A stretch of 58,306 nt of DNA from Candidatus Hadarchaeum sp. (GTDB taxonomy: Archaea > Hadarchaeota > Hadarchaeia > Hadarchaeales > Hadarchaeaceae). The stretch spans positions 1-58,306 of the forward strand of contig DYFS01000003.1 in NCBI GenBank assembly GCA_020725055.1. Direction: 5' to 3'. Below, one piece after another: positions 1-58,306 of the stretch. Under the pieces are notes generated by a model that worked only from the letters and a program-made list of their open reading frames with translations, made no database searches and had not been told where the DNA came from. Both the position numbers and the translations under genes were made by a program. Numbering within the stretch: position 1 is the first letter of the stretch; each line of letters begins with the position of its first letter.

Positions 1-279
1 GCGCGGTCGACCGGCACCTGCGCAAAATTAGTGTAAACCCAAAACCCTATTTAATTTTGCACACCTCTAAAATAGATTTATCAGGACTATCAATTCCATC
101 AATCGAACCCAGCGAAGAATGGCAGCCTATATCAGGGAAGCGGGGCCCCCACATTCTTGCAAGCAGGGTTGGTGGTAAGGGTGTTTATTCGGATCCACAA
201 CGGCAGTCAAGATCAGTAACAGCTTTTAGCCTCTTTATCCAAAAGAGCCCAAACTGGGGTTTCTCTTGTTCTGGCGATA

Positions 280-367
280 TGGTGCGGGGGAGGGGATTTG
301 AACCCCCGAACCCCTACGGGACAGGCTCCTGAGGCCTGCGCCTTTGACCAGGCTCAGCCACCCCCGC
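280..367 (-). tRNA. tRNA-Leu (anticodon CAG), class II with long variable arm, CCA encoded
   Basis: The reverse complement folds as a cloverleaf. Acceptor GCGGGGG/CCCCCGC; anticodon stem CAGGC/GCCTG with loop CTCAGGA (anticodon CAG); variable arm CCC-GTA-GGG; T-arm GGGGG-TTCAAAT-CCCCT; then A-CCA. Confidence 0.9.
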
Positions 368-454
368 TGATAAAAATTTACTGGCGTTGCTCTTTTAACT
401 TACCGACCAACCCCAAACTTTATGAAAGCGGCCCCCTACTAAAGATTGATAAGC

Positions 455-1639
455 ATGCCGTTTGACCTCAGGCCCGAAAGCATCTTGGTGTGGTTAGCGG
501 TTCTCTTCATCTTTAGCCTGTTCATGATGCTCCTGTTGCCCCAGCAGATGGCGCTCTCCTCGCGCCTGTGGATAAAGCACGTGCGGAAATCTGTCAGCGA
601 ACTTGAAAAGTGGGCGAAGGATGGGAGGAGAATCGCCCTCGGCACGATAACCAAGCACGGCCGGCCGAAGCGGGATGTTGAGAAGGGGCTCGACAACATG
701 TTGGAGTTCTTCGCCATCGAGCCCGTCCACGAGGATCCCGTAGGGGTGCTCCGCAGGCTCGAACACGTGCTGGACGTGCGGAAAAAGCGCTTCGAGGGGG
801 CGGTTGCTGACCTCGCCCCAAAGGCTGACCCGGAGGCGGCTGCCAACGTCGAGATGGTGATCGAGGGGGCGATGGCCAACTACCTGATATTCAGGCTCGT
901 GCGCCACTTCATGCTGCTCGCCGAGAAGACCAAGAGCTACCAGCTGATCATGGTCCTGCAGATGCAGATGCCCTTTCTGAAAGACCTCGCCAAAGCATAC
1001 CTCGAGGCCACGAAGGCGTTCGCGGATGGCAAGGCGATCGGCGACGGCGTTGGGGCGATGGTAGCAACGAAGCTGATAGGCAAGGCCACGTGCAAGGAGC
1101 TGGTGGAAGACACAGTATACGCTGAGACCAAGCTCGACGGGCGCAGGTTGCTCGTGGTGAAGGCCAGGGGGCCGGGGGGCAGGGTCGGCAAACCCGGCGA
1201 GCTCATCCAACGCCTGGTCAAGCGACAGAAGGTGGACCGCATCATCATGATCGATGCCGCCCAGAAGCTAGAGGGGGAGGTGAGCGGCCAGGTCATCGAG
1301 GGCGTGGGCGCGGCGATAGGGGGGCCGCCTACCGAGAAATACAAGATCGAGGAGGTGGCCGTCAAGCACAAAATACCGCTCGATGCTATCGTAATCAAAG
1401 AGTCACTGAAGGAAGCGATAACTCCGCTGAACCAGCGCCTGGCGAAGGGTGCCGACATCACGGTCGAGCGGATAAAGCTAGCGATACACGAGCGCACGAG
1501 AGCCGGCGATACCGTAATCATCGCGGGCATAGGAAACACAATCGGCATAGGGCAGCGCGCCGACCAGCTGCCGAAGGAGTTCCCTCCGCCGAAGAAAGAG
1601 GAAAAAGAGATAGAATCCTACCTGCTGCCGTTCCGCTGA
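455..1639 (+). CDS. Conserved archaeal membrane-anchored protein (DUF1512-like)
   Basis: Long ORF with an N-terminal TM helix (ILVWLAVLFIFSLFMMLLL). I recognise the overall layout as the archaeal DUF1512 family; this is from memory and not verified. The ATG at 455 is preferred over the TTG at 446. Confidence 0.55.
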   Translation: MPFDLRPESILVWLAVLFIFSLFMMLLLPQQMALSSRLWIKHVRKSVSELEKWAKDGRRIALGTITKHGRPKRDVEKGLDNMLEFFAIEPVHEDPVGVLRRLEHVLDVRKKRFEGAVADLAPKADPEAAANVEMVIEGAMANYLIFRLVRHFMLLAEKTKSYQLIMVLQMQMPFLKDLAKAYLEATKAFADGKAIGDGVGAMVATKLIGKATCKELVEDTVYAETKLDGRRLLVVKARGPGGRVGKPGELIQRLVKRQKVDRIIMIDAAQKLEGEVSGQVIEGVGAAIGGPPTEKYKIEEVAVKHKIPLDAIVIKESLKEAITPLNQRLAKGADITVERIKLAIHERTRAGDTVIIAGIGNTIGIGQRADQLPKEFPPPKKEEKEIESYLLPFR

Positions 1640-1695
1640 GGGCCCTGCGCTGAGCTTTTTACCGATGAGGTTAGAAACTTAAGAGGGGAACAAAC

Positions 1696-3882
1696 ATGCG
1701 CCGCTACAAGCACGTCGGGGATATCCAGAAGGCGATGTGGGACCCCTCGAGGATACGCAACATCGGCATCGTCGCCCACGTCGACCACGGCAAGACTACG
1801 CTCACGGATAGCCTAGTCGCCGCCTCGGGCATCATAAGCTTCGAGCTGGCGGGGGAGCAGCTCTTCACCGATTTTTTGGAAATCGAGCAGCAGCGCGGCA
1901 TAACCGTGCAGACCTCCGCCGTCAGTCTAGCGCACACCTTTGAGGGTCGGGACTTCATCATCAACCTGCTCGATACCCCTGGGCACGTTGACTTCACCGG
2001 CGATGTCGCGCGGGCGCTCCGGGCGATAGATGGCGTCGTCGTGGTCATGGATGCGGTTGAGGGGGTGATGCCGCAAACCGAAACCGTGGTTCGCCAGGCG
2101 CTCCACGAGCGCGTGCGGCCTGTGCTTTTCATCAACAAGGTTGACCGGCTGATTGAGGAGCTCAAGCTCACCCCTGATGCCATGCAGGCGCGTTTCATCA
2201 AGCTGATAACCAAGTTCAACGAACTCATCCGGAGGTTCGCCCCTGCCGATGCCGCAGAGAAATGGTGGATAAAAGTCGAGGAGGGCTCCGTCGCGTTCGG
2301 CTCGGCGAAGGAGAAGTGGGCCGTCTCTGTCCCGCAGATGAAGAAGAAAAACATCAGCTTCAAAGACATTATCGAGGCTTACCGGGCGGGCACGCAAGTC
2401 GAGCTCGCAAAGAGAACCCCCCTCTTTGAAGTTGTGCTCGACATGATCATCACCCACCTCCCGAATCCAAAGAATGCACAGGGGGCGAGGGTACCAGCGA
2501 TATGGAAGGGCGACCCGAACAGCGAACTCGGCAGGGATATGATAACATGCAACCCACAGGGCAAGGTTTGCATGGTCGTCACGGATATAATTGTGGACGA
2601 GCAGGCAGGGGTTATTTCGACCGGGCGGGTTTTTTCTGGCACGCTTGAAAAAGGCAAGGCGGTCAGGCTCGTCGGCACCGACCAAGAGGCGCGGATACAG
2701 CAGGTCGGGGTCTACATGGGGCCGGACCGCGTCATCGTGGACCGGGTGCCAGCGGGCAACATCGGCGCGATAATCGGCATGAAGGAGGCCTACGTCGGCG
2801 AAACCTTAATCGAGAGTGGTGCCGAAGGTGCCGGTTTTGAGGAGATCCGTTACATAAGTGAGCCCGTCGTCACCATCGCCGTGGAACCAAAGAATTTCCA
2901 AGAGCTGCCACGTCTGGTGGCCGAGCTCAAGAAGATCTCGCGCGAGGACCCGAACGTGAGGGTCAAGATCAACGAGGAGACAGGCGAGTACCTGGTCTCT
3001 GGCATGGGCGAGGTGCACCTAGAAATCGTCGAGTACAAGATGAAAGAAGCCGGTCTCGAAGTGAAAAAATCCGAGCCGATCGTCGTCTACCGCGAGACAG
3101 TCACGAGCGAGGCCGGGCCGATCGAGGGAAAGTCCCCGAACCGCCACAACCGCTTCATGATAGCTGTCGAGCCGCTCGAGCAAGAGGTCATCAAAGCCAT
3201 CGAGGAGGGCAAAATCACGGCCAAACAGGACCGGAAGGAGCGTGCAAACGTGCTCCGTGGACTCGGCTGGGAAACGGACGCGGCGCGCGGTGTTGTAACG
3301 ATTGTTGGGACGAATGTTTTGACAGATGTTACAAAGGGCATCCAGTACCTGAACGAGGTCAGGGACTACGTCATCGAGGCCTTCACCGAGGTTTGCGAGG
3401 AGGGGCCACAAATGCGTGAGGCGATGCGCGGGGTGAAGGTGCTACTGACCGACGCGATGCTCCATGAGGACTCAGTGCACCGTGGCCCAGCGCAGATCAT
3501 TCCCGCCGTGAGGCGACCAATCCAGGCTGCGGTTCTCACGGCAAACCCCATCATACTCGAGCCAATCCTAAAGCTTGAGGTTCGCGTGCCCCAGGAGTTC
3601 ATGGGTGGGGCGACCAAGGTCATCCAAGGGCGCAGGGGGCGGATCGTGTCGATGGAGGCCGAGGAGGATATCGCGGTTGTCAAGGCTTCCCTCCCCGTAG
3701 CGAACTCGTTCGGTTTGGCCGCTGATATGCGCGGGGAGACCGAGGGGCGCGCTATCTGGAGTACCGAGTTCGAGCGGTTTGAGCAGATGCCGCGTGAGCT
3801 GCAGGAGCAGGCGATCCGCGATACACGAAAGCGCAAGGGGCTGAAGCTCGAAGTGCCGAAGCCTGAGGAATTCATGGACTAG
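1696..3882 (+). CDS. fusA: Translation elongation factor 2 (aEF-2)
   Basis: GTPase G1 motif AHVDHGKTT, DTPGHVDF, NKVDR. The diphthamide-region motif HEDSVHRGPAQ is present. Length is 728 aa. Confidence 0.97.
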   Translation: MRRYKHVGDIQKAMWDPSRIRNIGIVAHVDHGKTTLTDSLVAASGIISFELAGEQLFTDFLEIEQQRGITVQTSAVSLAHTFEGRDFIINLLDTPGHVDFTGDVARALRAIDGVVVVMDAVEGVMPQTETVVRQALHERVRPVLFINKVDRLIEELKLTPDAMQARFIKLITKFNELIRRFAPADAAEKWWIKVEEGSVAFGSAKEKWAVSVPQMKKKNISFKDIIEAYRAGTQVELAKRTPLFEVVLDMIITHLPNPKNAQGARVPAIWKGDPNSELGRDMITCNPQGKVCMVVTDIIVDEQAGVISTGRVFSGTLEKGKAVRLVGTDQEARIQQVGVYMGPDRVIVDRVPAGNIGAIIGMKEAYVGETLIESGAEGAGFEEIRYISEPVVTIAVEPKNFQELPRLVAELKKISREDPNVRVKINEETGEYLVSGMGEVHLEIVEYKMKEAGLEVKKSEPIVVYRETVTSEAGPIEGKSPNRHNRFMIAVEPLEQEVIKAIEEGKITAKQDRKERANVLRGLGWETDAARGVVTIVGTNVLTDVTKGIQYLNEVRDYVIEAFTEVCEEGPQMREAMRGVKVLLTDAMLHEDSVHRGPAQIIPAVRRPIQAAVLTANPIILEPILKLEVRVPQEFMGGATKVIQGRRGRIVSMEAEEDIAVVKASLPVANSFGLAADMRGETEGRAIWSTEFERFEQMPRELQEQAIRDTRKRKGLKLEVPKPEEFMD

Positions 3883-4708
3883 CAGCAAGCAAGTTTGCTA
3901 TAACCCTAAATTTCTCCGGCTCTAAATCCATCACCTTTTTTTCAGCAAGCGCTGCGGGGATTTTCTGTTCAATCACTGCGTGACGCTCTGCCTTCGACAA
4001 GCGCGCCTCAGGGAACACCTCGCCAAAGGAGTGGAGGAGGGCATTTCCGACCTTTTGGCATCTATGCTGGAAAAGCGCTCTAACCACGTTTGAAAAAACC
4101 CGCTCATCCTTGACCTCGAACGGCGGGGGGCGGGGCGTCAACTGCACAACTGTTGATGTCACTTTCGGCTCCGGGAAGAAAGCCCGCGGTGGTACCTCTT
4201 CAAGCAGCTTGACGTTCGCGCGGTAGTAAACATTAACCGTTAGGCGCCCGTAGTCGCCAGACCCCGGCTTTGCCACAAGTCGCCTTGCGAATTCACGCTG
4301 GTACATCAGCACGGCCAGCTCGAACTCGTGCTCAAGCAGCCTGAAGGTGATGTCAGAGGAGATGCCGTAGGGGAGGTTTGCGACAACCTTGTTGAACTTA
4401 GGCAGCTCGATGCGCAGCGCGTCGCCGTGCACGATTTCAACGTTGGTCTGCCCCGCCAGCTGTTCCCTTAGAATTTTGACCAGCCGCCCGTCGCGCTCGA
4501 TTGCAACAACCTTGCCTGCGCGCCCCGCCAGCAAGCTGGTCAAGTTGCCGATGCCCGCGCCCACCTCAAGCACCACGTCGCGCCTCGAGAGCCCGGCGTA
4601 CCCCGCCATCCGCTGCAGGAGCCCCGGGTCGACCACGTGATGCTGGCCGGCGCACTTACTCGGCCTTATGCGGTGCCTCCGTAGGAGCGATAGCGTTTGG
4701 TTGAGCAT
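3872..4708 (-). CDS. rsmA: 16S rRNA (adenine-N6,N6)-dimethyltransferase KsgA/Dim1
   Basis: SAM-binding motif VLEVGAGIGNLT and NLPYGISS. Typical length of 278 aa. Its 3' end overlaps EF-2 convergently by 11 nt. Confidence 0.9.
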   Translation of the reverse strand: MLNQTLSLLRRHRIRPSKCAGQHHVVDPGLLQRMAGYAGLSRRDVVLEVGAGIGNLTSLLAGRAGKVVAIERDGRLVKILREQLAGQTNVEIVHGDALRIELPKFNKVVANLPYGISSDITFRLLEHEFELAVLMYQREFARRLVAKPGSGDYGRLTVNVYYRANVKLLEEVPPRAFFPEPKVTSTVVQLTPRPPPFEVKDERVFSNVVRALFQHRCQKVGNALLHSFGEVFPEARLSKAERHAVIEQKIPAALAEKKVMDLEPEKFRVIANLLAASP

Positions 4709-4756
4709 GGTTCTGTCTTTATTTGGTGTCCCTGAACAAATAGGGTTGGTGCCGAC

Positions 4757-5110
4757 ATGCCATCAGCCGCATTCCTGCGCGGGAAGAAGGGGCTTTTCAA
4801 GAGGCTGCGTGAGGGCGGCGCGTTGACCGTGGAGCTCGAGTGGATGCTTTTCGACATCTACGGGTCGCGGGGGAAAAGGGCGCTTGAGGTCATCAAAAAA
4901 AGGGGTGTCACCAAGCGCGGCCAGAGGTGGTTCGTGCGCGGGAGAGTTGGTGAGTACGAGGTCGTTGGCACCCTCTGCAGCTGCCGTGACTATGTGCTTA
5001 ACGTCGTCACGGGCAAGGTGGATGTCGACATGTGCTATCACGCCCTAGCGAAAACTATGTGCGAGTTGCTTGATGCCTACTACGTGCTCGAGCCTGAGCC
5101 GAAGGTATGA
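4757..5110 (+). CDS. SWIM-type zinc-finger protein
   Basis: CxC...CxH pattern: CSCRDYVLNVVTGKVDVDMCYH. Small basic protein. Confidence 0.6.
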   Translation: MPSAAFLRGKKGLFKRLREGGALTVELEWMLFDIYGSRGKRALEVIKKRGVTKRGQRWFVRGRVGEYEVVGTLCSCRDYVLNVVTGKVDVDMCYHALAKTMCELLDAYYVLEPEPKV

Positions 5111-5111
5111 C

Positions 5112-5744
5112 ATGGTTAAGAGGAGTGCCGCGATATCAAAATTTATCAGACAACGCTACGGTGCCGAAATCGCTGAGCAGTGGTATCGCGAGCCGTTCAA
5201 AGTGTTGATTGGTTGTATACTATCACATCGCACGAGGGAAGAAAACACCGAGGCTGCGTGCGCGGCGTTATTTGCGGTCGCATCAACACCCGAACAAATT
5301 TTGAAGTTGCCTCTGCCAAAGCTACGGCGGCTAATCAAGCCAGCTGGACTCGCAAAACAGAAGGCGCCGAACATCAAGCGGACCTGCAGGACCCTCTTAG
5401 AAAAATATCAGGGGGCTGTTCCGGCCGACCGGCAATTGCTGCTGGAGCTTCCTGGGGTCGGACCAAAAACGGCCGACGTGACCCTCTGTTATGGTTTTGG
5501 ACAACCCTGCATACCTGTGGACACCCATGTGGCCCGTATAAGCAAGCGGCTTGGATTAGTAGATGAACACGCCAAAGTTGAACGTATCGGAGGGAAGTTG
5601 AGAAAAATTTTTCCCATGAGGGATTGGCGTTTGATCAACCGAGGTTTCGTGTTGTTTGGCAGGGAAGTGTGTCTTCCCAAATACCCTAAGTGCCATCTTT
5701 GTCCGCTCAGAGCCTCCTGTAAATTTGCAGGGGGCAGGGCTTAA
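5112..5744 (+). CDS. nth: Endonuclease III (DNA glycosylase/AP lyase)
   Basis: HhH-GPD motif LPGVGPKTADV...D, and a C-terminal 4Fe-4S cluster loop CLPKYPKCHLCPLRASC. The ATG at 5112 follows the preceding stop directly. Confidence 0.9.
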   Translation: MVKRSAAISKFIRQRYGAEIAEQWYREPFKVLIGCILSHRTREENTEAACAALFAVASTPEQILKLPLPKLRRLIKPAGLAKQKAPNIKRTCRTLLEKYQGAVPADRQLLLELPGVGPKTADVTLCYGFGQPCIPVDTHVARISKRLGLVDEHAKVERIGGKLRKIFPMRDWRLINRGFVLFGREVCLPKYPKCHLCPLRASCKFAGGRA

Positions 5745-6177
5745 AGAAAGTTTAATCCCTGAGAAGTGGCCAAACACCGTTGGTGGTATCCTGACAACCT
5801 TACAAGCGTTTTACCTCCTCCTGTTCGCCGGCTCTTTGGCATTTGGCTTGGAGGCCATGCTGCTGGGGCTCGGCGGGCGGCTCCCGTTGCTCTACGGCCG
5901 CAGACGGTGGGCCACCTTGGGGTGGGCGCTTGGCTGTGGGTGCGCCATCATCGGCCTGTCGATCGTAACCGCCGCGCCGTTTGGTTTAGGGCCGCTTTAT
6001 GTGTGCGCGCTCGTGCTTGGGTACACATTCCTCGCTGGCGGGGTAATCAGGCGTTTTAAAGCGAGGTTCATCAAGCCAAGCCTTCCCCGCCTGCCACCGC
6101 CCGCCAGTGAAGTGGAGATAAGGAGGATGCTCAGAAAACGGGGGCTTAGGGCTTTGGTGAAAAAGAAGAAAAGGTAG
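5725..6177 (+). CDS. Small integral membrane protein with a basic C-terminal tail, function unknown
   Basis: Three to four hydrophobic helices followed by KRGLRALVKKKKR. The start is uncertain. The TTG at 5725 is the first start-type codon compatible with the end of nth; the ORF track begins at TTG 5656. Confidence 0.45.
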   Translation: MQGAGLKESLIPEKWPNTVGGILTTLQAFYLLLFAGSLAFGLEAMLLGLGGRLPLLYGRRRWATLGWALGCGCAIIGLSIVTAAPFGLGPLYVCALVLGYTFLAGGVIRRFKARFIKPSLPRLPPPASEVEIRRMLRKRGLRALVKKKKR

Positions 6178-6219
6178 TTTTTTGAGCACCCATTCCATAT
6201 TGAAGCAGGGGAAAATCAC

Positions 6220-7620
6220 TTGTCCGGAACAAAAGCTTCGCTCAAGCCGTTTTTCGAGCCAAAGACGGTCGCGATCATCGGTGCTTCCCGTGAAACCCGC
6301 AAGCCGGGCCACGTCATACTGAGGAATTTCTTGGAGCGCGAGTTCAGGGGCAAGGTTTATCCGGTCAACCCCAAGACGGAGGAAATCGCCGGGCTTAGGT
6401 GTTACGCGAGCGTCAAAGACCTCCCGGATGAAATAGACCTCGCGGTGATCGCTACGCCAGCGAAAGCGGTCGTGCAGGTGATGCAGGAGTGCGCCGAGAA
6501 GAAAACTAAGGCAGCGGTCATCATCTCAAGCGGGTTCGGGGAGCTGGGGCCAGATGGGAAAAAGCGCGAGGATGAAATTCGAGAGATTGCGGAGAATATC
6601 GGTATAAGGGTGATCGGGCCCAACTGCATCGGCATTTACGACGCGTACACCGGAGTCGACACGCTCTTTCTCCCGCGCTATCGCCTGGCCAGACCGACGA
6701 AGGGGAATATATCGTTCACCTCCCAGAGCGGCGCCTTCGGTGTAGCGATGCTCGATTGGGCTGCGTCGCTCGGCGTCGGCATAAGCAAGTTCATCAGCTA
6801 CGGCAACATGGTCGACGTGAATGAGATTGATTTGCTCGAATACCTGAAAGATGACCCGACGACAAAAATTGTTATCATGTACTTGGAGCAAACCGCCGAC
6901 GGCCGCAAGCTGATTGACGTCGTTAGGCAGATTACCCCAAAGAAACCTGTTGTCGCGATAAAGGCAGGTCGCACCTCTGAGGGGGCTAGGGCCGCTTCGT
7001 CGCACACCGGTGCTCTCGCGGGGTCTGACCTCGTGTACTGGGGAGCGTTCAAGCAGACGGGCGTCGTGCGCGCATTTGACCCAGAGGAGCTCATGGACTT
7101 CGCAATCGCTCTCGGTACCCAGCCCCCGTGCATGGGCAACCGCATCGCCATCGTCACCAACGGCGGGGGTTTCGGAGTCATGGCGACCGACGAGATAGTG
7201 CGCAGGAAGTTGCGCCTTGCCGAACTCAGCGGCACGACGAAGCGCTACCTGCACGAGAAGTTGCCGCCTTACGTAAGCGTGGAGAACCCAGTCGATTTAA
7301 TGGGTGATTCCGACGCGCAGCGCTATGCGACTGCGCTCGACCTCACGCTTAAAGATCCAAACGTCGATGGGGCCGTTGTCATTGTGCTCTTTCAAACACC
7401 GCTGCTCGAATCGGGAGTCGTTGATACCATATCTGAGGTAGCGACGAAGTACCGCAAGCCGATCACCGTCTGCGCCACGGGCGGCGACTATGTCGAGATT
7501 CACCGCAAGATGCTTGAGCGCAGCTACGTCCCATGTTACCAGACCCCGGAGCGGGCGGCGCGCGCGATGTGGGCGCTTGCGTTCTATGGTGATTACCTAA
7601 AGCGTCTTGCCGAGGAATAA
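6220..7620 (+). CDS. acdA: Acetate--CoA ligase (ADP-forming), alpha subunit (CoA-binding / succinyl-CoA-ligase-like)
   Basis: N-terminal FFEPKTVAIIGASRE...KPG CoA-binding Rossmann fold, and the phosphohistidine region SHTGALAG. Length is 466 aa. TTG start. Confidence 0.85.
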   Translation: MSGTKASLKPFFEPKTVAIIGASRETRKPGHVILRNFLEREFRGKVYPVNPKTEEIAGLRCYASVKDLPDEIDLAVIATPAKAVVQVMQECAEKKTKAAVIISSGFGELGPDGKKREDEIREIAENIGIRVIGPNCIGIYDAYTGVDTLFLPRYRLARPTKGNISFTSQSGAFGVAMLDWAASLGVGISKFISYGNMVDVNEIDLLEYLKDDPTTKIVIMYLEQTADGRKLIDVVRQITPKKPVVAIKAGRTSEGARAASSHTGALAGSDLVYWGAFKQTGVVRAFDPEELMDFAIALGTQPPCMGNRIAIVTNGGGFGVMATDEIVRRKLRLAELSGTTKRYLHEKLPPYVSVENPVDLMGDSDAQRYATALDLTLKDPNVDGAVVIVLFQTPLLESGVVDTISEVATKYRKPITVCATGGDYVEIHRKMLERSYVPCYQTPERAARAMWALAFYGDYLKRLAEE

Positions 7621-7632
7621 AAAACATGAAAT

Positions 7633-8055
7633 TCACCACGATAAGACAACGAGTTTTGCCTGTTTAACCCCGCGCAACGCGGCTAGTTTATCCAGAAGCT
7701 TGCGAATTTTTTCTGCTTGCCCCTTCACCATAAGCGTCTCTAAACAGTGCTTTCTATCTATGTGAATGTGCTGAACCGCGCTTATGTTCCCCCGACTAGT
7801 ATGCTGGATATCTACCAAAGCATCTGTTAAGCCGCGGACATCGTGCTCGTATACCACCGCGATTATGCCGACCTGCCTGCCTTTAAGCCCTTGGCGCCAC
7901 TTGTAGCTGGCCAGGAAATCGCGCAGCGCATCCCTAACTGACTCGGAGCGGCTGGCGTATTTTTCCGCCTTAAGCATGCGATCCAACTCATCAAGCAGCT
8001 CTTGCGGTAGCGTCAGACTCACGCGTGTTATCTTTGGTATACCGATCCCCCACAA
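7633..8055 (-). CDS. nikR: NikR-family ribbon-helix-helix transcriptional regulator
   Basis: N-terminal RHH (RVSLTLPQELLDELD) plus a C-terminal ACT-like domain with the His/Cys cluster HIHIDRKHC. Confidence 0.7.
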   Translation of the reverse strand: MWGIGIPKITRVSLTLPQELLDELDRMLKAEKYASRSESVRDALRDFLASYKWRQGLKGRQVGIIAVVYEHDVRGLTDALVDIQHTSRGNISAVQHIHIDRKHCLETLMVKGQAEKIRKLLDKLAALRGVKQAKLVVLSW

Positions 8056-8064
8056 TTTAGCCCC

Positions 8065-9174
8065 TTAGCTTACCGGGCTACCTAGTTTGATGGATTTCAA
8101 AACGTCACCATCCCAATCGAACACGAGCCTGTTGCGGCCTTTCCAAGAACCATTTTGAAGCACGTGCCCAACAACAAGCGGCAGAGAGACCGTTGGCTCA
8201 ACGTATGCTGTTGCCCGAGTCGCTTTTTTGGATACCTTCCCCCAAGAGGTCGCTTCCTTTAAAGTGCTCCCGCTCAGCCCACCCCAGTGAGGCGCGTCTG
8301 TAGTGAGTTGAAAAGCGTACGTATGGCCCCCGGTATCTATCCCAAACACATAGGCCATGACAACGGCATCATTAATGAAATTCTTTGGTACGCCTCCAGC
8401 AATGTAAATTGCCGCGGTTTTCTTTGATTTAACGACAATTTGTGTCAGCTCGTAATTGTCGCGGATGGCATCTATGATCATGTGTGATTTTCCATTTATT
8501 TTCCTCCAATGATAATACTGGGTCAAACCGATGCCTATGCTGCTATCGTTGAGCGCAGGTGAAAAAATGGGCATGCCGTGCTTGGCGGCCGTGTACAAAA
8601 TTGAATTTTCGTCCTCAAGCTCCTTGCCGAGCAAATAGAGGAATTCCCTGCTGGAGTAGGGCTTTGGTTCAAGTTTTTCGGCAAACTTCGCTACGTGGGT
8701 GTCACACTCCCAGAATTTCTCCTCGTCAACATACGTATCGTAGATCCGATTGATCAGGAGATCTCGGAGCCCTACATCATTGGCTTCTGGGGTGCCCTTG
8801 TAATGCTTGTATCCCTTGGCCTGATAGAGGTCCTGATAGAGGATGGCGCCCGTCGATACGACCGCGTCGACTATCCCGAACTCAATCATATCGCGGAGGA
8901 CTTTCCTGAGGCCACCTGCTATGAGCGGTCCTGCGACGCCAAGCAATATCGTCGGCCTGTCTTTGTCGAGTAACATGTGTTTGTAAACCTCGGCACATTT
9001 GCCGATATTGCGGGCCTGCACCGAGCCCTTGCTGTAAGCTTCAACGAGTTCACTTATGCCGCAGGCGTTCGTTAGATCGACCGCTTCAACCGGCGTGGAC
9101 AGCAACTCGGCCTTTCTTTTTCTTTGTTCCTCGCTCAATTCTACCTTGAGTCCGAACTTTTCTTCCATTTTCAT
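8065..9174 (-). CDS. dys: Deoxyhypusine synthase
   Basis: Deoxyhypusine synthase family blocks (TILLGVAGPLIAGGLR, VVSTGAILYQD, YIAGGVPKNF, WGK). Length is 369 aa. Confidence 0.9.
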   Translation of the reverse strand: MKMEEKFGLKVELSEEQRKRKAELLSTPVEAVDLTNACGISELVEAYSKGSVQARNIGKCAEVYKHMLLDKDRPTILLGVAGPLIAGGLRKVLRDMIEFGIVDAVVSTGAILYQDLYQAKGYKHYKGTPEANDVGLRDLLINRIYDTYVDEEKFWECDTHVAKFAEKLEPKPYSSREFLYLLGKELEDENSILYTAAKHGMPIFSPALNDSSIGIGLTQYYHWRKINGKSHMIIDAIRDNYELTQIVVKSKKTAAIYIAGGVPKNFINDAVVMAYVFGIDTGGHTYAFQLTTDAPHWGGLSGSTLKEATSWGKVSKKATRATAYVEPTVSLPLVVGHVLQNGSWKGRNRLVFDWDGDVLKSIKLGSPVS

Positions 9175-9367
9175 AACATTGCCTCGACGCAGTAATTTGG
9201 TGTTGATAACTTAAATGTTTTTAGAAAAAACGGAGTTTGTCGGATAAATCAGCAGGATAATTAAAACTCCCATTTCATTCATCGCCGGCCCAGCTCTAAC
9301 AAATCAGAATGGATGTTCGGCAATTTAAAATCACGAATTATTCGACAAACTCGCGTAGGCGGGTTGC

Positions 9368-9375
9368 TATTTAAA
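9368..9375 (+). promoter_or_regulatory. Putative TATA box for the 9405 gene
   Basis: TATTTAAA lies about 30 nt upstream of the ATG at 9405. This spacing fits an archaeal promoter producing a leaderless or short-leader mRNA. Confidence 0.35.
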
Positions 9376-9404
9376 CTCGCGGGTGAAACATAAGCGGGGA
9401 GCGC

Positions 9405-9941
9405 ATGAGGGTCGCCATCCAGGGTCTCGGCGAGGTGCCCGCGACGGTAGAGGTTGTGCTGAAAAAGGAGAGGCCCGCACGCACCTATGTCGTCTGTTCA
9501 GATTACCAGCTCAAGCTTGTCGCGACCCGCGCCGGCTACAAGAAAACGAACGAGGAGGTCATAAAGGAGGCGGCGAGGAAAACGGGCACCGAAGTGATTT
9601 TTTGCAAGTGCGACGCTTTTGATCCGAAATCCATCTCGAGGGCTATCAAGCGGGCCTTGAAGCAGATCGACATCGAGAGGGACGAAATACTCATAAATTT
9701 TACGGGCGGCTCCGCTATCACAAGGCTATTGCTCGGCGTCACTGGCGTCATGCTGTCGGGGTTCGCGCGGAGCAGGCTGATTTACGCCATCCAATACCCG
9801 AAGGGCCCGAAGTTCGAGGTCGATCAAACCAAGGCATTGAGGGATGTTTTCCCGTCCGACCTACAGCTCCTCCTGGATTTCATGGGGAAAATCCGCCACT
9901 TGGGTGGGCCCAAGATCCCGCGCAGGAAGCGCAAGGCGTAG
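9405..9941 (+). CDS. Stand-alone CARF-like Rossmann-fold protein (putative ligand sensor), basic C-terminus
   Basis: Beta1-loop motif VAIQGLGEVP and a later INFTGGSAITR motif resemble the two CARF/DUF1887 signature loops (LGxSP ... D-x-T-x-G-T-K). No effector domain is present. Length is 178 aa. Confidence 0.4.
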   Translation: MRVAIQGLGEVPATVEVVLKKERPARTYVVCSDYQLKLVATRAGYKKTNEEVIKEAARKTGTEVIFCKCDAFDPKSISRAIKRALKQIDIERDEILINFTGGSAITRLLLGVTGVMLSGFARSRLIYAIQYPKGPKFEVDQTKALRDVFPSDLQLLLDFMGKIRHLGGPKIPRRKRKA

Positions 9942-10109
9942 CTTTTACCTTTTCCTAAGCTGGCAGGTCTGGAAATCGCAGGATACGCAATCCATTTCAA
10001 TCGGGGGTATTGTTCGCCCTTGACGATGAGCCCAGCCTCCATCAGCTCGAACTCTGCGCAGCCCACTAAAGTAATTTGGGTTCTCGTTGAATGTGAAGCG
10101 GGGGCGGCG

Positions 10110-10523
10110 GTGCGGCTGATACACACCATCGGCTACGGCAATCGGGAGTTCTTAGATTTCGTCACGCTGTTGAAGCGTTTAGGGGTTGAACTCGTCATCG
10201 ATGTCCGGCGCTTTCCGACGTCGAAGTGGCCCGAGTTCGTGAAGGAAAACCTTGAGGCGGCGCTTCCGGCTGAGGGGGTCGTGTACGTCCACTTGCGCGA
10301 GCTCGGGGGCTATCGCGGGGGGTACGAGGCTTACACCCGGACCCGAGAGTTCAAGCTGGCGTTAGGGAAGCTGATGAGGCTAGCGTGCGAGAAGCCAGCA
10401 GTGATTATGTGCGTCGAATCCAGCCCCAGCGCATGCCATCGACGCTTCATAGCGGCGCAGCTGAAGCAGCGGGGGTGGAGGGTCGTGCACATCGTTGGTA
10501 AGGGAGGGGTGCAGGAGCTATGA
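10110..10523 (+). CDS. DUF488 family protein
   Basis: RLIHTIGYGNR...LVIDVRRFPTSKW...C..ESSPSACHRRFIA is typical of DUF488. The GTG at 10110 gives the canonical N-terminus; the ORF track extends upstream to 10020. Confidence 0.75.
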   Translation: MRLIHTIGYGNREFLDFVTLLKRLGVELVIDVRRFPTSKWPEFVKENLEAALPAEGVVYVHLRELGGYRGGYEAYTRTREFKLALGKLMRLACEKPAVIMCVESSPSACHRRFIAAQLKQRGWRVVHIVGKGGVQEL

Positions 10524-10940
10524 TTTCTCCCCTTGCGGCGCTTTTGCTTCTGGTTCCTTTTTCTCGACGAGGATGGCGCTTACGGCACCGACCTGCCCCG
10601 GCCGGCTCGTCACCCGCGCGCGGCCGAGCTCGGTATCGATTATCGCGCCTCTCGTCAGCACGTTGCGGCGCACGAAGTGGGGGTCAGCTAGGTTTTCGAC
10701 AACGGTGAGTATTTTTACCAGCTTGGTTTGCCCAGTCTTTGGGTCGGTCACGTTCGCCACATCGCCCCCGAGGAGCCTAAGTTTTCCGCCCCCGCCCATA
10801 CCCCTGATCTCCGCACGCTTCACCGGGCCGAGCCTAGCTTCGATGAACTCGCTGCCCATCTCGCGTTTCCGCTTTCCCCGCCTGGCCCATATGCGCCCGC
10901 CGCTCGGCTTCCTCAGCGCCCTGCCGTGCCATTTCACCAT
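10518..10940 (-). CDS. rps8e: 30S ribosomal protein S8e
   Basis: N-terminal WHGRALRKPSGGR..RRGKRKRE and a conserved C-terminal block. Confidence 0.9.
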   Translation of the reverse strand: MVKWHGRALRKPSGGRIWARRGKRKREMGSEFIEARLGPVKRAEIRGMGGGGKLRLLGGDVANVTDPKTGQTKLVKILTVVENLADPHFVRRNVLTRGAIIDTELGRARVTSRPGQVGAVSAILVEKKEPEAKAPQGEKS

Positions 10941-11019
10941 TTAATCACTCACTTATCTTTGGAATTCGGGTTAAAAGGGCTATGTGTAGAGGCTCGCGAG
11001 CACATGTGATTTTGCCCAG

Positions 11020-11547
11020 CTACGCTTTGTCGCGCATCTCTTCAAGCCGCTCGCGCACCTCCTCTCGCATCTTTTCCATGTCGTCGGGGAGGCCATAGTA
11101 GCGCGCAAACTTCGTTGTTGGCCTGAGGAGACGCGTGCGGCCGAGGGGTTTCGAATCGACAAAACCCATGACGATGAGCTGCTTGACGTACTCGTAGGTG
11201 CGCCCGCCCCTCAGCGCGACGAGTTTCGCCTGCTGAATCGGCTGGTGGAACGCGATCAGCGCAAGAGTTTTGAGGGCCCCGCGGGAGGGCTTCACCTTGC
11301 GCACGATGCCCTCGAGCCTCGGCATAAGTTCATCACGGAGGTTCAGGGCAAATGTATCTTTGGTTGACTCGGAGAGCACGAGCGCCCCGCCGCGCCTTTC
11401 GTAATCATCTTTGATAGCCTCGATGATTTTGCGCATGTAAGTTTCGGATGGGGTGCCGAGTACCTTGCAGAGTTCACGCAGGGTGAGCGGCCGGTCAGCT
11501 GCATAAAGCGAGGCCTCGATGATTGCGCGATCCTCTTTTACACCCAT
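11020..11547 (-). CDS. scpB: Segregation and condensation protein B
   Basis: IIEASLYAADRPLTLRELCKVLG winged-helix motif. Gene order is scpA-scpB downstream of smc. Confidence 0.85.
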   Translation of the reverse strand: MGVKEDRAIIEASLYAADRPLTLRELCKVLGTPSETYMRKIIEAIKDDYERRGGALVLSESTKDTFALNLRDELMPRLEGIVRKVKPSRGALKTLALIAFHQPIQQAKLVALRGGRTYEYVKQLIVMGFVDSKPLGRTRLLRPTTKFARYYGLPDDMEKMREEVRERLEEMRDKA

Positions 11548-11548
11548 C

Positions 11549-12235
11549 CTACCCCCCAGCCGGCTTTGCTACCGAGATGAAAATTTCACCGAAGGTCCCT
11601 TCCTGCGAAAGAGTCACTTTTTTCTGCGCGTACAAAAACAACAGCAACAGTATCGTCCGCACAACCGCGAGCCTCGTCCGCTCCTCGAGCAGCTCGGAAA
11701 AGGCCACGATGCGGCCGCCATCGGCGAGCTCTGTGATCCGTTGGTAAAGCCGCTCGAGGTACTTCTCGATGTTGATGTCGTACTCGCTCAACGCCTGCAT
11801 GATTTTTTCGAGCCCCCTTCTGGTCACGTGCTTGATACTCGGTGTCTCCCCCAGGGCTTCCTTGAGCACCGCGAGCAGGTCGACCAAGGTTATCCTCCGC
11901 GGTGAGCGCTGGATGAGCGCGATCGGCCCGAGCTCAGGTAGGCCGAGGTCGAAGGCATCCTGGAGCTCCTCCTCGGTAATGCGTGGGCCGTTATCCCCGT
12001 TAATCGCGTAGTCCGATTTCATACGTAGCAGCACAGAAACCGAGAGAATCGTGCGCCCTGAGACGCGAAGGTCTAGCCCCTCCATCTCCTGAACATGCCG
12101 GATGAACATGTCGGCAAGTTTCTCGATGTCGACATCCCAAGGGTCGAGCTTGTGCTCCTGCACCAGCTCAAGCAGGATTTGGAAAGGTTGATCGAGGATC
12201 ACCGTCATCGTTAGCACCTCATGCTGCATATCCAC
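11549..12235 (-). CDS. scpA: Segregation and condensation protein A (kleisin)
   Basis: The N-terminal DPWDVDIEKLADMF motif is typical of ScpA. Its start overlaps the end of smc. Confidence 0.85.
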   Translation of the reverse strand: MDMQHEVLTMTVILDQPFQILLELVQEHKLDPWDVDIEKLADMFIRHVQEMEGLDLRVSGRTILSVSVLLRMKSDYAINGDNGPRITEEELQDAFDLGLPELGPIALIQRSPRRITLVDLLAVLKEALGETPSIKHVTRRGLEKIMQALSEYDINIEKYLERLYQRITELADGGRIVAFSELLEERTRLAVVRTILLLLFLYAQKKVTLSQEGTFGEIFISVAKPAGG

Positions 12236-14480
12236 TTAACTCAACCGACAGCATGCGCGATACCCCTGAGCCATCCATGCTCACGCCGAACAAGCGATCC
12301 GCGGCTGCCATCATCGCATCGTGTAGGGTTATGAGCACTATCTGGGTCTGTTTTGAGGACAGGCGAAGCATCTCGGCCACGCGCTGCCGGTTCTCGGGGT
12401 CGAGGTGGGCATCTATCTCGTCCAAAACATAGAGGGAGGTCGGCTTAGCGCGCTGAATCGCAAAAATGAAGGCGAGTGCGGTCAGGGCCTCTTCGCCACC
12501 AGACATAGCCCCGGTGCGTACGCGCTTACCGGCCGGCTTTGCTTCTATCTCCAGCCCGCCGTCGAGGGGGCGCTCTGGGTTCTCGAGGATGAGCCTCGCC
12601 GTGCCCTCCGGCGATAGCTCGCTGAAGATTTCGCTGAAGTTCTTTGAAATCTGGCTAAAAGTGTTCATAAATATCTCGCCTTTCTTCCGGTCGATGCGGT
12701 CGATGAGGTTAAGGATTGTTTGCTTTTCACTAGTGAGTTTGCTATATTGCGAGTTTTGGGCGTTGAAGCGGCGCTCTGCGGTCCTAAAGTCCCTAACCGC
12801 GCGCGCGTTGATGGGCCCGAGGGCCTTGAGCTCCGCCTCAAGCGCGGATATCTCACTTTCCAATTTAGCCGGGGCGAGGGCCGGTTGGGGTTTTGCATGC
12901 ACCTTAAAGCGCCGGAGCTCTTTTTCAGCGGTTTCGAGCTGGACTTGGAGTCTCCCTTCTTCAACCCGATATCCCTGCACCTCCACCTCGAGCGCTTTCA
13001 GCTCCTCGCCCAATCGCTTCGCCTTTCCTCTCACGCGCCTAGCTTTCCCTTCAAGCCGCTCCCTTTCCTCGCGCGCGAGCTGAATCGATTTCAACATCTC
13101 GCTCTCCCGCCCGGTAACTGATTCCAACGATTTTTTGGTCTCAGAGATTTTCCGCTGGTATTCTTTTAGTCTCTGCCCAAGTTCTAGGCGCTGCCCCTCA
13201 AGAGTCGCGAGACGGGTCCTGAGCTTGGAAGGCGAGATTCCTTGTTTCCCCTCCATTTCAGGCACTTCTAGCACTTGTTTGATGCACGCGTCGAATCCGG
13301 CGACCGTGCGGTGAATTTCGTTAAGTACGCTCCGCAGTTTTCCGAGGATTTCGCCCACCTTGGCCGGTGATTTGACATCCTTGAGATCTTGGAGCAAGGA
13401 GTCGAACTCACCCCTGAGCTTATCAAATTCCGTGGATAGCCGCGCAAACTCCGTCGTAGGATCTCTGCAGGCGCTGATTTTTTCGAGTTCTCCCCGGACG
13501 CCCGTGGCTTCCCTGCACACGCTTTCGTATTCCCTTTTAGCCGCGCCCATGAGTTCGGTTAAGGTACCCATGCGTTCACGTAGACCGCCGACGATCGCGA
13601 TAGCCCCCGAACTTTGGCTCTGCTCGATGAATTTGTTGAACTCCCTGATCTTTCGTTCATGGGTTTGTATCTCCGCATCGACCTGGCCCAGTTTTTCCGA
13701 GAGTTCCCGCATTTGCTCATCGCGGTTTCGGATGCGTTCTCCGGTCTCGGTGAGTTTTCGCTCGAACGTATCCCGTTGAATCTGCAGCAGCATCGCGCGG
13801 GTTTGGTTGAGCCGGGCATCCAACTCTCGGTGGCGCAGAGCGTGGTCGCGCGCCTCACGCAGTTCCTCCATATGTTTCCTGATTTCGTTGAGGACACCAC
13901 TCATCGTTTGTAGGTTAGTCTCGACTTGCTGGAGCTGCGCGAGCGCCTTTTCCTTTTTCTCATCGTACTCCGCCACACCTGCGAGACCATCGATGATTTT
14001 TCTCCTGTCGAGGGTGTCCATCCTTATAAACCGGCCGATGTCCCCCTGCATGATAAAGTTGTACCCCCCGGGGCTTGAAACCGCGGGGGCGAGCATGTCG
14101 ACGATCTCTTGTCTGGAGGCCCGCTTCTTGTTTATCTTGTAGATGCACGTGCCGGAGCGGTTGACTATCCGCGTCACAACCACGGTTTTGGAATCGACGG
14201 GGAGGGCGTTGTTATCGTTGTTGAAGTGAAGCGATACCTCTGCGAAGGGCGCGGGTCTGTGGTCTTTTCCACCGTTGAATAAGAGATCGGAAAATCTCTC
14301 GGCGCGCATCACCTTTGCGCTCATGTCACCCAAAACAAAACGAAAAGCCTCGACGATGTTGCTTTTCCCAGAGCCGTTCGGCCCAACTATTGCAGTCAGA
14401 CCCTGCGCGAGGGGCAAACTCACTTTTGCGTTTCCGAAGGACTTGAAGCCCCGGAGTTCGATTTTGCTAACGTGTACCAC
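12219..14480 (-). CDS. smc: SMC-family ATPase, unusually short (753 aa) and lacking a recognisable hinge
   Basis: Walker A GPNGSGKSN, signature LSGGEEALTALAF, Walker B LYVLDEIDAHLD, with coiled-coil-type sequence in between. It is co-operonic with scpA/scpB. Confidence 0.85.
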   Translation of the reverse strand: MVHVSKIELRGFKSFGNAKVSLPLAQGLTAIVGPNGSGKSNIVEAFRFVLGDMSAKVMRAERFSDLLFNGGKDHRPAPFAEVSLHFNNDNNALPVDSKTVVVTRIVNRSGTCIYKINKKRASRQEIVDMLAPAVSSPGGYNFIMQGDIGRFIRMDTLDRRKIIDGLAGVAEYDEKKEKALAQLQQVETNLQTMSGVLNEIRKHMEELREARDHALRHRELDARLNQTRAMLLQIQRDTFERKLTETGERIRNRDEQMRELSEKLGQVDAEIQTHERKIREFNKFIEQSQSSGAIAIVGGLRERMGTLTELMGAAKREYESVCREATGVRGELEKISACRDPTTEFARLSTEFDKLRGEFDSLLQDLKDVKSPAKVGEILGKLRSVLNEIHRTVAGFDACIKQVLEVPEMEGKQGISPSKLRTRLATLEGQRLELGQRLKEYQRKISETKKSLESVTGRESEMLKSIQLAREERERLEGKARRVRGKAKRLGEELKALEVEVQGYRVEEGRLQVQLETAEKELRRFKVHAKPQPALAPAKLESEISALEAELKALGPINARAVRDFRTAERRFNAQNSQYSKLTSEKQTILNLIDRIDRKKGEIFMNTFSQISKNFSEIFSELSPEGTARLILENPERPLDGGLEIEAKPAGKRVRTGAMSGGEEALTALAFIFAIQRAKPTSLYVLDEIDAHLDPENRQRVAEMLRLSSKQTQIVLITLHDAMMAAADRLFGVSMDGSGVSRMLSVELSGYAA

Positions 14481-14674
14481 TTGTTCTCAACCCTTCCGAT
14501 TCACCCCCCACTCCCCGGTCAGCCCTTTAAAAAATAGTGATTTTTCCAGCTTAAAAATTTTCCGTTTGGCATTTTGGGCAAAAATTTGACTTAAATTTGC
14601 GCAAATTCTGATTTTTTCACCATTTTTCCGGTTATCGAGAAGGCAAACCACGACAAGGCTGAGGTGGAAACGAG

Positions 14675-15721
14675 CTAGATGACTCCCGTCGCCCTCGCCA
14701 GCCGCTCGGCAATGCGCCTGCTCAAACCGTCGCCCAAGATGGTGTAGCGCTGGGGCCTGATGCGGTGTGCGATTGCGAGGGCCTTGATAATGTATCTCGG
14801 GGGAATGCCAAGCTCCTTAGCGTTCGTCGGAGCACCCACGGTTCGGAGGGCGTCGCGGATGGTCCGCCAGTCATCGCCATGGAGGTACATCATCATCACA
14901 GCTCCCACGCCGCACTGCTCGCCGTGCAGCGCGGGCTTCGGGGCTATGAGGTCGAGGGCGTGGCTGAAGAGGTGCTCAGCTCCGCTCGCGGGTCTGCTGC
15001 TCCCCGCTATCGCCATCGCCACCCCGCTGCTTATAAGGGATTTGACCACCTTGCGAACGCTCTCCTCGGTGTGGCGCCTGATGACCCCAGCGTCTTCAAG
15101 CACAAGTTGGGCGCTCATCACCGAAAGTGCGGCGGCGTACTCGCTGTAGGGCTCGTTGCGCAAGCGGTGGGCGAGATCCCAGTCGCGAACTGCGGTGAGG
15201 TTTGCGAGCAGGTCGCCGCATCCAGCAGCGAGGAGGCGGTGCGGGGCGCGCTTGATTATCAGAGTATCAGCGATGACCGCGATCGGGGCTTGGGCCTCAA
15301 TAGACGCTGGCCCCCTCCCGCCCTTTATCGAGGCGCGCGAGGAAGCGATGCCATCGTGCGAGGCCGCGGTCGGCATGCTGACGAACGGCTTACCTTCGCG
15401 GAAAGACGCCATCTTCGCAACATCAACACACCTGCCGCCGCCGACGCCGAGCAGAAAATCAACCCCGGCTTTAACGAGCCTTCGAACCTCCGCTACCGTT
15501 TTCACATCCGCATCTTTAATCAGAGTGTAACTTGCATTAAAACCGGCTTTCTTGAGGGAGAGGCAAACCCCGTTGCCAGCCAGTTTAAACGTCAGCTTAT
15601 CGGAGACCACCAGGGCCCTCCTGCCTAGGCGCAGCCTCGAGCACACGTCTGGAACTTGCAATAGAACGCGCGGGCCCATCCAGACCTCACGTGGCAGCTC
15701 CATCCGCTTCGGTTCTTTCAT
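14675..15721 (-). CDS. egsA: sn-Glycerol-1-phosphate dehydrogenase
   Basis: Iron-type alcohol/glycerol dehydrogenase fold with GVGGGRCVDVAK and a His-rich active site (GAEHLFSHALD, HGEQCG). Typical archaeal EgsA length. Confidence 0.85.
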   Translation of the reverse strand: MKEPKRMELPREVWMGPRVLLQVPDVCSRLRLGRRALVVSDKLTFKLAGNGVCLSLKKAGFNASYTLIKDADVKTVAEVRRLVKAGVDFLLGVGGGRCVDVAKMASFREGKPFVSMPTAASHDGIASSRASIKGGRGPASIEAQAPIAVIADTLIIKRAPHRLLAAGCGDLLANLTAVRDWDLAHRLRNEPYSEYAAALSVMSAQLVLEDAGVIRRHTEESVRKVVKSLISSGVAMAIAGSSRPASGAEHLFSHALDLIAPKPALHGEQCGVGAVMMMYLHGDDWRTIRDALRTVGAPTNAKELGIPPRYIIKALAIAHRIRPQRYTILGDGLSRRIAERLARATGVI

Positions 15722-15884
15722 CTAAATCACCCGAAGAGATCCCTTCTTCAACCGGGGAAGGTATTGGAGCTTTTGATGCTTTAAACTTACTTCCGACGAC
15801 CCGGTTGTCGCGCGCTAAGTTTAAATACACGTGATAGGATTTTCTATTGCTGCTTCTAACGCGGCATTTTCTTGGGGTGCACAC

Positions 15885-16511
15885 ATGGAAAAAACCCAGC
15901 TGAAGTACCTCGAAGGGACGACGACGGTTGGGCTCGCGTGTAAGGATGGCGTGGTGCTGGTCACCGATACGCGCGCGACCGCGGGTTACCTCATAGCGAG
16001 CAAGACCTCGCGGAAGGTGTACGCGATAACCGAGAACATCGGTGCAACCGTTGCCGGCGGCGTGGCGGATACCCAAGACCTCGTGAATATCCTGCGCGCG
16101 GAGGCCCGTTATTTCGGCCTGCGCGAGGGGGCACCAATCGGCGTTCGTGCGGCGGCGCGGCTGACCGCTAACATCCTACACGCGTACCGCTTGTTCCCGT
16201 ACCTGGCAAACCTCCTGGTGGCGGGTGTTGACACGGCTGGGCCACAGGTGTACTTCTTGGACATCGATGGCTCCCTGACTGAAGAAAAAATAGTTTCCAT
16301 GGGCTCCGGGTCGCCGGTGGCGTACGGTGTGCTGGAGAGCGAGTTCAGGGAGGGGATGTCGACTGAAGAGGCGGTGCCGATTGCGGTCAGGGCTCTCAAA
16401 GCCGCGATGAAGCGCGATATCGCGACCGGTAACGAGATCATGGTTGCCACCATAACCAAGGAAGGGTACAAAGAGCTGTCGCCAGCCGAGATTAAAAAGC
16501 TGGCCGGATGA
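15885..16511 (+). CDS. psmB: Proteasome subunit beta
   Basis: Short propeptide followed by the catalytic GTTTVGL motif. The ATG at 15885 is preferred over the 15831 start in the ORF track. Confidence 0.9.
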   Translation: MEKTQLKYLEGTTTVGLACKDGVVLVTDTRATAGYLIASKTSRKVYAITENIGATVAGGVADTQDLVNILRAEARYFGLREGAPIGVRAAARLTANILHAYRLFPYLANLLVAGVDTAGPQVYFLDIDGSLTEEKIVSMGSGSPVAYGVLESEFREGMSTEEAVPIAVRALKAAMKRDIATGNEIMVATITKEGYKELSPAEIKKLAG

Positions 16512-16535
16512 TCATAAATCTTTAGGTTGGTCTGC

Positions 16536-18443
16536 ATGGCTGCAGAGGAACTCCTAACCGAAATCAAGCGCGTGATACGAGAGGAAACGCCATTCGCCAG
16601 CTCGATCTCCGACATAGACTTCGAGGGCCCGAGGGTGGTGCTGTACTGCAAGAACCTCGACTTACTGATGGAAAACGGCGACGTGATAAAAGAGCTGGCC
16701 CACAAAATCCGCAAGCGCATAACTCTTCGTCCGGACCCGTTGATCCTGACCGAGCCAGAGGAGGCCGAGAAAAAAATCAGGGCGCTCGTCCCTCAGGAGG
16801 CAGGGGTAACGGATGTCATCTTCAGCCCGGATGTTGGCGAGGTGGTGATTGAGGCAGAGAAGCCGGGCATAGCGATCGGCAAGGGCGGGGCGTTGCTACG
16901 CGAAATCATGAAAAAAGTTTGCTGGACGCCAAGGGTCATGCGCGTCCCGCCGATTCGCTCGGACATCGTGCGGGGCATCCGCTACTCGATTATCCAGGCG
17001 GGGGCGGAGCGGAGGGACATCCTGCACAAGATCGGCAGGCGCATCCACCGAGAGCCAAAGGCGAAGGGCGACTGGGTGCGGACAGCCATATTCGGGGGCG
17101 CGCGCGAGGTCGGCCGCTCGAGCTTCCTGTTGCAGACGCCCGAAAGCAAGATTTTACTGGACTGCGGGGTGAACGTCGCGTCCGAGGATCGGGCATTTCC
17201 ACACCTCGAGGCGCCGGAGCTCAGGATACCGGAGCTCGACGCTGTCATCATAACCCACGCCCACCTCGACCACATGGGATTCGTCCCGTTCCTATACAAA
17301 TACGGGTTTGAAGGCCCGGTTTACTGCACGCCCTCGACCCGCGATTTAGCGGCGCTCTTACAGCTCGATTACGTTGACGTTGCCGAGCGCGAGGACAAGC
17401 CGCTGCCGTACAATAAAAGGGACATCAAGACCTTCGTCCAGCACACCATCCCGCTCGACTACGGTGATGTCACCGACATATCACCCGATGTCAGGATAAC
17501 TTTCCACAACGCTGGCCACATCTTGGGGTCAGCCATCGTGCACATCCACATCGGTGAGGGGCTTTACAACGTGGTCTACACCGGTGACATAAAATTCGAC
17601 CGGACGCGGCTCTTCTCCCCGGCGGTTTGCACATTCCCGCGCCTGGAAACCCTCATCCTGGAGAGCACCTACGGTGGGGCGGAGGACATCCAGCCCTACC
17701 GTACCGATGCCGAAAAGGAGTTCATCCGCATAATGACGGAGACGGTGAGGCGCGGGGGGAAGGTGATCGTGCCGGTGTTCGCTGTCGGGCGCTCTCAAGA
17801 GATAATGATTCTGCTCGAGGACTGCAGGCGCAGGGGGATTTTCGATGGGGCCACGGTTTACCTCGATGGCATGATATGGGAGGCAACAGCGATTCACACC
17901 ACCTACCCAGAGTATCTGTGCCCCGACCTGCGGGACCTAATCCTCCACCAAGGGGTCAACCCCTTCTTATCGGAGATGTTTGTGCGGGTGGCAAACCCGG
18001 ATCAACGCAAGCAGGCCATCGAGGGTGAGCCTTCTGTGATCCTCGCGACCGCTGGCATGATGACCGGGGGGCCGGTGCTCGAGTATTTCAAGGCGCTGGC
18101 CCCGGATCCGCGCAACAGCTTGGTGTTTGTCGGCTACCAGTCGGAGGGCTCGCTCGGGCGGCGAGTCCAGAAGGGCTGGCGCGAGGTGCCGTTAAGGGGT
18201 GCGGGTGGGCGAGCGGAGGAGGTCAAGGTGAACATGGACATCAGAACCGTCGATGGGTTCAGCGGGCACTCGGACCGCGCCCAGCTGCTCAACTACGTTC
18301 GAAGGGCCACCCCGAAGCCGCAGCGAGTGATATGCTGTCATGGTGAGGACACCAAATGCACTAATCTAGCGAGCGCGGTGCACAAGCTGTTTAAGGTCGA
18401 GACGAGGGCGCCGCATAACTTGGAGGTAATCAGGCTGCGCTAG
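16536..18443 (+). CDS. aCPSF1 (KH-domain / metallo-beta-lactamase / beta-CASP ribonuclease)
   Basis: Two N-terminal KH-like domains (GIAIGKGGALLREI), the HxHxDH motif (THAHLDHMG) and the beta-CASP C-terminal region. About 635 aa. Confidence 0.92.
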   Translation: MAAEELLTEIKRVIREETPFASSISDIDFEGPRVVLYCKNLDLLMENGDVIKELAHKIRKRITLRPDPLILTEPEEAEKKIRALVPQEAGVTDVIFSPDVGEVVIEAEKPGIAIGKGGALLREIMKKVCWTPRVMRVPPIRSDIVRGIRYSIIQAGAERRDILHKIGRRIHREPKAKGDWVRTAIFGGAREVGRSSFLLQTPESKILLDCGVNVASEDRAFPHLEAPELRIPELDAVIITHAHLDHMGFVPFLYKYGFEGPVYCTPSTRDLAALLQLDYVDVAEREDKPLPYNKRDIKTFVQHTIPLDYGDVTDISPDVRITFHNAGHILGSAIVHIHIGEGLYNVVYTGDIKFDRTRLFSPAVCTFPRLETLILESTYGGAEDIQPYRTDAEKEFIRIMTETVRRGGKVIVPVFAVGRSQEIMILLEDCRRRGIFDGATVYLDGMIWEATAIHTTYPEYLCPDLRDLILHQGVNPFLSEMFVRVANPDQRKQAIEGEPSVILATAGMMTGGPVLEYFKALAPDPRNSLVFVGYQSEGSLGRRVQKGWREVPLRGAGGRAEEVKVNMDIRTVDGFSGHSDRAQLLNYVRRATPKPQRVICCHGEDTKCTNLASAVHKLFKVETRAPHNLEVIRLR

Positions 18444-19015
18444 CGCCGCCCAGTTTTCAGCTTCACGACGTCACGCGGTTTGAGCTCACGCTTCTTCGCC
18501 CGCTCGTGGACGACCGCGCTGTTGCCTAGGGGATCCGTGAGGATGAGCCTTGCCCTCAGCTTCCCCTGACGGATGGTTTGGAGCTTTTTGAGGAGGCGCT
18601 CGCCGTGCCCGCGCTTCCCTGGGTCAGCCCCTCGGAGGGCGAGCTCCAACGTGGTTTGAACCCTGTCGAGAACCCCCTCGACGTTTGACACGTAACCCTC
18701 GCTCGCCGGCCCGGGCTCGATCACCACCCCGAGCTCCGGTATCTTTACCGTACCGGTGCTGGATTTGACGACCCTAACCACCATGTCGGCCTCGGACGAG
18801 ATCGTGAACTCATAACGCATGGGCTTCCGCTCGCCCAGGCACATGACGTCGGCATGCCTGAACTTGCACGCGCCGCAGCTCAGCGAGGTGCTCATCACCT
18901 CACCGAAGTACGGGATTTCATCAATCCGCCCCTTGACGTGAAAAGCCCCGGTAGCCCCACAAATCGGGCAGCGCTCGACGGGGAGGGTGAACTCCCGCGG
19001 TTGCATGAGGGGCAC
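18440..19015 (-). CDS. ZPR1-type zinc-finger protein
   Basis: CPICG...(x)...CGACKF zinc ribbon followed by the ZPR1 beta-domain. Confidence 0.7.
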   Translation of the reverse strand: MPLMQPREFTLPVERCPICGATGAFHVKGRIDEIPYFGEVMSTSLSCGACKFRHADVMCLGERKPMRYEFTISSEADMVVRVVKSSTGTVKIPELGVVIEPGPASEGYVSNVEGVLDRVQTTLELALRGADPGKRGHGERLLKKLQTIRQGKLRARLILTDPLGNSAVVHERAKKRELKPRDVVKLKTGRR

Positions 19016-19022
19016 CTAAAAA

Positions 19023-19409
19023 CTAGGTCTCGGCTTCTTTTTTGAATTGGAGGCGCACGAACTTCGGTGTGGCTATCACCTTGGTCTCGGTCAGCCTGCC
19101 GACTTCGCCCCCTATACCCTGGCAGATGCCCTTGAGCTGGTCGATTGCGCGCTTCAGATCAGATGGATCCTGTTCCATGAGGGAAGAAATATCGAGAACC
19201 ACGATGTTCCCAGCCTGCAGCTCGTTCACCACGCCCTGAACGTCGACAAGGCTCTGCAGGTTCATGCTCTTGATGAAGATGGGCTCGATTTCGGAAAGCC
19301 TCTTCGCTTCTGCAGCCGCCTCGACCTCTACGACTGGCACTTCCTTGGCGATTTCCTCCGGTTGGGCGGCTGGTGCTCTTTTCCTGCGGAAAACATCGAG
19401 TACCCCCAC
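19023..19409 (-). CDS. sepF: Cell division protein SepF
   Basis: C-terminal SepF/DUF552 core (LQAGNIVVLDIS...AIDQLKGI...GGEVGRL). Confidence 0.75.
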   Translation of the reverse strand: MGVLDVFRRKRAPAAQPEEIAKEVPVVEVEAAAEAKRLSEIEPIFIKSMNLQSLVDVQGVVNELQAGNIVVLDISSLMEQDPSDLKRAIDQLKGICQGIGGEVGRLTETKVIATPKFVRLQFKKEAET

Positions 19410-19524
19410 TCACACCACCATCGTCAAATGGGCGGTGGCGTTCTTTCTATTTAACCCTTTTCTAAAGCCTAAAGCCAAAGTCTCTCACCAGCACAAGGCC
19501 TACATCAACTCTATGGGCCATCGT

Positions 19525-20007
19525 TTATCCTAAAAGCCCCCATATCCCATCCCCAACATAGTGCAAATTTTTGACAGCTCGCCCCTTCGGCCCCACCATG
19601 GCAGCGCCCTCGACTAGCGCCGAGCCGATGGCGAGCGCTTTACCATGGCGTCCGTCGACGACTACCACGCATTCTCCGTTTGAAATGCCTTCATCGGTCG
19701 ACACGATCCCCGGAGCCATGATATCCGCACCGCCAGCTATGTGGGGTACAGCCCCCATGTCGACGATTACTCGTTTAAGCGGGATTCTTTCGATTGAGAA
19801 GAGGGTGGGAAACATGCCATCCGATGTCCTAAATGCCATCGGTTTTTTATTCACGAGCAAGACTTCGCGACCATCTTGGAGCTCGACAATTTCGATGATT
19901 CCCTCAAGGAGTTCTCCGGCCACGCTGCCGAATTTTTTCACAAGCTCATCACGCATTTGCTTGACCAGCGCTTTTCGCGGGGGGAATCTTCGTTTGATTG
20001 GCATCAA
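19525..20007 (-). CDS. PUA-domain RNA-binding protein (MCT-1/Tma20-like)
   Basis: C-terminal PUA motif VDMGAVPHIAGGADIMAPGI...GKALAIG. Confidence 0.75.
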   Translation of the reverse strand: MMPIKRRFPPRKALVKQMRDELVKKFGSVAGELLEGIIEIVELQDGREVLLVNKKPMAFRTSDGMFPTLFSIERIPLKRVIVDMGAVPHIAGGADIMAPGIVSTDEGISNGECVVVVDGRHGKALAIGSALVEGAAMVGPKGRAVKNLHYVGDGIWGLLG

Positions 20008-20063
20008 GCTAAAAGGGGCCAGATACGCTTAAATACGCAGCTATCGAGGAGGTGATGATTTTC

Positions 20064-20291
20064 ATGGCTGCGCAGCGACCTCTCGACGTGTTGAACCGCG
20101 CCCTTGGATCCTCGGTGCTCGTGAGTCTCAAGGGGGGCAAGGAGTTTCGGGGCAAACTGAGCGGTTTCGACGTGCACGTCAACCTGGTGCTCGAAGAGGC
20201 AGAGGAGATCCAGGGCGGGCAAACGGCAAGGCGATATGGCACGATGATCATCCGCGGCGATAACGTCGTCTTCATCTCCCCGGCTGGGTGA
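20064..20291 (+). CDS. Sm-like archaeal protein (LSm/SmAP)
   Basis: Sm1/Sm2 motifs ([31 protein letters not shown] ... [12 protein letters not shown]). GGAGGTGAT lies upstream of the ATG at 20064. Classic LSm-L37e gene pair. Confidence 0.9.
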
Positions 20292-20295
20292 TCGT

Positions 20296-20481
20296 GTGGT
20301 CAAGGGAACTGCTGCGATGGGTAAGCGCCACAAGGTAGCGCACATACGCTGCCGGCGCTGCGGTAGGAGAGCTTTTCACGCCCAGCGCGGGGGTTGCGCC
20401 GCCTGCGGCTACGGCAGGTCTCGCCGAATCACCCGCTACAACTGGAAGGTCAAGAAAATCCAAGGGCTGCGACTTCGTTAG
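20296..20481 (+). CDS. rpl37e: 50S ribosomal protein L37e
   Basis: [22 protein letters not shown]....CAACGYG zinc ribbon. GTG start. Confidence 0.92.
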
Positions 20482-20547
20482 TTGGTATCTGTCCAACGTT
20501 GGACAATCGTAAAATCTCTTAAGCTTGGGCGACAACTCTCTTTTGGT

Positions 20548-20654
20548 GGGCCGGTGGCGAAGCCTGGTATCGCGTCCGCTTGGCATGCGGAAGGGCGCGG
20601 GACGGTGTTGGGAAATCCGACATCGCGCGAATTCAAATCCCGCCCGGTCCACCA
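20548..20654 (+). tRNA. tRNA-Ala (anticodon GGC) with a ~30-nt insertion between T-stem and T-loop (20602..20631)
   Basis: Acceptor GGGCCGG/CCGGTCC gives the G3:U70 alanine identity pair. D-arm GCGA-AGCCTGGTA-TCGC. Anticodon arm TCCGC-TTGGCAT-GCGGA. T-stem 5' strand GCGGG (20597..20601) is separated by 30 nt from TTCAAAT-CCCGC. Ends in A-CCA. Confidence 0.85.
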
Positions 20655-21816
20655 CTTTTGAATACAGTAGTTTAGAAACGGCATGAATACTTTCGGTTTT
20701 GCTAAAGCACCGATTTTGGGTTAAAACTTATCTCTGGGACAATTTGAGCACCTTTACGATAGTTTATAAATTACTTTCGGGATCTCTCCCTCCCCGAAAA
20801 CCGCTTAGCCCGTTCTTAACAACAGACCAAGGGAATTACTTGCGAAAACAAGGGCATTATATCCAAGACCAGCGCTTGGTTTTCAATCCCGGATGTCAGC
20901 GAAAGCTTATCGAACGTCTTAAAAATAAACAAAAAACCAGTTGGGCGAGTATCACGAAAGATGTGGGAGTATCGGAATATACGTTAAGAATTAGTTGGAG
21001 GTATGAAAAGAGTACTCTACCACTTACGTATGCAAGGAAAATTGCCGATATGTCATCCACAAATTGGGATGATGTGGTGGATAACGTTGTAACGGTACTA
21101 GAAAGGAACTGGGGTCAGAAACACGGAAAAAGAGGCATCGGTTTAAAGAAAATATCCGTCCCAACAGCAGGTGATCCAAAGTTAGCTGAATTTTTTGGAA
21201 TGTTGTTGGGTGATGGTTACTTGTCAGAATATTTCGTTGAAATATGTGGAAACGCGAAATTTGACCAAAATTATCTCACGCAATACGTGCCAAAGTTGGT
21301 ATTCGATCTTTTCAGATTAAGTGGGGCACTCAGAATACAAGACAACACCATGCGTTTGAGGTTTTACTCTAAAAGAATGTCAAAATGGATCGCTGAAACT
21401 TTTGGTTTGTCATATGGAAAGAAAATTTATTCTCTCTCCAGGATACCAAACGCATTTTTCACCGACGCAGTTATACCATCTGCGTGTATCAGAGGATGCA
21501 TCGATACCGATGGAGGGATTTATAGGTTCCATGACCGTGTCGGAATTGCTTTCTTCAACGAAAATAAATTGCTTCTAGAAGATGTGGCACGTGGACTTGA
21601 GAAATTAGGGTTTAGTCCCTATTTCACGAAAGGAAAGGAAGTATGGCTTTTAAAGAAACGGGACGTGCTGCTTTATTTATCCCAGATTGGCACATCGAAT
21701 TTCAAAAATGTGGTAAGGGTGTTGGAATGGCAGCGCAGCGGTAGGTTTCCTCTTCTTTCTGAGGTATCAGAGTTCATACGTAAAGACATAAATGTAAATC
21801 TGCCTTACGTAATGAT
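20655..21816 (+). mobile_element. AT-rich insert between two tRNA genes carrying a free-standing LAGLIDADG endonuclease gene
   Basis: Base composition is visibly more AT-rich than the flanking sequence. The only content is the homing-endonuclease-type ORF. Confidence 0.5.
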
Positions 21817-21889
21817 GGGCCCGTGGTCTAGTGGTTATGAGGTGCCGGGAGAGATCTTGGCCCTGACAAACGTCACCTTGACAAGCTAG
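20699..21889 (+). CDS. LAGLIDADG-family (double-motif) homing endonuclease-like protein with N-terminal HTH-like region
   Basis: Two LAGLIDADG motifs: FFGMLLGDGYL and IRGCIDTDGGIY. The start is unresolved; there is no ATG before codon 117, and the candidates are TTG 20699 or TTG 20840. The last ~24 codons run into tRNA-Val, and the stop TAG at 21887..21889 lies inside that tRNA's anticodon-loop intron. Confidence 0.8.
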   Translation: MLKHRFWVKTYLWDNLSTFTIVYKLLSGSLPPRKPLSPFLTTDQGNYLRKQGHYIQDQRLVFNPGCQRKLIERLKNKQKTSWASITKDVGVSEYTLRISWRYEKSTLPLTYARKIADMSSTNWDDVVDNVVTVLERNWGQKHGKRGIGLKKISVPTAGDPKLAEFFGMLLGDGYLSEYFVEICGNAKFDQNYLTQYVPKLVFDLFRLSGALRIQDNTMRLRFYSKRMSKWIAETFGLSYGKKIYSLSRIPNAFFTDAVIPSACIRGCIDTDGGIYRFHDRVGIAFFNENKLLLEDVARGLEKLGFSPYFTKGKEVWLLKKRDVLLYLSQIGTSNFKNVVRVLEWQRSGRFPLLSEVSEFIRKDINVNLPYVMMGPWSSGYEVPGEILALTNVTLTS

Positions 21890-21938
21890 AAGCGCAAAAA
21901 GGTGAAGGTCCTGGGTTCGAATCCCAGCGGGCCCACCA
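21817..21938 (+). tRNA. tRNA-Val (anticodon GAC) with two introns: 21841..21870 (D-arm, ~position 24/25) and 21884..21899 (canonical 37/38)
   Basis: Acceptor GGGCCCG/CGGGCCC. 5' D-arm GTCTAGTGGTTATGA. Anticodon arm TCACC-TTGACA[intron]A-GGTGA. Variable loop AGGTC. T-arm CTGGG-TTCGAAT-CCCAG. Ends in A-CCA. The spliced length is exactly 76 nt. Confidence 0.8.
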
Positions 21939-21975
21939 CTATTTTTGACATCGCGCGGTAGTTTGATAGGAGAAA

Positions 21976-22767
21976 ATGAAGCTGATACTGGCGTCCGCAA
22001 GGGACCCCGCCGCCCAAAACATAGTGGCGCGGCTACGCGAGCTTTACGATTTTGAGGAGGTACGAGACCGTCCCGGCGTATTCATCCATGAAGATGTTTT
22101 GCTAACGACAGTCGATGGCGGGATAACCCAAATCGATGCGCTACCTCTAGCTGCAGAGGAGGTGATCATCGCCTCGAGGCACGCGAGCGAGTCCGGCGAG
22201 CCAACCCTGACCGTCCACGTGCCAGGTGAGGTCGAGAGGCGAGAACTAGCGGTAGCGTCGCCTGGCACAATCAAAGCCGCCCTCAAGGCGCTCGTCGCCG
22301 CACGTGATGAGCTGGGGCTGCCGTACGAAGTTTCGCTTGAAGCGACCCACCATGGCCCAACTAAGCTTGAGGTGCCGATTACATTCGTTGAGGTGGGCAG
22401 CTCGCAGAAGCAATGGTCTGATATGAGGGCGGCTGAGGCGGCAGCACGCGCTATAATGGCCGCCGCAACCTCACCAGCCGGAGGGCGCCGAGCAATAGGG
22501 TTTGGCGGCCCCCACTACGCGCCCAGACACACAGAGGTCATCTTGCGCACCGATGTCTGCGTGGGCCACATCCTCCCGAAGTACGTGCAAGTCAGCGATG
22601 CACTGATTGAAAAGGCTGTGAAGGCGACACGAGGCGGTGCCGAGCTGTTTGTGCTCGACTGGAAGGGCTTGGACGGTGATGCCCGCACTAAAATTTTGAG
22701 CACCGCTAAAAAACTGGGTCTGTCTGCAACTAAGGCGCACGACCTCCTCAGAGAAGCAAAGGTTTAA
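21976..22767 (+). CDS. dtdA: D-aminoacyl-tRNA deacylase, archaeal type (DTD2)
   Basis: Blocks ASRHAS, EATHHGPT.LEVP..FVE.GSS...W, GGPHYAP and GHILPKY match the archaeal DtdA family as I remember it. Confidence 0.8.
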   Translation: MKLILASARDPAAQNIVARLRELYDFEEVRDRPGVFIHEDVLLTTVDGGITQIDALPLAAEEVIIASRHASESGEPTLTVHVPGEVERRELAVASPGTIKAALKALVAARDELGLPYEVSLEATHHGPTKLEVPITFVEVGSSQKQWSDMRAAEAAARAIMAAATSPAGGRRAIGFGGPHYAPRHTEVILRTDVCVGHILPKYVQVSDALIEKAVKATRGGAELFVLDWKGLDGDARTKILSTAKKLGLSATKAHDLLREAKV

Positions 22768-22819
22768 GTATCTCTCATGACCGAATTGCGTTTGCGGGAG
22801 AGGTTAAGAGGGTGCGAGG

Positions 22820-23968
22820 ATGGCAAGTGGGTTTAAGCCGGAGACCGGGTTCGAGCTCGCCCTAAAAACTGAACCCCAACCGGCGGTTACAAAGCCTGAA
22901 GTTCAACCCGTCCCCATTTCAATCGACCGCGAGCTCGAGCAGGTGCTCGAGCAGGCGCGCGCCCGTATCTTGGTGGTTGGGGCCGGCGGTGCCGGGTGTA
23001 ATACCGTGACGCGCATAATGGAGGTCGGAATCAGGGGCGCCGATTCCATCGCGGTGAACACCGACGCGCAGGATTTGCTCTACACGACCGCAGACCGTAA
23101 AATCCTGATCGGGCGCGACGTGACGTACGGCCTCGGTGCCGGCAATGACCCAGAGAAGGGGGAGAAAGCGGCGCGCGAGGATGAGAACTTGATAAAGGAG
23201 CAGATTCACGGTGCGGATATGGTTTTTGTCACATGTGGTCTCGGCGGCGGCACCGGCACAGGCTCGGTGCCAGTCATAGCCGAGGTTGCCCGCAAGTTTG
23301 GGGCGCTCACGGTTTCTGTCGTAACGCTGCCGTTTGGTGTCGAGGGGAAGCGCCGGAGGCAAAACGCCGAGCAGGGGCTGCAGCGCCTGCAGGAGGCCAG
23401 CGACACCGTGATCGTGATTCCAAACGACAAGCTGCTCGAAATCGCCCCCGACCTGCCGATAGCCGCGGCGTTCAAAGTCGCCGACCAGCTTTTGATGGAT
23501 TCTATCAAGGGTGTAACCGAACTAATAACCAAGCCCGGCCTGATCAACCTGGACTTCGCGGACATAAAGACCGTGCTACAGAACGGTGGAGTTGCTATGA
23601 TCGGCGTCGGTGAGTCAGACACCGAGAACCGCGCGGTGGAGGCGGTGGAGGAGGCGTTGAGCAGCCCGTTGCTCGACGTGGAGATCACGGGGGCAAAGGG
23701 GGCCTTGGTTAACGTGGTGGGCGACCCCAGCCTAACGCTTGAGGAGGCAGAAAAAATAGTTGGGCGGGTATCGGAGGCGCTCGATCCAGAGGCACACGTG
23801 ATATGGGGTGCACAGATTTCCGAGGAACTCAAGAACGCGGTGAGGGTTATGGTAATCCTGTCTGGGGTGCACTCACCCTACGTGTTGGCCCCGGGGGAGC
23901 GCCCCGCGGTTAGGAAGGGGAAGGTGCCAGCCGCGCCAATCGATTTGGGATTGGAGTTCTTGAGGTAA
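22820..23968 (+). CDS. ftsZ: Cell division GTPase FtsZ
   Basis: GAGGAGCNTV and the tubulin signature GLGGGTGTGS. Confidence 0.95.
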   Translation: MASGFKPETGFELALKTEPQPAVTKPEVQPVPISIDRELEQVLEQARARILVVGAGGAGCNTVTRIMEVGIRGADSIAVNTDAQDLLYTTADRKILIGRDVTYGLGAGNDPEKGEKAAREDENLIKEQIHGADMVFVTCGLGGGTGTGSVPVIAEVARKFGALTVSVVTLPFGVEGKRRRQNAEQGLQRLQEASDTVIVIPNDKLLEIAPDLPIAAAFKVADQLLMDSIKGVTELITKPGLINLDFADIKTVLQNGGVAMIGVGESDTENRAVEAVEEALSSPLLDVEITGAKGALVNVVGDPSLTLEEAEKIVGRVSEALDPEAHVIWGAQISEELKNAVRVMVILSGVHSPYVLAPGERPAVRKGKVPAAPIDLGLEFLR

Positions 23969-24136
23969 ATGCTGCGAGAATTCTTCCGCGAGTGTAAGCG
24001 CGTGTTTCGGGTCGCTCGGAAACCGGACAAAAGCGAGTACATGACGATAGTGAAGGTAACTGGCCTTGGGATGCTATTAATCGGGCTCGTTGGTTTTGCA
24101 GTGATGGCGGTCGCCAGAATGCTCGGCGGCACCTGA
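23969..24136 (+). CDS. secE: Protein translocase subunit SecE/Sec61-gamma (55 aa; below the ORF-track cutoff)
   Basis: The ATG directly abuts the ftsZ stop. Translation is MLREFFRECKRVFRVARKPDKSEYMTIVKVTGLGMLLIGLVGFAVMAVARMLGGT: a basic N-terminus plus a single TM helix. The conserved secE-spt5-rpl11 gene order supports the call. Confidence 0.85.
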   Translation: MLREFFRECKRVFRVARKPDKSEYMTIVKVTGLGMLLIGLVGFAVMAVARMLGGT

Positions 24137-24152
24137 TTTTGGAGTCGATGAG

Positions 24153-24641
24153 ATGGAGGAAAAACAGGAAATCATCAAACCAGCGGTCTTTGCTGTTAGG
24201 ACAACCATCGGGCAGGAGAAGGGCGCAGCGGACATGATAGTCAAGCGCGCCAGAAGCTACAACCTGCCGATAAAGGCGGTGCTGGCCCCGCCCGGTATAA
24301 GGGGGTACATCTTCGTTGAGGCCGAGGGTGAGACGGCGGTTGAACAGGCGCGCGCCGGGCTCAAGCACGCGAAGGGAGTCGTAAGCGGGGAGGTGGCGCT
24401 CACCGAGATCGAGCACTTCTTGGTGCCCAAGCCTGTCGTCACGGGCATGGAGGTCGGCGACGTGGTCGAGCTGGTGGCTGGGCCGTTCAGGGGCGAGAAG
24501 GCACGCATCATTCGAATAGACCAAGCCAAAGAGGAGATAACCGTGGAGCTTTTCGAGGCGATGGTGCCCATCCCGGTGACGGTGAGGGGCGACCACGTCA
24601 AGGTGATCGAGAAAAAGGAGAAAAAGGAGGAGAAGGGATGA
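24153..24641 (+). CDS. spt5: Transcription elongation factor Spt5 (NusG)
   Basis: NGN domain plus KOW motif GDVVELVAGPFRGEKARI. Confidence 0.9.
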   Translation: MEEKQEIIKPAVFAVRTTIGQEKGAADMIVKRARSYNLPIKAVLAPPGIRGYIFVEAEGETAVEQARAGLKHAKGVVSGEVALTEIEHFLVPKPVVTGMEVGDVVELVAGPFRGEKARIIRIDQAKEEITVELFEAMVPIPVTVRGDHVKVIEKKEKKEEKG

Positions 24642-24928
24642 AGGCGAACGAGGTAAAGCCGGAGATGCGAAGGGTCGACTTGGACCTCAAAATCGTCGAG
24701 ATCGAGGAGCCCCGCACTTATACCAGCAGGGCAGGGCGCGAGGGGAAGGTCACGACCGCGGTGGGTGAGGACGACTCCGGGCGGATAAAAATATCGCTCT
24801 GGGATAAGGACATTGACCTGGTCAAAGTCGGTAGCCAGATACGGATACGCAACGGTTACGCGCGGCTCTTCAGGAACGAGGTCTACGTCAGCGCAGGCAT
24901 CTACGGCAGGCTTGAAGTCGTCGAGTGA
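24638..24928 (+). CDS. Single OB-fold nucleic-acid-binding protein (RPA/SSB-like)
   Basis: The pattern VDL.LKIVEI...........G.V....VGDDSGRIKISLW........G..I.I.NGY......EV.V is typical of an RPA-type OB fold. Its start overlaps the spt5 stop (ATGA). Confidence 0.6.
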   Translation: MKANEVKPEMRRVDLDLKIVEIEEPRTYTSRAGREGKVTTAVGEDDSGRIKISLWDKDIDLVKVGSQIRIRNGYARLFRNEVYVSAGIYGRLEVVE

Positions 24929-25016
24929 GTGAGCCCCCAAAACCCGCAGCGTTTTTATGCGTACCCGCCTTATTCTTGAGAGAGCTTAGCAAGCGATCCG
25001 GATTTGGGGCTCGAGT

Positions 25017-25496
25017 ATGAAATCTGTGGTTAAAGTTATGGTGGAAGGAGGCAAGGCTACGCCGGGACCACCCATAGGTCCGGCTCTAGGGCCACTAGGC
25101 CTCAACGTCCCCCAGGTGATTGCGGAGATAAACGAGAAAACCGCGGCATTCACCGGCATAAAAGTGCCAGTCAAAATAATCGCGGACAAAAAGACGAGGC
25201 AGTTCGAGATAGAGGTTGGGTTGCCCCCCGCGGCGGCGCTGGTGAGGAAGCAACTCGGCATCGAGAAGGGGGCCAAGACCGCCGGAAAAGAGGTCGTTGG
25301 AAACCTAACCCTCTCTCAAGCGGTTGAACTCGCGAAGTTGAGGAGGGACGCCAGCTTGGCAAAAAACCTCAAGGCGGCGGTCAAAGAGATCCTCGGAACG
25401 TGCGTGAGTATGGGTGTGACGGTCGAGGGCAGGGACGCTCGCGAGGTGCAGCGAGAGATAGCCGAGGGCAAGCACGACGCGGTTTTTGGTGAGTAA
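25017..25496 (+). CDS. rpl11: 50S ribosomal protein L11
   Basis: GGKATPGPPIGPALGPLGLN motif. Confidence 0.95.
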   Translation: MKSVVKVMVEGGKATPGPPIGPALGPLGLNVPQVIAEINEKTAAFTGIKVPVKIIADKKTRQFEIEVGLPPAAALVRKQLGIEKGAKTAGKEVVGNLTLSQAVELAKLRRDASLAKNLKAAVKEILGTCVSMGVTVEGRDAREVQREIAEGKHDAVFGE

Positions 25497-26141
25497 ATGC
25501 CCTCGCGCGAAAACATACTCAAAGCCCTAGGGCAGGCGAGGCAGGGTGAAAAGCGCAAGTTCCCCCAGAGTTTCGAGCTGGCGATAAGCTTCGGGGGTCT
25601 CGACATGACGAAGCCTGAGAACCGCATCGCGGAGGAGGCCGTCCTGCCGCACGGTGTCGGCGAGCCCCAAAAAGTCGCGTTTTTCGCGGAGGGGGAGCTG
25701 GCGAGAAACGCGCGCGACGCCGGGGCTGATGCTGTGCTTGGGCGCGAAGATATAGGGGCTCTCCAAAAAGACCGCAAGCAGATGAAGCGGGTGGCTGAAG
25801 CATACGATTTTTTCGTTTCACAGGCAGATTTGATGCCTCTGATAGGTAAGGCCTTGGGCCCGGCACTTGGGCCACGGGGAAAGATGCCGAAACCCGTGCC
25901 GCCAACCGTGGACCCTAAGCCGTTGCTCGAGCGCTACAAGAAGACCGCGCGCATCCGGATGCGCGACCAGCCGGTGATTCACGCGCGGGTAGGGATGGAG
26001 GGCATGACGGACGAGCAGCTCGCCGACAACATCCAAGCGGTAATCGACCTCCTCGAGCACAAGTTCGAGCAGGTTTTTCGCCAAGTTGGTGCGATACGCG
26101 TCAAAACAACGATGGGAAAACCGGTGAAAATTGAGGTGTGA
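25497..26141 (+). CDS. rpl1: 50S ribosomal protein L1
   Basis: L1 family blocks (F.QSFEL.I.........R, GKALGPRGKMP). Conserved position in the operon. Confidence 0.93.
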   Translation: MPSRENILKALGQARQGEKRKFPQSFELAISFGGLDMTKPENRIAEEAVLPHGVGEPQKVAFFAEGELARNARDAGADAVLGREDIGALQKDRKQMKRVAEAYDFFVSQADLMPLIGKALGPALGPRGKMPKPVPPTVDPKPLLERYKKTARIRMRDQPVIHARVGMEGMTDEQLADNIQAVIDLLEHKFEQVFRQVGAIRVKTTMGKPVKIEV

Positions 26142-27136
26142 GCGTGACGGTGAGCGCGAAGGCCGTGGAAATCACCCCCTGGAAGCAAGAGGTTGTGAGC
26201 GAGGTGGCAGAGATGCTCGAGCGCTACCCGGTGGTGGGCGTCTTGGACATCACGGATTTGCCCGCCGCCCAGTTCCAGAAGATGAGGCAGAGACTCCGCG
26301 GTCAGGCCGAAATCAGAGTCGTCAAAAATACGCTGATAGAGATTGCGCTCGAACAAGTCGCGCAGAAAAAGGACCCCAAGCTCAAGGAGCTCGCGAGCCA
26401 CCTCCTGGGGCAATCCGCGGTGATTTTCACCCACATGAACCCCTTCAGGCTCAGCAAAATCCTCGACGCGAGCAAGATAGGCGCCCCGGCGAAGCCCGGC
26501 GTCAAGGCGCAGAAGGACATCGTGATCCCGGCGGGTGAGACGGATTTTGCCCCCGGACCAGTCGTGGGGGAGCTCCAGCGCGCGGGTATCAAAGCCCGCA
26601 TCCAAGCCGGGAAGGTCGTAATCCTCGAGGACTGCCCCATCCTCAAGCGCGGCGACACCATAACCAAAGAGGTAGCTGACGCGCTCGCGAAATTCGGCAT
26701 CCAGCCGCTCGAGCTTGGGCTGAAACTCCGGGCTACTTACGAGGGGGGCATGGTGTTTTCAGGTGAAGTTCTCGAAATCGACGAGGGCAAGGTCATAGCG
26801 CAATTACAAGAGGCGGGCATCAGCGCTTTGAACCTCACGTTGAACCTGAACTACCCGACACCAATGACCATAGGCATGATGATTGTGAAGGCTAGCGCCG
26901 CAGCCCAGAACCTCGCACTCAATGCTTGCTTGCCGATCTCTCAGGTCATGCCCTCGCTGCTCGCCCGCGCCCGCGCCGAGATGCTGGGCCTCGCTGTGGC
27001 CGTTGGTACAAAGAACCCCGGCGCACTTGACGAAGAGCTCAGGGGGATACTCGGGATAACGCCGCCGGTTGGGCCAAAACCCGGGGAAAAACCGATGGAA
27101 GAAAAGCCTAAAGAAGAGCAAAAGGAAGGTAAATGA
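26138..27136 (+). CDS. rplP0: 50S ribosomal stalk protein P0 (L10)
   Basis: P0 N-terminal domain and a Lys/Glu-rich C-terminal tail. GTG start overlapping the rpl1 stop. Confidence 0.92.
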   Translation: MSVTVSAKAVEITPWKQEVVSEVAEMLERYPVVGVLDITDLPAAQFQKMRQRLRGQAEIRVVKNTLIEIALEQVAQKKDPKLKELASHLLGQSAVIFTHMNPFRLSKILDASKIGAPAKPGVKAQKDIVIPAGETDFAPGPVVGELQRAGIKARIQAGKVVILEDCPILKRGDTITKEVADALAKFGIQPLELGLKLRATYEGGMVFSGEVLEIDEGKVIAQLQEAGISALNLTLNLNYPTPMTIGMMIVKASAAAQNLALNACLPISQVMPSLLARARAEMLGLAVAVGTKNPGALDEELRGILGITPPVGPKPGEKPMEEKPKEEQKEGK

Positions 27137-27173
27137 CGGTCAAACCGATGTTCAAATGATGGAGGTATAACGG

Positions 27174-27473
27174 ATGGAATACGTCTACGCGTCGCTTGTG
27201 CTACACGCAGCCGGAAAGAAGGTGGATGAGGCTGGGCTAACAAACATCCTCAAGGCGGCAGGGGCGCAGGTTGACGAGGCCCGGGTAAAAGCCTTGGTCG
27301 CAACTCTGGAGGGCGTCAACATCGACGAGGCGATAAAGAGCGCCGCTGTTCCGGTAGCTGCAGCTCCAGCCGCGGCTCCGGCAGCGAAGGTTGAGGAAAA
27401 GAAGGAAGAGAAGAAGGTCGAGGAGAAGAAAGAGGAAGAGGCGCTCGCCGGGCTCAGCGCGTTGTTCGGCTAA
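27174..27473 (+). CDS. rpl12: 50S ribosomal stalk protein P1 (L12)
   Basis: MEYVYA.L.LH N-terminus, an Ala/Pro hinge, and the EEKKEEE...GLSALFG C-terminus. Confidence 0.93.
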
Positions 27474-27500
27474 GTGTTCTAAATGCTAAGTGTTCTAAAT
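27469..27500 (+). repeat. Perfect tandem duplication (2 x 16 nt, GCTAAGTGTTCTAAAT) spanning the rpl12 stop codon
   Basis: Read directly from the sequence: 27469..27484 is identical to 27485..27500. Confidence 0.95.
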
Positions 27501-27581
27501 AGGACACCTGGCCAGAAAGTAGGCTCTTTGATGCTGCTCCAACAAAATTTTGCCGCCGCCCGCTGCCCGGGATGATTTTCA

Positions 27582-27606
27582 TAGTTAGTAGTGTCATTAC
27601 TAACTA
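27582..27606. repeat. AT-rich perfect hairpin, copy 1 (TAGTTAGTA-GTGTCAT-TACTAACTA)
   Basis: 9-bp stem with a 7-nt loop. Followed by CGGAAA. Confidence 0.9.
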
Positions 27607-27712
27607 CGGAAAGAGGTGCGCGTGAGCCTCTACGCCCCGATCTCGCGCGATGAGTACGAGAGGAAACTCGAGCAGCTCGTGCTCGTTTGAGGCCGCGGCA
27701 CCCCCTGTCTGC

Positions 27713-27737
27713 TAGTTAGTAGTCTCATTACTAACTA
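27713..27737. repeat. AT-rich perfect hairpin, copy 2 (TAGTTAGTA-GTCTCAT-TACTAACTA)
   Basis: Identical to copy 1 except for one loop base. Followed by CGAAAA. Confidence 0.9.
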
Positions 27738-27844
27738 CGAAAACCGCGAGATGTGCGGGCCGGGGCCAACGCTTATTTGAGCACCACTAGCTCCTTCGAG
27801 CGAAGACTTTTAACTCTCACAGATTATTTTGGTTGGGCAAGCTT

Positions 27845-30595
27845 ATGAAAGACATTTACGAGGCCGAGATTTTCAAGAAGCGTGGTTTCTACACAAAGCG
27901 TTGCGTGAGCTGTGACCGTGTCTTTCGAACGCTTGATCCCGACCGCAGGACTTGTGGCGACACCCCCTGTGACGAGTACACCTTCATAGGCAGACCCGCA
28001 ACCAAAAAGCGCTACACGCTACCGCAGATGGAAAAAGCATTTTTAAGGTTTTTTGAGCGCCGCGGACATTCCGTGATCAAACGGTACCCGGTAGTTGCCC
28101 GCTGGCGTGATGACATCTTTCTAACAATCGCCTCGATCGCCGATTTCCAGCCATGGGTGACCAGCGGTCTGGTGCCGCCGCCAGCAAACCCGCTAGTTAT
28201 CAGCCAGCCGAGCATCCGCCTGAACGACATCGACAACGTCGGGCGCTCGGGGCGACATTTCACCCTCTTTTCCATGGGCGGTCACCACGCGTTCAACTCC
28301 CGCAGGCAGCGCGTTTATTGGGTGGATGAAACGGTCGAGTTCTGTCACGAGTTCCTGACGCGCGAGCTCGGCATCAAGCCGGAGGAGGTCACCTACATCC
28401 AGGATTTCTGGGAGGGCGGGGGTAATGCTGGCGAGGACTTCGAGGTGAACGTCCGCGGCATCGAGCTCGCTACCCTCGTTTTCATGCGCTACTCGAAGGG
28501 GGATGGCAAATATGTGCCACTTCATTTGAACATCGTCGACACGGGCTACGGACTCGAGCGCTTGGCGTGGATCTCGCAGGGCACGACTTCGGCGTACGAA
28601 GCGGTCTTCGGCGAGGTTGTAGCCAAGTTGCGCGAGCTTACAGGGGTCGAACAGCCCCAGGCTGAGGTGCTTCGCGAGAATTCAAGGCTAGCGGGCATGA
28701 TGGACATCGAAACTGGCCGCGACCTGCTGGCGCTCCGGGACAAGGTTGCGGCTCGCACGGGGATGAGCATCGACGAGCTCAACCGCGTGCTCGCGCCGCT
28801 CGAGGCGATTTACGCGGTTGCCGACCACCTGCGCTGCTTGGCGTTCATGTTCGGCGATGGGATAACCCCGAGCAACGTCAAGGAGGGCTACCTGGCGAGG
28901 CTCGTGCTGCGCCGCACGTTAAGGCTGATGCGCGAGCTGAAGCTGGAGAAACCCCTAAGCGAGCTCATGGGCTTGGAGCTCAAGTACCTGCGCGACCAAT
29001 TCCCGGAGCTTTGGGAGAGGAGGGATTACATCTCGGAGGTTATCGGGCTGGAGGAAGAGCGCTACCGCGATACCATCACGCGGGGGGGCCAGCTCGTCGA
29101 ACGCGTGGCAGCGGGGCTCCGCCAAGAGGGCGAACGGGTCCTACCGACTGGCAAACTCATCGAGCTCTACGACAGCCACGGCCTTCCACCAGAGGTCGTG
29201 AAGGAGGTCGCGACGAAGGCCGGCGTGAACGTGGAGGTGCCCGAGGACTTCTACATCCGAGTCGCGAAACTCCACAGCCAGGCCAAGCGCTTGCCAGCTG
29301 CCGCGATCGCCCTGCCGAGAGCGAGGCTCGAGCGCCTGCAGAAAACAAAACAGCTTTACTACGAGTTACCCTATACCCGGGAGTTCGCCGCCAGGGTGCT
29401 CGCGAGCTTCGATGGCTTCGTCGTGCTGGATCAGACCGCCTTTTACCCTGAGGGGGGCGGGCAGCCGAGCGACGTCGGCACGCTCATCAGCCCGAAGGGA
29501 AAGGCGAACGTGCTCGACGTTCAAAAGGTCGATGGTGTGGTGGTTCACCGGGTCAAGCCAAACCCCTTCAAGGTTGGACAAAAAGTCCACGGCAAGCTCG
29601 ACTGGCTGAGGCGGGTGTCGCTCATGCGCCACCACACCGCCACCCACATCATCCTCGGAGCCGCGCGCAAAGTACTCGGAAATCACGTGTGGCAGGCTGG
29701 GGCGCAGAAGGGGGTTGAGTCAACACGCCTTGACCTATCACACTTCAAGCGCATCTCGCAGGAGGAGCTCCAGGAAATCGAGCGCCTGACGAACCGCGTG
29801 GTGATGGGGGGCTGCGCGGTAAAAACAGGCTGGATGGACCGCAACGAGGCGGAGCGGCAGTATGGATTCGACCTCTACCAAGGTGGCGTGGTGCCCGGCA
29901 AGCAAATCCGGGTCGTCGAGGTGGAGGGGTGGAACACACAGGCCTGCGCTGGCACCCACTGCGCGCGAACGGGCGAGGTTGGACCAATCAAGCTCATCCG
30001 CGCCGAGCGCATCCAGGACGGGGTCGAGCGGCTCGAGTTTGCTGCAGGTGAGGCGGCAGTCAAATTCGTACAGGGGCGTGAACGGCAGCTCCTTGGGGCG
30101 GCGGAGATCCTCCTCACGGAGCCAGAGCGGGTGGCTGCAGCAACCCGGCAGCTCTTCGAGCGGTGGAGGGCGGCGAAAAAGGAGCTTGAGAGGGCGCGGG
30201 AGCAGGCTGCGGAGCTGCGCTTGACCGACCTGCGCACGAAAGCTGTTCAAGTTGGCGCGCTTCGAGTCATTTGCGAGGTTATCGAGGGGGCTAGCGTTGA
30301 CGAGCTTATCAAGGTGGCGGGCGCTCTGATTAGGGCCGACAAGAGCATGGTCGCAGTCCTTGGAACCAAGGATGGAACCGCTCAGATCGTGGCCATGGCA
30401 GGTGATGAGGCGGTACGGGCTGGGGCCGATTGTGGGAAGATTGCAGAGGTCTCGGCAAACGTGCTCGGCGGAGGTGGAGGCGGCAGGCCGGGGCTTGGGC
30501 AGGGTGGCGGTCCTGGGATCAACAAATTGGAAGAAGCTCTGGAGATGGCCAAGAAGATTTGCGAGCAGTCACAACAGTTGCGAGCGGGCGGTTGA
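27845..30595 (+). CDS. alaS: Alanine--tRNA ligase (archaeal type)
   Basis: Archaeal AlaRS catalytic core, editing-domain motif HHTATH...H, and a C-terminal DHHA1-like region with a GGGGG loop. The ATG at 27845 is preferred over the TTG at 27833. Confidence 0.95.
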   Translation: MKDIYEAEIFKKRGFYTKRCVSCDRVFRTLDPDRRTCGDTPCDEYTFIGRPATKKRYTLPQMEKAFLRFFERRGHSVIKRYPVVARWRDDIFLTIASIADFQPWVTSGLVPPPANPLVISQPSIRLNDIDNVGRSGRHFTLFSMGGHHAFNSRRQRVYWVDETVEFCHEFLTRELGIKPEEVTYIQDFWEGGGNAGEDFEVNVRGIELATLVFMRYSKGDGKYVPLHLNIVDTGYGLERLAWISQGTTSAYEAVFGEVVAKLRELTGVEQPQAEVLRENSRLAGMMDIETGRDLLALRDKVAARTGMSIDELNRVLAPLEAIYAVADHLRCLAFMFGDGITPSNVKEGYLARLVLRRTLRLMRELKLEKPLSELMGLELKYLRDQFPELWERRDYISEVIGLEEERYRDTITRGGQLVERVAAGLRQEGERVLPTGKLIELYDSHGLPPEVVKEVATKAGVNVEVPEDFYIRVAKLHSQAKRLPAAAIALPRARLERLQKTKQLYYELPYTREFAARVLASFDGFVVLDQTAFYPEGGGQPSDVGTLISPKGKANVLDVQKVDGVVVHRVKPNPFKVGQKVHGKLDWLRRVSLMRHHTATHIILGAARKVLGNHVWQAGAQKGVESTRLDLSHFKRISQEELQEIERLTNRVVMGGCAVKTGWMDRNEAERQYGFDLYQGGVVPGKQIRVVEVEGWNTQACAGTHCARTGEVGPIKLIRAERIQDGVERLEFAAGEAAVKFVQGRERQLLGAAEILLTEPERVAAATRQLFERWRAAKKELERAREQAAELRLTDLRTKAVQVGALRVICEVIEGASVDELIKVAGALIRADKSMVAVLGTKDGTAQIVAMAGDEAVRAGADCGKIAEVSANVLGGGGGGRPGLGQGGGPGINKLEEALEMAKKICEQSQQLRAGG

Positions 30596-30616
30596 TGAGA
30601 ACAGGCCAGTGATTCT

Positions 30617-30667
30617 ATGGTTAACTGGCGAGGGATCGACGCCAAGTGGCAGCAGGCGTGGCGGTGA
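30617..30667 (+). pseudogene. Relic of the leuS 5' end (16 codons then TGA)
   Basis: ATG lies 21 nt after the alaS stop and encodes MVNWRGIDAKWQQAWR*. The genuine LeuRS N-terminus at 40919 reads VVNFQELDAKWQQAWRE. A 20-nt identical core, GACGCCAAGTGGCAGCAGGC, occurs at 30638..30657 and 40940..40959. Confidence 0.8.
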
Positions 30668-30693
30668 CGAACATCTCTGCGGTTGGCCCGACC

Positions 30694-31200
30694 ATGACCG
30701 CGGACTTCTGGGTCATAAGGCCTCAGCTTCAGATCACGAAGACCGCCAGCCCCTCCAGCATCTTCGTCGGCGAGAACGCCACAATAACCGTGACCGCCCG
30801 CAACGTGAGGAACACCGCCGCCCTCAATCCTTCTTTGTTCGACAGCCCCCTAGGCGGCCTGACCCTCATCTCAGGCAACCCTGTCATATCCGCGAATTAC
30901 CTCTGGGGTTCAGCCTCGCCCCCAAGCGTGGACATCTACGTCCGCGACACCAACACCTGGATAAATAGCTCAGAGTCCCAGTGGTGCAGTGTCACGCAGA
31001 TCGATGCGAACACTTGGCAGTTCAACTTCGAGGATCTGAAGGGCCAGCCACGCCCCGACTACGACTTCAACCAGCCCCTACTGACGGTTCGCAAGGACGG
31101 CCACTTCTACTCGGTGACCCTCGAGCGCTACGACGGCGACTACCACTCGGACATCTATGTTGGCGATGTTTTGTTCTGGTCTGGCGCAGCAGGAGTTTGA
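30694..31200 (+). CDS. DUF11/CARDB-like beta-sandwich domain protein without signal peptide (possibly a gene fragment)
   Basis: LQITKTASPSSIFVGENATITVTARN resembles the DUF11 conserved repeat domain. No signal peptide or TM helix. The ORF-track start at 30646 lies inside the leuS relic in another frame. Confidence 0.4.
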   Translation: MTADFWVIRPQLQITKTASPSSIFVGENATITVTARNVRNTAALNPSLFDSPLGGLTLISGNPVISANYLWGSASPPSVDIYVRDTNTWINSSESQWCSVTQIDANTWQFNFEDLKGQPRPDYDFNQPLLTVRKDGHFYSVTLERYDGDYHSDIYVGDVLFWSGAAGV

Positions 31201-31288
31201 GAGCAAGGAAAAAACAAGGAGCTGTGTACCTGCTCAAAGGTCGACACGACATCGGTGGGAGCAAATACTAAGGGTTCTCCCCATGCAG

Positions 31289-32638
31289 TCAGAACTCTGG
31301 CGCCCCGGCGCGTGATCGCTTGACTAAAACCGCGATGCCACCCAAGATACTGGCGATGCATAGCAGGATTAAAGGCCATTGAAGCAGCTCTAGGATCCCA
31401 GTTCCCGGAGGGCTTTTCGGTGCACCGAGGGCATAGAACTTTCCCTCCACCGAGCCGAAGTAGACATTACCGTAGGCGATAGCCGGGGTTGAGTCCACAA
31501 TATGATTCGTTTTGAAATGTTGGAGGATTACACCAGTGGAAGAGTCGACCACATATAGTCCATCTCCCCCGACAAGGACTTTGTTGTCTGCGCCCACCGG
31601 CGAGCTGTGGGTTCCCCATTCAAGGTCGGTTTTCCACATCAAGGCCCCATCGGCCATATTTAGAGCGTAAAGAAAATTCCGGCTAGTAAAAAACACTTTG
31701 CCATCCATAACCAATGTGGAGGACACAGACCAGTTCTGGGAATCGTAATACCAGATCAGCCCGCCGTTCTCTGCGCTTAAAGCATAAACCCCATCGCCCG
31801 GCAAGTCACCCATCCACCCTGCGGTTATGTAGACTATGTTGTCTACGACCACAGGTGACGCGCTTATCTCATCACCGATGTGGAACTTCCAGATAAGCGA
31901 GCCGTCATTAGCATTTAACGCGTAAACAAAACCCGTGGTGGTTTCCGGCCATTCTACTCCGGCTCCGGTGCCAAAATAGACAACACCAGCAACAACGGTC
32001 GGGGAACCTATAACATGTCCCATAATCCCATTGCCGTAGCTGTATTCCCAAATCAAATCGCTGTTATCTGCATTTAAACAAAAAAGGTACCCGTTCCAAG
32101 TGCCGATGTAGAGTCGGCTATCAATGATTACTGGGGCGCCATCGACGCCAGCTAGTCCATATCGGCGATAAACATTGAAGCGCCACATCAGCTCACCTGT
32201 TTCTGCATCTAATGCGTATATGTGGTTGTCCCATGAACCGACATAGACGCGGTTGTCGACGATAGTCGGTGATGGATCAAGAAATTGTCCTCCTCCACGA
32301 TTGGTTTTAAATTTCCAAACAAGTTCCCCGTTTTCAGCATTTAGGGCATAGATCCACAACCGTTCATTTTCCCCCTTACCGTAGTTTTCTCGCACCGAGA
32401 AATAGACTTTCCCACGCGCTACTGCAGGGGATGAAAAGATCGAGGCTCCTTGGATTTCGTACTTCCAGATTAGTGTCAGTTCACTTGGTAAGCTTGTACC
32501 CGCAATGCCCGTCCGTCGCCAATCGTGCATGAACGTTGGCCAATCGTCGGTTTGCGCGTTGACGGAAGATTGGGCTGCTAACGACGTACCGACCATCGAT
32601 ATGATGAACAATGCCGCGATGAGCACGATTTTCTTCAT
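31289..32638 (-). CDS. Secreted PQQ-like beta-propeller repeat protein with C-terminal TM anchor
   Basis: Signal peptide MKKIVLIAALFIISMVGTSLAAQS. Repeated SSP.V..G.VY.G...G.LYALNA..G.L.W blades. C-terminal hydrophobic helix followed by KRSR. Confidence 0.8.
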   Translation of the reverse strand: MKKIVLIAALFIISMVGTSLAAQSSVNAQTDDWPTFMHDWRRTGIAGTSLPSELTLIWKYEIQGASIFSSPAVARGKVYFSVRENYGKGENERLWIYALNAENGELVWKFKTNRGGGQFLDPSPTIVDNRVYVGSWDNHIYALDAETGELMWRFNVYRRYGLAGVDGAPVIIDSRLYIGTWNGYLFCLNADNSDLIWEYSYGNGIMGHVIGSPTVVAGVVYFGTGAGVEWPETTTGFVYALNANDGSLIWKFHIGDEISASPVVVDNIVYITAGWMGDLPGDGVYALSAENGGLIWYYDSQNWSVSSTLVMDGKVFFTSRNFLYALNMADGALMWKTDLEWGTHSSPVGADNKVLVGGDGLYVVDSSTGVILQHFKTNHIVDSTPAIAYGNVYFGSVEGKFYALGAPKSPPGTGILELLQWPLILLCIASILGGIAVLVKRSRAGAPEF

Positions 32639-32710
32639 ACGCTTCCCAAATTATCTTCGTCTGAACTAACTTCATCAAAACACTTATTTAAGTAGGGTGG
32701 TCGAAAGTCG

Positions 32711-34375
32711 ATGAGAGGTATTAGCTTGAGACCAATATTTTCACTCCTATTATGTGTCTTGCTGTTCGGCTCGATACTCCCATCTTCTTTAATTGCGGCG
32801 CCCCTGGCGCACGGTACCAGCTCTGGTAAAACTTTGAGTTCTTCCTTAGATGCCCTAGCTGTTAAATCCTCTACGCAGGCAACGAACAACTCGGTTCTCA
32901 TCGCAGATGAAAGCTACCAAACAAACGCGACCTCAAGCGCCGATGCTGGACCTGTAGAAAATGAAATCCTGAGATTTGTCGTTGAAGAGTTGACAAATCC
33001 GCCTGGCGTCGATGCTGCTCTGGGATATCTCAACGAATTCCACACTGCGCTCGAAAAAATCGAGAACTTCCTTAAGGCAGGGAACGAAGACCTGCTTGGA
33101 CCCACGATCGAAGAAGCCAACGCTTCCTTGTCGGCTTTCGAGAACGCCGTACCAGAGATGTTAAAATCGCTCGAGAATGAATTTTCAGGCGAATACGTTG
33201 TAGGGTTCAACACTTGGCTAGAGAACTTCCTCGGTGCGGCAAACGGGCTCCTCGAGTATTTGCAAGGCACGAGCATCGAAGCATCCGAAGCGTTACCCCT
33301 AATCGCCAACGTTCGACAGGTGCTTTTAGAATTGCCAACTGGGGAGCACTCGGTTTACTTCGTGGAGGAGGGCGCATGGTTCGAGGATCCTTATGGCAAC
33401 TGGTTACCAAGGGAAGATACCTATACCTTCGTGACATACCCTCGAGAAAAAGTCGTCTGGAAGTTCAAGATTTTCAACGACGAGCTGCGCTGGCCATTCT
33501 GGGACCCACCCCGGGCAACAATTGACCTCAAAATCACGATGTGGGATTTCTCAACCTCTCGCCCGGATTACCCGACCTGGACCTTCCTGCCTTTTGAGAT
33601 AGGTGCCCGAACCATCCTCACAGTCTATGGAGAGTTTACCGCTCCATTCGAGCCAGCTAACTACGGTTTTCTGATCGAATTTGACTGGCAGTCCACAAGC
33701 GGCGCAAGCGGCAGCGAGGGCTTCGGGATAATTCTGAGGGTCAAGAATAGAAATCCGACAGCTTCACGCCAGCCCGTTCGTCCAGAAAATGGTCCTTGGG
33801 GCACCACATTTAGATTTTGGACTGAATACAGAGATCCAGATGGCCATCCTCCAGCTTACGTCCGAGTCTATATAGACGGATTACCATTTGGCATGATATT
33901 CGTATCCGGCGATTACAAAACTAAGGCGATATACGAATACTGGTGGCAAACGGCTTCTCAGGATATCGGTGCCCACACCTATTACTTTGAGACATGGGAC
34001 GGCTATGGCGAGATATATCGCTCTGCAACGGATTCGGGTCCGTCCGTCACCAAGCGCAACTCGATCCTGAGGTACCCCACCACTTCCCTCACTCGGGAAT
34101 GTAACTTCTTGGGTTGGGGTTGGGGCGGAAGCCTAACCGACTCAGAGACGGGAGAGTACTTAGCCGGACGGACCGTGAAGTTGTACAAATCCGATGGCAC
34201 TTACCTCGCCGCCACGACGACAGATTCCACCTATGGGATGTTCATCTTCGCGGCAAGGGATTACGGGCTGCCGAACCTCGCGCCAGGAACGTATTATTAC
34301 TACGCCGCTTGGGACGGCGACGATTTATATGCGGGCGCGAAATCCGAAACCGTTACACTCATTTTAACGGAATGA
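32711..34375 (+). CDS. Secreted protein (signal peptide; helical N-terminal region; beta-rich and carboxypeptidase-regulatory-like C-terminal region); probably the N-terminal part of the next ORF
   Basis: Signal peptide MRGISLRPIFSLLLCVLLFGSILPSSLIAAPLA. Ends at TGA 34373..34375, in the same frame as the ORF starting at 34379. Confidence 0.75.
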   Translation: MRGISLRPIFSLLLCVLLFGSILPSSLIAAPLAHGTSSGKTLSSSLDALAVKSSTQATNNSVLIADESYQTNATSSADAGPVENEILRFVVEELTNPPGVDAALGYLNEFHTALEKIENFLKAGNEDLLGPTIEEANASLSAFENAVPEMLKSLENEFSGEYVVGFNTWLENFLGAANGLLEYLQGTSIEASEALPLIANVRQVLLELPTGEHSVYFVEEGAWFEDPYGNWLPREDTYTFVTYPREKVVWKFKIFNDELRWPFWDPPRATIDLKITMWDFSTSRPDYPTWTFLPFEIGARTILTVYGEFTAPFEPANYGFLIEFDWQSTSGASGSEGFGIILRVKNRNPTASRQPVRPENGPWGTTFRFWTEYRDPDGHPPAYVRVYIDGLPFGMIFVSGDYKTKAIYEYWWQTASQDIGAHTYYFETWDGYGEIYRSATDSGPSVTKRNSILRYPTTSLTRECNFLGWGWGGSLTDSETGEYLAGRTVKLYKSDGTYLAATTTDSTYGMFIFAARDYGLPNLAPGTYYYYAAWDGDDLYAGAKSETVTLILTE

Positions 34376-34378
34376 TAT

Positions 34379-37300
34379 GTGCCCCCACCACCCCCTCCCC
34401 CACTAGCCGACACGACCGCGCCAACAATCACCGGCTTACAAGCCCAGCCTAGCCCGTTCAACCCAACTCTCCAAAATACCCAAATAAGCTTCACGCTTTC
34501 TGAGCCGGCGAACTACACCATAACGATAAGCGACTTCAACGATATTGTGCGGAGAACCTTCACAGGCTCTGGTACTGGAGAAATAACGTGGAATTGGAAT
34601 GGAACCGACGACTACGGCTTACTGGTCAACGATGGGCCTTACACCATTACCATTAATGCGGAGGATCTAGCTGGCAACGATGCGACACCAGTAACGACAA
34701 ACGTGGTGGTGAACGCCGTGGATTTTCAAATCCAGAGGGGTTTCGATCCAGCGGCGTTTAACCCGAACTTCGAAACCACGACGCTTTGGTATGAACTCTC
34801 CGAGCCTGCCACGGTGACCGTCACCATAACAGACGCCGCGGGAGCCACCGTCAGACACTTGGTTGTTGGACAGGACAGAGGAGGGGGTGCAAACTCCGTG
34901 GTCTGGAACGGCACCAACGATGGCGGTGCTCTCTTGCCAGGCGGAACGTATAGGGGGGTGATAACCGCAACGAGCTTCGCGGGTGAAGCCCCCGACTTCG
35001 TCCCTCCAGCTCCGCCAACGGTAACAATAGATTACGGGCGCCCCGCAATCACGGCTTGGGCGGACGACGACCCGCTCGACCGCACTATGGGTGAGACTAG
35101 CGTTAGCATAACCTACACGATCGCATCACCCACTGGGGCAAACCTGCAGGTCATGATTACGATATTTGATGAAGCTGGAAACGTGGTGAACGAGACTCCA
35201 TGGATCCTCCAGCTCCCTGGTACGTACACATGGACTTGGCTTGGGACGGATGCCGCAGGCAATCCAGTTCCGGATGGGCTGTATCCATACAGAATAAGGG
35301 CGAGAACGCCTCCACCAGCTCCTGTTTGGGCGAACACCAGGTGGGGAACAGTAGTTGTAATTGACACCAATGTTCAAATAACTCAAAGCGCCGATGGAGT
35401 TGTTCAGCTTCTGCACCCTGCGGGCTACAACGTTAACATCGGACCAGCACCAGCTGGTCCGCTCACCGAAGCAGCACGCGCAATACGTGCACAGGGGCTT
35501 GGGTACCTGCACAGCCAAATATACGACATTACCTCAACCCCGAATACTTTTGACCCACCAGCGCTCCTGATGTTCAGCTATGACCCAGCTCTCTACGGGC
35601 CTAGGCTCCAGCTGTACAGGTTCAATCCCGCCGCTAACGCGTGGAATCCCGTCCCGAACCAGTTCGTCGATGTTGTCAACAATAGGATAATCGCCGAGGC
35701 GGTGCAGCTCTCGATATTTGCCATCCTCAGCCTGCCTCCTGACCGGACGCCGCCGGTATCATTTGTCGAAAACATCGAGCCTTATTGGCAAAACGAGTTG
35801 CCTTTCATGATAACCGCCCAAGCAACCGACGATCGAAGTGGCGTGGAGAACGTCGCTCTGTGGTATCGATATAGTGATGATAATGTTGTGTGGGGCCCCT
35901 GGGTCTTGTTTGGTATCGATGATATACCACCGTGGTCGTGGTCCTTCACAGCACCAAACGGCGATGGGCACTATGAGTTTTACACCGTTGGCGTTGACCG
36001 GGGTGGCAATATTGAAAAGGCTCGGGAGAAAGCCGACGCTCGGGCTGGCGTGGATACAACACCACCAGAATCCTCCGTTAATCCCATCTCCCCCCATTGG
36101 CAAAAATCGCTCCCGCTGACCATAACAGCCCAGGCGAGCGATGCGCTGAGCGGCGCCAAGGAGGTCATGCTGTTTTACCGCTACTCAGCCGACAACCTGC
36201 GCTGGAGTGGCTGGAAGCTCTACGGCATCGATGGAGAGGAGCTCTGGAGCTGGGAGGTCATGCCCGAGAACGATGGTTACTATGAGTTCGGCACAATAGC
36301 CATAGACCGAGCCGGAAACGTTGAGCAGCCCATCGTCGAATCGAAAACTCTCACAGGCGCGTTCGTGGGCTGGTACGCTTACAATTTGTGGACCGATTAC
36401 GGCGAGTGGAGCTGGTCCGAGATATCCGGCGAGCACATGTACGGCTACGATGAGGATGGAGCAGATCGTTTAGATGTGCTAGTGTACCCGCCCCCGCTCA
36501 CGTCAGACGAGGAGATGACTGTCTGGGTAGAGGTGAAGATAGATGGACCAGCCGTGGAGTTGGTTGAGGTACCATTACCGTGGGATTCTTTATTGGAAGC
36601 ACGGTTTGGTCCTGTGACGATCAGATCCATTAGACCCGCACAGAAATGGAACGTTTTTGTTGACGAGATTTACGGGACGGCGGAAAACCCGAACGGCGAT
36701 GGCAATGGGAACGGCTGGAACGGAAATGGGTGGAACGGGTGGAACGGGTGGAATGGTAACGGTTGGAATGGTTGGGACGGGTGGGAAGAGGATGAGTGGG
36801 ACATACCTATTGAGCCTGAACCTAGAGAGATCCACAAGAGGTACGAAGGCGCTGTAACAGCAAAAGTCAGGATCGCGTGGCCGGAGGCGACCGCGAGCGC
36901 TGGGGTAGACACGAAGCCACCAGAATCCCTATTAGATCCGATAACCCCCTACTGGAGGAATGCGGGCACGGTTCCGTTTGAGATAACAGCGGTGGCATCC
37001 GATGCCTTCACCGGAGTCGAGAACGTTGAGTTGCTCTACCGCTACTCTCTTGACAACCTGAACTGGTCCGAGTGGAGGGCTTACAGAGTTGACGATGAGG
37101 CACCTTGGTCATGGGAATTTAACGCACCCGAGGGAGACGGCTTTTATGAGTTCGTGAGCATCGCAAGGGATCGCGTGGGCAATGCGGAAAGGATGAAAGG
37201 GGTTGTTTCGTTCATTCATGTGGATGGAACGATCTCCACCATTTCATCCCCGCCAACCACCGAGGGCTGGAGGGGGCTCGCTTGGGATGGAGGTGACAAG

Positions 37301-40300
37301 ATATACATGCGCACCCAGGGTGAACTCTGGAGTTACTCCATTTCCCGAAACACATGGACGCGCCTGACTGCCATGCCAGCGAGCGGGGCGAGCTTCAACA
37401 GCCTCGTTTGGGCGGACGGATATCTCTTTGCGCTTAGAGGGTATTGGGCCGATCCAAAGCACGAATTCTGGCGCTATTCCATCTCCGCAAACCGCTGGGA
37501 GAGCATGGCGTCAACTCCCATCGGGATTCATCGGGGGGCACTGGTGTGGACTGGCGGCGATCACATCTACACTTTGGACAATGGCGGGATCTTCCTGCGG
37601 TACTCCATCTCAAGCAACAGGTGGGATACTCTATCGTTCCCGTCCAGCATGCAGGCAGCAGATTTGGCATGGGACGGGCGGGATCACATCTACGCGATCT
37701 TGGAGAGGACCTACTACTCATTGGAACTCTGGAGGTACACGATTTCATCCGATAGCTGGGTTAAATTGGAGACGATCTCAGGTGTTACACCCGTGCAAGC
37801 ACCCCACTACCCATACCCCATAACCATGGTTTCGATAATGGTGCCCGGCGACGGATATCTGTACCTCGCGTGGCAAGATGGCAGGATTTGGAGGTACGAG
37901 TTACTCTCAAGAGAACTGATGTCCGTTGCCTCCGGGATTGGGACCACCTGGGACGCGGTATGGAACGGCGAGAGCATCTACACCGATGGGGGTTGGAAGT
38001 ACACGCCGTCTGTGGTGACGGTTGTAACTGGGGCGATGTGTGGCGTTGATACAATACCACCGACCTCAAGTGTCGACCCGATTTCCCCATATTGGAAGAA
38101 CTCTGGGATGCTTCCATTTGAGGTGAGCGCAACCGCTTCTGACCACCTCAGTGGAGTTGGAGGTGTTGAGCTCTGGTATAGGTACTCGGTCGATAACTTA
38201 GTATGGGAAGACTGGGTGCTTTACGACGTTGATAATTCCGAGCCTTACTCTTGGACATTTGACACTTCCAATGGTGATGGGTACTATGAATTTTACAGCG
38301 TGGCAACCGATAGAGCTGGCAATAGAGAGATATCTCCGGGGATAATCCTCCATCCCAGCGACGACACGTACATCAACTTCTCATCCCCAGCCATCAATTT
38401 CGGCTCTAGCCCCTATCTGCTCTTCAACGTGGAGGACGGAGAAGATGACATCAACCGCGCCTTCTTCAAATTCAATCTCAATTTGCCGGCAGAAACGACG
38501 ATAGTCGCGGCAACATTGAACATATATCAACTCGATGAAGACGGGGACCCCCAGCCGATCGAGGTGAGGGCGGTCGAGAACGATGAGTGGACCGAGAGTA
38601 CCCTAACATGGAAGAATCAGCCGAGTTATGGGGATGCTTTGGATGCGAAGTACACCTCCGTCCAAGGCTACCGCTGGCTCAGCTGGGATGTCACGAGTTT
38701 CGTGAAAATGGAAATCGAGGGCGATAAGCAGGTAAGTTTTTGCTTAAAAGTGATGGAAGAGAGGGCGCCCTCAGGGGATATGAGCAAACAGGCGTCGAAG
38801 GAATACTCAGACATCACATACCACCCGTACCTTTTGATCATCACGCCCTCCGACCTCCAAGCCGATGCTCTGGCGGGTGTGGATACGACGTCACCGACCT
38901 CGAGCATTAACCCAATCGAGCCTTATTGGCAGAATGCATTTATGATTCCATTCGAGGTGACCGCTGCGGCGCTTGATGAGCTCAGCGGCGTGGCGCGCGT
39001 CGAGTTCTGGTACCGATATTCCTCAGATAACCTAACGTGGGGACAATGGGATCCACTTGGCGTCGATGAGGTTAAGCCTTGGGAGTTGACGTTCAGCGTT
39101 CCCAGAGGGGATGGTTTCTATGAGTTCAGCAGCATGGCGATCGATGCAGCTGGCAACGCTGAGCTTCTCGAGCAGGTGTTGGTAGATGATTTCACCGCTC
39201 CCCTCGATACAGGGCTTTGGTCAGTCGGAAAGGTCGTGGTCAAATACGACGACGTTCAGGTCTCAGACGGCTCACTAAGGTTGAGCGCAAGGGCGGCAAA
39301 GGCCGGAAAGTACGGCGCAATTTATGCTGTTTCGAACGAGCTTCTGGATCTAACTCAAGGCTGGGTCATAGATGTCCAAATGGCGGTTCCGACGGACAAC
39401 GCGCCCGAGGACTTCAGGAGCGAGTTCTACCTCGCGTCCACGTTTACCACAATTGCGAACCCCCATGAGCTGCCTGACTGGCTGAGGGTTTCCGCTAGCG
39501 TTAATCGTGAGGGGGTTCGATGGATGCTCCAGCGCAAGCGATTGAGCGCCGGGGTGGGGTTGGGCACCCTCTACACGAGCGGCCCGACTAACAAGCTAGG
39601 TGGAACTTGGCGGATAGCCATCAACGGCGAAAACTTTGCAGTCTGGCTGGACGGCCAACGTGTTGAAAACTGGAGAGCGCACGAACTCCCATTCACGAGC
39701 GCCCACATGTACCTAGTCGAGCGCACGAAGGTCGCCCCCGTTTATACAGTGAGCTTCGATCATGTTAGGGTACAGGAGTTTTTGGCAGATGTACGCATTG
39801 GTGTCGACACGTCTCCCCCTGAGTCGTCCGTGAACCCGATCGAGCCCTACTGGCAAGAAACGTTGCCGTTCGGGATTTCTGCCACAGCGTCTGATGCGCT
39901 CAGCGGAGTCGCATCGGTAGAACTCTACTATAGGAGTTCGATCAACAGCATCAACTGGACATGGTGGAAGCTCTTCGGCACAGACGATACAGCTCCGTAC
40001 GAGTGGTCTTTCACGGCTCCCGATGGCTACGCCCTCTATGAGTTCTATTCTGTCGCGACCGATGTGGCAGGGAATGTTGAGGGGGCACCCGAGGTTGCAG
40101 ATGCATCGTGTGGAGTTGTAATCCCCGCGACGATCGACATCGATCCTGACACCCTCAACCTCCGAAGTCAAGGCCGATGGATAACCGCGTACATCGAGCT
40201 GCCGGGCGGCTTTGATGTGGCAAACATCGATGTGAGCACCGTGGCTCTCGAGGGTGACATCTTCCTCGAGGGGATTCTATCTTCCGAGCTTCATCCGGCT

Positions 40301-40873
40301 GAGACAGGTGACTATGACAGCGATGGCGTGCCCGACATGATGGTGAAGTTCGATCGCTCGGCCGTACAAGAACTGGTAAGTGTTGGCGACAACGTTAAGC
40401 TGATGGTGGTCGGCAAGTGGGGCCTAGCGCCATTTAGGGGCAGCGACAACATCCGGGTAATCGAGCCCGGCGAAGGGCAGCAAGACAATGGAAATAAACC
40501 CGAGGTTCCGCCCGGCCAGTCCGGCGGGCATCCCGGTCAGGGGCAGGGGCCGCCAGTAACGCCCCCGGGACAGGGGGGTCAATCCCCAAGCCAAGGTAAC
40601 CAAGGGGTTCAAGGCAACGAAGGAGGGCAACAAAACCAAGGTCAGGGGCCACCTCAAACGCCACTAGGGCAAGGGAACGATCAGAGCCAAAGCAATCAAA
40701 ATAAACAGCAAGGAAACCAGGGTCAGGGGCAAGGGAACAGCCAAAGCCAAGATAATCAAAGCAGTGATCAAGGAAATGGGCGAGGTCAGGGCAACTCGAA
40801 CGGTCAAAACAATGGTGATCAAGGCCAAGGAAACGGGCAAAATCAGGGCCGAGGGAAAACCAAGGAGAAGTAG
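34379..40873 (+). CDS. Giant multidomain cell-surface protein (2164 aa as an ORF)
   Basis: Domain order, recognised by eye: 3 FlgD-Ig-like domains, 2 copies of a ~95-aa repeated module, a GWN repeat, module 3, a Kelch-type propeller, module 4, a DNRLRE-like domain, module 5, a ConA/LamG-like domain, module 6, a C-terminal beta domain, and a Q/G/N-rich tail. Recognised motifs are PSPFNP...ITWNWNGTDD (FlgD-Ig-like), GVDTxPPxS...P.W....PF.I.A.A.D..SGV..VEL.YRYS.DN..W..W (module), RYSISSNRW blades (Kelch-like), and D.YI......NFG....L......D..RAF.KFNL...............L.IY...........V..V....W.E..LTW.NQP (DNRLRE-like). There is no signal peptide, and the ORF begins GTG followed by poly-Pro. Confidence 0.85.
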   Translation: MPPPPPPPLADTTAPTITGLQAQPSPFNPTLQNTQISFTLSEPANYTITISDFNDIVRRTFTGSGTGEITWNWNGTDDYGLLVNDGPYTITINAEDLAGNDATPVTTNVVVNAVDFQIQRGFDPAAFNPNFETTTLWYELSEPATVTVTITDAAGATVRHLVVGQDRGGGANSVVWNGTNDGGALLPGGTYRGVITATSFAGEAPDFVPPAPPTVTIDYGRPAITAWADDDPLDRTMGETSVSITYTIASPTGANLQVMITIFDEAGNVVNETPWILQLPGTYTWTWLGTDAAGNPVPDGLYPYRIRARTPPPAPVWANTRWGTVVVIDTNVQITQSADGVVQLLHPAGYNVNIGPAPAGPLTEAARAIRAQGLGYLHSQIYDITSTPNTFDPPALLMFSYDPALYGPRLQLYRFNPAANAWNPVPNQFVDVVNNRIIAEAVQLSIFAILSLPPDRTPPVSFVENIEPYWQNELPFMITAQATDDRSGVENVALWYRYSDDNVVWGPWVLFGIDDIPPWSWSFTAPNGDGHYEFYTVGVDRGGNIEKAREKADARAGVDTTPPESSVNPISPHWQKSLPLTITAQASDALSGAKEVMLFYRYSADNLRWSGWKLYGIDGEELWSWEVMPENDGYYEFGTIAIDRAGNVEQPIVESKTLTGAFVGWYAYNLWTDYGEWSWSEISGEHMYGYDEDGADRLDVLVYPPPLTSDEEMTVWVEVKIDGPAVELVEVPLPWDSLLEARFGPVTIRSIRPAQKWNVFVDEIYGTAENPNGDGNGNGWNGNGWNGWNGWNGNGWNGWDGWEEDEWDIPIEPEPREIHKRYEGAVTAKVRIAWPEATASAGVDTKPPESLLDPITPYWRNAGTVPFEITAVASDAFTGVENVELLYRYSLDNLNWSEWRAYRVDDEAPWSWEFNAPEGDGFYEFVSIARDRVGNAERMKGVVSFIHVDGTISTISSPPTTEGWRGLAWDGGDKIYMRTQGELWSYSISRNTWTRLTAMPASGASFNSLVWADGYLFALRGYWADPKHEFWRYSISANRWESMASTPIGIHRGALVWTGGDHIYTLDNGGIFLRYSISSNRWDTLSFPSSMQAADLAWDGRDHIYAILERTYYSLELWRYTISSDSWVKLETISGVTPVQAPHYPYPITMVSIMVPGDGYLYLAWQDGRIWRYELLSRELMSVASGIGTTWDAVWNGESIYTDGGWKYTPSVVTVVTGAMCGVDTIPPTSSVDPISPYWKNSGMLPFEVSATASDHLSGVGGVELWYRYSVDNLVWEDWVLYDVDNSEPYSWTFDTSNGDGYYEFYSVATDRAGNREISPGIILHPSDDTYINFSSPAINFGSSPYLLFNVEDGEDDINRAFFKFNLNLPAETTIVAATLNIYQLDEDGDPQPIEVRAVENDEWTESTLTWKNQPSYGDALDAKYTSVQGYRWLSWDVTSFVKMEIEGDKQVSFCLKVMEERAPSGDMSKQASKEYSDITYHPYLLIITPSDLQADALAGVDTTSPTSSINPIEPYWQNAFMIPFEVTAAALDELSGVARVEFWYRYSSDNLTWGQWDPLGVDEVKPWELTFSVPRGDGFYEFSSMAIDAAGNAELLEQVLVDDFTAPLDTGLWSVGKVVVKYDDVQVSDGSLRLSARAAKAGKYGAIYAVSNELLDLTQGWVIDVQMAVPTDNAPEDFRSEFYLASTFTTIANPHELPDWLRVSASVNREGVRWMLQRKRLSAGVGLGTLYTSGPTNKLGGTWRIAINGENFAVWLDGQRVENWRAHELPFTSAHMYLVERTKVAPVYTVSFDHVRVQEFLADVRIGVDTSPPESSVNPIEPYWQETLPFGISATASDALSGVASVELYYRSSINSINWTWWKLFGTDDTAPYEWSFTAPDGYALYEFYSVATDVAGNVEGAPEVADASCGVVIPATIDIDPDTLNLRSQGRWITAYIELPGGFDVANIDVSTVALEGDIFLEGILSSELHPAETGDYDSDGVPDMMVKFDRSAVQELVSVGDNVKLMVVGKWGLAPFRGSDNIRVIEPGEGQQDNGNKPEVPPGQSGGHPGQGQGPPVTPPGQGGQSPSQGNQGVQGNEGGQQNQGQGPPQTPLGQGNDQSQSNQNKQQGNQGQGQGNSQSQDNQSSDQGNGRGQGNSNGQNNGDQGQGNGQNQGRGKTKEK
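35741..36020 (+). repeat. Giant-protein repeat module 1 (~95 aa Ig-like unit; coordinates approximate)
   Basis: DRTPPVSFVENIEPYWQNELPFMITAQATDDRSGVENVALWYRYSDDNVVWGPW...GDGHYEFYTVGVDRGGN. Confidence 0.8.
36050..36327 (+). repeat. Giant-protein repeat module 2
   Basis: VDTTPPESSVNPISPHWQKSLPLTITAQASDALSGAKEVMLFYRYSADNLRWSGW...NDGYYEFGTIAIDRAGN. Confidence 0.8.
36905..37190 (+). repeat. Giant-protein repeat module 3
   Basis: VDTKPPESLLDPITPYWRNAGTVPFEITAVASDAFTGVENVELLYRYSLDNLNWSEW...GDGFYEFVSIARDRVGN. Confidence 0.8.
38045..38329 (+). repeat. Giant-protein repeat module 4
   Basis: VDTIPPTSSVDPISPYWKNSGMLPFEVSATASDHLSGVGGVELWYRYSVDNLVWEDW...GDGYYEFYSVATDRAGN. Confidence 0.8.
38879..39166 (+). 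repeat. Giant-protein repeat module 5
   Basis: VDTTSPTSSINPIEPYWQNAFMIPFEVTAAALDELSGVARVEFWYRYSSDNLTWGQW...GDGFYEFSSMAIDAAGN. Confidence 0.8.
39803..40083 (+). repeat. Giant-protein repeat module 6
   Basis: VDTSPPESSVNPIEPYWQETLPFGISATASDALSGVASVELYYRSSINSINWTWW...DGYALYEFYSVATDVAGN. Confidence 0.8.
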
Positions 40874-40880
40874 TTGCACT

Positions 40881-40888
40881 TTTTATAA
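40881..40888 (+). promoter_or_regulatory. Putative TATA box for leuS
   Basis: TTTTATAA lies about 31 nt upstream of the GTG start at 40919, inside the right end of the inserted island. Confidence 0.4.
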
Positions 40889-40918
40889 TTGGCTGGCTAG
40901 ATGTAAGTCGGCGATTTC

Positions 40919-43816
40919 GTGGTGAACTTTCAGGAGCTAGACGCCAAGTGGCAGCAGGCTTGGCGCGAGGCAAAGCTCTTCGAGGCCGAACCCGATGGGA
41001 GGCAGAAGTTCTACCTCACGGTCGCCTACCCTTACGTTTCGGGCCCCATGCATGTTGGCCACGGGCGCACCTACACGGTGCCCGACGTCATTTCACGCTA
41101 CAAGCGGATGCGGGGTTACAACGTGCTGTTTCCCATGGCATACCACTTCACGGGCACCCCGATTGTCGGGGCGGCGAAGCGCGTGGCGCGCAGGGAGCCG
41201 CAGTTCATCAAGGTCCTCACCGAGCGCTACGGGGTGAGTGGGGACGAGTTCAAGAAATTTGAGGATCCCCACTACTTCGCGAACCACTGGGCAAAGGTCA
41301 GCGATCTCAGCTACCGCAAGGGGATGGAATGGCTCGGCTACTCCATCGACTGGCGCCGCGAGTTCACCACCGTCGACCCGCACTACAGCCGCTTCATCAC
41401 CTGGCAGTACCACAAGCTGATGGAGGCCGGGCTAATCGTCAAGGGCGAGCACCCGGTGAAGTGGTGCCCACGCTGCCAGAACCCCGTGACAGACCACGAC
41501 CTGCTGGATGGGGAGGGCGTGGGCATCGTCGAGTTCACCCTGCTGAAGTACCGCCTCGGAGACTACGTGCTGCCCGCCGCGACGCTCAGGCCGGAGACCG
41601 TCTTCGGCGTCACCAACCTGTGGCTGAACCCGAACGTTGAGTACGTGCTCGCGGAGGTCGACGGTGAGCGGTGGGTGGTGAGCAGGGAGGCAGTCGAAAA
41701 GCTGCGCGAGCAGGGGCGCGAGGTCGGCGAGGTCCAGAAGTTCTCAACCCGTGAGCTGATGGGGAAAGAAATCGAGGTGCCGCTTACCCACAAGCGGGTC
41801 CTAATCCTGCCCGCACCGTTTGTCGACCCGGATAACGCAACTGGTGTCGTCGGCTCGGTCCCGGCGCACGCCCCCTACGACTACGTGGCGCTACTCGAGC
41901 TCCAGAAGAAGCCAGAACCGCTGAAGCAGTGGGGCACCGACCCGGCGGCGGTGCAGAAGCTCGGTGCAATCTCTCTCATCGAGGTCAGGGGCTTCGGCGA
42001 GTCCCCGGCGGTCGACGTGGTCAAGCGGATGAAGATTAAGAGTCAAACCGACCCGAAGCTCGAGGAGGCGACGGCGGAGGTGTACCGCAACGAGTTCGCG
42101 AAGGGCGTTATGCGCGACTGGGTGCCCAAGTACGGGGGGATGCAGGTCTCGGAGGCCAAGGCGCAGGTTAGGGATGATCTCGTGTTTAGCGGGGAAGCGG
42201 CGGCGATGTACGAGTTCTCGGCGAAACCCGTCACGTGCAGGTGCGGGGCAAAGTGCTGCGTGAGGCTAGTCAAGGACCAGTGGTTTTTGAACTATGCCGA
42301 TGAGGCTTGGAAAGAAAAGGCGCGCGCGTGCCTGGCGCAGATGCACCTCGTTCCCCCCGAGACGCGCGCGCAGTTCGAGCATGTCGTCGGGTGGCTCCAC
42401 GAGTGGCCATGCACGCGGCACATCGGGATGGGCACAGTGGCCCCCTGGGACTCGAACTGGATGATTGAATCGCTTAGCGACTCGACAATCTACATGGCGT
42501 ACTACACGGTCTCGCACATCCTAAAAACGGTTGAGCCTGACAAGCTCACAGACGAGGTCTTCGACCACATCTTCTTGGGTAAGGGCGATGCTGCCGCGAT
42601 CGCTAGGGTGACGGGCATCGAGGAGCAAAAGCTTCGGGCGATGCGCGGGGAGTTCGAGTACTGGTACCCGCTCGACTACCGGATGTCCGCGAACGAGCTC
42701 ATCCCAAACCACCTCACTTTCTTCACGTTCCACCACGCGCTACTCTTCCCGCAAAAACACTGGCCGCGAGGCATCGCGTCGTTCGGTATCGCGGTGCTCG
42801 AGGGGCAAAAGATGTCGTCCTCGAGGGGCAACATCGTGGCAATCAACGAGGCAGTTCGGAAGTACGGGGCGGACGCGGTGAGGCTTTACCTGATGTCAAC
42901 GGTCGAACCGTGGCAGGACTTCGACTGGCGCGCCCACGAGGCGGACGCGATGCTCCGCCACCTCGAGCGGTTCTACGCGCAGGCGCAGGAGATCGTGGCT
43001 CTCCCCGCCCCCGGGCGCCCGAGCTTGGGGCTGCCGGAGCGATGGATGCTCAGCAAGCTGCAGAGGCACGTCCGGGAGGCGACGGAGGCGCTCGAAGGCT
43101 TCGAGGTGCGGAAGGCGCTGCAACACGCGCTCTTCTCGCTCATGCAAGATTTGAGGTGGTACCTAAAACGCGCCAGGGGGGACGAGGCGTGCGCGTACGT
43201 GCTCAAGCGGGTGCTCGATACTTGGGTGCGGTTGCTCGCCCCATTCGCGCCGCACACCTGTGAGGAACTCTGGCACCAGATGGGCAAGGAGGGGTTTGTC
43301 TCGCTCACGCCTTGGCCTAAGGTCGAGGAGGGCATCATCGACCGCGCCGCTGAGTTCGCGGAGGACTACCTTGCGGGCATCTCCGATGACATAAGCAACA
43401 TCCTGCGCGCGGTAAAAATCGAGAGGCCTACGAGGATATGCCTGTACGTGGCGCAAGACTGGAAGTGGCGGGCCTACCGCATGGCGCTCGAGCGTGTGCG
43501 CGCCGGCAGGGTTGAGGTAAAAGAGCTCCTGCGCGAGGTCGAGCGCGGGCTGGGTTTGAGGCTGTACACGGCGGATCTGGCGAAATTCCTGCATCGCGTC
43601 GTCCAGGAGTTCAGGGCAATGCATGAGGAGCGGTTGGCTGAGCTCGCGGGGGTGGAGCTAGATGAGTTCCAGGTGCTTTTTGATGCCACCGGTTTCCTCA
43701 GCAAACAGTTCGGTGCGGGGGTCAAGATATTCATGGCGGATGACGCGACTCGGTACGACCCACAGGACAGAGCGCAGCTCTCCAAGCCCATGAGGCCAGC
43801 TATCCATGTGGAATGA
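40919..43816 (+). CDS. leuS: Leucine--tRNA ligase (archaeal type)
   Basis: HVGH (HIGH) motif in PYVSGPMHVGHGRTY, the KMSSS (KMSKS) motif, and CP1 editing-domain blocks. Length is 965 aa. GTG start. Confidence 0.95.
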   Translation: MVNFQELDAKWQQAWREAKLFEAEPDGRQKFYLTVAYPYVSGPMHVGHGRTYTVPDVISRYKRMRGYNVLFPMAYHFTGTPIVGAAKRVARREPQFIKVLTERYGVSGDEFKKFEDPHYFANHWAKVSDLSYRKGMEWLGYSIDWRREFTTVDPHYSRFITWQYHKLMEAGLIVKGEHPVKWCPRCQNPVTDHDLLDGEGVGIVEFTLLKYRLGDYVLPAATLRPETVFGVTNLWLNPNVEYVLAEVDGERWVVSREAVEKLREQGREVGEVQKFSTRELMGKEIEVPLTHKRVLILPAPFVDPDNATGVVGSVPAHAPYDYVALLELQKKPEPLKQWGTDPAAVQKLGAISLIEVRGFGESPAVDVVKRMKIKSQTDPKLEEATAEVYRNEFAKGVMRDWVPKYGGMQVSEAKAQVRDDLVFSGEAAAMYEFSAKPVTCRCGAKCCVRLVKDQWFLNYADEAWKEKARACLAQMHLVPPETRAQFEHVVGWLHEWPCTRHIGMGTVAPWDSNWMIESLSDSTIYMAYYTVSHILKTVEPDKLTDEVFDHIFLGKGDAAAIARVTGIEEQKLRAMRGEFEYWYPLDYRMSANELIPNHLTFFTFHHALLFPQKHWPRGIASFGIAVLEGQKMSSSRGNIVAINEAVRKYGADAVRLYLMSTVEPWQDFDWRAHEADAMLRHLERFYAQAQEIVALPAPGRPSLGLPERWMLSKLQRHVREATEALEGFEVRKALQHALFSLMQDLRWYLKRARGDEACAYVLKRVLDTWVRLLAPFAPHTCEELWHQMGKEGFVSLTPWPKVEEGIIDRAAEFAEDYLAGISDDISNILRAVKIERPTRICLYVAQDWKWRAYRMALERVRAGRVEVKELLREVERGLGLRLYTADLAKFLHRVVQEFRAMHEERLAELAGVELDEFQVLFDATGFLSKQFGAGVKIFMADDATRYDPQDRAQLSKPMRPAIHVE

Positions 43817-44490
43817 CTAGGGTGTATTTTTTGACAGTGAGTAACGAGCTTCGAAATGCGGTGCACGATTTACGATATCTGCTGGATCGAGGCTACCCAC
43901 GTGATTCTGCGGTCACTTTCGTAGCGAATCACTATCGCTTGGCTCTCGGGCAGCGGCACATGCTTGCGCGCTGTACTTTCTCGAGGCGGGAGGCGGCCGA
44001 GCACTGCCGGAAAGCCGTGAGAGCAAGTGCGGTGCGAGGGAAACATTTGGGAGTCGATGGCTACAACGTGCTCATAACTGTGGAGAGCATCCTTACCCAT
44101 AAGCAAGTCGTGAGGTGCGACGATGGTTACATCCGCGATTTGCGAGCTATATTCGGCAAGTACAAGCCTTCGAAAGCCACCGATCGTGCGCTGGCGGAGT
44201 TTTTGGGGGTGCTTAAGAGGGCTAGGCCAAGGGAGGTCGCCGTGCTCTTCGACAAGCAGGTGAGTCGGAGCGGTGAGCTTGCAGGGGTTGTGAGGCGCGG
44301 ACTCAAAAAATTCAGTTTACAAGGTGACTCGCGGGCGGTTGGTGGCGTGGATTTCAAACTTCGCGCCTTCGATGTCGTGGCCAGCAGCGATCGCGCTGTC
44401 ATCGAGCGGGCCAATGCAGTCTGGGATATCCCGGCCGAACTCGTGAAGCGAAAAAAGACGAACGTTCTGGATTTGAAAAACTTTAGATGA
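43813..44490 (+). CDS. Conserved archaeal protein (DUF434-like N-terminus with PIN-like C-terminal region, tentative)
   Basis: ATGA overlap with the leuS stop. LRYLLDRGYPRDSAVTFVANHYRL resembles DUF434 as I remember it, and GVDGYNVLITVES suggests a PIN-like fold. Not verified. Confidence 0.4.
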   Translation: MTRVYFLTVSNELRNAVHDLRYLLDRGYPRDSAVTFVANHYRLALGQRHMLARCTFSRREAAEHCRKAVRASAVRGKHLGVDGYNVLITVESILTHKQVVRCDDGYIRDLRAIFGKYKPSKATDRALAEFLGVLKRARPREVAVLFDKQVSRSGELAGVVRRGLKKFSLQGDSRAVGGVDFKLRAFDVVASSDRAVIERANAVWDIPAELVKRKKTNVLDLKNFR

Positions 44491-44550
44491 CACGTTCCGT
44501 TTTGACTGCACATGTCTGCCTATTTTGGGGCATCTAGAGCAGCTTTCAAA

Positions 44551-44634
44551 CTAGCCGACATAGGTTGAAACCCAAGCGACACTATTCCCTACCATCTAAA
44601 TACTTTCCGTTGCTTTTGCGTAGAGTTCTGTAAT
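44551..44634 (+). repeat. Island repeat copy R1 (core CTAGCCGACATAGGTTGA plus ~65 nt of extended similarity to R2)
   Basis: Direct comparison with 46403..46483. Shared blocks are CTAGCCGACATAGGTTGA, ACACTA-TCCC, AAATAC-TTCCGTTGC and GTTCTGTAAT. Confidence 0.85.
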
Positions 44635-44677
44635 TCGCCGTCCGGGACTTGTTTCCTCGTGGAAGATCCCGCGCGGC

Positions 44678-45625
44678 TCAACCTCGCACGGTTTTGACAG
44701 CCACGCTTCTTCCGACTTCTCCCAAGAACGGTAAAAATTGCGTCAAGAACTCATCGAAATCTTCCCTACCAACATCGGCGAGTACCAGATGCGCTATTTC
44801 TCTCGCTGGGAAATCTCGCTCACTCAGCCCCGTCCTTGACCACCTTTCAAAGTTTTCCCTGTATTTCCTGTAGTTATCGATCGCGAAAACCACCTTTCCC
44901 ACGCAGACATCTTTCAGGCCGTCGATTTTTACCCCGCGCCTTTTTTCAATAAAATAAAGATCGGCGATGTCTCTCGTTTTTGCACCCATTCTCGTCAACA
45001 GGGCTCGCACTTTTTCGCACGCGATTTCCCTCACGTCGTATGTAAGGCACTTTACTGGTTTGTAAAAGGTGGCAAATTCTTCAAAATACTTTTTATCCGT
45101 TTCTGCGAATGAAGTGGAGTCCACCAAGGGAGCCATGGTTCTCTCGGTTATCGGGAAGTTCAAACTTTCTACAAAAGTTACCTGCACTTTTACGAAGGAA
45201 TCCATCCCCGTGAATGCTGAGCGGTACCATACCTTGAAAGTAGCGAGTTTGTTATTGCTCCCGATTTCGATGTATTTTTTATCACTTTTTATCGGTTTGA
45301 AATCAAAATCGTACTTCTTCGAAATTTCGTCCAACTTCTTCCCCAAGGCAGTAATTTTCTCTGAACAAATCCGCTTCACCAGTTTTGTTGTTTTACCGAT
45401 GAAGAGATCCTGATCGATGAAAGTGAAGTCTAAATCCTCTGAAATTCTGTGATAATCCAAGTATGCTTTTGACAAACAGGTGCCACCTTTGAGGGAATAT
45501 CCCCCGTTTTTCAGCCCGCTGAGGATGACGTTCACGACGAAATCCTTTTCCAATAGCTCTTCGGATTTCACCTCCGTCTTGGGTTTCAAAAATGCGATAA
45601 ATTCTTTCAGCTTTTCCCTGTCCAT
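44678..45625 (-). CDS. Nucleotidyltransferase AbiEii/AbiGii-family toxin (DUF1814)
   Basis: Signature LKGGTCLSKAYLDYHRISEDLDFTF. AT-rich gene that overlaps the upstream antitoxin-like gene. Confidence 0.85.
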   Translation of the reverse strand: MDREKLKEFIAFLKPKTEVKSEELLEKDFVVNVILSGLKNGGYSLKGGTCLSKAYLDYHRISEDLDFTFIDQDLFIGKTTKLVKRICSEKITALGKKLDEISKKYDFDFKPIKSDKKYIEIGSNNKLATFKVWYRSAFTGMDSFVKVQVTFVESLNFPITERTMAPLVDSTSFAETDKKYFEEFATFYKPVKCLTYDVREIACEKVRALLTRMGAKTRDIADLYFIEKRRGVKIDGLKDVCVGKVVFAIDNYRKYRENFERWSRTGLSERDFPAREIAHLVLADVGREDFDEFLTQFLPFLGEVGRSVAVKTVRG

Positions 45626-46287
45626 CGCAATGCCTCAGAGACAATTTTTTTGACGGTTTTTGGGTAGTTTTTCGCGTAATCAATCATTTTCTTTTTGCTG
45701 ATATTGCCGGCGTATTCTTCGATGATGGAGACCGCCGTTTCCCTCGATTTCCCCGACAGCCGGTAAAGATAGACCATGTCCAACAAAGTCTTTTCAGCGT
45801 TGCTGTAATTGATCGGGATATCGTTAGGGGTCATGGTTTTTTTCACCCCGAATGAAAATAGTGGGGTCTTTATCTTCGTGAACAAGAAGTCTGAACCGAG
45901 AATTTTCATCGGCTTCGTTCGGTTGAAGCGATCGTTTATCACGTAATTCACCGTGAAAGTCTCGTGCGTCAAGTTCATCATCTTAAGGGCAGTGTTCAGG
46001 CCAAAATACCAGTTCTTCACCCCTTTCAATCTCAGCCCCTCTGAGAGGAGCTCATCGGCCGAATATTTTGTGATACCAGTTTTTTTCTCGTTGAAATCCC
46101 TCAGGTAGTATATGCCTCTGAAAATGGTCAGAAGATCCCTCTTGTTTATAAGACTAACCTTTGTGCGTTTGAAATCGAAGTTGTACTTGGTGCAGACCGC
46201 TTCTAGGTCGTCTGAGGTCAGTATCTTTTTCTTTTTCAAAGAAAATTCTCTTATCAAAGCGTCCTTTCGTTTCATATTACATTTCAC
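45607..46287 (-). CDS. AbiEi-like antitoxin / transcriptional regulator (putative)
   Basis: It lies immediately upstream of the AbiEii gene and overlaps it. The 226-aa size and predicted N-terminal wHTH-like region fit AbiEi. Sequence-level assignment is weak. Confidence 0.55.
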   Translation of the reverse strand: MKCNMKRKDALIREFSLKKKKILTSDDLEAVCTKYNFDFKRTKVSLINKRDLLTIFRGIYYLRDFNEKKTGITKYSADELLSEGLRLKGVKNWYFGLNTALKMMNLTHETFTVNYVINDRFNRTKPMKILGSDFLFTKIKTPLFSFGVKKTMTPNDIPINYSNAEKTLLDMVYLYRLSGKSRETAVSIIEEYAGNISKKKMIDYAKNYPKTVKKIVSEALRWTGKS

Positions 46288-46402
46288 CTATTTGGTTGAT
46301 TTATAATTTATGATAAAATCTCGGAATTTATAAAGATTATGTAGGGCGGGTGCGAAACTTGTTAATCAATAAAGGGGGAGGAGTATGGCTCTTTTTCCCA
46401 AT

Positions 46403-46483
46403 CTAGCCGACATAGGTTGACCCTAATGGCAACACTACTCCCCTCATTCAAATACCTTCCGTTGCCGCTGTTTGTTCTGTAAT
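46403..46483 (+). repeat. Island repeat copy R2
   Basis: The 18-nt core is identical to R1, and the extended region is similar. See R1. Confidence 0.85.
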
Positions 46484-46635
46484 CTGTTGACCGAGTGCTG
46501 TAATTTGCTGACCAAGCCCAGTTTCGTCAAGAATTCGCCCGCAATTCCAGCCCACGCGCGTTTTTGGGTTGATTTTCTCCATTTTCTAAAACTCCACAAG
46601 GAATGGGAGGAGGCGCGGGAAAAGGAGGCGAGGCA

Positions 46636-47181
46636 ATGATGGAGTGGTTCATTGTTTTCCTGTTGTGTGTCGCTCTCGCGGTTTCGCTCTCTGGGTGGGG
46701 CTATGCCTACAAGTCCGCAAAGTTCAACAAGGAGCTTCTCGGCCTCCTCATCAAACGCCTTGCCGAGTTGGAGCGGGAAGTGGAGGTCAACCGCGCGCTT
46801 TACCGCGTAATGGGGCTTAAAGAGCTCCCCACTGCCAAACTTTGTCCCCATTTGAAGTTGGTGGGTTTTCAGCAATTTGTGAATGATTTTATCTTTCGAT
46901 TGAGGCAGACCCGAAAGCATTACGAGGAGAAGTTCGGTGAGCACAGCCCGCTCGTGAATGACGCCGTAAAACAATATATGAAGCAGGTTGTCGAGCAGAT
47001 GCGCGAGGAGTACAAAATCGAGGTACAGCCGTTCATAGATGAGGTCAAATACCCCCGAATGGGCCTGTTCATCGCAATCGCTGGCGGCCGATGCCCTCAT
47101 TGTACGACCGACGCTGATGTCATCGCGGCCCTCGAGGGCCTCTCCGAACTCGTGGAACGAACAAAGCGCCGCTATGGATAG
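46636..47181 (+). CDS. Hypothetical membrane-anchored coiled-coil protein with C-terminal CPHC
   Basis: AAAGGAGG lies upstream of ATGATG. Contains the TM helix WFIVFLLCVALAVSLSGWGYA followed by charged helical sequence. Preferred over the antisense ORF 46444..47223. Confidence 0.55.
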   Translation: MMEWFIVFLLCVALAVSLSGWGYAYKSAKFNKELLGLLIKRLAELEREVEVNRALYRVMGLKELPTAKLCPHLKLVGFQQFVNDFIFRLRQTRKHYEEKFGEHSPLVNDAVKQYMKQVVEQMREEYKIEVQPFIDEVKYPRMGLFIAIAGGRCPHCTTDADVIAALEGLSELVERTKRRYG

Positions 47182-47238
47182 ACTCCGAATATCAGAAGCA
47201 TAGGGCAGTGCGGCCCTGCCCACCGAGTAGACTCATCT

Positions 47239-47991
47239 TCAGCTGGGTTGGAATAGCGAGTCCGGAAGGTCTGGGTTTATCACTACATCGTGGAACCTAA
47301 TCGTTCCCGTTGTTGTGCCGACGGTCAAAGTAAAAGTGTGCTCTCCGCCGGTCCATCCCGCGAATGCTTTTCTGCATATTTCAAATTTTTCCCAAACATC
47401 ATTATCTATAAAATAAGGACCCACGCCACTAGGCTCGACGCCGATGGGCACGGCGTAAACCGGAGTAGCCCGAGCAAGCGCAAATGCTAAAGCTACCGCA
47501 TCCCCAGCTTTAAAATCACCTATAGATATGTTTGGTGGGGGGGAGGGGATGGAGGCTTCATACCACCGCCCGTTATAGTATAAAAATGCTTTCATTAAGC
47601 CAAAATCGGATATATAATAACTACTACCACCAAGCTCACCAAGTCGTATTTTCAGGTTGGAGGAGCCTATATTCTTCACTTGAAATATGGCCGTCGCTGT
47701 ACGTACCTCGGGTGCGGTGATGTCCATTTTCATCTCCAAACTGCTTATCGTAGTTACACGGCCAGTCAGGAGAACGGCGGCCACGACACCGACGACCACA
47801 AGCACGACTACAACTACACCAGCGATTAACTTGCCCCTGCCCCTGGGCTCTGGCGGGGGCGCGGGGGCCGGTTTTTCCTCCGGCGGGGCTGGCTTGGCCG
47901 GGGGAGCTGCTGGTACTATGCCTGCGCCGCACTCTGGGCAGAACTTGACTCCGCCCTCGATTTCCTTGCCGCATCCCGGGCAGTAGGGCAC
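47239..47991 (-). CDS. Zinc-ribbon membrane protein (N-terminal CPxCG...CPxCG, Pro-rich linker, one TM helix, extracytoplasmic beta-rich domain)
   Basis: MPYCPGCGKEIEGGVKFCPECG, then PAAPPAKPAPPEEKPAPAPPPEP, then the TM helix LIAGVVVVVLVVVGVVAAVLL. Confidence 0.7.
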   Translation of the reverse strand: MPYCPGCGKEIEGGVKFCPECGAGIVPAAPPAKPAPPEEKPAPAPPPEPRGRGKLIAGVVVVVLVVVGVVAAVLLTGRVTTISSLEMKMDITAPEVRTATAIFQVKNIGSSNLKIRLGELGGSSYYISDFGLMKAFLYYNGRWYEASIPSPPPNISIGDFKAGDAVALAFALARATPVYAVPIGVEPSGVGPYFIDNDVWEKFEICRKAFAGWTGGEHTFTLTVGTTTGTIRFHDVVINPDLPDSLFQPS

Positions 47992-48185
47992 GGTCCAACC
48001 TCCGCCTGAATATATCGGGCCTTATGTTATAAACCATTTGTGCGACGTATGCCGGCGCTGTCGGGGTCGTCGACAAACAGCCTCCTCTCTCCCCGCCGCA
48101 TTCAAAATCGTTGGTGGCCGTTAAAACCGGAATTTTACCCGTTCAAAAAGAAAAAAGCGGGGTAGCGTCGCCAAGGAGTTCAACT

Positions 48186-48204
48186 TAGCCGACATAGCTA
48201 TGTC
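48186..48204 (+). repeat. Island repeat copy R3 (TAGCCGACATAG core fused into the perfect palindrome GACATAGCTATGTC)
   Basis: The 12-nt core is shared with R1 and R2. The palindrome spans 48191..48204. Confidence 0.7.
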
Positions 48205-48353
48205 ATCCTGTTGATGAGTTCCCCGAGCTTTAAGTCCGCCTGTGGCCTTTCCTCGCTTATGTTAACTAATAACCTCCACCCAAAGCCTCAGCGAGACCAT
48301 CGACAGCAAAATTTATATCTGGGCAAAATAAATGGGTAAATTGGGTAATAAAA

Positions 48354-48590
48354 ATGGCCACTAAGGGGAAATACCATTCTGCAAAGATATATGTCCCAAG
48401 GGATGTACGCAAGACGCTCGGCCTAGAGGAGGGGGACGAGATCGAGTTCTCAATTGTCGATGAACACGAAGCCAGAATATTGGTAAAAAAAGTGGACGCC
48501 GATCAAAAACTTCTGGAACTCCTGCACCGACCTAGAAGGCTTGGTATCAAAGGGAAGCTGACTAGAGAGGAGATCTATGATTTTGTTTGA
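48354..48590 (+). CDS. vapB: AbrB/SpoVT-family antitoxin (VapB-like)
   Basis: Swapped-hairpin motif KIYVPRDVRKTLGLEEGDEIEF. Overlaps the downstream PIN gene. Confidence 0.8.
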   Translation: MATKGKYHSAKIYVPRDVRKTLGLEEGDEIEFSIVDEHEARILVKKVDADQKLLELLHRPRRLGIKGKLTREEIYDFV

Positions 48591-49017
48591 CACAAACGTG
48601 CTCGCCTATGCACACGATTCTGCTTCCAAAAACCATGAAAAGGCAGTGAAGTTGATAGAATCCGCATTGGGGGGTGAACTTGACGCGTGCATTTCGTATC
48701 AAAACATAATTGAACTCTACTCGGTGTTTACGCACCCGCTAAAATTGTCTACACCATATGAGTCGAGTGGGGCCGTTGAATTATGCTATCTTTACATCGA
48801 GTCAAAAAATCTCAAAAAAATTGTGCCCACCGAGAAAACATATTCTGAAGCGCTGAGGCTGGCGAGTAGGATAGGAGTGGTCGCTAGAAAAATTTTCGAT
48901 AGCGTGCTAGTCGCAACCGCCCTAGAGAACGGCGTCAAAACCATCTATACCGAGAACACCAAAGATTTCGAACCGTTCAAATCCATACGCGCGATTAATC
49001 CATTTATTAAAAAATGA
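48577..49017 (+). CDS. vapC: PIN-domain ribonuclease toxin VapC
   Basis: ILFDTNVL N-terminal acidic motif, a later D (FDSVL), and a C-terminal TEN..DF. Confidence 0.8.
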   Translation: MILFDTNVLAYAHDSASKNHEKAVKLIESALGGELDACISYQNIIELYSVFTHPLKLSTPYESSGAVELCYLYIESKNLKKIVPTEKTYSEALRLASRIGVVARKIFDSVLVATALENGVKTIYTENTKDFEPFKSIRAINPFIKK

Positions 49018-49028
49018 AGGATTAGTGA

Positions 49029-49646
49029 TTACTCCATCGATTTCAGGAGCTGCCCGAGTTTCTTGAAATCCGCCTGTAGCCTCCGCTTGGCCTCGGCCCC
49101 ATAGAGCGCCGCGGCGGGGTGGTAGGTCATGAAGAGTTTGAAGTCGGTGCCGGCATAGGTGCAGTCGAGCAGTTTGCCGTGCTCCCTACCCATAGTTACA
49201 TACCTGCCTAGCAACTCTTTAGCAGATATCCGACCAAGGGCGATAACGAGTTTAGGCCCCACTGCAGAAATCTGACCCACAAGAAAGCGTCGACAAGCTT
49301 CAATCTCATCAGGTAAGGGATCCCTGTTTCCTGGTGGACGACATTTGAGGAGATTGCAAACGTATACGTTTTTTCTGTCTAATCCAGCCTCCTGCAATAA
49401 TCCGTCGAGGTTTTTTCCAGCCGCTCCGACGAAAGGAGTCCCCATTTGGTCTTCCATGGCTCCAGGTGCCTCAGAAACTATCATCACCTTTGCGGTTGCT
49501 GGCCCGGAACTGAATACCATGTTTTTCCGTGTTTTATATAGCTGGCAACGCTTGCACCTCTGTGCCTCGACCTTGAGTTTTTGTAGGATTTCTTCAGGGC
49601 CGTGGGGCTTTATTCTTCTCTCGAGATCTTCCGTGCCGATCCCCAC
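49029..49646 (-). CDS. udg: Uracil-DNA glycosylase, family 4
   Basis: C..C.L......VF..G......MIVSEAPG..ED..G.PFVG.AG motif, plus HPAA near the C-terminus. Confidence 0.88.
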   Translation of the reverse strand: MGIGTEDLERRIKPHGPEEILQKLKVEAQRCKRCQLYKTRKNMVFSSGPATAKVMIVSEAPGAMEDQMGTPFVGAAGKNLDGLLQEAGLDRKNVYVCNLLKCRPPGNRDPLPDEIEACRRFLVGQISAVGPKLVIALGRISAKELLGRYVTMGREHGKLLDCTYAGTDFKLFMTYHPAAALYGAEAKRRLQADFKKLGQLLKSME

Positions 49647-50173
49647 CGTGAGCGCTCGACCAGCGGCTTCAGCCTCTCATGGACTAGCTTGAGCACAGAG
49701 ATGTCCTCCTTGCAGTGCTCGACGATTAGCTTCCGCGCCTCGAGGTTGCCGCGCCCGACCAGCTTGAACAAAGCCAGGATATCGGCCCCGTGGAACTCCC
49801 TGGACATGCTAGTCCCCAAGAACCGCGCGACCGACTCGAGACTGTAGCTGGAGAGCAGCAGGTGGGCCCGGGACCACTCGCAGAGATCCAGCATCAGGAT
49901 TTCAGCGAGCTTTGTGAGATCTATGTTGTGGATAATCGCTCGGCTGGAGAGGAACGGGATGTCGAATTTGGACCCGTACCATGTCACCAGCACATCGCAG
50001 CCCTCCAGTTTTTCTCCGAGCCACTCCAAGGCCCTTCGCTCCTCTTCAAAAGACTCTGCAAAACGAACCTCGAGCTCATCGCCTTTCAGCAGTCCGATCG
50101 CTATGATCTTGCCATCGCTGGCAGTTTTAGAGCTAGTTTCGATATCTAAGTAAGCCACGACCATTTCACTCAC
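49610..50173 (-). CDS. RNase H-fold 3'-5' exonuclease-like protein (YprB/PolB-exo-like)
   Basis: YLDIET (Exo I-like), W.G..FD.PFL (Exo II-like), and a C-terminal H...D region. Confidence 0.6.
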   Translation of the reverse strand: MSEMVVAYLDIETSSKTASDGKIIAIGLLKGDELEVRFAESFEEERRALEWLGEKLEGCDVLVTWYGSKFDIPFLSSRAIIHNIDLTKLAEILMLDLCEWSRAHLLLSSYSLESVARFLGTSMSREFHGADILALFKLVGRGNLEARKLIVEHCKEDISVLKLVHERLKPLVERSRWGSARKISREE

Positions 50174-50576
50174 CCATCACGAAAACCGCCAGCCTCCGCC
50201 TCCGAGGCCCATCTTGCTCGACGGCTAAAAAACTTTGCCAGGTGCCCCTAACCACCTTGCCATCGACTATCGGCAGCACCACCGAGGAGCCGACGAGCGC
50301 GGATTTCAGGTGGGCGTGGGCGTTGTCATCTATGCGATCATGTTGATATCCGCCTCGCGCCGGGACAAGATCGTCGAGCTTGTTTAGTATGTCTTGTTTC
50401 AGCCCTTCCTCATTCTCGTTGAGCATAAGCGCAGCCGTGGCGTGGGGCAGCTGAACCACAAGCAAGCCATTTTTTATACCAGATTGCCCCGCCGCCTCCA
50501 GCACTTGGCCGGTGAGGTCTACGATCTCGCGTCTCTCGCGGCTAGAGAAGCTGAACTCCCTGAACCATGTTTTCAT
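50166..50576 (-). CDS. YjbQ/UPF0047 family protein (secondary thiamine-phosphate synthase-like)
   Basis: V.L.HATAAL..NE.E..L..D............Y.H.....NAHAHLK...G.S...P...G....GTWQ. The ATG at 50576 is preferred over 50630. Confidence 0.8.
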   Translation of the reverse strand: MKTWFREFSFSSRERREIVDLTGQVLEAAGQSGIKNGLLVVQLPHATAALMLNENEEGLKQDILNKLDDLVPARGGYQHDRIDDNAHAHLKSALVGSSVVLPIVDGKVVRGTWQSFLAVEQDGPRRRRLAVFVMGE

Positions 50577-50580
50577 GTCA

Positions 50581-51063
50581 TCACAATTTATAGCCGATTT
50601 TTCGCAGGAACTCTTTCCGCTCAGCCACATCTTTTGCGCCCTCTATACCCTTGCTTTTCAGCCCGTCGACCACGCCCAAGATGCCGCGCCCTTGCTCGGT
50701 CTCGGCGATTACCACCTCGACCGGGTTTGCAGTTGCCGCAAAAATCGAGCAGACCTCAGGCACATGCTTGATCGCGTTGAGAACGTTGATCGGATAAGCG
50801 CCACGCATGAGTATGATGAAACAGTGCCCGCAACCGAGTTCAAGCGCTTTCTCTGCGGCAAGCTTTTCAAGCTCCAAATCATTCCCGCTGTGTCGAACCA
50901 AACACGGCCCTGAAGATTCGCAGAAGGCCAAGCCGAATTTTATCCCAGGCACCGAGTTCATCAACGCCTCGTGCAGATCCTCTACCGATTTTATGAAATG
51001 CGTCTGGCCGAGCACGAGCTGGCAGCCTTCGGGAACAGTGATTTTCACTATTTCCGTTTCCAC
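50581..51063 (-). CDS. Adenosine-specific kinase family protein (former DUF355)
   Basis: Family recognised from [13 protein letters not shown]......[14 protein letters not shown] and N.LNAIK.VPEV. Recalled from memory. Confidence 0.55.
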
Positions 51064-51127
51064 TTAACCCCTACCTAAATTAGCTACCCGCGCATAAAAA
51101 TAGAAAGGGAAAACTTGGGTTGGGAAC

Positions 51128-51787
51128 ATGAAAGTCTGGATAGTGATGCCCGCGCGCAACGAGGAGCGCACGATAGGCAGCGTGCTGGACTCACTCGATC
51201 GCGAGGGTTGGCGCCAAATCATAGTTGTCGATGACGGCTCTACGGATAGGACAGCGAGCATAGCCCGCGCGAAGGGGGCAGTAGTGATCGCCCACCCCCG
51301 CAACATGGGGCTAGGGGCGGCGCTCCGAACCGGCTTGGCGAAAGCCCGGGAGCTGGGAGCTGACTGCGCGGTCACCTTCGACGCGGATGGGCAGCACGAT
51401 TCCAAGGCGGTCCAGAGGCTGGTCGAGGCCCTTGATGGCGCGGATCTCGTCATAGGCCGCAGGGAGCACGTCGGCATCCCGCTGCACAAGCGCTTTGGCA
51501 ATTTCGTTCTCGATTGGATAACCTTCCTGTTCAGCGGGGTGCTCACGGACTCGCAGTCTGGCTCGAGGGCTTTTGGCAAGCGGGCGCTCGAGGCGATCCG
51601 CATCCGGAGCAACCGCTATGAGGTTTCTTCCGAGATAGTCATCCAGGCGAAAAAGCGGGAGTTGAGGCTTCAGGTAGCGCCAGTCAAGTGCTTTTATACG
51701 AAGTACGCGAGGGCAAGGGGCACGACGATTGTGAGCGGGGCCACGATTTTTTTGGGGTTGCTCAAGCAGAGGGTCACGGGCAGGTAA
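51128..51787 (+). CDS. Family 2 glycosyltransferase (dolichyl-phosphate sugar synthase-like)
   Basis: IVMPARNEE..I........Q...IIVVDDGSTDRT ... DADGQHD. Confidence 0.85.
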   Translation: MKVWIVMPARNEERTIGSVLDSLDREGWRQIIVVDDGSTDRTASIARAKGAVVIAHPRNMGLGAALRTGLAKARELGADCAVTFDADGQHDSKAVQRLVEALDGADLVIGRREHVGIPLHKRFGNFVLDWITFLFSGVLTDSQSGSRAFGKRALEAIRIRSNRYEVSSEIVIQAKKRELRLQVAPVKCFYTKYARARGTTIVSGATIFLGLLKQRVTGR

Positions 51788-51829
51788 GGATAAAATCCCA
51801 AGGCAGCACCATATCTGTGGGGAAAAGCA

Positions 51830-52810
51830 ATGGACTTGAACGAGCTTGTCGAAAAGATCGAGGGACAGAAGGTCTTGGTGCTAGGGGACGTGATTTTCGA
51901 CAAGCGTATCGTGGGGCGGGTGACTAGGATTTCTCCGGAGGCCCCGGTACCCATGGTCGAGGTGGAGTCCGAATCCTACTTCCTGGGTGGCGCGGCAAAC
52001 GTTATCAACAACCTGCGGGCACTTGGGGCAGGGGTAGCGATAGCGACCGTCATAGGTGATGACCCGGAGGGCAGCTATCTGACCAAGGAGATAGAAAAAG
52101 TAGGCGTGGACGCGCTTGGCGTTTTCAGGGACGGGGGGAGGATCACGACGATGGTGAGTAGAATTTTGACTCCCGATGGTCACCAGCTCCTCCGGCTGGA
52201 TCGGGCAGAAAACAAGGAGATCGGTCACGAAGTGGCGATGAAAATGGCCAGCTACGTAAAGGGCACGATAAACTCGTTCGACGTGCTTCTCATCACGGAC
52301 TACGGGAGGGGGGCGGTAACGCAGGAGCTCGTTGGCAGTGTGGTAAAAATCGCGAAGGAACACGGCAAAAAAGTGGTTGTGAACCCGAAGAAGGAGAACT
52401 TTTCGTATTATGAAGGTGTGGATGTCATCCGGGCGAACCGGAGGGAGGCGAGCTACGCAACCGGCGTTTCGGCCATCAATGAAACCAGCATACGCATAAT
52501 GGGGCAAAAAATCCTGACCTCGCTGCGCTGCGGGGCCGTTTTAATAACGTGGATAGAGGAGGGCTTCCACCTCTTCGAGCGGGACGGGAAGGTTACTTTC
52601 ATCCCACCACTCGTGAGGCGCCCGGTTGATGTCACGGGTGTCGGGGATACTATCACGTGTGCTTTGGCGCTGGGTCTGGCTGCGGGGGCAACGCTGGAGG
52701 ACTCCGCGAGGCTGGCGAACTACGCCGGCGCCATCGTTGCTGACAAAATGGGCTTGGCTACGGCGACGAGAGAGGAGCTAAAGGAAACGCTGTCTAAAGG
52801 CATATCCTAG
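51830..52810 (+). CDS. PfkB-family sugar kinase resembling RfaE/HldE domain I (D-beta-D-heptose 7-phosphate kinase)
   Basis: VLVLGDVIFDKRIVGRVTRISPEAPVPMVEVESESYFLGGAANVINNLRALGA closely follows the RfaE domain I N-terminal signature. C-terminal DVTGVGDT motif. Confidence 0.75.
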   Translation: MDLNELVEKIEGQKVLVLGDVIFDKRIVGRVTRISPEAPVPMVEVESESYFLGGAANVINNLRALGAGVAIATVIGDDPEGSYLTKEIEKVGVDALGVFRDGGRITTMVSRILTPDGHQLLRLDRAENKEIGHEVAMKMASYVKGTINSFDVLLITDYGRGAVTQELVGSVVKIAKEHGKKVVVNPKKENFSYYEGVDVIRANRREASYATGVSAINETSIRIMGQKILTSLRCGAVLITWIEEGFHLFERDGKVTFIPPLVRRPVDVTGVGDTITCALALGLAAGATLEDSARLANYAGAIVADKMGLATATREELKETLSKGIS

Positions 52811-52822
52811 GTGTGTTAAGCG

Positions 52823-53668
52823 ATGGTTTCAGGCGAGCGTTTGAAGGAACTCGCGGAGAAGGCGTACAGGATTCGCAGGCACGTTTTAGAGATGACCACC
52901 GCGGCGGGGTCTGGACACCCCGGCGGCTCACTGTCGTGCGTTGATGTGATTACAGCGCTCTACTTCCACGTGATGCACCATGACCCAAAAAATCCGAGTT
53001 TGCCTGATAGGGATAGATTCGTGCTCAGCAAAGGGCACGCCGCACCGACCCTCTACGCTGCGCTGGCGGAGTGCGGTTACTTCCCGGTCGAAGAGCTGAA
53101 AAATCTGCGGAAATTCGGCAGCATCCTCCAAGGACACCCGGACAAAAATCGTGTGCCCGGGGTTGAGAACTCCTCGGGCTCGCTTGGTAATGGGTTGGCG
53201 ATAGCGAACGGCATGGCGCTGGCGGCAAAAATCGACGGGAGACCATACAGGGTTTACGCTTTGCTTGGGGATGGCGAGTGCCAGGAGGGGCTAATCTGGG
53301 AAGCGGCGATGTTTGCGGCGCACTACAAAATAGACAACCTAACAGCGATTGTCGATAGAAACGGTTTGCAGATAGATGGCCCGACCGAGAGGGTCATGAG
53401 CGTGGAGCCGTTCGCCGACAAGTGGAGGTCGTTTGGGTGGCACGTGATCGAGGTCGACGGGCACGACATACCCGCGATCATCGGTGCGTGTGAAGAGGCC
53501 AAAAGGGTGAGGGGGAGGCCAACCGTGATAATTGCCCACCTGATAAAAGGGCGGGGGGTCTCCTTCATGGAGTGGGTGGCAGGCTTCCACGGCAAAACCC
53601 TATCGCCGAAGGATCTGGAAAAGGCCCTAGCGGAGCTGGATGCCTGGTACGAGGGGCTGGCTGCATGA
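52823..53668 (+). CDS. Transketolase, N-terminal subunit
   Basis: GSGHPGGSLS, LSKGHA.P.LYA and GDGE..EG..WEA (ThDP-binding) motifs. Confidence 0.9.
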   Translation: MVSGERLKELAEKAYRIRRHVLEMTTAAGSGHPGGSLSCVDVITALYFHVMHHDPKNPSLPDRDRFVLSKGHAAPTLYAALAECGYFPVEELKNLRKFGSILQGHPDKNRVPGVENSSGSLGNGLAIANGMALAAKIDGRPYRVYALLGDGECQEGLIWEAAMFAAHYKIDNLTAIVDRNGLQIDGPTERVMSVEPFADKWRSFGWHVIEVDGHDIPAIIGACEEAKRVRGRPTVIIAHLIKGRGVSFMEWVAGFHGKTLSPKDLEKALAELDAWYEGLAA

Positions 53669-54609
53669 GCACGGCTATGAAATCCACACGCGACGCGTAC
53701 GGCGAGTGCTTGGTCGAGCTGAGCGCTGACCCACGGATAGTGGTGCTGGACGCGGACACCTCAGTCTCAACCCGGACGAACAAATTCGCCGCGAAGTGCC
53801 CAGATAGGTTCTTCAACGTTGGGTGCGCCGAGCAGAATTTGGTAGCCACCGCAGCGGGTTTCGCGTACGCGGGCAAAACCGCGATTGCGACGGCGTATGC
53901 AATTTTTGCAACGGGCAGGCCCTGGGAGCAGATAAGGAATTTTGTAGCCCACGACAAGCTAAACGTGAAAATAATCGTGACCCACGCCGGGCTGACGAAC
54001 GGTCCAGATGGGGCTTCTCACCACTCACTCGAGGACATCGCGGCGCTAAGGGTTATCCCGAACATGACCATCATCGTGCCGGCCGATGCGGAGGAGGCGA
54101 AGCAGGCGATACGCGCGGCGGTCGAGCACCCGGGGCCGTGCTACATCCGGCTGAGCAGGGCGGAGAGCCCGGTGATCTTTGGCCCTAGCTACAAGTTCGA
54201 GCTGGGGAAAGGGGTAGTTTTGAGGGACGGGCGGGATTTGGCAATCATCGCCACTGGGAACATGGTCGCAAAAGCCCTCGAGGCCGCCGAGATTCTGGAG
54301 AAAAAGGGGATAAACGCGAGGGTTATCAACATCTCAACGATTAAACCCATCGACAGGGAAATCGTGCTGAACGCGGCTAGGGAGACTGGGGCAGTGGTTA
54401 CAGCCGAGGAGCACAACGCGATCGGCGGTTTTGGGGGGGCCGTGGCAGAGGTTCTGGGTGCCGGACAGCCGGTACCGGTGGAGTTCGTAGGAGTGAGGGA
54501 CAGATTCGGTCAGACGGGCGAGACAGAGGAGCTCTACGAGACATACGGCCTAACAGCTGAGAAAATCGTCGAGGCTTCCAAAAGGGTCCTTTCGAGGAAA
54601 AGGGGATGA
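53665..54609 (+). CDS. Transketolase, C-terminal subunit
   Basis: RDAYGE.L.........VVLDADTS.ST and EQN....AAG.A..G motifs. ATGA overlap with the N-terminal subunit. Confidence 0.9.
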   Translation: MSTAMKSTRDAYGECLVELSADPRIVVLDADTSVSTRTNKFAAKCPDRFFNVGCAEQNLVATAAGFAYAGKTAIATAYAIFATGRPWEQIRNFVAHDKLNVKIIVTHAGLTNGPDGASHHSLEDIAALRVIPNMTIIVPADAEEAKQAIRAAVEHPGPCYIRLSRAESPVIFGPSYKFELGKGVVLRDGRDLAIIATGNMVAKALEAAEILEKKGINARVINISTIKPIDREIVLNAARETGAVVTAEEHNAIGGFGGAVAEVLGAGQPVPVEFVGVRDRFGQTGETEELYETYGLTAEKIVEASKRVLSRKRG

Positions 54610-55310
54610 AGGCCGTAATTTTGGCGGGTGGGCTTGGAACGAGGCTCAGGCCCATCATCAGCGGGGTACCAAAACCCATGGCAGAGGTGCTCGGAAAGCC
54701 ATTTTTGAGGTGGCAGGTGGAACAGCTGAAAAAGTTCGGCTTGCGCGATGTGGTTATATCTACCGGTTACATGGGTCACAAAATCAAGGACTACTTTGGT
54801 GATGGAAGGAGGTTCGGCGTTAACATCGAGTACGCCGAGGAGCACGAGCCGCTGGGCACGGGCGGCGGGCTAAAAAATGCTTCACGCTACCTGATAGGCG
54901 AGCGTGATTTTCTTGTGGTAAGCGGCGACACATATCTCGACCTAGATTTTCCTGCTTTCCTGAGGTTCCACGGGGAGAAACGCGCCTTGATTACCATGGC
55001 GCTGGCGAGGAGGGAAAAGCCTTCCAAGTCCGGGTGCGCGATGGTCAACGAGGGCAGCAGGATCGTCGAATTCGTGGAGAGGAGGAGGGGCGCGGGGCTG
55101 ATCAACGCGGGCTATCTCCTCTTCAGCTCCGAGGTGTTCGACCACCTGCCGAAGGGGGACAAATTTTCCTTGGAGTACGACTTGTATCCAAAGCTGATAA
55201 AGACAGGGCGCGTATTTGGGTACGTGGCGAGCGGCTATTTCAGGGACATGGGGAACCCGGAGGATTACGAGATGATGAAAAAGGAGCTGGTGGTGGTTAT
55301 ACGGAAATAA
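54606..55310 (+). CDS. hddC: Sugar-1-phosphate nucleotidyltransferase (HddC-like D-glycero-alpha-D-manno-heptose-1-P guanylyltransferase)
   Basis: MKAVILAGGLGTRLRP...PKPM motif. Sits in the context of hddA/gmhA/gmhB. Confidence 0.7.
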   Translation: MKAVILAGGLGTRLRPIISGVPKPMAEVLGKPFLRWQVEQLKKFGLRDVVISTGYMGHKIKDYFGDGRRFGVNIEYAEEHEPLGTGGGLKNASRYLIGERDFLVVSGDTYLDLDFPAFLRFHGEKRALITMALARREKPSKSGCAMVNEGSRIVEFVERRRGAGLINAGYLLFSSEVFDHLPKGDKFSLEYDLYPKLIKTGRVFGYVASGYFRDMGNPEDYEMMKKELVVVIRK

Positions 55311-56317
55311 AGGCCAGGGCACCCTTCAGGATAAGCTTCGGAGGGGGCGGGACGGATGTGCCCCCCTACTGCCAGGAGTACGGTGGCGCGGTAGTAAGTA
55401 CGACAATCGATAAGTACGCCTATGCCACATTGAAGCCCACTGGCGCGAAGCGGATCAATGTGCACTCGATCGACTTCAACATGAAGAAGAGCTTCGAGCT
55501 CGGGAGGCTCGCATACGACGGCCAGCTCGACTTGATAAAGGCCGTCATCAACGAGTTCAACGTCAAGGAAGGGTTCGGCCTAACGACAAGCGCCGACATG
55601 CCAGCCGGCTCTGGGATGGGGACTTCGTCGTCGATGGCGGTCGCGCTGATAAGTTGCCTCAAAGAGTTCACGGGCAAGCGCATGGACAGGCGAGAAATCG
55701 CCGAGCTCGCGTACCACGTTGAGCGGGAGGAGCTCAAGGAGAAGGGCGGCTACCAGGACCAGTACGCTGCGGCGTTCGGTGGGCTCAACTACATGGAGTT
55801 CAGCAAGAGCGGGGTTGTGGTCACGCCCATCCCCCTGCGACCCGAGGTTCTGAACGAGCTCCAGCTGGGCTTGCTCCTCTTCTTCACGGGTGAGACTAGG
55901 TTGTCGAGCGAAATCCACGAGGACATGGCGAGGCGCTGCAAGAAGGAGAAAAGCGACTATCTGACGGCCATGCGCAATCTGAAAAAAGTCGCGGACGAGA
56001 TGAAGCTAGCCCTGCTCAAGGAAGACCTGCAAAGATTCGGGGAGCTCCTGCACGAGGGATGGGTAGAAAAAAGGCGACTTTCTGGAAAAATCACAACCCC
56101 CCAAATCGAGGCGCTTTATGAGGCCGCGAGGCAGAGGGGGGCGCTGGGCGGCAAGATCCTGGGTGCAGGGGGCGGTGGGCACCTTTTGGTGTTTTGCGAG
56201 CCAAGGCGAAGATCCGAGGTAGCAAGCGAATTGGTTAAGTACGGCGCCAGAGAAGTTCCTTTTAGATTTGAGCCTAAGGGGTTACAGACGTGGAGGGTTG
56301 AGAATGAAGATAGCTGA
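55307..56317 (+). CDS. hddA: GHMP-family sugar kinase (HddA-like D-glycero-alpha-D-manno-heptose-7-P kinase)
   Basis: [15 protein letters not shown]-terminus and GHMP motif [10 protein letters not shown]. The start is unresolved. No ATG/GTG/TTG lies in frame between the far-upstream GTG at 55034 and the conserved N-terminus, so 55307 (an ATA codon) is only a placeholder. Confidence 0.7.
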
Positions 56318-56870
56318 GCTGCTTGAAGAGAGCACTAGGGTGAAAAAGGAGCTCTGTGGGCAGACATCAGAGCTTGAGAAGATAGAGAGGGTTTCGAAGG
56401 CAGTCGTGAAGGCGCTTAAAAACGGGTGCAAGGTGGTCCTTTTTGGGAACGGCGGGAGCGCGGCCGACGCCCAGCATATCGCGTGTGAGCTCGCGGGCAG
56501 GTTCAAGAAGGAGCGACGGGGGCTACCCGCGATTTCCCTAACCACAAACACCTCGGCCCTGACGGCGATCGCGAACGACTACAGCTACGACGAGGTCTTT
56601 TCAAGGCAGGTAGAAGGGATAGTGGGCAAGGGCGACATTGTCGTGGGCATAAGCACAAGTGGGAACTCTATCAACGTAATCAAGGGCATGGAGGCTGCGA
56701 AGCGACGTGGGGCGCTCACGGTTGGGCTTACAGGCTCAACCGGGGGCAAGCTAGGCAAGGTCGTCGACATCTGCATCCGCGTGCCCTCGAACGACACCCC
56801 GCGCATCCAAGAGGCGCACATCACAATAGGGCACATCATCTGCCAGCTCGTCGAAGAGGGGCTGTTTTGA
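56304..56870 (+). CDS. gmhA: Phosphoheptose isomerase (SIS domain)
   Basis: [18 protein letters not shown] and the C-terminal QE.H....H motif. Confidence 0.88.
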
Positions 56871-57394
56871 GGGTTGCGGTATTTCTCGATCGCGACGGGA
56901 CGATTTGTAGGGACGTGCACTACATGCGTAGCCCAGAACAGTTCGAGCTCCTGCCGGGCGCCGCAGAGGGCATAAAGCTCCTGAATGAGCTCGGCGTGAA
57001 GGTGATTGTGGCGACGAACCAGTCTGGTGTGGCGAGGGGGTACTTCACGGAGGAGACCCTCAAAAAAATCCACGAGCGGATGGTTGAGGAACTCTCGAGG
57101 GAGGGGGCTAAGGTAGACGCAATCTATTACTGCCCACACCATCCCGACGACAACTGTGAGTGCAGGAAGCCGAAAATCGGGATGCTGGAGCGGGCCGTAC
57201 GCGATTTTGGGTTGAACCTGGGCAAGTGCTTCATCATCGGGGACAAAAAACTCGACGTTGAGACCGGGCAAAACGCGGGGTGTACGAGCGTGCTCATCAC
57301 AGGTCCCGAAACCGAGCCGGAGGTTAAGGCTGACCACGCGGCGGCAAACCTCCGCGAGGCGGCAAGATTGATAGCTAAAGAAATCCGCGGGTAA
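56867..57394 (+). CDS. gmhB: D,D-heptose 1,7-bisphosphate phosphatase (HAD family)
   Basis: [16 protein letters not shown], the YYCPHHP.....C.CRKP zinc motif, and GD...D. Confidence 0.88.
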
Positions 57395-57440
57395 AGCATT
57401 TATTCGTCGATGCATCTGTGGTTTTGTTCGGAGGGATGAG

Positions 57441-58306
57441 GTGAAGATATTCATCGATACCGCAAAATTGGGAGAAATCAAGGAGGCCCTCACTTGGGGC
57501 ATTGTCGACGGGGTGACGACTAATCCTACTTTGTTGAGGGAGGCGATAGAAGAGGAGAAGAAAAAAGGTAGGGATGTGGACCTCGAGAGCTACGTTAGGG
57601 AAATATGCAAAGTGGCGGGGAGAGGCAGACCCGTGAGCTTGGAGATTCTCAGCCAAAAAGCCGGCGAGATGGTCGAGGAAGCCCGTATCCTACATAAAAA
57701 ATTCAATCCCATCGCCAGGAATGTTGTCATAAAAATCCCCGTTAACACGCGCACGGCCCCCGGGATGGGTGATTATGAAGGTTTAAAAGCGATAAAAAAG
57801 CTGAGCGGGGGGGAGATCCCGGTAAACGCGACTTTGGTGATGACCCCGGAACAAGCGCTAGTAGCGGCGAAGGCCGGGGCTGCCTACGTGAGCCCTTTCG
57901 CCGGGAGGGTCGACGATTACGTGAGAAAAAATTTGGGAATCAGCTTCGGAAAGTACGATTATTTTGACTTCAACTTGGTGAGAAAAATAGCCGGGGAAAA
58001 GCTCGGGGGGCGCCTGAAGGAGCTCGGCGGTGAAATCCCATCGGTTTATTCTGACGAGGTGGTGGGAAGGACCAGCGATGTCGGGGGGAATGGGGGCATC
58101 GTGGGCGGGGTGGAGTTGGTGAGGAAGATTGTGGAAATTTTCAGGAAATATGGCATAAAAACGGAGGTGATCGCCGCCAGCATGAGGCACCCCCGGCAGG
58201 TCAGGGAGGTGGCTGAAGCCGGGGCGGATATCGCGACCATACCGTTCGAGGTGCTCCAGGCCATGCTCAAGCACCCCAAGACAGAGGAGGGCGTCGAGAG
58301 ATTCCG
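57441..58306 (+). CDS. tal: Transaldolase / fructose-6-phosphate-aldolase family protein (3' end beyond the window)
   Basis: Manual translation from the GTG at 57441: VKIFIDTAKLGEIKEALTWGIVDGVTTNPTLL..., Schiff-base region VVIKIP, and YVSPFAGRVDD. The frame stays open to the window edge, so it is absent from the ORF track. Confidence 0.85.
   Translation, partial: MKIFIDTAKLGEIKEALTWGIVDGVTTNPTLLREAIEEEKKKGRDVDLESYVREICKVAGRGRPVSLEILSQKAGEMVEEARILHKKFNPIARNVVIKIPVNTRTAPGMGDYEGLKAIKKLSGGEIPVNATLVMTPEQALVAAKAGAAYVSPFAGRVDDYVRKNLGISFGKYDYFDFNLVRKIAGEKLGGRLKELGGEIPSVYSDEVVGRTSDVGGNGGIVGGVELVRKIVEIFRKYGIKTEVIAASMRHPRQVREVAEAGADIATIPFEVLQAMLKHPKTEEGVERF

Follow-up and report, generated by a model that had tools for sequence, protein, structure and literature searches.

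Elements that carry an integrase can provide a replacement for the end of the gene they target, typically the 3' end of a tRNA gene. In naturally transformable bacteria, homology-facilitated illegitimate recombination combines one homologous anchor with one illegitimate join; we know of no description of this process for archaea, nor as a recurrent, site-specific phenomenon. In 1994, Paquin, Laforest and Lang reportedly described a mobile endonuclease ORF (mORF) gene hybrid at mitochondrial atp6 of Allomyces macrogynus. The mitochondria of Glomus sp. contain mORF gene hybrids at atp6, atp9, cox2 and nad3 (Beaudet et al. 2013, PMC3630166). T-even phages show intronless homing by free-standing endonucleases, which are encoded by the seg and mob genes, e.g., mobE (PMC2790892).

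The window considered here, by which we mean the whole stretch of 58,306 nt that was analysed (Candidatus Hadarchaeum sp., GCA_020725055.1 DYFS01000003.1:1-58306), has about 10 kb of surface-protein genes between alaS and leuS. At approximately 25 Hadarchaeota loci, including those of the closest relatives, leuS follows alaS within 10–35 nt in the conserved gene order L11-L1-L10-P1-alaS-leuS-DUF434, and this arrangement represents the empty site. Judged from gene order, the alignment with relatives established that the alaS-leuS adjacency is ancestral, as a sequence-only reading of the window had proposed, and that everything between the two copies of the leuS start (Table 1) is an insertion.

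Table 1. Features of the alaS-leuS locus, with positions counted from the first letter of the window.
Feature	Coordinates	Strand	Basis
alaS (alanyl-tRNA synthetase)	27833..30595	+	Pfam tRNA-synt_2c, tRNA_SAD, DHHA1
Native leuS start relic, 47 nt, 16 codons, TGA at 30665-30667	30617..30663	+	
Left copy of exact 20-mer, conserved DAKWQQA coding sequence	30638..30657	+	
Probable 5'-truncated remnant of large DUF11-repeat surface-protein gene	30664..31200	+	Pfam DUF11, weak
Secreted PQQ/BamB-type beta-propeller protein, 449 aa, signal peptide	31289..32638	-	Pfam PQQ_2, Beta-prop_ACSF4
554-aa secreted protein, rare family	32711..34375	+	
2164-aa surface protein; Ig, FlgD-Ig and CBM96 domains, Q/G/N-rich tail	34379..40873	+	Pfam
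Imported predicted leuS promoter and short leader	40874..40918	+	Upstream alignments
Foreign leuS 5' segment, ~240-340 nt	40919..41258	+	Nearest NFQEL clade and other non-A lineages
Right copy of exact 20-mer	40940..40959	+	
Working leuS, chimeric, intact 965-aa ORF, native group-A type from ~nt 341	40919..43816	+	Pfam and bootstrap

At the left end, the alaS stop codon TGA occupies 30593–30595. The ATG at 30617, 21 nt further downstream, begins a short frame, MVNWRGIDAKWQQAWR, that a TGA closes (30617–30667). The sequence-only reading had described this short frame, and its positions for the frame, for leuS at 40919 and for the two copies of a 20-nt core were all accurate. The 3' end of alaS and the 21-nt spacer resemble the closest clade (group A) in a junction alignment with L081, L084 and L001, and are thus native. 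Likeness to native leuS ends sharply at 30663, placing the left junction at the 30663/30664 join. Over its 47 nt, the relic differs at two positions from L084, at three from L081, and at ten from the window's working leuS copy.

At the right end, leuS starts with the GTG at 40919 (VVNFQELDAKWQQAWRE); the gene caller had taken the second GTG, at 40922. The TATA-like element that had been suspected of newly serving leuS, TTTTATAA at 40881–40888, lies in a region that alignments showed to be homologous to the leuS upstream region of three lineages whose leuS has its own promoter (L012, L013 and L024). The first 47 nt of the working leuS differ at one position from L083 and at eight from L081 and L084, which belong to the native clade. 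Over nt 1–330, the distance to native group A (0.244) exceeded the distance to group B (0.204), and group A was nearest in every later segment. Bootstrap tests placed group A nearest in 0.25% of replicates for nt 1–240, 4% for nt 1–340, and 100% for nt 341–2895. Residues specific to group A are missing up to approximately residue 106 and present from approximately residue 123, and the switch to the native type lies between them. A base-count test for group-A-specific sites was noisy, with its maximum chi-square breakpoint close to the 3' end, since the sampled group A does not include the branch of the window; it was set aside, and the distance and bootstrap tests were used in its place. The nearest 5' segment (L004) is still 14% different, and the search found no LeuRS N-terminus closer than 90.6%. 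The inserted end is in frame, and the predicted LeuRS is intact at 965 aa with all expected domains. We concluded that leuS, as read from its sequence, is a chimera in which a foreign 5' end and promoter are joined to a native group-A body.

Pfam searches confirmed the cargo types recognised earlier, namely a DUF11-like repeat and a PQQ propeller, together with the 554-aa and 2164-aa proteins. The DUF11 fragment retains one repeat and the C-terminal domain, has no signal peptide, and has its first ATG at 30694; its residues 12–85 match a repeat found 6–32 times internally in proteins of 900–6000 aa. Because a repeat-protein gene is cut at this point, the left-end join looks illegitimate. The PQQ/BamB-type protein has a syntenic homologue in L088 (43% identity), as does the 554-aa protein, whose L088 counterpart was its single homologue among 5.8 billion proteins (57% identity). 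The 2164-aa protein contains internal repeats (D1–D4), and the non-coding gaps within the island are all shorter than 90 nt. The genes for these three proteins also occur together in L088 as a self-contained module, on a 3.9-kb contig without flanks. This contig was the only other copy of the module in a donor search, which found no locus with the island cargo beside leuS.

The lower GC content remarked on in the sequence-only reading is real (0.539 in the insert vs 0.595–0.611 in the flanks), but it is not diagnostic here, because the conserved native neighbour DUF434 also has a GC of 0.55 (GC3 of 0.62) and the DUF11 fragment is host-like in GC3 (0.78 vs 0.54–0.62 for the other three cargo genes). 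The cargo is compositionally mixed and may have arrived in more than one step. In generic terms the insert has the marks of a genomic island, being absent from relatives at a conserved site, carrying accessory cargo and deviating in GC (composition alone is weak evidence here).

A relic, an insert and a foreign leuS start were also found together in four other species with a visible relic (L016, L017, L018 and L169). The relic ends differ among the five lineages, at approximately 21 nt in L016, 31 nt in L169, 47 nt in the window, 51 nt in L017, and 57 nt in L018. Between the copies, L017 carries an intact HTH-LAGLIDADG endonuclease, L018 a truncated and degenerate LAGLIDADG endonuclease, L016 a HEPN-like and nucleotidyltransferase pair, and L169 PIN and RHH/ParE pairs. 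An endonuclease 63% identical to that of L017 lies 10 nt upstream of leuS in L170, where the left junction is off the contig. Cargo at the other occupied sites therefore consists of LAGLIDADG homing endonucleases at three loci and toxin-antitoxin-type pairs at two.

The leuS body of L017 is nearest to L014 (0.12) but its 5' segment is nearest to that of the endonuclease-bearing L170 (0.21); the endonuclease gene and the leuS 5' segment therefore travel together. The leuS bodies of L016, L169 and L083 are close (0.11–0.13) despite divergent 5' segments (0.20–0.27), indicating that the replacements in these three were independent. L017 and L170 were grouped as one lineage, having a related endonuclease and leuS 5' segment in common. 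At least five Hadarchaeota lineages acquired the structure independently, namely the window, L016, L169, L018, and L017 with L170.

We think it probable that gene-end replacement inserted the island, and that the first ~20 codons of Hadarchaeota leuS are a hot spot where such recombination recurs. Incoming foreign DNA would have delivered the cargo together with a promoter for leuS and the initial few hundred nucleotides of a leuS gene from another lineage. Its right end would have been resolved through homologous recombination inside leuS, just past the highly conserved HIGH-motif block (approximately nt 240–340), whereas its left end would have been fused without homology to the resident leuS at nt 47. 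The left fusion would have left 47 nt of native leuS as a relic downstream of alaS, and at the cargo edge a DUF11-repeat gene lacking its 5' part. The resulting chimeric leuS would have been kept intact, with transcription from the imported promoter replacing read-through from alaS.

The hot spot might be due to a family of free-standing LAGLIDADG homing endonucleases that cut the conserved leuS start, such that double-strand-break repair from heterologous templates would pull in whatever adjoins the template's leuS start. We infer this trigger because endonuclease genes occupy exactly this site in three other species; taken by itself, the step is tentative and may well be wrong. A metagenome scan with the endonuclease alignment yielded 80 relatives, only one of which (L102) was near leuS, without a relic. 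The wider endonuclease family is therefore not specific to leuS, and only the subgroup of L017, L018 and L170 is located at the leuS-start site. A nucleotide search for duplicated gene ends around the 80 metagenomic relatives missed even the positive controls, L017 and L018. The working leuS copy of the window retains the identical 20-mer, and would thus have no immunity to an enzyme recognising that stretch. Also weighing against our preferred reading are the lack of an endonuclease gene or remnant in the island, the failure of the donor search to turn up this cargo beside leuS, and the mixed composition of the cargo.

A more ambitious proposal is that the conserved leuS start of Hadarchaeota serves as the homing site for one lineage of free-standing HTH-LAGLIDADG endonucleases, which would travel with a replacement promoter and 5' gene segment, and that their breaks make the alaS-leuS junction an entry port capturing unrelated cargo, ranging in size from toxin-antitoxin pairs to a surface-protein island of 10 kb. 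We regard this as somewhat unlikely in its entirety. Elsewhere in the window, a LAGLIDADG ORF (20699–21889) sits between two tRNA genes, and a search around it found no duplicated gene end.

Among the alternatives, a stepwise origin survives best. In this scenario the relic and the chimera would have been made by a small selfish cassette, which encoded either a homing endonuclease or a toxin-antitoxin module and brought a leuS start and promoter of its own; the surface genes would have been added later and the cassette lost, and the 10-kb cargo would therefore be unrelated to the event that made the duplication. Cargo at the site does turn over, since L016 and L169, sister lineages whose leuS bodies are at a distance of 0.11, differ in both their toxin-antitoxin-type cargo and their relic length. 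The degenerate endonuclease of L018, the mixed composition of the island, and the occurrence of the PQQ, 554-aa and 2164-aa genes elsewhere as a self-contained module are also consistent with a stepwise history. The island itself has no trace of an earlier cassette: tblastn searches of the island for an endonuclease gene or remnant (with the L017, L018 and L084 endonucleases) and for toxin-antitoxin remnants returned noise only. Furthermore, the relic directly adjoins the truncated DUF11 gene, the last cargo gene stops 7 nt upstream of the imported TATA element, and a later replacement needs exact deletion of the old cassette to both junctions. We judged a stepwise origin unlikely.

An integrase-type integrative element, as suggested in the sequence-only reading, would target the 5' end of leuS, recombine in the 20-nt core and carry a replacement copy, with its integrase lost or located elsewhere. 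The 20-mer (GACGCCAAGTGGCAGCAGGC) is indeed present in exactly two copies in the window, one at either end of the insert, where the chance expectation is zero matches even with three mismatches allowed. It belongs to a wider direct repeat (D5) of 53 nt with 77% identity (30611–30663 vs 40913–40965), and the end of the insert does provide a replacement gene start and promoter. However, the core is conserved leuS coding sequence, which six other species share exactly although their sites are empty (L081, L084, L083, L004, L007 and L008); exact repeats around an island in such sequence are by themselves no evidence of an att site. The supposed footprint at the core also conflicts with the sequence on either side of it. 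The working leuS is foreign for ~240–340 nt past the core and the relic is native for 6 nt past it, and the exchange was therefore not in the core; the right crossover was homologous and far downstream. The island ORFs contain no integrase, as had been noted, and Pfam scans found neither integrase nor transposase in them or in ~40 larger ORFs of the 58-kb contig. The island is not bounded by terminal inverted repeats, its left end truncates a gene, and at the remaining occupied sites the relics end at varying positions and the cargo is too small for an element of this kind. An integrase-type origin is thus highly improbable.

Equally improbable is a purely internal origin without horizontal transfer. 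In that case the leuS start would have been duplicated locally, or converted by a second leuS gene of the same genome, with divergence and the insertion of unrelated genes coming afterwards. MAG026 holds two leuS alleles (L014 and L017), which shows that there are second copies or mixed populations, but the working 5' end, at ten of 47 positions from the relic, is only one of 47 from L083 of another clade, its promoter is homologous to those of other lineages, and divergence in place is not expected to converge on another clade's synonymous sites. The chance that the window, a single metagenomic contig, was mis-joined in assembly at the repeated 20-mer, as repeats are able to do and as the sequence-only reading had cautioned, is practically negligible, because the independent assembly L085 (JGI 3300029892) runs from alaS through leuS and across both junctions at 99.92% identity with a 9-nt indel of its own, two different Logan runs (L086 and L087) cover the left junction at 100% identity, and the sequence flanking each junction on either side is unique.

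Under gene-end replacement, the reading that we prefer, an essential archaeal gene would have had its promoter and first ~100 codons swapped for those of another lineage, and a 10-kb island added, without an integrase. The pattern indicates how genomic islands and mosaic housekeeping genes may form in uncultured archaea; to our knowledge, such a mechanism has so far been known mainly from fungal mitochondria and phages. In practice, leuS is often used as a phylogenetic marker, and its 5' end is chimeric in these genomes.

Like integrase elements, the locus has a duplicated target-gene end of which the insert provides the functional copy. It differs in having no integrase, no crossover in the core, and no defined ends, the relic boundaries varying between occurrences where constant attachment boundaries would mark such an element. 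The junctions of the window do show the combination that characterises homology-facilitated illegitimate recombination: a homologous end inside leuS, and a non-homologous join that truncates both leuS (at nt 47) and the DUF11-repeat gene.

With intronless homing, as far as the phage work cited above describes it, the endonuclease-bearing sites share a free-standing endonuclease gene between conserved genes, and would share spread via double-strand-break repair with co-conversion of flanks. Co-conversion of flanking sequence would account for the foreign 240–340-nt leuS tract. The phage cases covered by that source have neither a duplicated target relic nor promoter replacement, and the link between cargo and endonuclease in the window is one that we infer.

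The closest known analogue is the fungal mitochondrial mORF hybrid, mirrored here to the 5' end. In both systems a mobile insert delivers a foreign version of one end of an essential gene, fused in frame in place of the resident end. The displaced native end is retained next to the insert but no longer used, and its nearest counterparts are in sister species, whereas the delivered end falls in a different cluster. In the mORF hybrids the two copies are separated by a LAGLIDADG or GIY-YIG endonuclease ORF, a feature matched here by L017, L018 and L170 (the left junction of L170 being off the contig). The systems differ in that the 3' end is replaced in the mitochondria and the 5' end here, so that the insert must also bring a promoter, and in that the site lies on an archaeal chromosome and not in an organelle. 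The window has a native relic nearest to its relatives, a foreign copy in use and an intact gene in frame, but 10 kb of surface-protein genes stand in place of the endonuclease, and cleavage of the leuS start is putative. With no endonuclease ORF between its two leuS starts, the window was not counted as an mORF hybrid; what it shares with the endonuclease-bearing loci is the architecture and the site. If the entry-port proposal is true, these loci would represent the acquisition of genomic islands driven by homing endonucleases, and an archaeal counterpart, at the 5' end, of the mORF gene hybrids of mitochondria.

We found that the 5' end and promoter of leuS have been replaced without an integrase, together with a 10-kb island of surface genes between alaS and leuS. 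The window takes in the contig's full length of 58,306 nt. LeuRS placed the contig in the Hadarchaeota, where its closest relatives have LeuRS about 80–82% identical. Approximately 25 Hadarchaeota loci (GTDB genomes and metagenomes) have the gene order L11-L1-L10-P1-alaS-leuS-DUF434, and in most of these alaS and leuS lie 10–35 nt apart. The adjacency is kept in group A, the clade closest to the window (L001, L002, L081/L082, L084). The empty site that the initial, sequence-only reading had predicted was thus found, group A included, bearing out both the ancestral alaS-leuS adjacency and the status of the island as an insertion.

The coordinates and sequences in that reading were correct on re-check. 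The 20-mer GACGCCAAGTGGCAGCAGGC is present in exactly two copies in the window, where none is expected by chance even with 3 mismatches allowed, and belongs to a wider repeat of 53 nt and 77% identity (family D5) that includes 6 nt 5' of each start codon. The relic of the native leuS start, with the 21-nt spacer preceding it, was alignable with the group A junction; it differed from L084 at 2 of 47 positions and from L081 at 3 of 47, and its likeness to native leuS stopped sharply after GTGGCG at 30663. The working leuS start differed from the relic at 10 of the 47 positions, from the empty-site locus L083 at only 1, and from L004, L005 and L007 (group B, a different clade, with the NFQEL start) at 3–4. 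Thus the proposed replacement of the target gene's end held, with a foreign working start and a native relic. From the stop of the gene for p2164 (a 2164-aa surface protein) to the leuS start there are 45 nt. They contain the TATA-like element, at 40881, that the right end of the island was thought to supply, and they are homologous to what lies upstream of leuS in the own-promoter lineages L012, L013 and L024.

Sequence comparison further shows that the working leuS is foreign far past the 20-mer. Residues specific to group A are missing from the window's LeuRS up to about residue 106 (I33, I46, G/S68, E90, K94, K102) and are present from about residue 123 on (WAK.SD). Over leuS nt 1–330, the distance to group A (0.244) was greater than that to group B (0.204), and group A was nearest in every later 330-nt segment. 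When nt 1–240 were bootstrapped, 0.25% of replicates placed group A nearest; the figure was 4% for nt 1–340 and 100% for nt 341–2895. Because leuS is foreign to nt 240–340 and native thereafter, the right-hand crossover was evidently homologous and fell at about nt 240–340, just 3' of the HIGH-motif block, where the first third of the gene is most conserved.

The left join appears to differ in kind. The ORF after the relic has no signal peptide and contains a single DUF11-type repeat, which is found in 6–32 copies inside homologous proteins of 900–6000 aa; the simplest reading of this DUF11 fragment is that it is what remains of the 3' end of a large surface-protein gene. Since leuS (at nt 47) and this cargo gene are both truncated at the left junction, the join there looks non-homologous.

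The rest of the cargo was as first listed: a PQQ/BamB-type propeller protein with a signal peptide, a secreted protein of 554 aa (p554), and p2164 with its many Ig, FlgD-Ig and CBM96 domains. The GC content of the insert is indeed lower than that of the flanks (0.54 versus 0.60–0.61), which is weak evidence here because the native, syntenic DUF434 gene stands at 0.55 and the GC3 of the DUF11 fragment is host-like (0.78). The p2164 C-terminal tail is a low-complexity, Q/G/N-rich stretch of about 100 residues, coded by imperfect 57–60-nt tandem repeats (D2, D9). The sole other occurrence of the cargo module that we found is on a 3.9-kb contig (L088; ENA ERZ27293393) whose flanks lie beyond its ends; the order is that of the island, with a PQQ propeller gene (minus strand), a p554 homologue and a p2164-like gene at 43–57% amino-acid identity. 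Among 5.8 billion proteins there were no other p554 homologues.

The main rival is that the locus was built in steps: a small cassette arrived at the outset, and the surface genes were added afterwards; we consider this possible, though rather unlikely. An integrative element, as the sequence-only reading had proposed, is contradicted on three defining features that were tested: an accompanying recombinase, strand exchange inside the core, and constant boundaries from one occurrence to the next. A scan of the island and of larger ORFs of the contig turned up no integrase or transposase. The island ends have no terminal inverted repeats, and the 20-mer is no att core: it codes for the conserved DAKWQQA motif and is identical in leuS of six empty-site species (L081, L084, L083, L004, L007, L008), and the window's leuS is foreign well beyond it. 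Misassembly was ruled out by three independent contigs with an identical p554, which supplied the contiguity check: one (L085, JGI metagenome 3300029892) runs from alaS across the two junctions and through leuS, 99.92% identical (4 mismatches and a 9-nt indel), and two from Logan runs (L086, L087) cover the left junction at 100%. The indel in L085 is at or near the p2164 tail (2167 aa versus 2164 aa).

The main new finding is that the same architecture occurs in other Hadarchaeota species. A scan for a second leuS-start motif in related loci revealed five further Hadarchaeota loci with an occupied alaS-leuS junction, three with LAGLIDADG homing-endonuclease genes and two with toxin-antitoxin-type pairs; a native leuS-start relic of about 21–57 nt is visible in four of the five. 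We concluded that this site has repeatedly served as a hot spot in Hadarchaeota.

Features of the window and of related loci (empty cells, no entry)
Locus	Position	Feature	Relic	Insert	Details
Window	20548–20651	tRNA, anticodon GGC			G3:U70 pair, 37-nt T-loop region
Window	20548–21938	region with the LAGLIDADG_3 ORF in a low-GC patch			GC 0.43
Window	20699–21889	LAGLIDADG_3 ORF			396 aa, 9 kb upstream of island
Window	21817–21938	tRNA-like sequence			~45-nt insertion; overlapped by 3' end of LAGLIDADG_3 ORF
Window	30593–30595	alaS stop			TGA
Window	30617	relic ORF start			ATG; opens MVNWRGIDAKWQQAWR, then TGA
Window		occupied junction	47 nt (MVNWRGIDAKWQQAWR)	10.3 kb	surface-protein genes
Window	40620–40870	p2164 C-terminal tail
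Window	40919	leuS working start			begins VVNFQELDAKWQQAWRE
Window	44500–49000	second low-GC insertion			GC 0.43–0.46
Window	44678–45625	AbiEii toxin gene
Window	45607–46287	probable partner gene of AbiEii toxin
L017	8506–10004	occupied junction	51 nt (MVNWQDIDEKWQEAWRD)	1.5 kb	intact 383-aa protein, HTH repeats and two LAGLIDADG_3 stretches
L018	4678–5534	occupied junction	57 nt	0.85 kb	190-aa truncated homologue of L017 protein, without first LAGLIDADG motif
L016	8918–10001	occupied junction	~21 nt	1.1 kb	HEPN-like and nucleotidyltransferase pair
L169	3214–6001	occupied junction	31 nt	2.8 kb	PIN pair, RHH/ParE pair, one unknown gene
L170	215–1416	occupied junction	not visible; contig ends inside insert	at least 1.4 kb	endonuclease 63% identical to that of L017, 10 nt 5' of leuS
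L081/L082	1104–2399	TnpB/Cas12f-like gene
L170	6485–10277	NrdD gene with inteins

In the other occupied loci too, the replaced leuS 5' segment is foreign by sequence distance. For L017, the nearest leuS is that of L014 throughout (0.08–0.25) except over nt 1–240, where L014 is outside the top five and the nearest is L170 (0.21), which also bears an endonuclease; from this it follows that the leuS 5' segment travels with the endonuclease gene. Among L016, L169 and the empty-site L083, the leuS bodies lie near one another (0.11–0.13) but the 5' segments are further apart (0.20–0.27), a pattern that indicates independent replacements and cargo turnover. One metagenome bin, MAG026 (JBFLWG01), holds both the L014 and L017 leuS alleles, about 82% identical in nucleotides. 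The L017 allele lies behind alaS with the endonuclease insert and an L014-like relic; the L014 allele is on a 7-kb contig, with AT-rich non-coding DNA and no alaS upstream. Either the MAG026 bin is mixed, or its genome has leuS in duplicate.

What these loci share is a native relic of 21–57 nt, cargo that varies from locus to locus, a promoter brought in from elsewhere, and a leuS whose first 240–340 nt are foreign and the remainder native. This anatomy fits one-sided homologous recombination or the repair of a double-strand break, with a heterologous template that has its own leuS start. The conserved leuS start would be the putative homing site, the foreign leuS tract a co-conversion tract, and the relic the mark of the break or join point. 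The homing-site reading is the simplest unifying one because an endonuclease gene sits at the site in three lineages. For the window, an endonuclease-driven step is possible but less likely than not: its island contains no endonuclease gene or remnant, and its working leuS retains the conserved 20-mer.

A distantly related LAGLIDADG_3 ORF is present elsewhere in the window, in a low-GC patch between two tRNA genes that were both missed by ARAGORN; we saw no link to leuS and no duplicated gene end around it. The T-loop region of the first tRNA probably contains a non-canonical intron. The second low-GC insertion, between DUF434 and UDG, holds the AbiEii toxin gene, its probable partner and unannotated ORFs. 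UDG, RNase_H_2 and YjbQ come immediately after DUF434 in L081 and L082, and L084 has a Fic gene in the DUF434-UDG gap and a LAGLIDADG gene after UDG, so that this gap looks like another variable spot. Further mobile elements in the same neighbourhood are the TnpB/Cas12f-like gene of L081/L082, between the D-aminoacyl-tRNA deacylase gene and ftsZ and missing from the window, and the LAGLIDADG-containing inteins of the L170 NrdD gene.

Judged by anatomy, the closest described analogue appears to be the mobile endonuclease-ORF gene hybrid of fungal mitochondria, of which Allomyces atp6 is reportedly an example (Paquin et al. 1994). Glomus atp6, atp9, cox2 and nad3 are such hybrids (Beaudet et al. 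2013, PMC3630166): a foreign C-terminal part of the gene arrives with a LAGLIDADG or GIY-YIG ORF, and the native part that it displaces is left downstream as a relic, nearest to the sister species. In mirror image, the archaeal cases have the 5' end replaced, and hence the promoter imported too. L017, L018 and L170 match this family in anatomy, whereas the window has architecture and site in common with them but lacks the defining endonuclease ORF, and for that reason we do not file it as a member. T-even phage intronless homing accounts for co-conversion, but is not known to leave a relic. Homology-facilitated illegitimate recombination describes the window's two unlike junctions, homologous on the right and non-homologous on the left.

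What the first reader, a model, noticed from the sequence alone, without database searches (positions are those of the whole stretch)
32711..40873. A 2,720-codon secreted giant-protein reading frame interrupted by a single in-frame TGA
The 554-aa ORF (32711..34375) has a clear Sec-type signal peptide and ends at TGA 34373..34375. The next two codons are TAT and GTG, and the GTG (34379) opens the 2164-aa ORF. Both ORF starts are congruent to 2 mod 3, so the two ORFs lie in one continuous frame broken by a single stop. The downstream ORF has no signal peptide or TM helix, although every recognisable domain in it is extracellular in type. It also opens with VPPPPPPPLADTTAPT, which looks like an interdomain linker rather than an N-terminus. 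TGA is used as an ordinary stop elsewhere in the window (alaS 30593, secE 24134, leuS 43814, gmhA 56868), so genome-wide recoding is unlikely. The remaining explanations are a very recent nonsense mutation, a sequencing or assembly error, or programmed readthrough or selenocysteine insertion at this codon. Any of these changes how the largest gene in the window should be annotated.
Basis: partly seen in the sequence, partly recalled or inferred. Interest (0 to 1): 0.8.

Follow-up and report, generated by a model that had tools for sequence, protein, structure and literature searches.

The report
Giant surface-protein gene split by stop
Two adjacent genes in this Hadarchaeota genome are one ancestral gene for a giant secreted protein, cut by a real premature TGA stop; this is a fairly ordinary disrupted accessory gene, except that a related species carries its own independent stop at the same domain boundary.

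Summary
ORF1 (32711..34375, 554 aa, signal peptide) and ORF2 (34379..40873, 2164 aa, no signal peptide) lie in one frame, separated only by TGA-TAT. The TGA is not an assembly artefact: three other assemblies carry identical sequence. TGA is also the commonest ordinary stop in the window.

Relatives show that the two ORFs are one gene. A sister species (57% identity in the N-terminal module) has a complete 2242-aa uninterrupted orthologue. More distant relatives of 1719, 1146, 919 and 679 aa also run straight from the ORF1-like module into downstream domains.

The sister species is itself polymorphic at this boundary, with GAA (Glu) in two contigs and TAA in four. That rules out selenocysteine and argues against a conserved programmed readthrough site. 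No SECIS, stimulatory RNA structure or Shine-Dalgarno sequence is present.

The best reading is a recent nonsense allele in a horizontally mobile accessory cassette (PQQ beta-propeller gene plus giant protein gene) inserted between alaS and leuS. The cell should secrete only the 554-aa N-terminal fragment. ORF2 is probably dead or made only by background readthrough. The parallel stop in two species is unexplained and keeps a selected short-isoform or leaky-stop reading open.

The parts
30596..40918 (.). About 10.3 kb accessory insert between alaS and leuS. It holds a small DUF11-like ORF, the PQQ beta-propeller gene and the split giant gene.
   Evidence: In more than 20 Hadarchaeota genomes alaS is followed directly by leuS. 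GC is 0.49 at 32-34 kb against 0.575-0.616 in the neighbouring 2-kb windows.
31289..32638 (-). PQQ/BamB-like beta-propeller gene, the divergently transcribed partner of the giant gene.
   Evidence: Pfam PQQ_2 and Beta-prop_ACSF4 hits. The same gene sits divergently next to the ORF1-like gene in L004-L009 and L091.
32711..34372 (+). 5' part of the giant gene (ORF1, 554 codons). Order of elements: signal peptide, disordered stretch, helical bundle, beta-sandwich, PKD-like domain, Big_3_5/prealbumin-like domain.
   Evidence: AF2 model: helix 7-22, helices 100-206, strands 215-454, last domain 470-552.
32711..32800 (+). Sec-type signal peptide (aa 1-30).
   Evidence: The hydrophobicity maximum of 2.33 falls at residues 12-30. 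The peptide is conserved in P0002, P0152, P0089, P0124 and P0159.
34118..34366 (+). Last folded domain of ORF1 (aa 470-552, Big_3_5/SpaA prealbumin-like).
   Evidence: Pfam hits. The last beta-strand in the AF2 model spans residues 548-552, two residues before the stop.
34373..34375 (+). In-frame premature TGA at the domain boundary.
   Evidence: The codon is identical in L001, L002 and L003.
34376..40873 (+). 3' part of the giant gene (TAT plus ORF2, 2164 codons, terminal TAG 40871..40873). It has no signal peptide and opens with a poly-Pro linker.
   Evidence: It is collinear with the single sister protein: window 1073-1447 and 2152-2365 match L006 796-1213 and 1213-1427. Its C-terminus is 73% identical to that of P0124.
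34475..35305 (+). Three FlgD_ig Ig-like domains (ORF2 aa 33-95, 135-199, 237-309).
37226..38098 (+). Kelch-type beta-propeller region.
38348..38839 (+). CBM96 / DNRLRE domain (ORF2 aa 1324-1487).
   Evidence: (E 5.6e-31).
40481..40870 (+). G/Q/N-rich low-complexity C-terminal tail, shared with P0156, P0124 and the L026 protein.

Best explanation
ORF1 and ORF2 are the two halves of one ancestral gene. It encodes a giant (about 2720 aa) Sec-exported, multi-domain, adhesin-like protein and belongs to a mobile two-gene accessory cassette with a divergent PQQ-like beta-propeller gene. A point mutation created a TGA in the linker just after the fourth domain.

Shown: the stop is real. The fused state is ancestral. 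The stop sits exactly at a domain boundary. ORF2 has no export signal, no Shine-Dalgarno sequence and no recoding signal.

Inferred: translation ends at the TGA, so the cell secretes only the 554-aa N-terminal fragment. ORF2 is then either untranslated, made in the cytoplasm by reinitiation at the GTG 4 nt downstream (and so non-functional), or made as full-length protein only at the low level of spontaneous UGA misreading. Because 2164 downstream codons carry no second lesion, the mutation is recent. The locus should be annotated as one disrupted gene, not two genes.
For: (1) The stop is real. Three other assemblies (JGI 3300029892, SRR5011277, SRR13164376) are 99.9-100% identical, including the TGA.

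(2) The fused state is ancestral.
- The sister-species protein P0156 is a complete 2242-aa uninterrupted orthologue, running from signal peptide to G/Q/N tail (L091 and L006).
- P0124 (1719 aa), P0089 (1146 aa), P0152 (919 aa) and P0159 (679 aa) all continue from the ORF1-like module into further domains.
- BLASTP alignments cross the junction in a single HSP: the fused window protein vs P0152 covers residues 114-711, and L006 vs P0124 covers 15-810.

(3) The same kind of stop is seen as a segregating SNP in the sister species. TAA occurs in L004, L005, L090 and L092. GAA occurs in L006 and L091, in otherwise 99.9% identical DNA.

(4) The stop falls two residues after the last strand of the last ORF1 domain. 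ORF2 begins with a poly-Pro linker.

(5) ORF2 has no signal peptide or TM segment, although all its domains are extracellular types.

(6) There is no Shine-Dalgarno sequence before GTG 34379. There is no RNA structure after the TGA (z = +0.75) and no Rfam hit.

(7) If unconstrained, ORF2 would stay intact with P < 0.07 beyond about 1% neutral divergence, or beyond about 0.3% if indels are counted. The event is therefore recent.

(8) The gene is accessory. It forms a 10.3-kb lower-GC insert between alaS and leuS that is absent from more than 20 related genomes. The cassette sits in a different genomic context in the sister species.
Against: Two species carry independent stops at the same interdomain boundary. 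That is roughly a 0.5% coincidence if nonsense mutations fall uniformly, and about 5% if only linkers are tolerated. It hints at selection or tolerance rather than random decay.

ORF2 shows no second lesion, which would also be expected if it were still expressed and useful.

All four available assemblies of the window species have the TGA, and no intact allele of this species was found. The ancestral sense codon in this species is therefore inferred, not observed.
Confidence: 0.75

Rival explanations
1. The stop is functional or tolerated as a leaky stop. Most ribosomes terminate and give a secreted 554-aa short isoform, while a fraction read through the UGA (near-cognate Trp, Cys or Arg tRNA) and give the full 2720-aa exported protein. 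The stop would then act as an expression attenuator or a long/short isoform switch that populations flip by point mutation.
For: Independent stops sit at the same boundary in two species, and the stop allele is common in the sister species (four of six contigs, on two haplotype backgrounds). ORF2 is fully intact. ORF2 can only be exported as a fusion. Natural complete family members are as short as 679 aa, so a short form is plausibly functional. Published surveys argue that short-lived in-frame stops with readthrough and reversal are widespread in prokaryotes (PMC7918605). From memory, the sister context UAA-CAA-CCA matches the eukaryotic leaky motif stop-CAR-YYA.
Against: The stop is not conserved. 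Glu or Ile codons occupy the site in close and distant relatives. The stop identity differs between the species, and in the sister it is TAA, generally the tightest stop. There is no downstream structure (z = +0.75). The window context UGA-U is not a known leaky context. Stop haplotypes in the sister species carry extra non-conservative changes in ORF1 (G487W, V345I; 2 nonsynonymous against 0 synonymous) and, in L004, a 138-nt deletion in the partner gene. These look like decay rather than maintenance.
Confidence: 0.15
2. This is a true gene fission. ORF1 and ORF2 are now two functional genes, with ORF2 translated by termination-reinitiation at GTG 34379 and working either intracellularly or after export by some unrecognised route.
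For: A GTG lies 4 nt after the stop, a spacing typical of translationally coupled archaeal genes. Gene callers and NCBI annotate two proteins.
Against: ORF2 has no signal peptide, and every recognisable domain in it is extracellular in type. There is no Shine-Dalgarno sequence. ORF2 begins with a linker. In the sister stop alleles the first possible in-frame start lies 22-27 codons downstream, inside the next domain. All other lineages are fused.
Confidence: 0.06
3. Selenocysteine is inserted at the UGA.
For: The only support is that the codon is UGA in an archaeon.
Against: The homologous position is GAA or TAA in the sister species and Ile in P0124, with no Cys in any relative. There is no Rfam hit in 32000..41500 at E <= 1. 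The 3' UTR is only 45 nt and has an unremarkable fold (z = -0.9). The site lies in a Pro-rich linker, not a redox motif. Sec use in archaea is reported for class I methanogens, the AK8/W8A-19 group and Asgard, not Hadesarchaea (PMC5424206).
Confidence: 0.005
4. The TGA is a sequencing or assembly artefact.
For: No evidence supports this.
Against: The junction is identical in four assemblies from different read sets.
Confidence: 0.01

Closest known systems
Short-lived in-frame stop-codon polymorphisms in prokaryotic genes (Belinky et al. 2021, PMC7918605)
   Same: A single nonsense substitution sits in an otherwise intact gene. In the sister species it is present as a strain-level polymorphism, with sense and stop alleles in near-identical genomes. 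Flanking sequence has not degenerated.
   Different: Here the gene is a 2.7-kcodon accessory surface-protein gene of an uncultured archaeon. Two species carry independent stops at the same domain boundary, and that paper reports independent events as only about 1.5% of orthologous stops. No dN/dS test was possible here.
Giant modular Ig-repeat surface/adhesin-like proteins of bacteria and archaea
   Same: It has an N-terminal Sec signal followed by a long chain of beta-sandwich domains (FlgD_ig, Big_7, Big_13, Big_3_5) with Kelch and CBM96 inserts. Domain number varies between relatives (679 to 2720 aa). The fold search returns only generic tandem Ig adhesins.
   Different: The N-terminal roughly 450-aa module (helical bundle, beta-sandwich, PKD-like domain) has no Pfam or NCBIfam family and was found in only about six lineages. 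No recognisable cell anchor is present. It is always paired with a divergent PQQ-like beta-propeller gene.
Archaeal selenoprotein genes (UGA with a 3'-UTR SECIS)
   Same: There is an in-frame UGA within a long ORF in an archaeon.
   Different: There is no SECIS and no Cys or Sec at the homologous site. The sister stop is UAA. The site is a linker. The lineage is not known to use Sec.
Programmed readthrough extensions (e.g. Q-beta A1 protein, MuLV gag-pol)
   Same: The geometry is the same: a short product ends at a stop and a long in-frame extension follows.
   Different: Those stops are conserved and, in many cases, come with defined contexts or downstream structures. Here the stop is not conserved and no signal is detectable.

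Membership tests
Nonsense-disrupted gene (premature-stop allele / young pseudogene) | Orthologues are uninterrupted across the site, and both halves are collinear with one protein. | tested here: met
   P0156 (2242 aa), the L006 ORF, P0124, P0152, P0089 and P0159 are uninterrupted. BLASTP HSPs cross the junction.
Nonsense-disrupted gene (premature-stop allele / young pseudogene) | The stop is real in the DNA, not an artefact. | tested here: met
   The same TGA appears in four assemblies. Raw reads were not available.
Nonsense-disrupted gene (premature-stop allele / young pseudogene) | The downstream part lacks its own start context and targeting signal. | tested here: met
   There is no Shine-Dalgarno sequence and no signal peptide or TM segment. 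ORF2 starts in a poly-Pro linker.
Nonsense-disrupted gene (premature-stop allele / young pseudogene) | Further degeneration or relaxed selection is seen downstream. | tested here: not met
   There is no second lesion in 2164 codons. This is compatible only with a recent event or with continued use.
Selenoprotein gene (archaeal) | A SECIS stem-loop is present in the 3' UTR. | tested here: not met
   No Rfam match at E <= 1. The 45-nt 3' UTR folds with z = -0.9.
Selenoprotein gene (archaeal) | Cys or Sec occupies the homologous position in relatives. | tested here: not met
   The position is Glu or TAA in the sister species and Ile in P0124. In P0140 a linker occupies the region.
Selenoprotein gene (archaeal) | The genome encodes Sec machinery (SelB, SPS, PSTK, SepSecS, tRNA-Sec). 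| not testable with these tools
   Only 58 kb of the genome is available, with one tRNA (Leu-CAG). The literature does not list Hadesarchaea among Sec users.
Programmed stop-codon readthrough | The stop is conserved at the site across relatives. | tested here: not met
   Sense codons occupy the site in L006/L091, P0124, P0152, P0140 and P0089. The site is polymorphic in the sister species.
Programmed stop-codon readthrough | A leaky context or stimulatory downstream RNA structure is present. | tested here: not met
   The 100 nt after the TGA fold less well than shuffled sequences (z = +0.75). The context is UGA-UAU. In the sister species z = -0.9.
Programmed stop-codon readthrough | A readthrough product is detected. 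| not testable with these tools
   This needs proteomics or a reporter assay.
Independent adjacent genes (fission with translational coupling) | The second gene has its own start context and export signal, and two separate genes are conserved in relatives. | tested here: not met
   A GTG lies at +4, but there is no Shine-Dalgarno sequence or signal peptide. Relatives are fused. The sister stop alleles stay in frame and open directly after the stop.

The most novel reading that the evidence does not exclude
The stop at this particular linker is not random decay. It is a recurrent, selected switch in Hadarchaeota. Point mutations toggle the giant surface protein between a full-length form and a secreted 554-aa N-terminal form, or a strongly attenuated leaky-stop form. 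The switch arose independently in two species and segregates in natural populations, for example under virus or cost pressure.
Probability: 0.15. Interest if true: 0.6.

Novelty: new member of a known kind. Interest (0 to 1): 0.3.

Why it matters
For annotation, the largest coding region in the window should be recorded as one disrupted gene (or one gene with an internal stop), not as a 554-aa protein plus an unexportable 2164-aa protein.

Biologically, it gives a clean natural example of a stop/sense polymorphism in a giant accessory surface-protein gene of an uncultured archaeal phylum. The intact allele, the stop allele and stop alleles with further changes are all captured in public metagenomes. 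If the parallel stops in two species reflect selection, the locus would be a tractable case for studying how archaea modulate costly surface structures. That remains unproven.

Tried and rejected
- **Selenocysteine.** Rejected on orthologue residues, absence of a SECIS and lineage.
- **Assembly error.** Rejected.
- **Genome-wide TGA recoding.** Rejected.
- **Synteny search.** I looked upstream of leuS in 80 related loci for a closer orthologue. The giant gene is simply absent there, because alaS abuts leuS.
- **L026.** It carries a protein with the same C-terminal module, but its N-terminus runs off the fetched locus, so it is uninformative.
- **Word-indexed protein searches.** Searches with ORF1, with P0124 residues 1-796 and with the sister post-junction domains found no further lineages carrying the junction.
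- **Cluster look-ups.** No intact allele of the window species was found.
- **GTDB genome scan.** A scan with the ORF1 profile found nothing.
- **Fold search.** The ORF1 model gave only generic tandem Ig hits with low TM-scores, so no specific function could be assigned.
- **Diversity within the window species.** There is none in this gene, so no selection test was possible.


Full report
**Observation**

The sequence around the junction reads ...ACG GAA TGA TAT GTG CCC CCA CCA.... ORF1 is 32711..34375 (554 aa) and ORF2 is 34379..40873 (2164 aa). One-frame translation of 32711..40873 gives 2721 codons with a single internal stop.

ORF1 has a clear N-terminal hydrophobic signal segment. ORF2 has none, and no TM-like window anywhere. 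TGA terminates 22 of 45 long ORFs in the window. alaS and leuS end where their orthologues end.

**Organism and setting**

leuS and alaS are archaeal types. LeuS is 82% identical to Hadarchaeota MAGs. In more than 20 Hadarchaeota genomes alaS is followed directly by leuS. The window instead carries about 10.3 kb between them. This insert holds a small DUF11-like ORF, a PQQ/BamB-like beta-propeller gene on the minus strand, ORF1 and ORF2. Its GC content is lower (0.49 at 32-34 kb) than in the neighbouring 2-kb windows (0.575-0.616).

The propeller gene is divergently adjacent to the ORF1-like gene in every related locus. In the sister species the pair sits between rpS3Ae and a phosphoglucomutase gene. 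The locus is thus a mobile accessory two-gene cassette.

**Is the TGA real?**

The exact 554-aa product occurs on three other contigs: JGI 3300029892, Logan SRR5011277 and SRR13164376. Their junction sequence is identical and their overall identity is 99.9-100%. L001 differs only by an N-run and three SNPs in leuS. An assembly error is therefore very unlikely. These contigs represent the same strain, however, so they say nothing about history.

**Relatives**

ORF1 has one close homologue in 5.8 billion clusters, P0002 (57% identity over the first 450 aa, 535 aa long). On its contig (L004) it ends ...SPKPPE-TAA-QPPEEQPATS..., and the same frame stays open to the contig end.

Two JGI contigs of the same species were then found. 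L005 also has TAA. L006 has GAA (Glu) at that codon and one uninterrupted ORF of at least 1650 codons.

The P0002 cluster also contains P0156, a complete 2242-aa fused protein. It runs from the signal peptide to the same G/Q/N-rich tail as window ORF2. P0156 is encoded on L091, which is identical to L006. Two further contigs, L090 and L092, carry TAA. The haplotypes are:
- (G487, GAA)
- (G487, TAA)
- (W487, TAA)

L004 additionally has V345I and a 138-nt deletion in the propeller gene.

A full HMMER scan of 1.84 billion representatives with the ORF1 profile found mostly hits to the PKD-like repeat. It also found P0124 (1719 aa), whose first 558 residues match the whole ORF1 profile. P0124 continues ...TFYISPKPPE-I-PPGPEETSLTLSILYCNPTPL..., and its C-terminus is 73% identical to the C-terminus of window ORF2. 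P0089 (1146 aa), P0152 (919 aa) and P0159 (679 aa, with signal peptide; L008 shows the same upstream extension) are likewise continuous across the equivalent boundary.

Three BLASTP results support this:
- The fused window protein vs P0152 gives one HSP over window residues 114-711.
- L006 vs P0124 gives one HSP over residues 15-810.
- The window vs L006 gives collinear HSPs at 3-450, 1073-1447 and 2152-2365.

The fused gene is therefore the ancestral and normal state. By parsimony, the sister TAA arose within that species and independently of the window TGA.

**Anatomy of the junction**

Pfam places a Big_3_5/prealbumin-like domain at ORF1 residues 476-550. The first FlgD_ig domain is at ORF2 residues 33-95. 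An AF2 model of ORF1 was built from a 5-sequence alignment (mean pLDDT 68). It shows, in order:
- a signal helix
- a disordered stretch
- a helical bundle (100-206)
- beta-sandwiches
- a last domain (470-552), whose final strand ends two residues before the stop

The TGA therefore lies exactly in an interdomain linker, and ORF2 begins with the poly-Pro linker.

There is no Shine-Dalgarno-like motif in the 30 nt before GTG 34379. The 100 nt after the TGA fold less well than shuffled sequences (z = +0.75). The 45-nt 3' UTR is unremarkable (z = -0.9). Rfam gives no hit at E <= 1.

**Mechanism**

The best-supported reading is a recent nonsense mutation in a single gene. Termination at the TGA releases a secreted 554-aa fragment. 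ORF2 cannot be exported on its own and is dead, or is made only by background UGA misreading.

A simple calculation gives a time limit. About 4% of substitutions in ORF2 would create stops. An unconstrained ORF2 would therefore remain intact with P of about 0.07 at 1% divergence. If indels at 10% of the substitution rate are counted, P is about 0.065 at 0.3% divergence. The event is young, on the same scale as the sister-species polymorphism (about 0.1% divergence).

**Rivals**

Selenocysteine is rejected for five reasons:
- The homologous codon is GAA or TAA in the sister species and Ile in P0124.
- There is no SECIS.
- The site is a linker.
- No relative has Cys at the site.
- Hadesarchaea are not among the reported Sec-using archaea (PMC5424206).

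A true fission into two functional genes is unlikely. ORF2 lacks any export signal, and in the sister stop alleles the first possible start lies inside the next domain.

Functional or tolerated readthrough cannot be excluded, and the following points support it:
- Independent stops sit at the same boundary in two species. This is roughly a 0.5% coincidence if uniform, or about 5% if only the roughly 19 linkers are tolerated.
- The stop allele is frequent in the sister species.
- ORF2 is intact.
- Complete natural family members of only 679 aa exist.

Belinky et al. (PMC7918605) describe short-lived in-frame stops, reversals and presumed readthrough as widespread in prokaryotes.

The following points count against it:
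- The stop is not conserved.
- The sister species uses TAA.
- No recoding signal was found.
- Stop haplotypes carry extra non-conservative changes (G487W in a conserved Gly/Asp position of the prealbumin-like domain; V345I; the propeller deletion). These look like incipient decay.

**Comparison and novelty**

This is a new instance of a known phenomenon: a premature-stop allele, or young pseudogene, in an accessory surface-protein gene. The protein family itself is poorly known. Its N-terminal module has no Pfam or NCBIfam family and was found in about six lineages. The fold search gives only generic tandem Ig adhesin-like matches.

The unexplained element is the parallel stop at the same boundary in two species. 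It deserves a check in read data and proteomics. On present evidence the finding is mainly an annotation correction of modest interest.

Noticed in passing
window 30596..40918: alaS and leuS are directly adjacent in more than 20 Hadarchaeota genomes. The window has a 10.3-kb lower-GC insert between them that carries the whole cassette, so the giant gene is a horizontally mobile accessory element.
   Followed up: yes
window 31289..32638 (-); L004-L009, L091: A PQQ/BamB-like beta-propeller gene is always divergently paired with the ORF1-like giant-protein gene, even where the genomic context differs (rpS3Ae and phosphoglucomutase flanks in L091). This is a conserved two-gene module of unknown function.
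   Followed up: partly
L004 1..412 vs L091 971..1494: The stop-allele contig L004 lacks 138 nt (46 codons, in frame) of the propeller gene relative to L005, L006 and L091. It could be a real repeat deletion or an assembly collapse.
   Followed up: no
L090 3108..3170 vs L091 5990..7285: The stop-allele contig L090 lacks about 1296 nt between the two LamG-like repeats of the sister giant gene, yet stays in frame. It could be repeat recombination or an assembly collapse.
   Followed up: no
window about 36700..36800 (ORF2 aa about 780-815) and 40481..40870: ORF2 contains a Trp-rich low-complexity run (NGNGNGWNGNGWNGWNGWNGNGWNGWDGW) and a roughly 130-aa G/Q/N-rich C-terminal tail. Both are conserved in kind in P0156, and the tail also in P0124 and the L026 protein. 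No recognisable cell-anchoring signal is present.
   Followed up: no
P0124 vs L006 vs window: The family is mosaic. The junction and post-junction domains of P0124 closely resemble the sister species, and its C-terminus is 73% identical to the window, yet its N-terminal module is only distantly related to both. This suggests domain-cassette exchange between lineages.
   Followed up: partly
L004 2487..2495: The sister stop context UAA-CAA-CCA matches the eukaryotic and plant-virus leaky motif stop-CAR-YYA (recalled from memory). The same CAA-CCA follows the GAA allele, so it was not created for the stop. Its relevance to aRF1 termination is unknown.
   Followed up: no
L008 666..2984: Gene callers start P0140 and P0160 about 85 codons too late. 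The ORF extends upstream to a signal peptide (as in P0159), so database entries for this family are often N-terminally truncated.
   Followed up: partly
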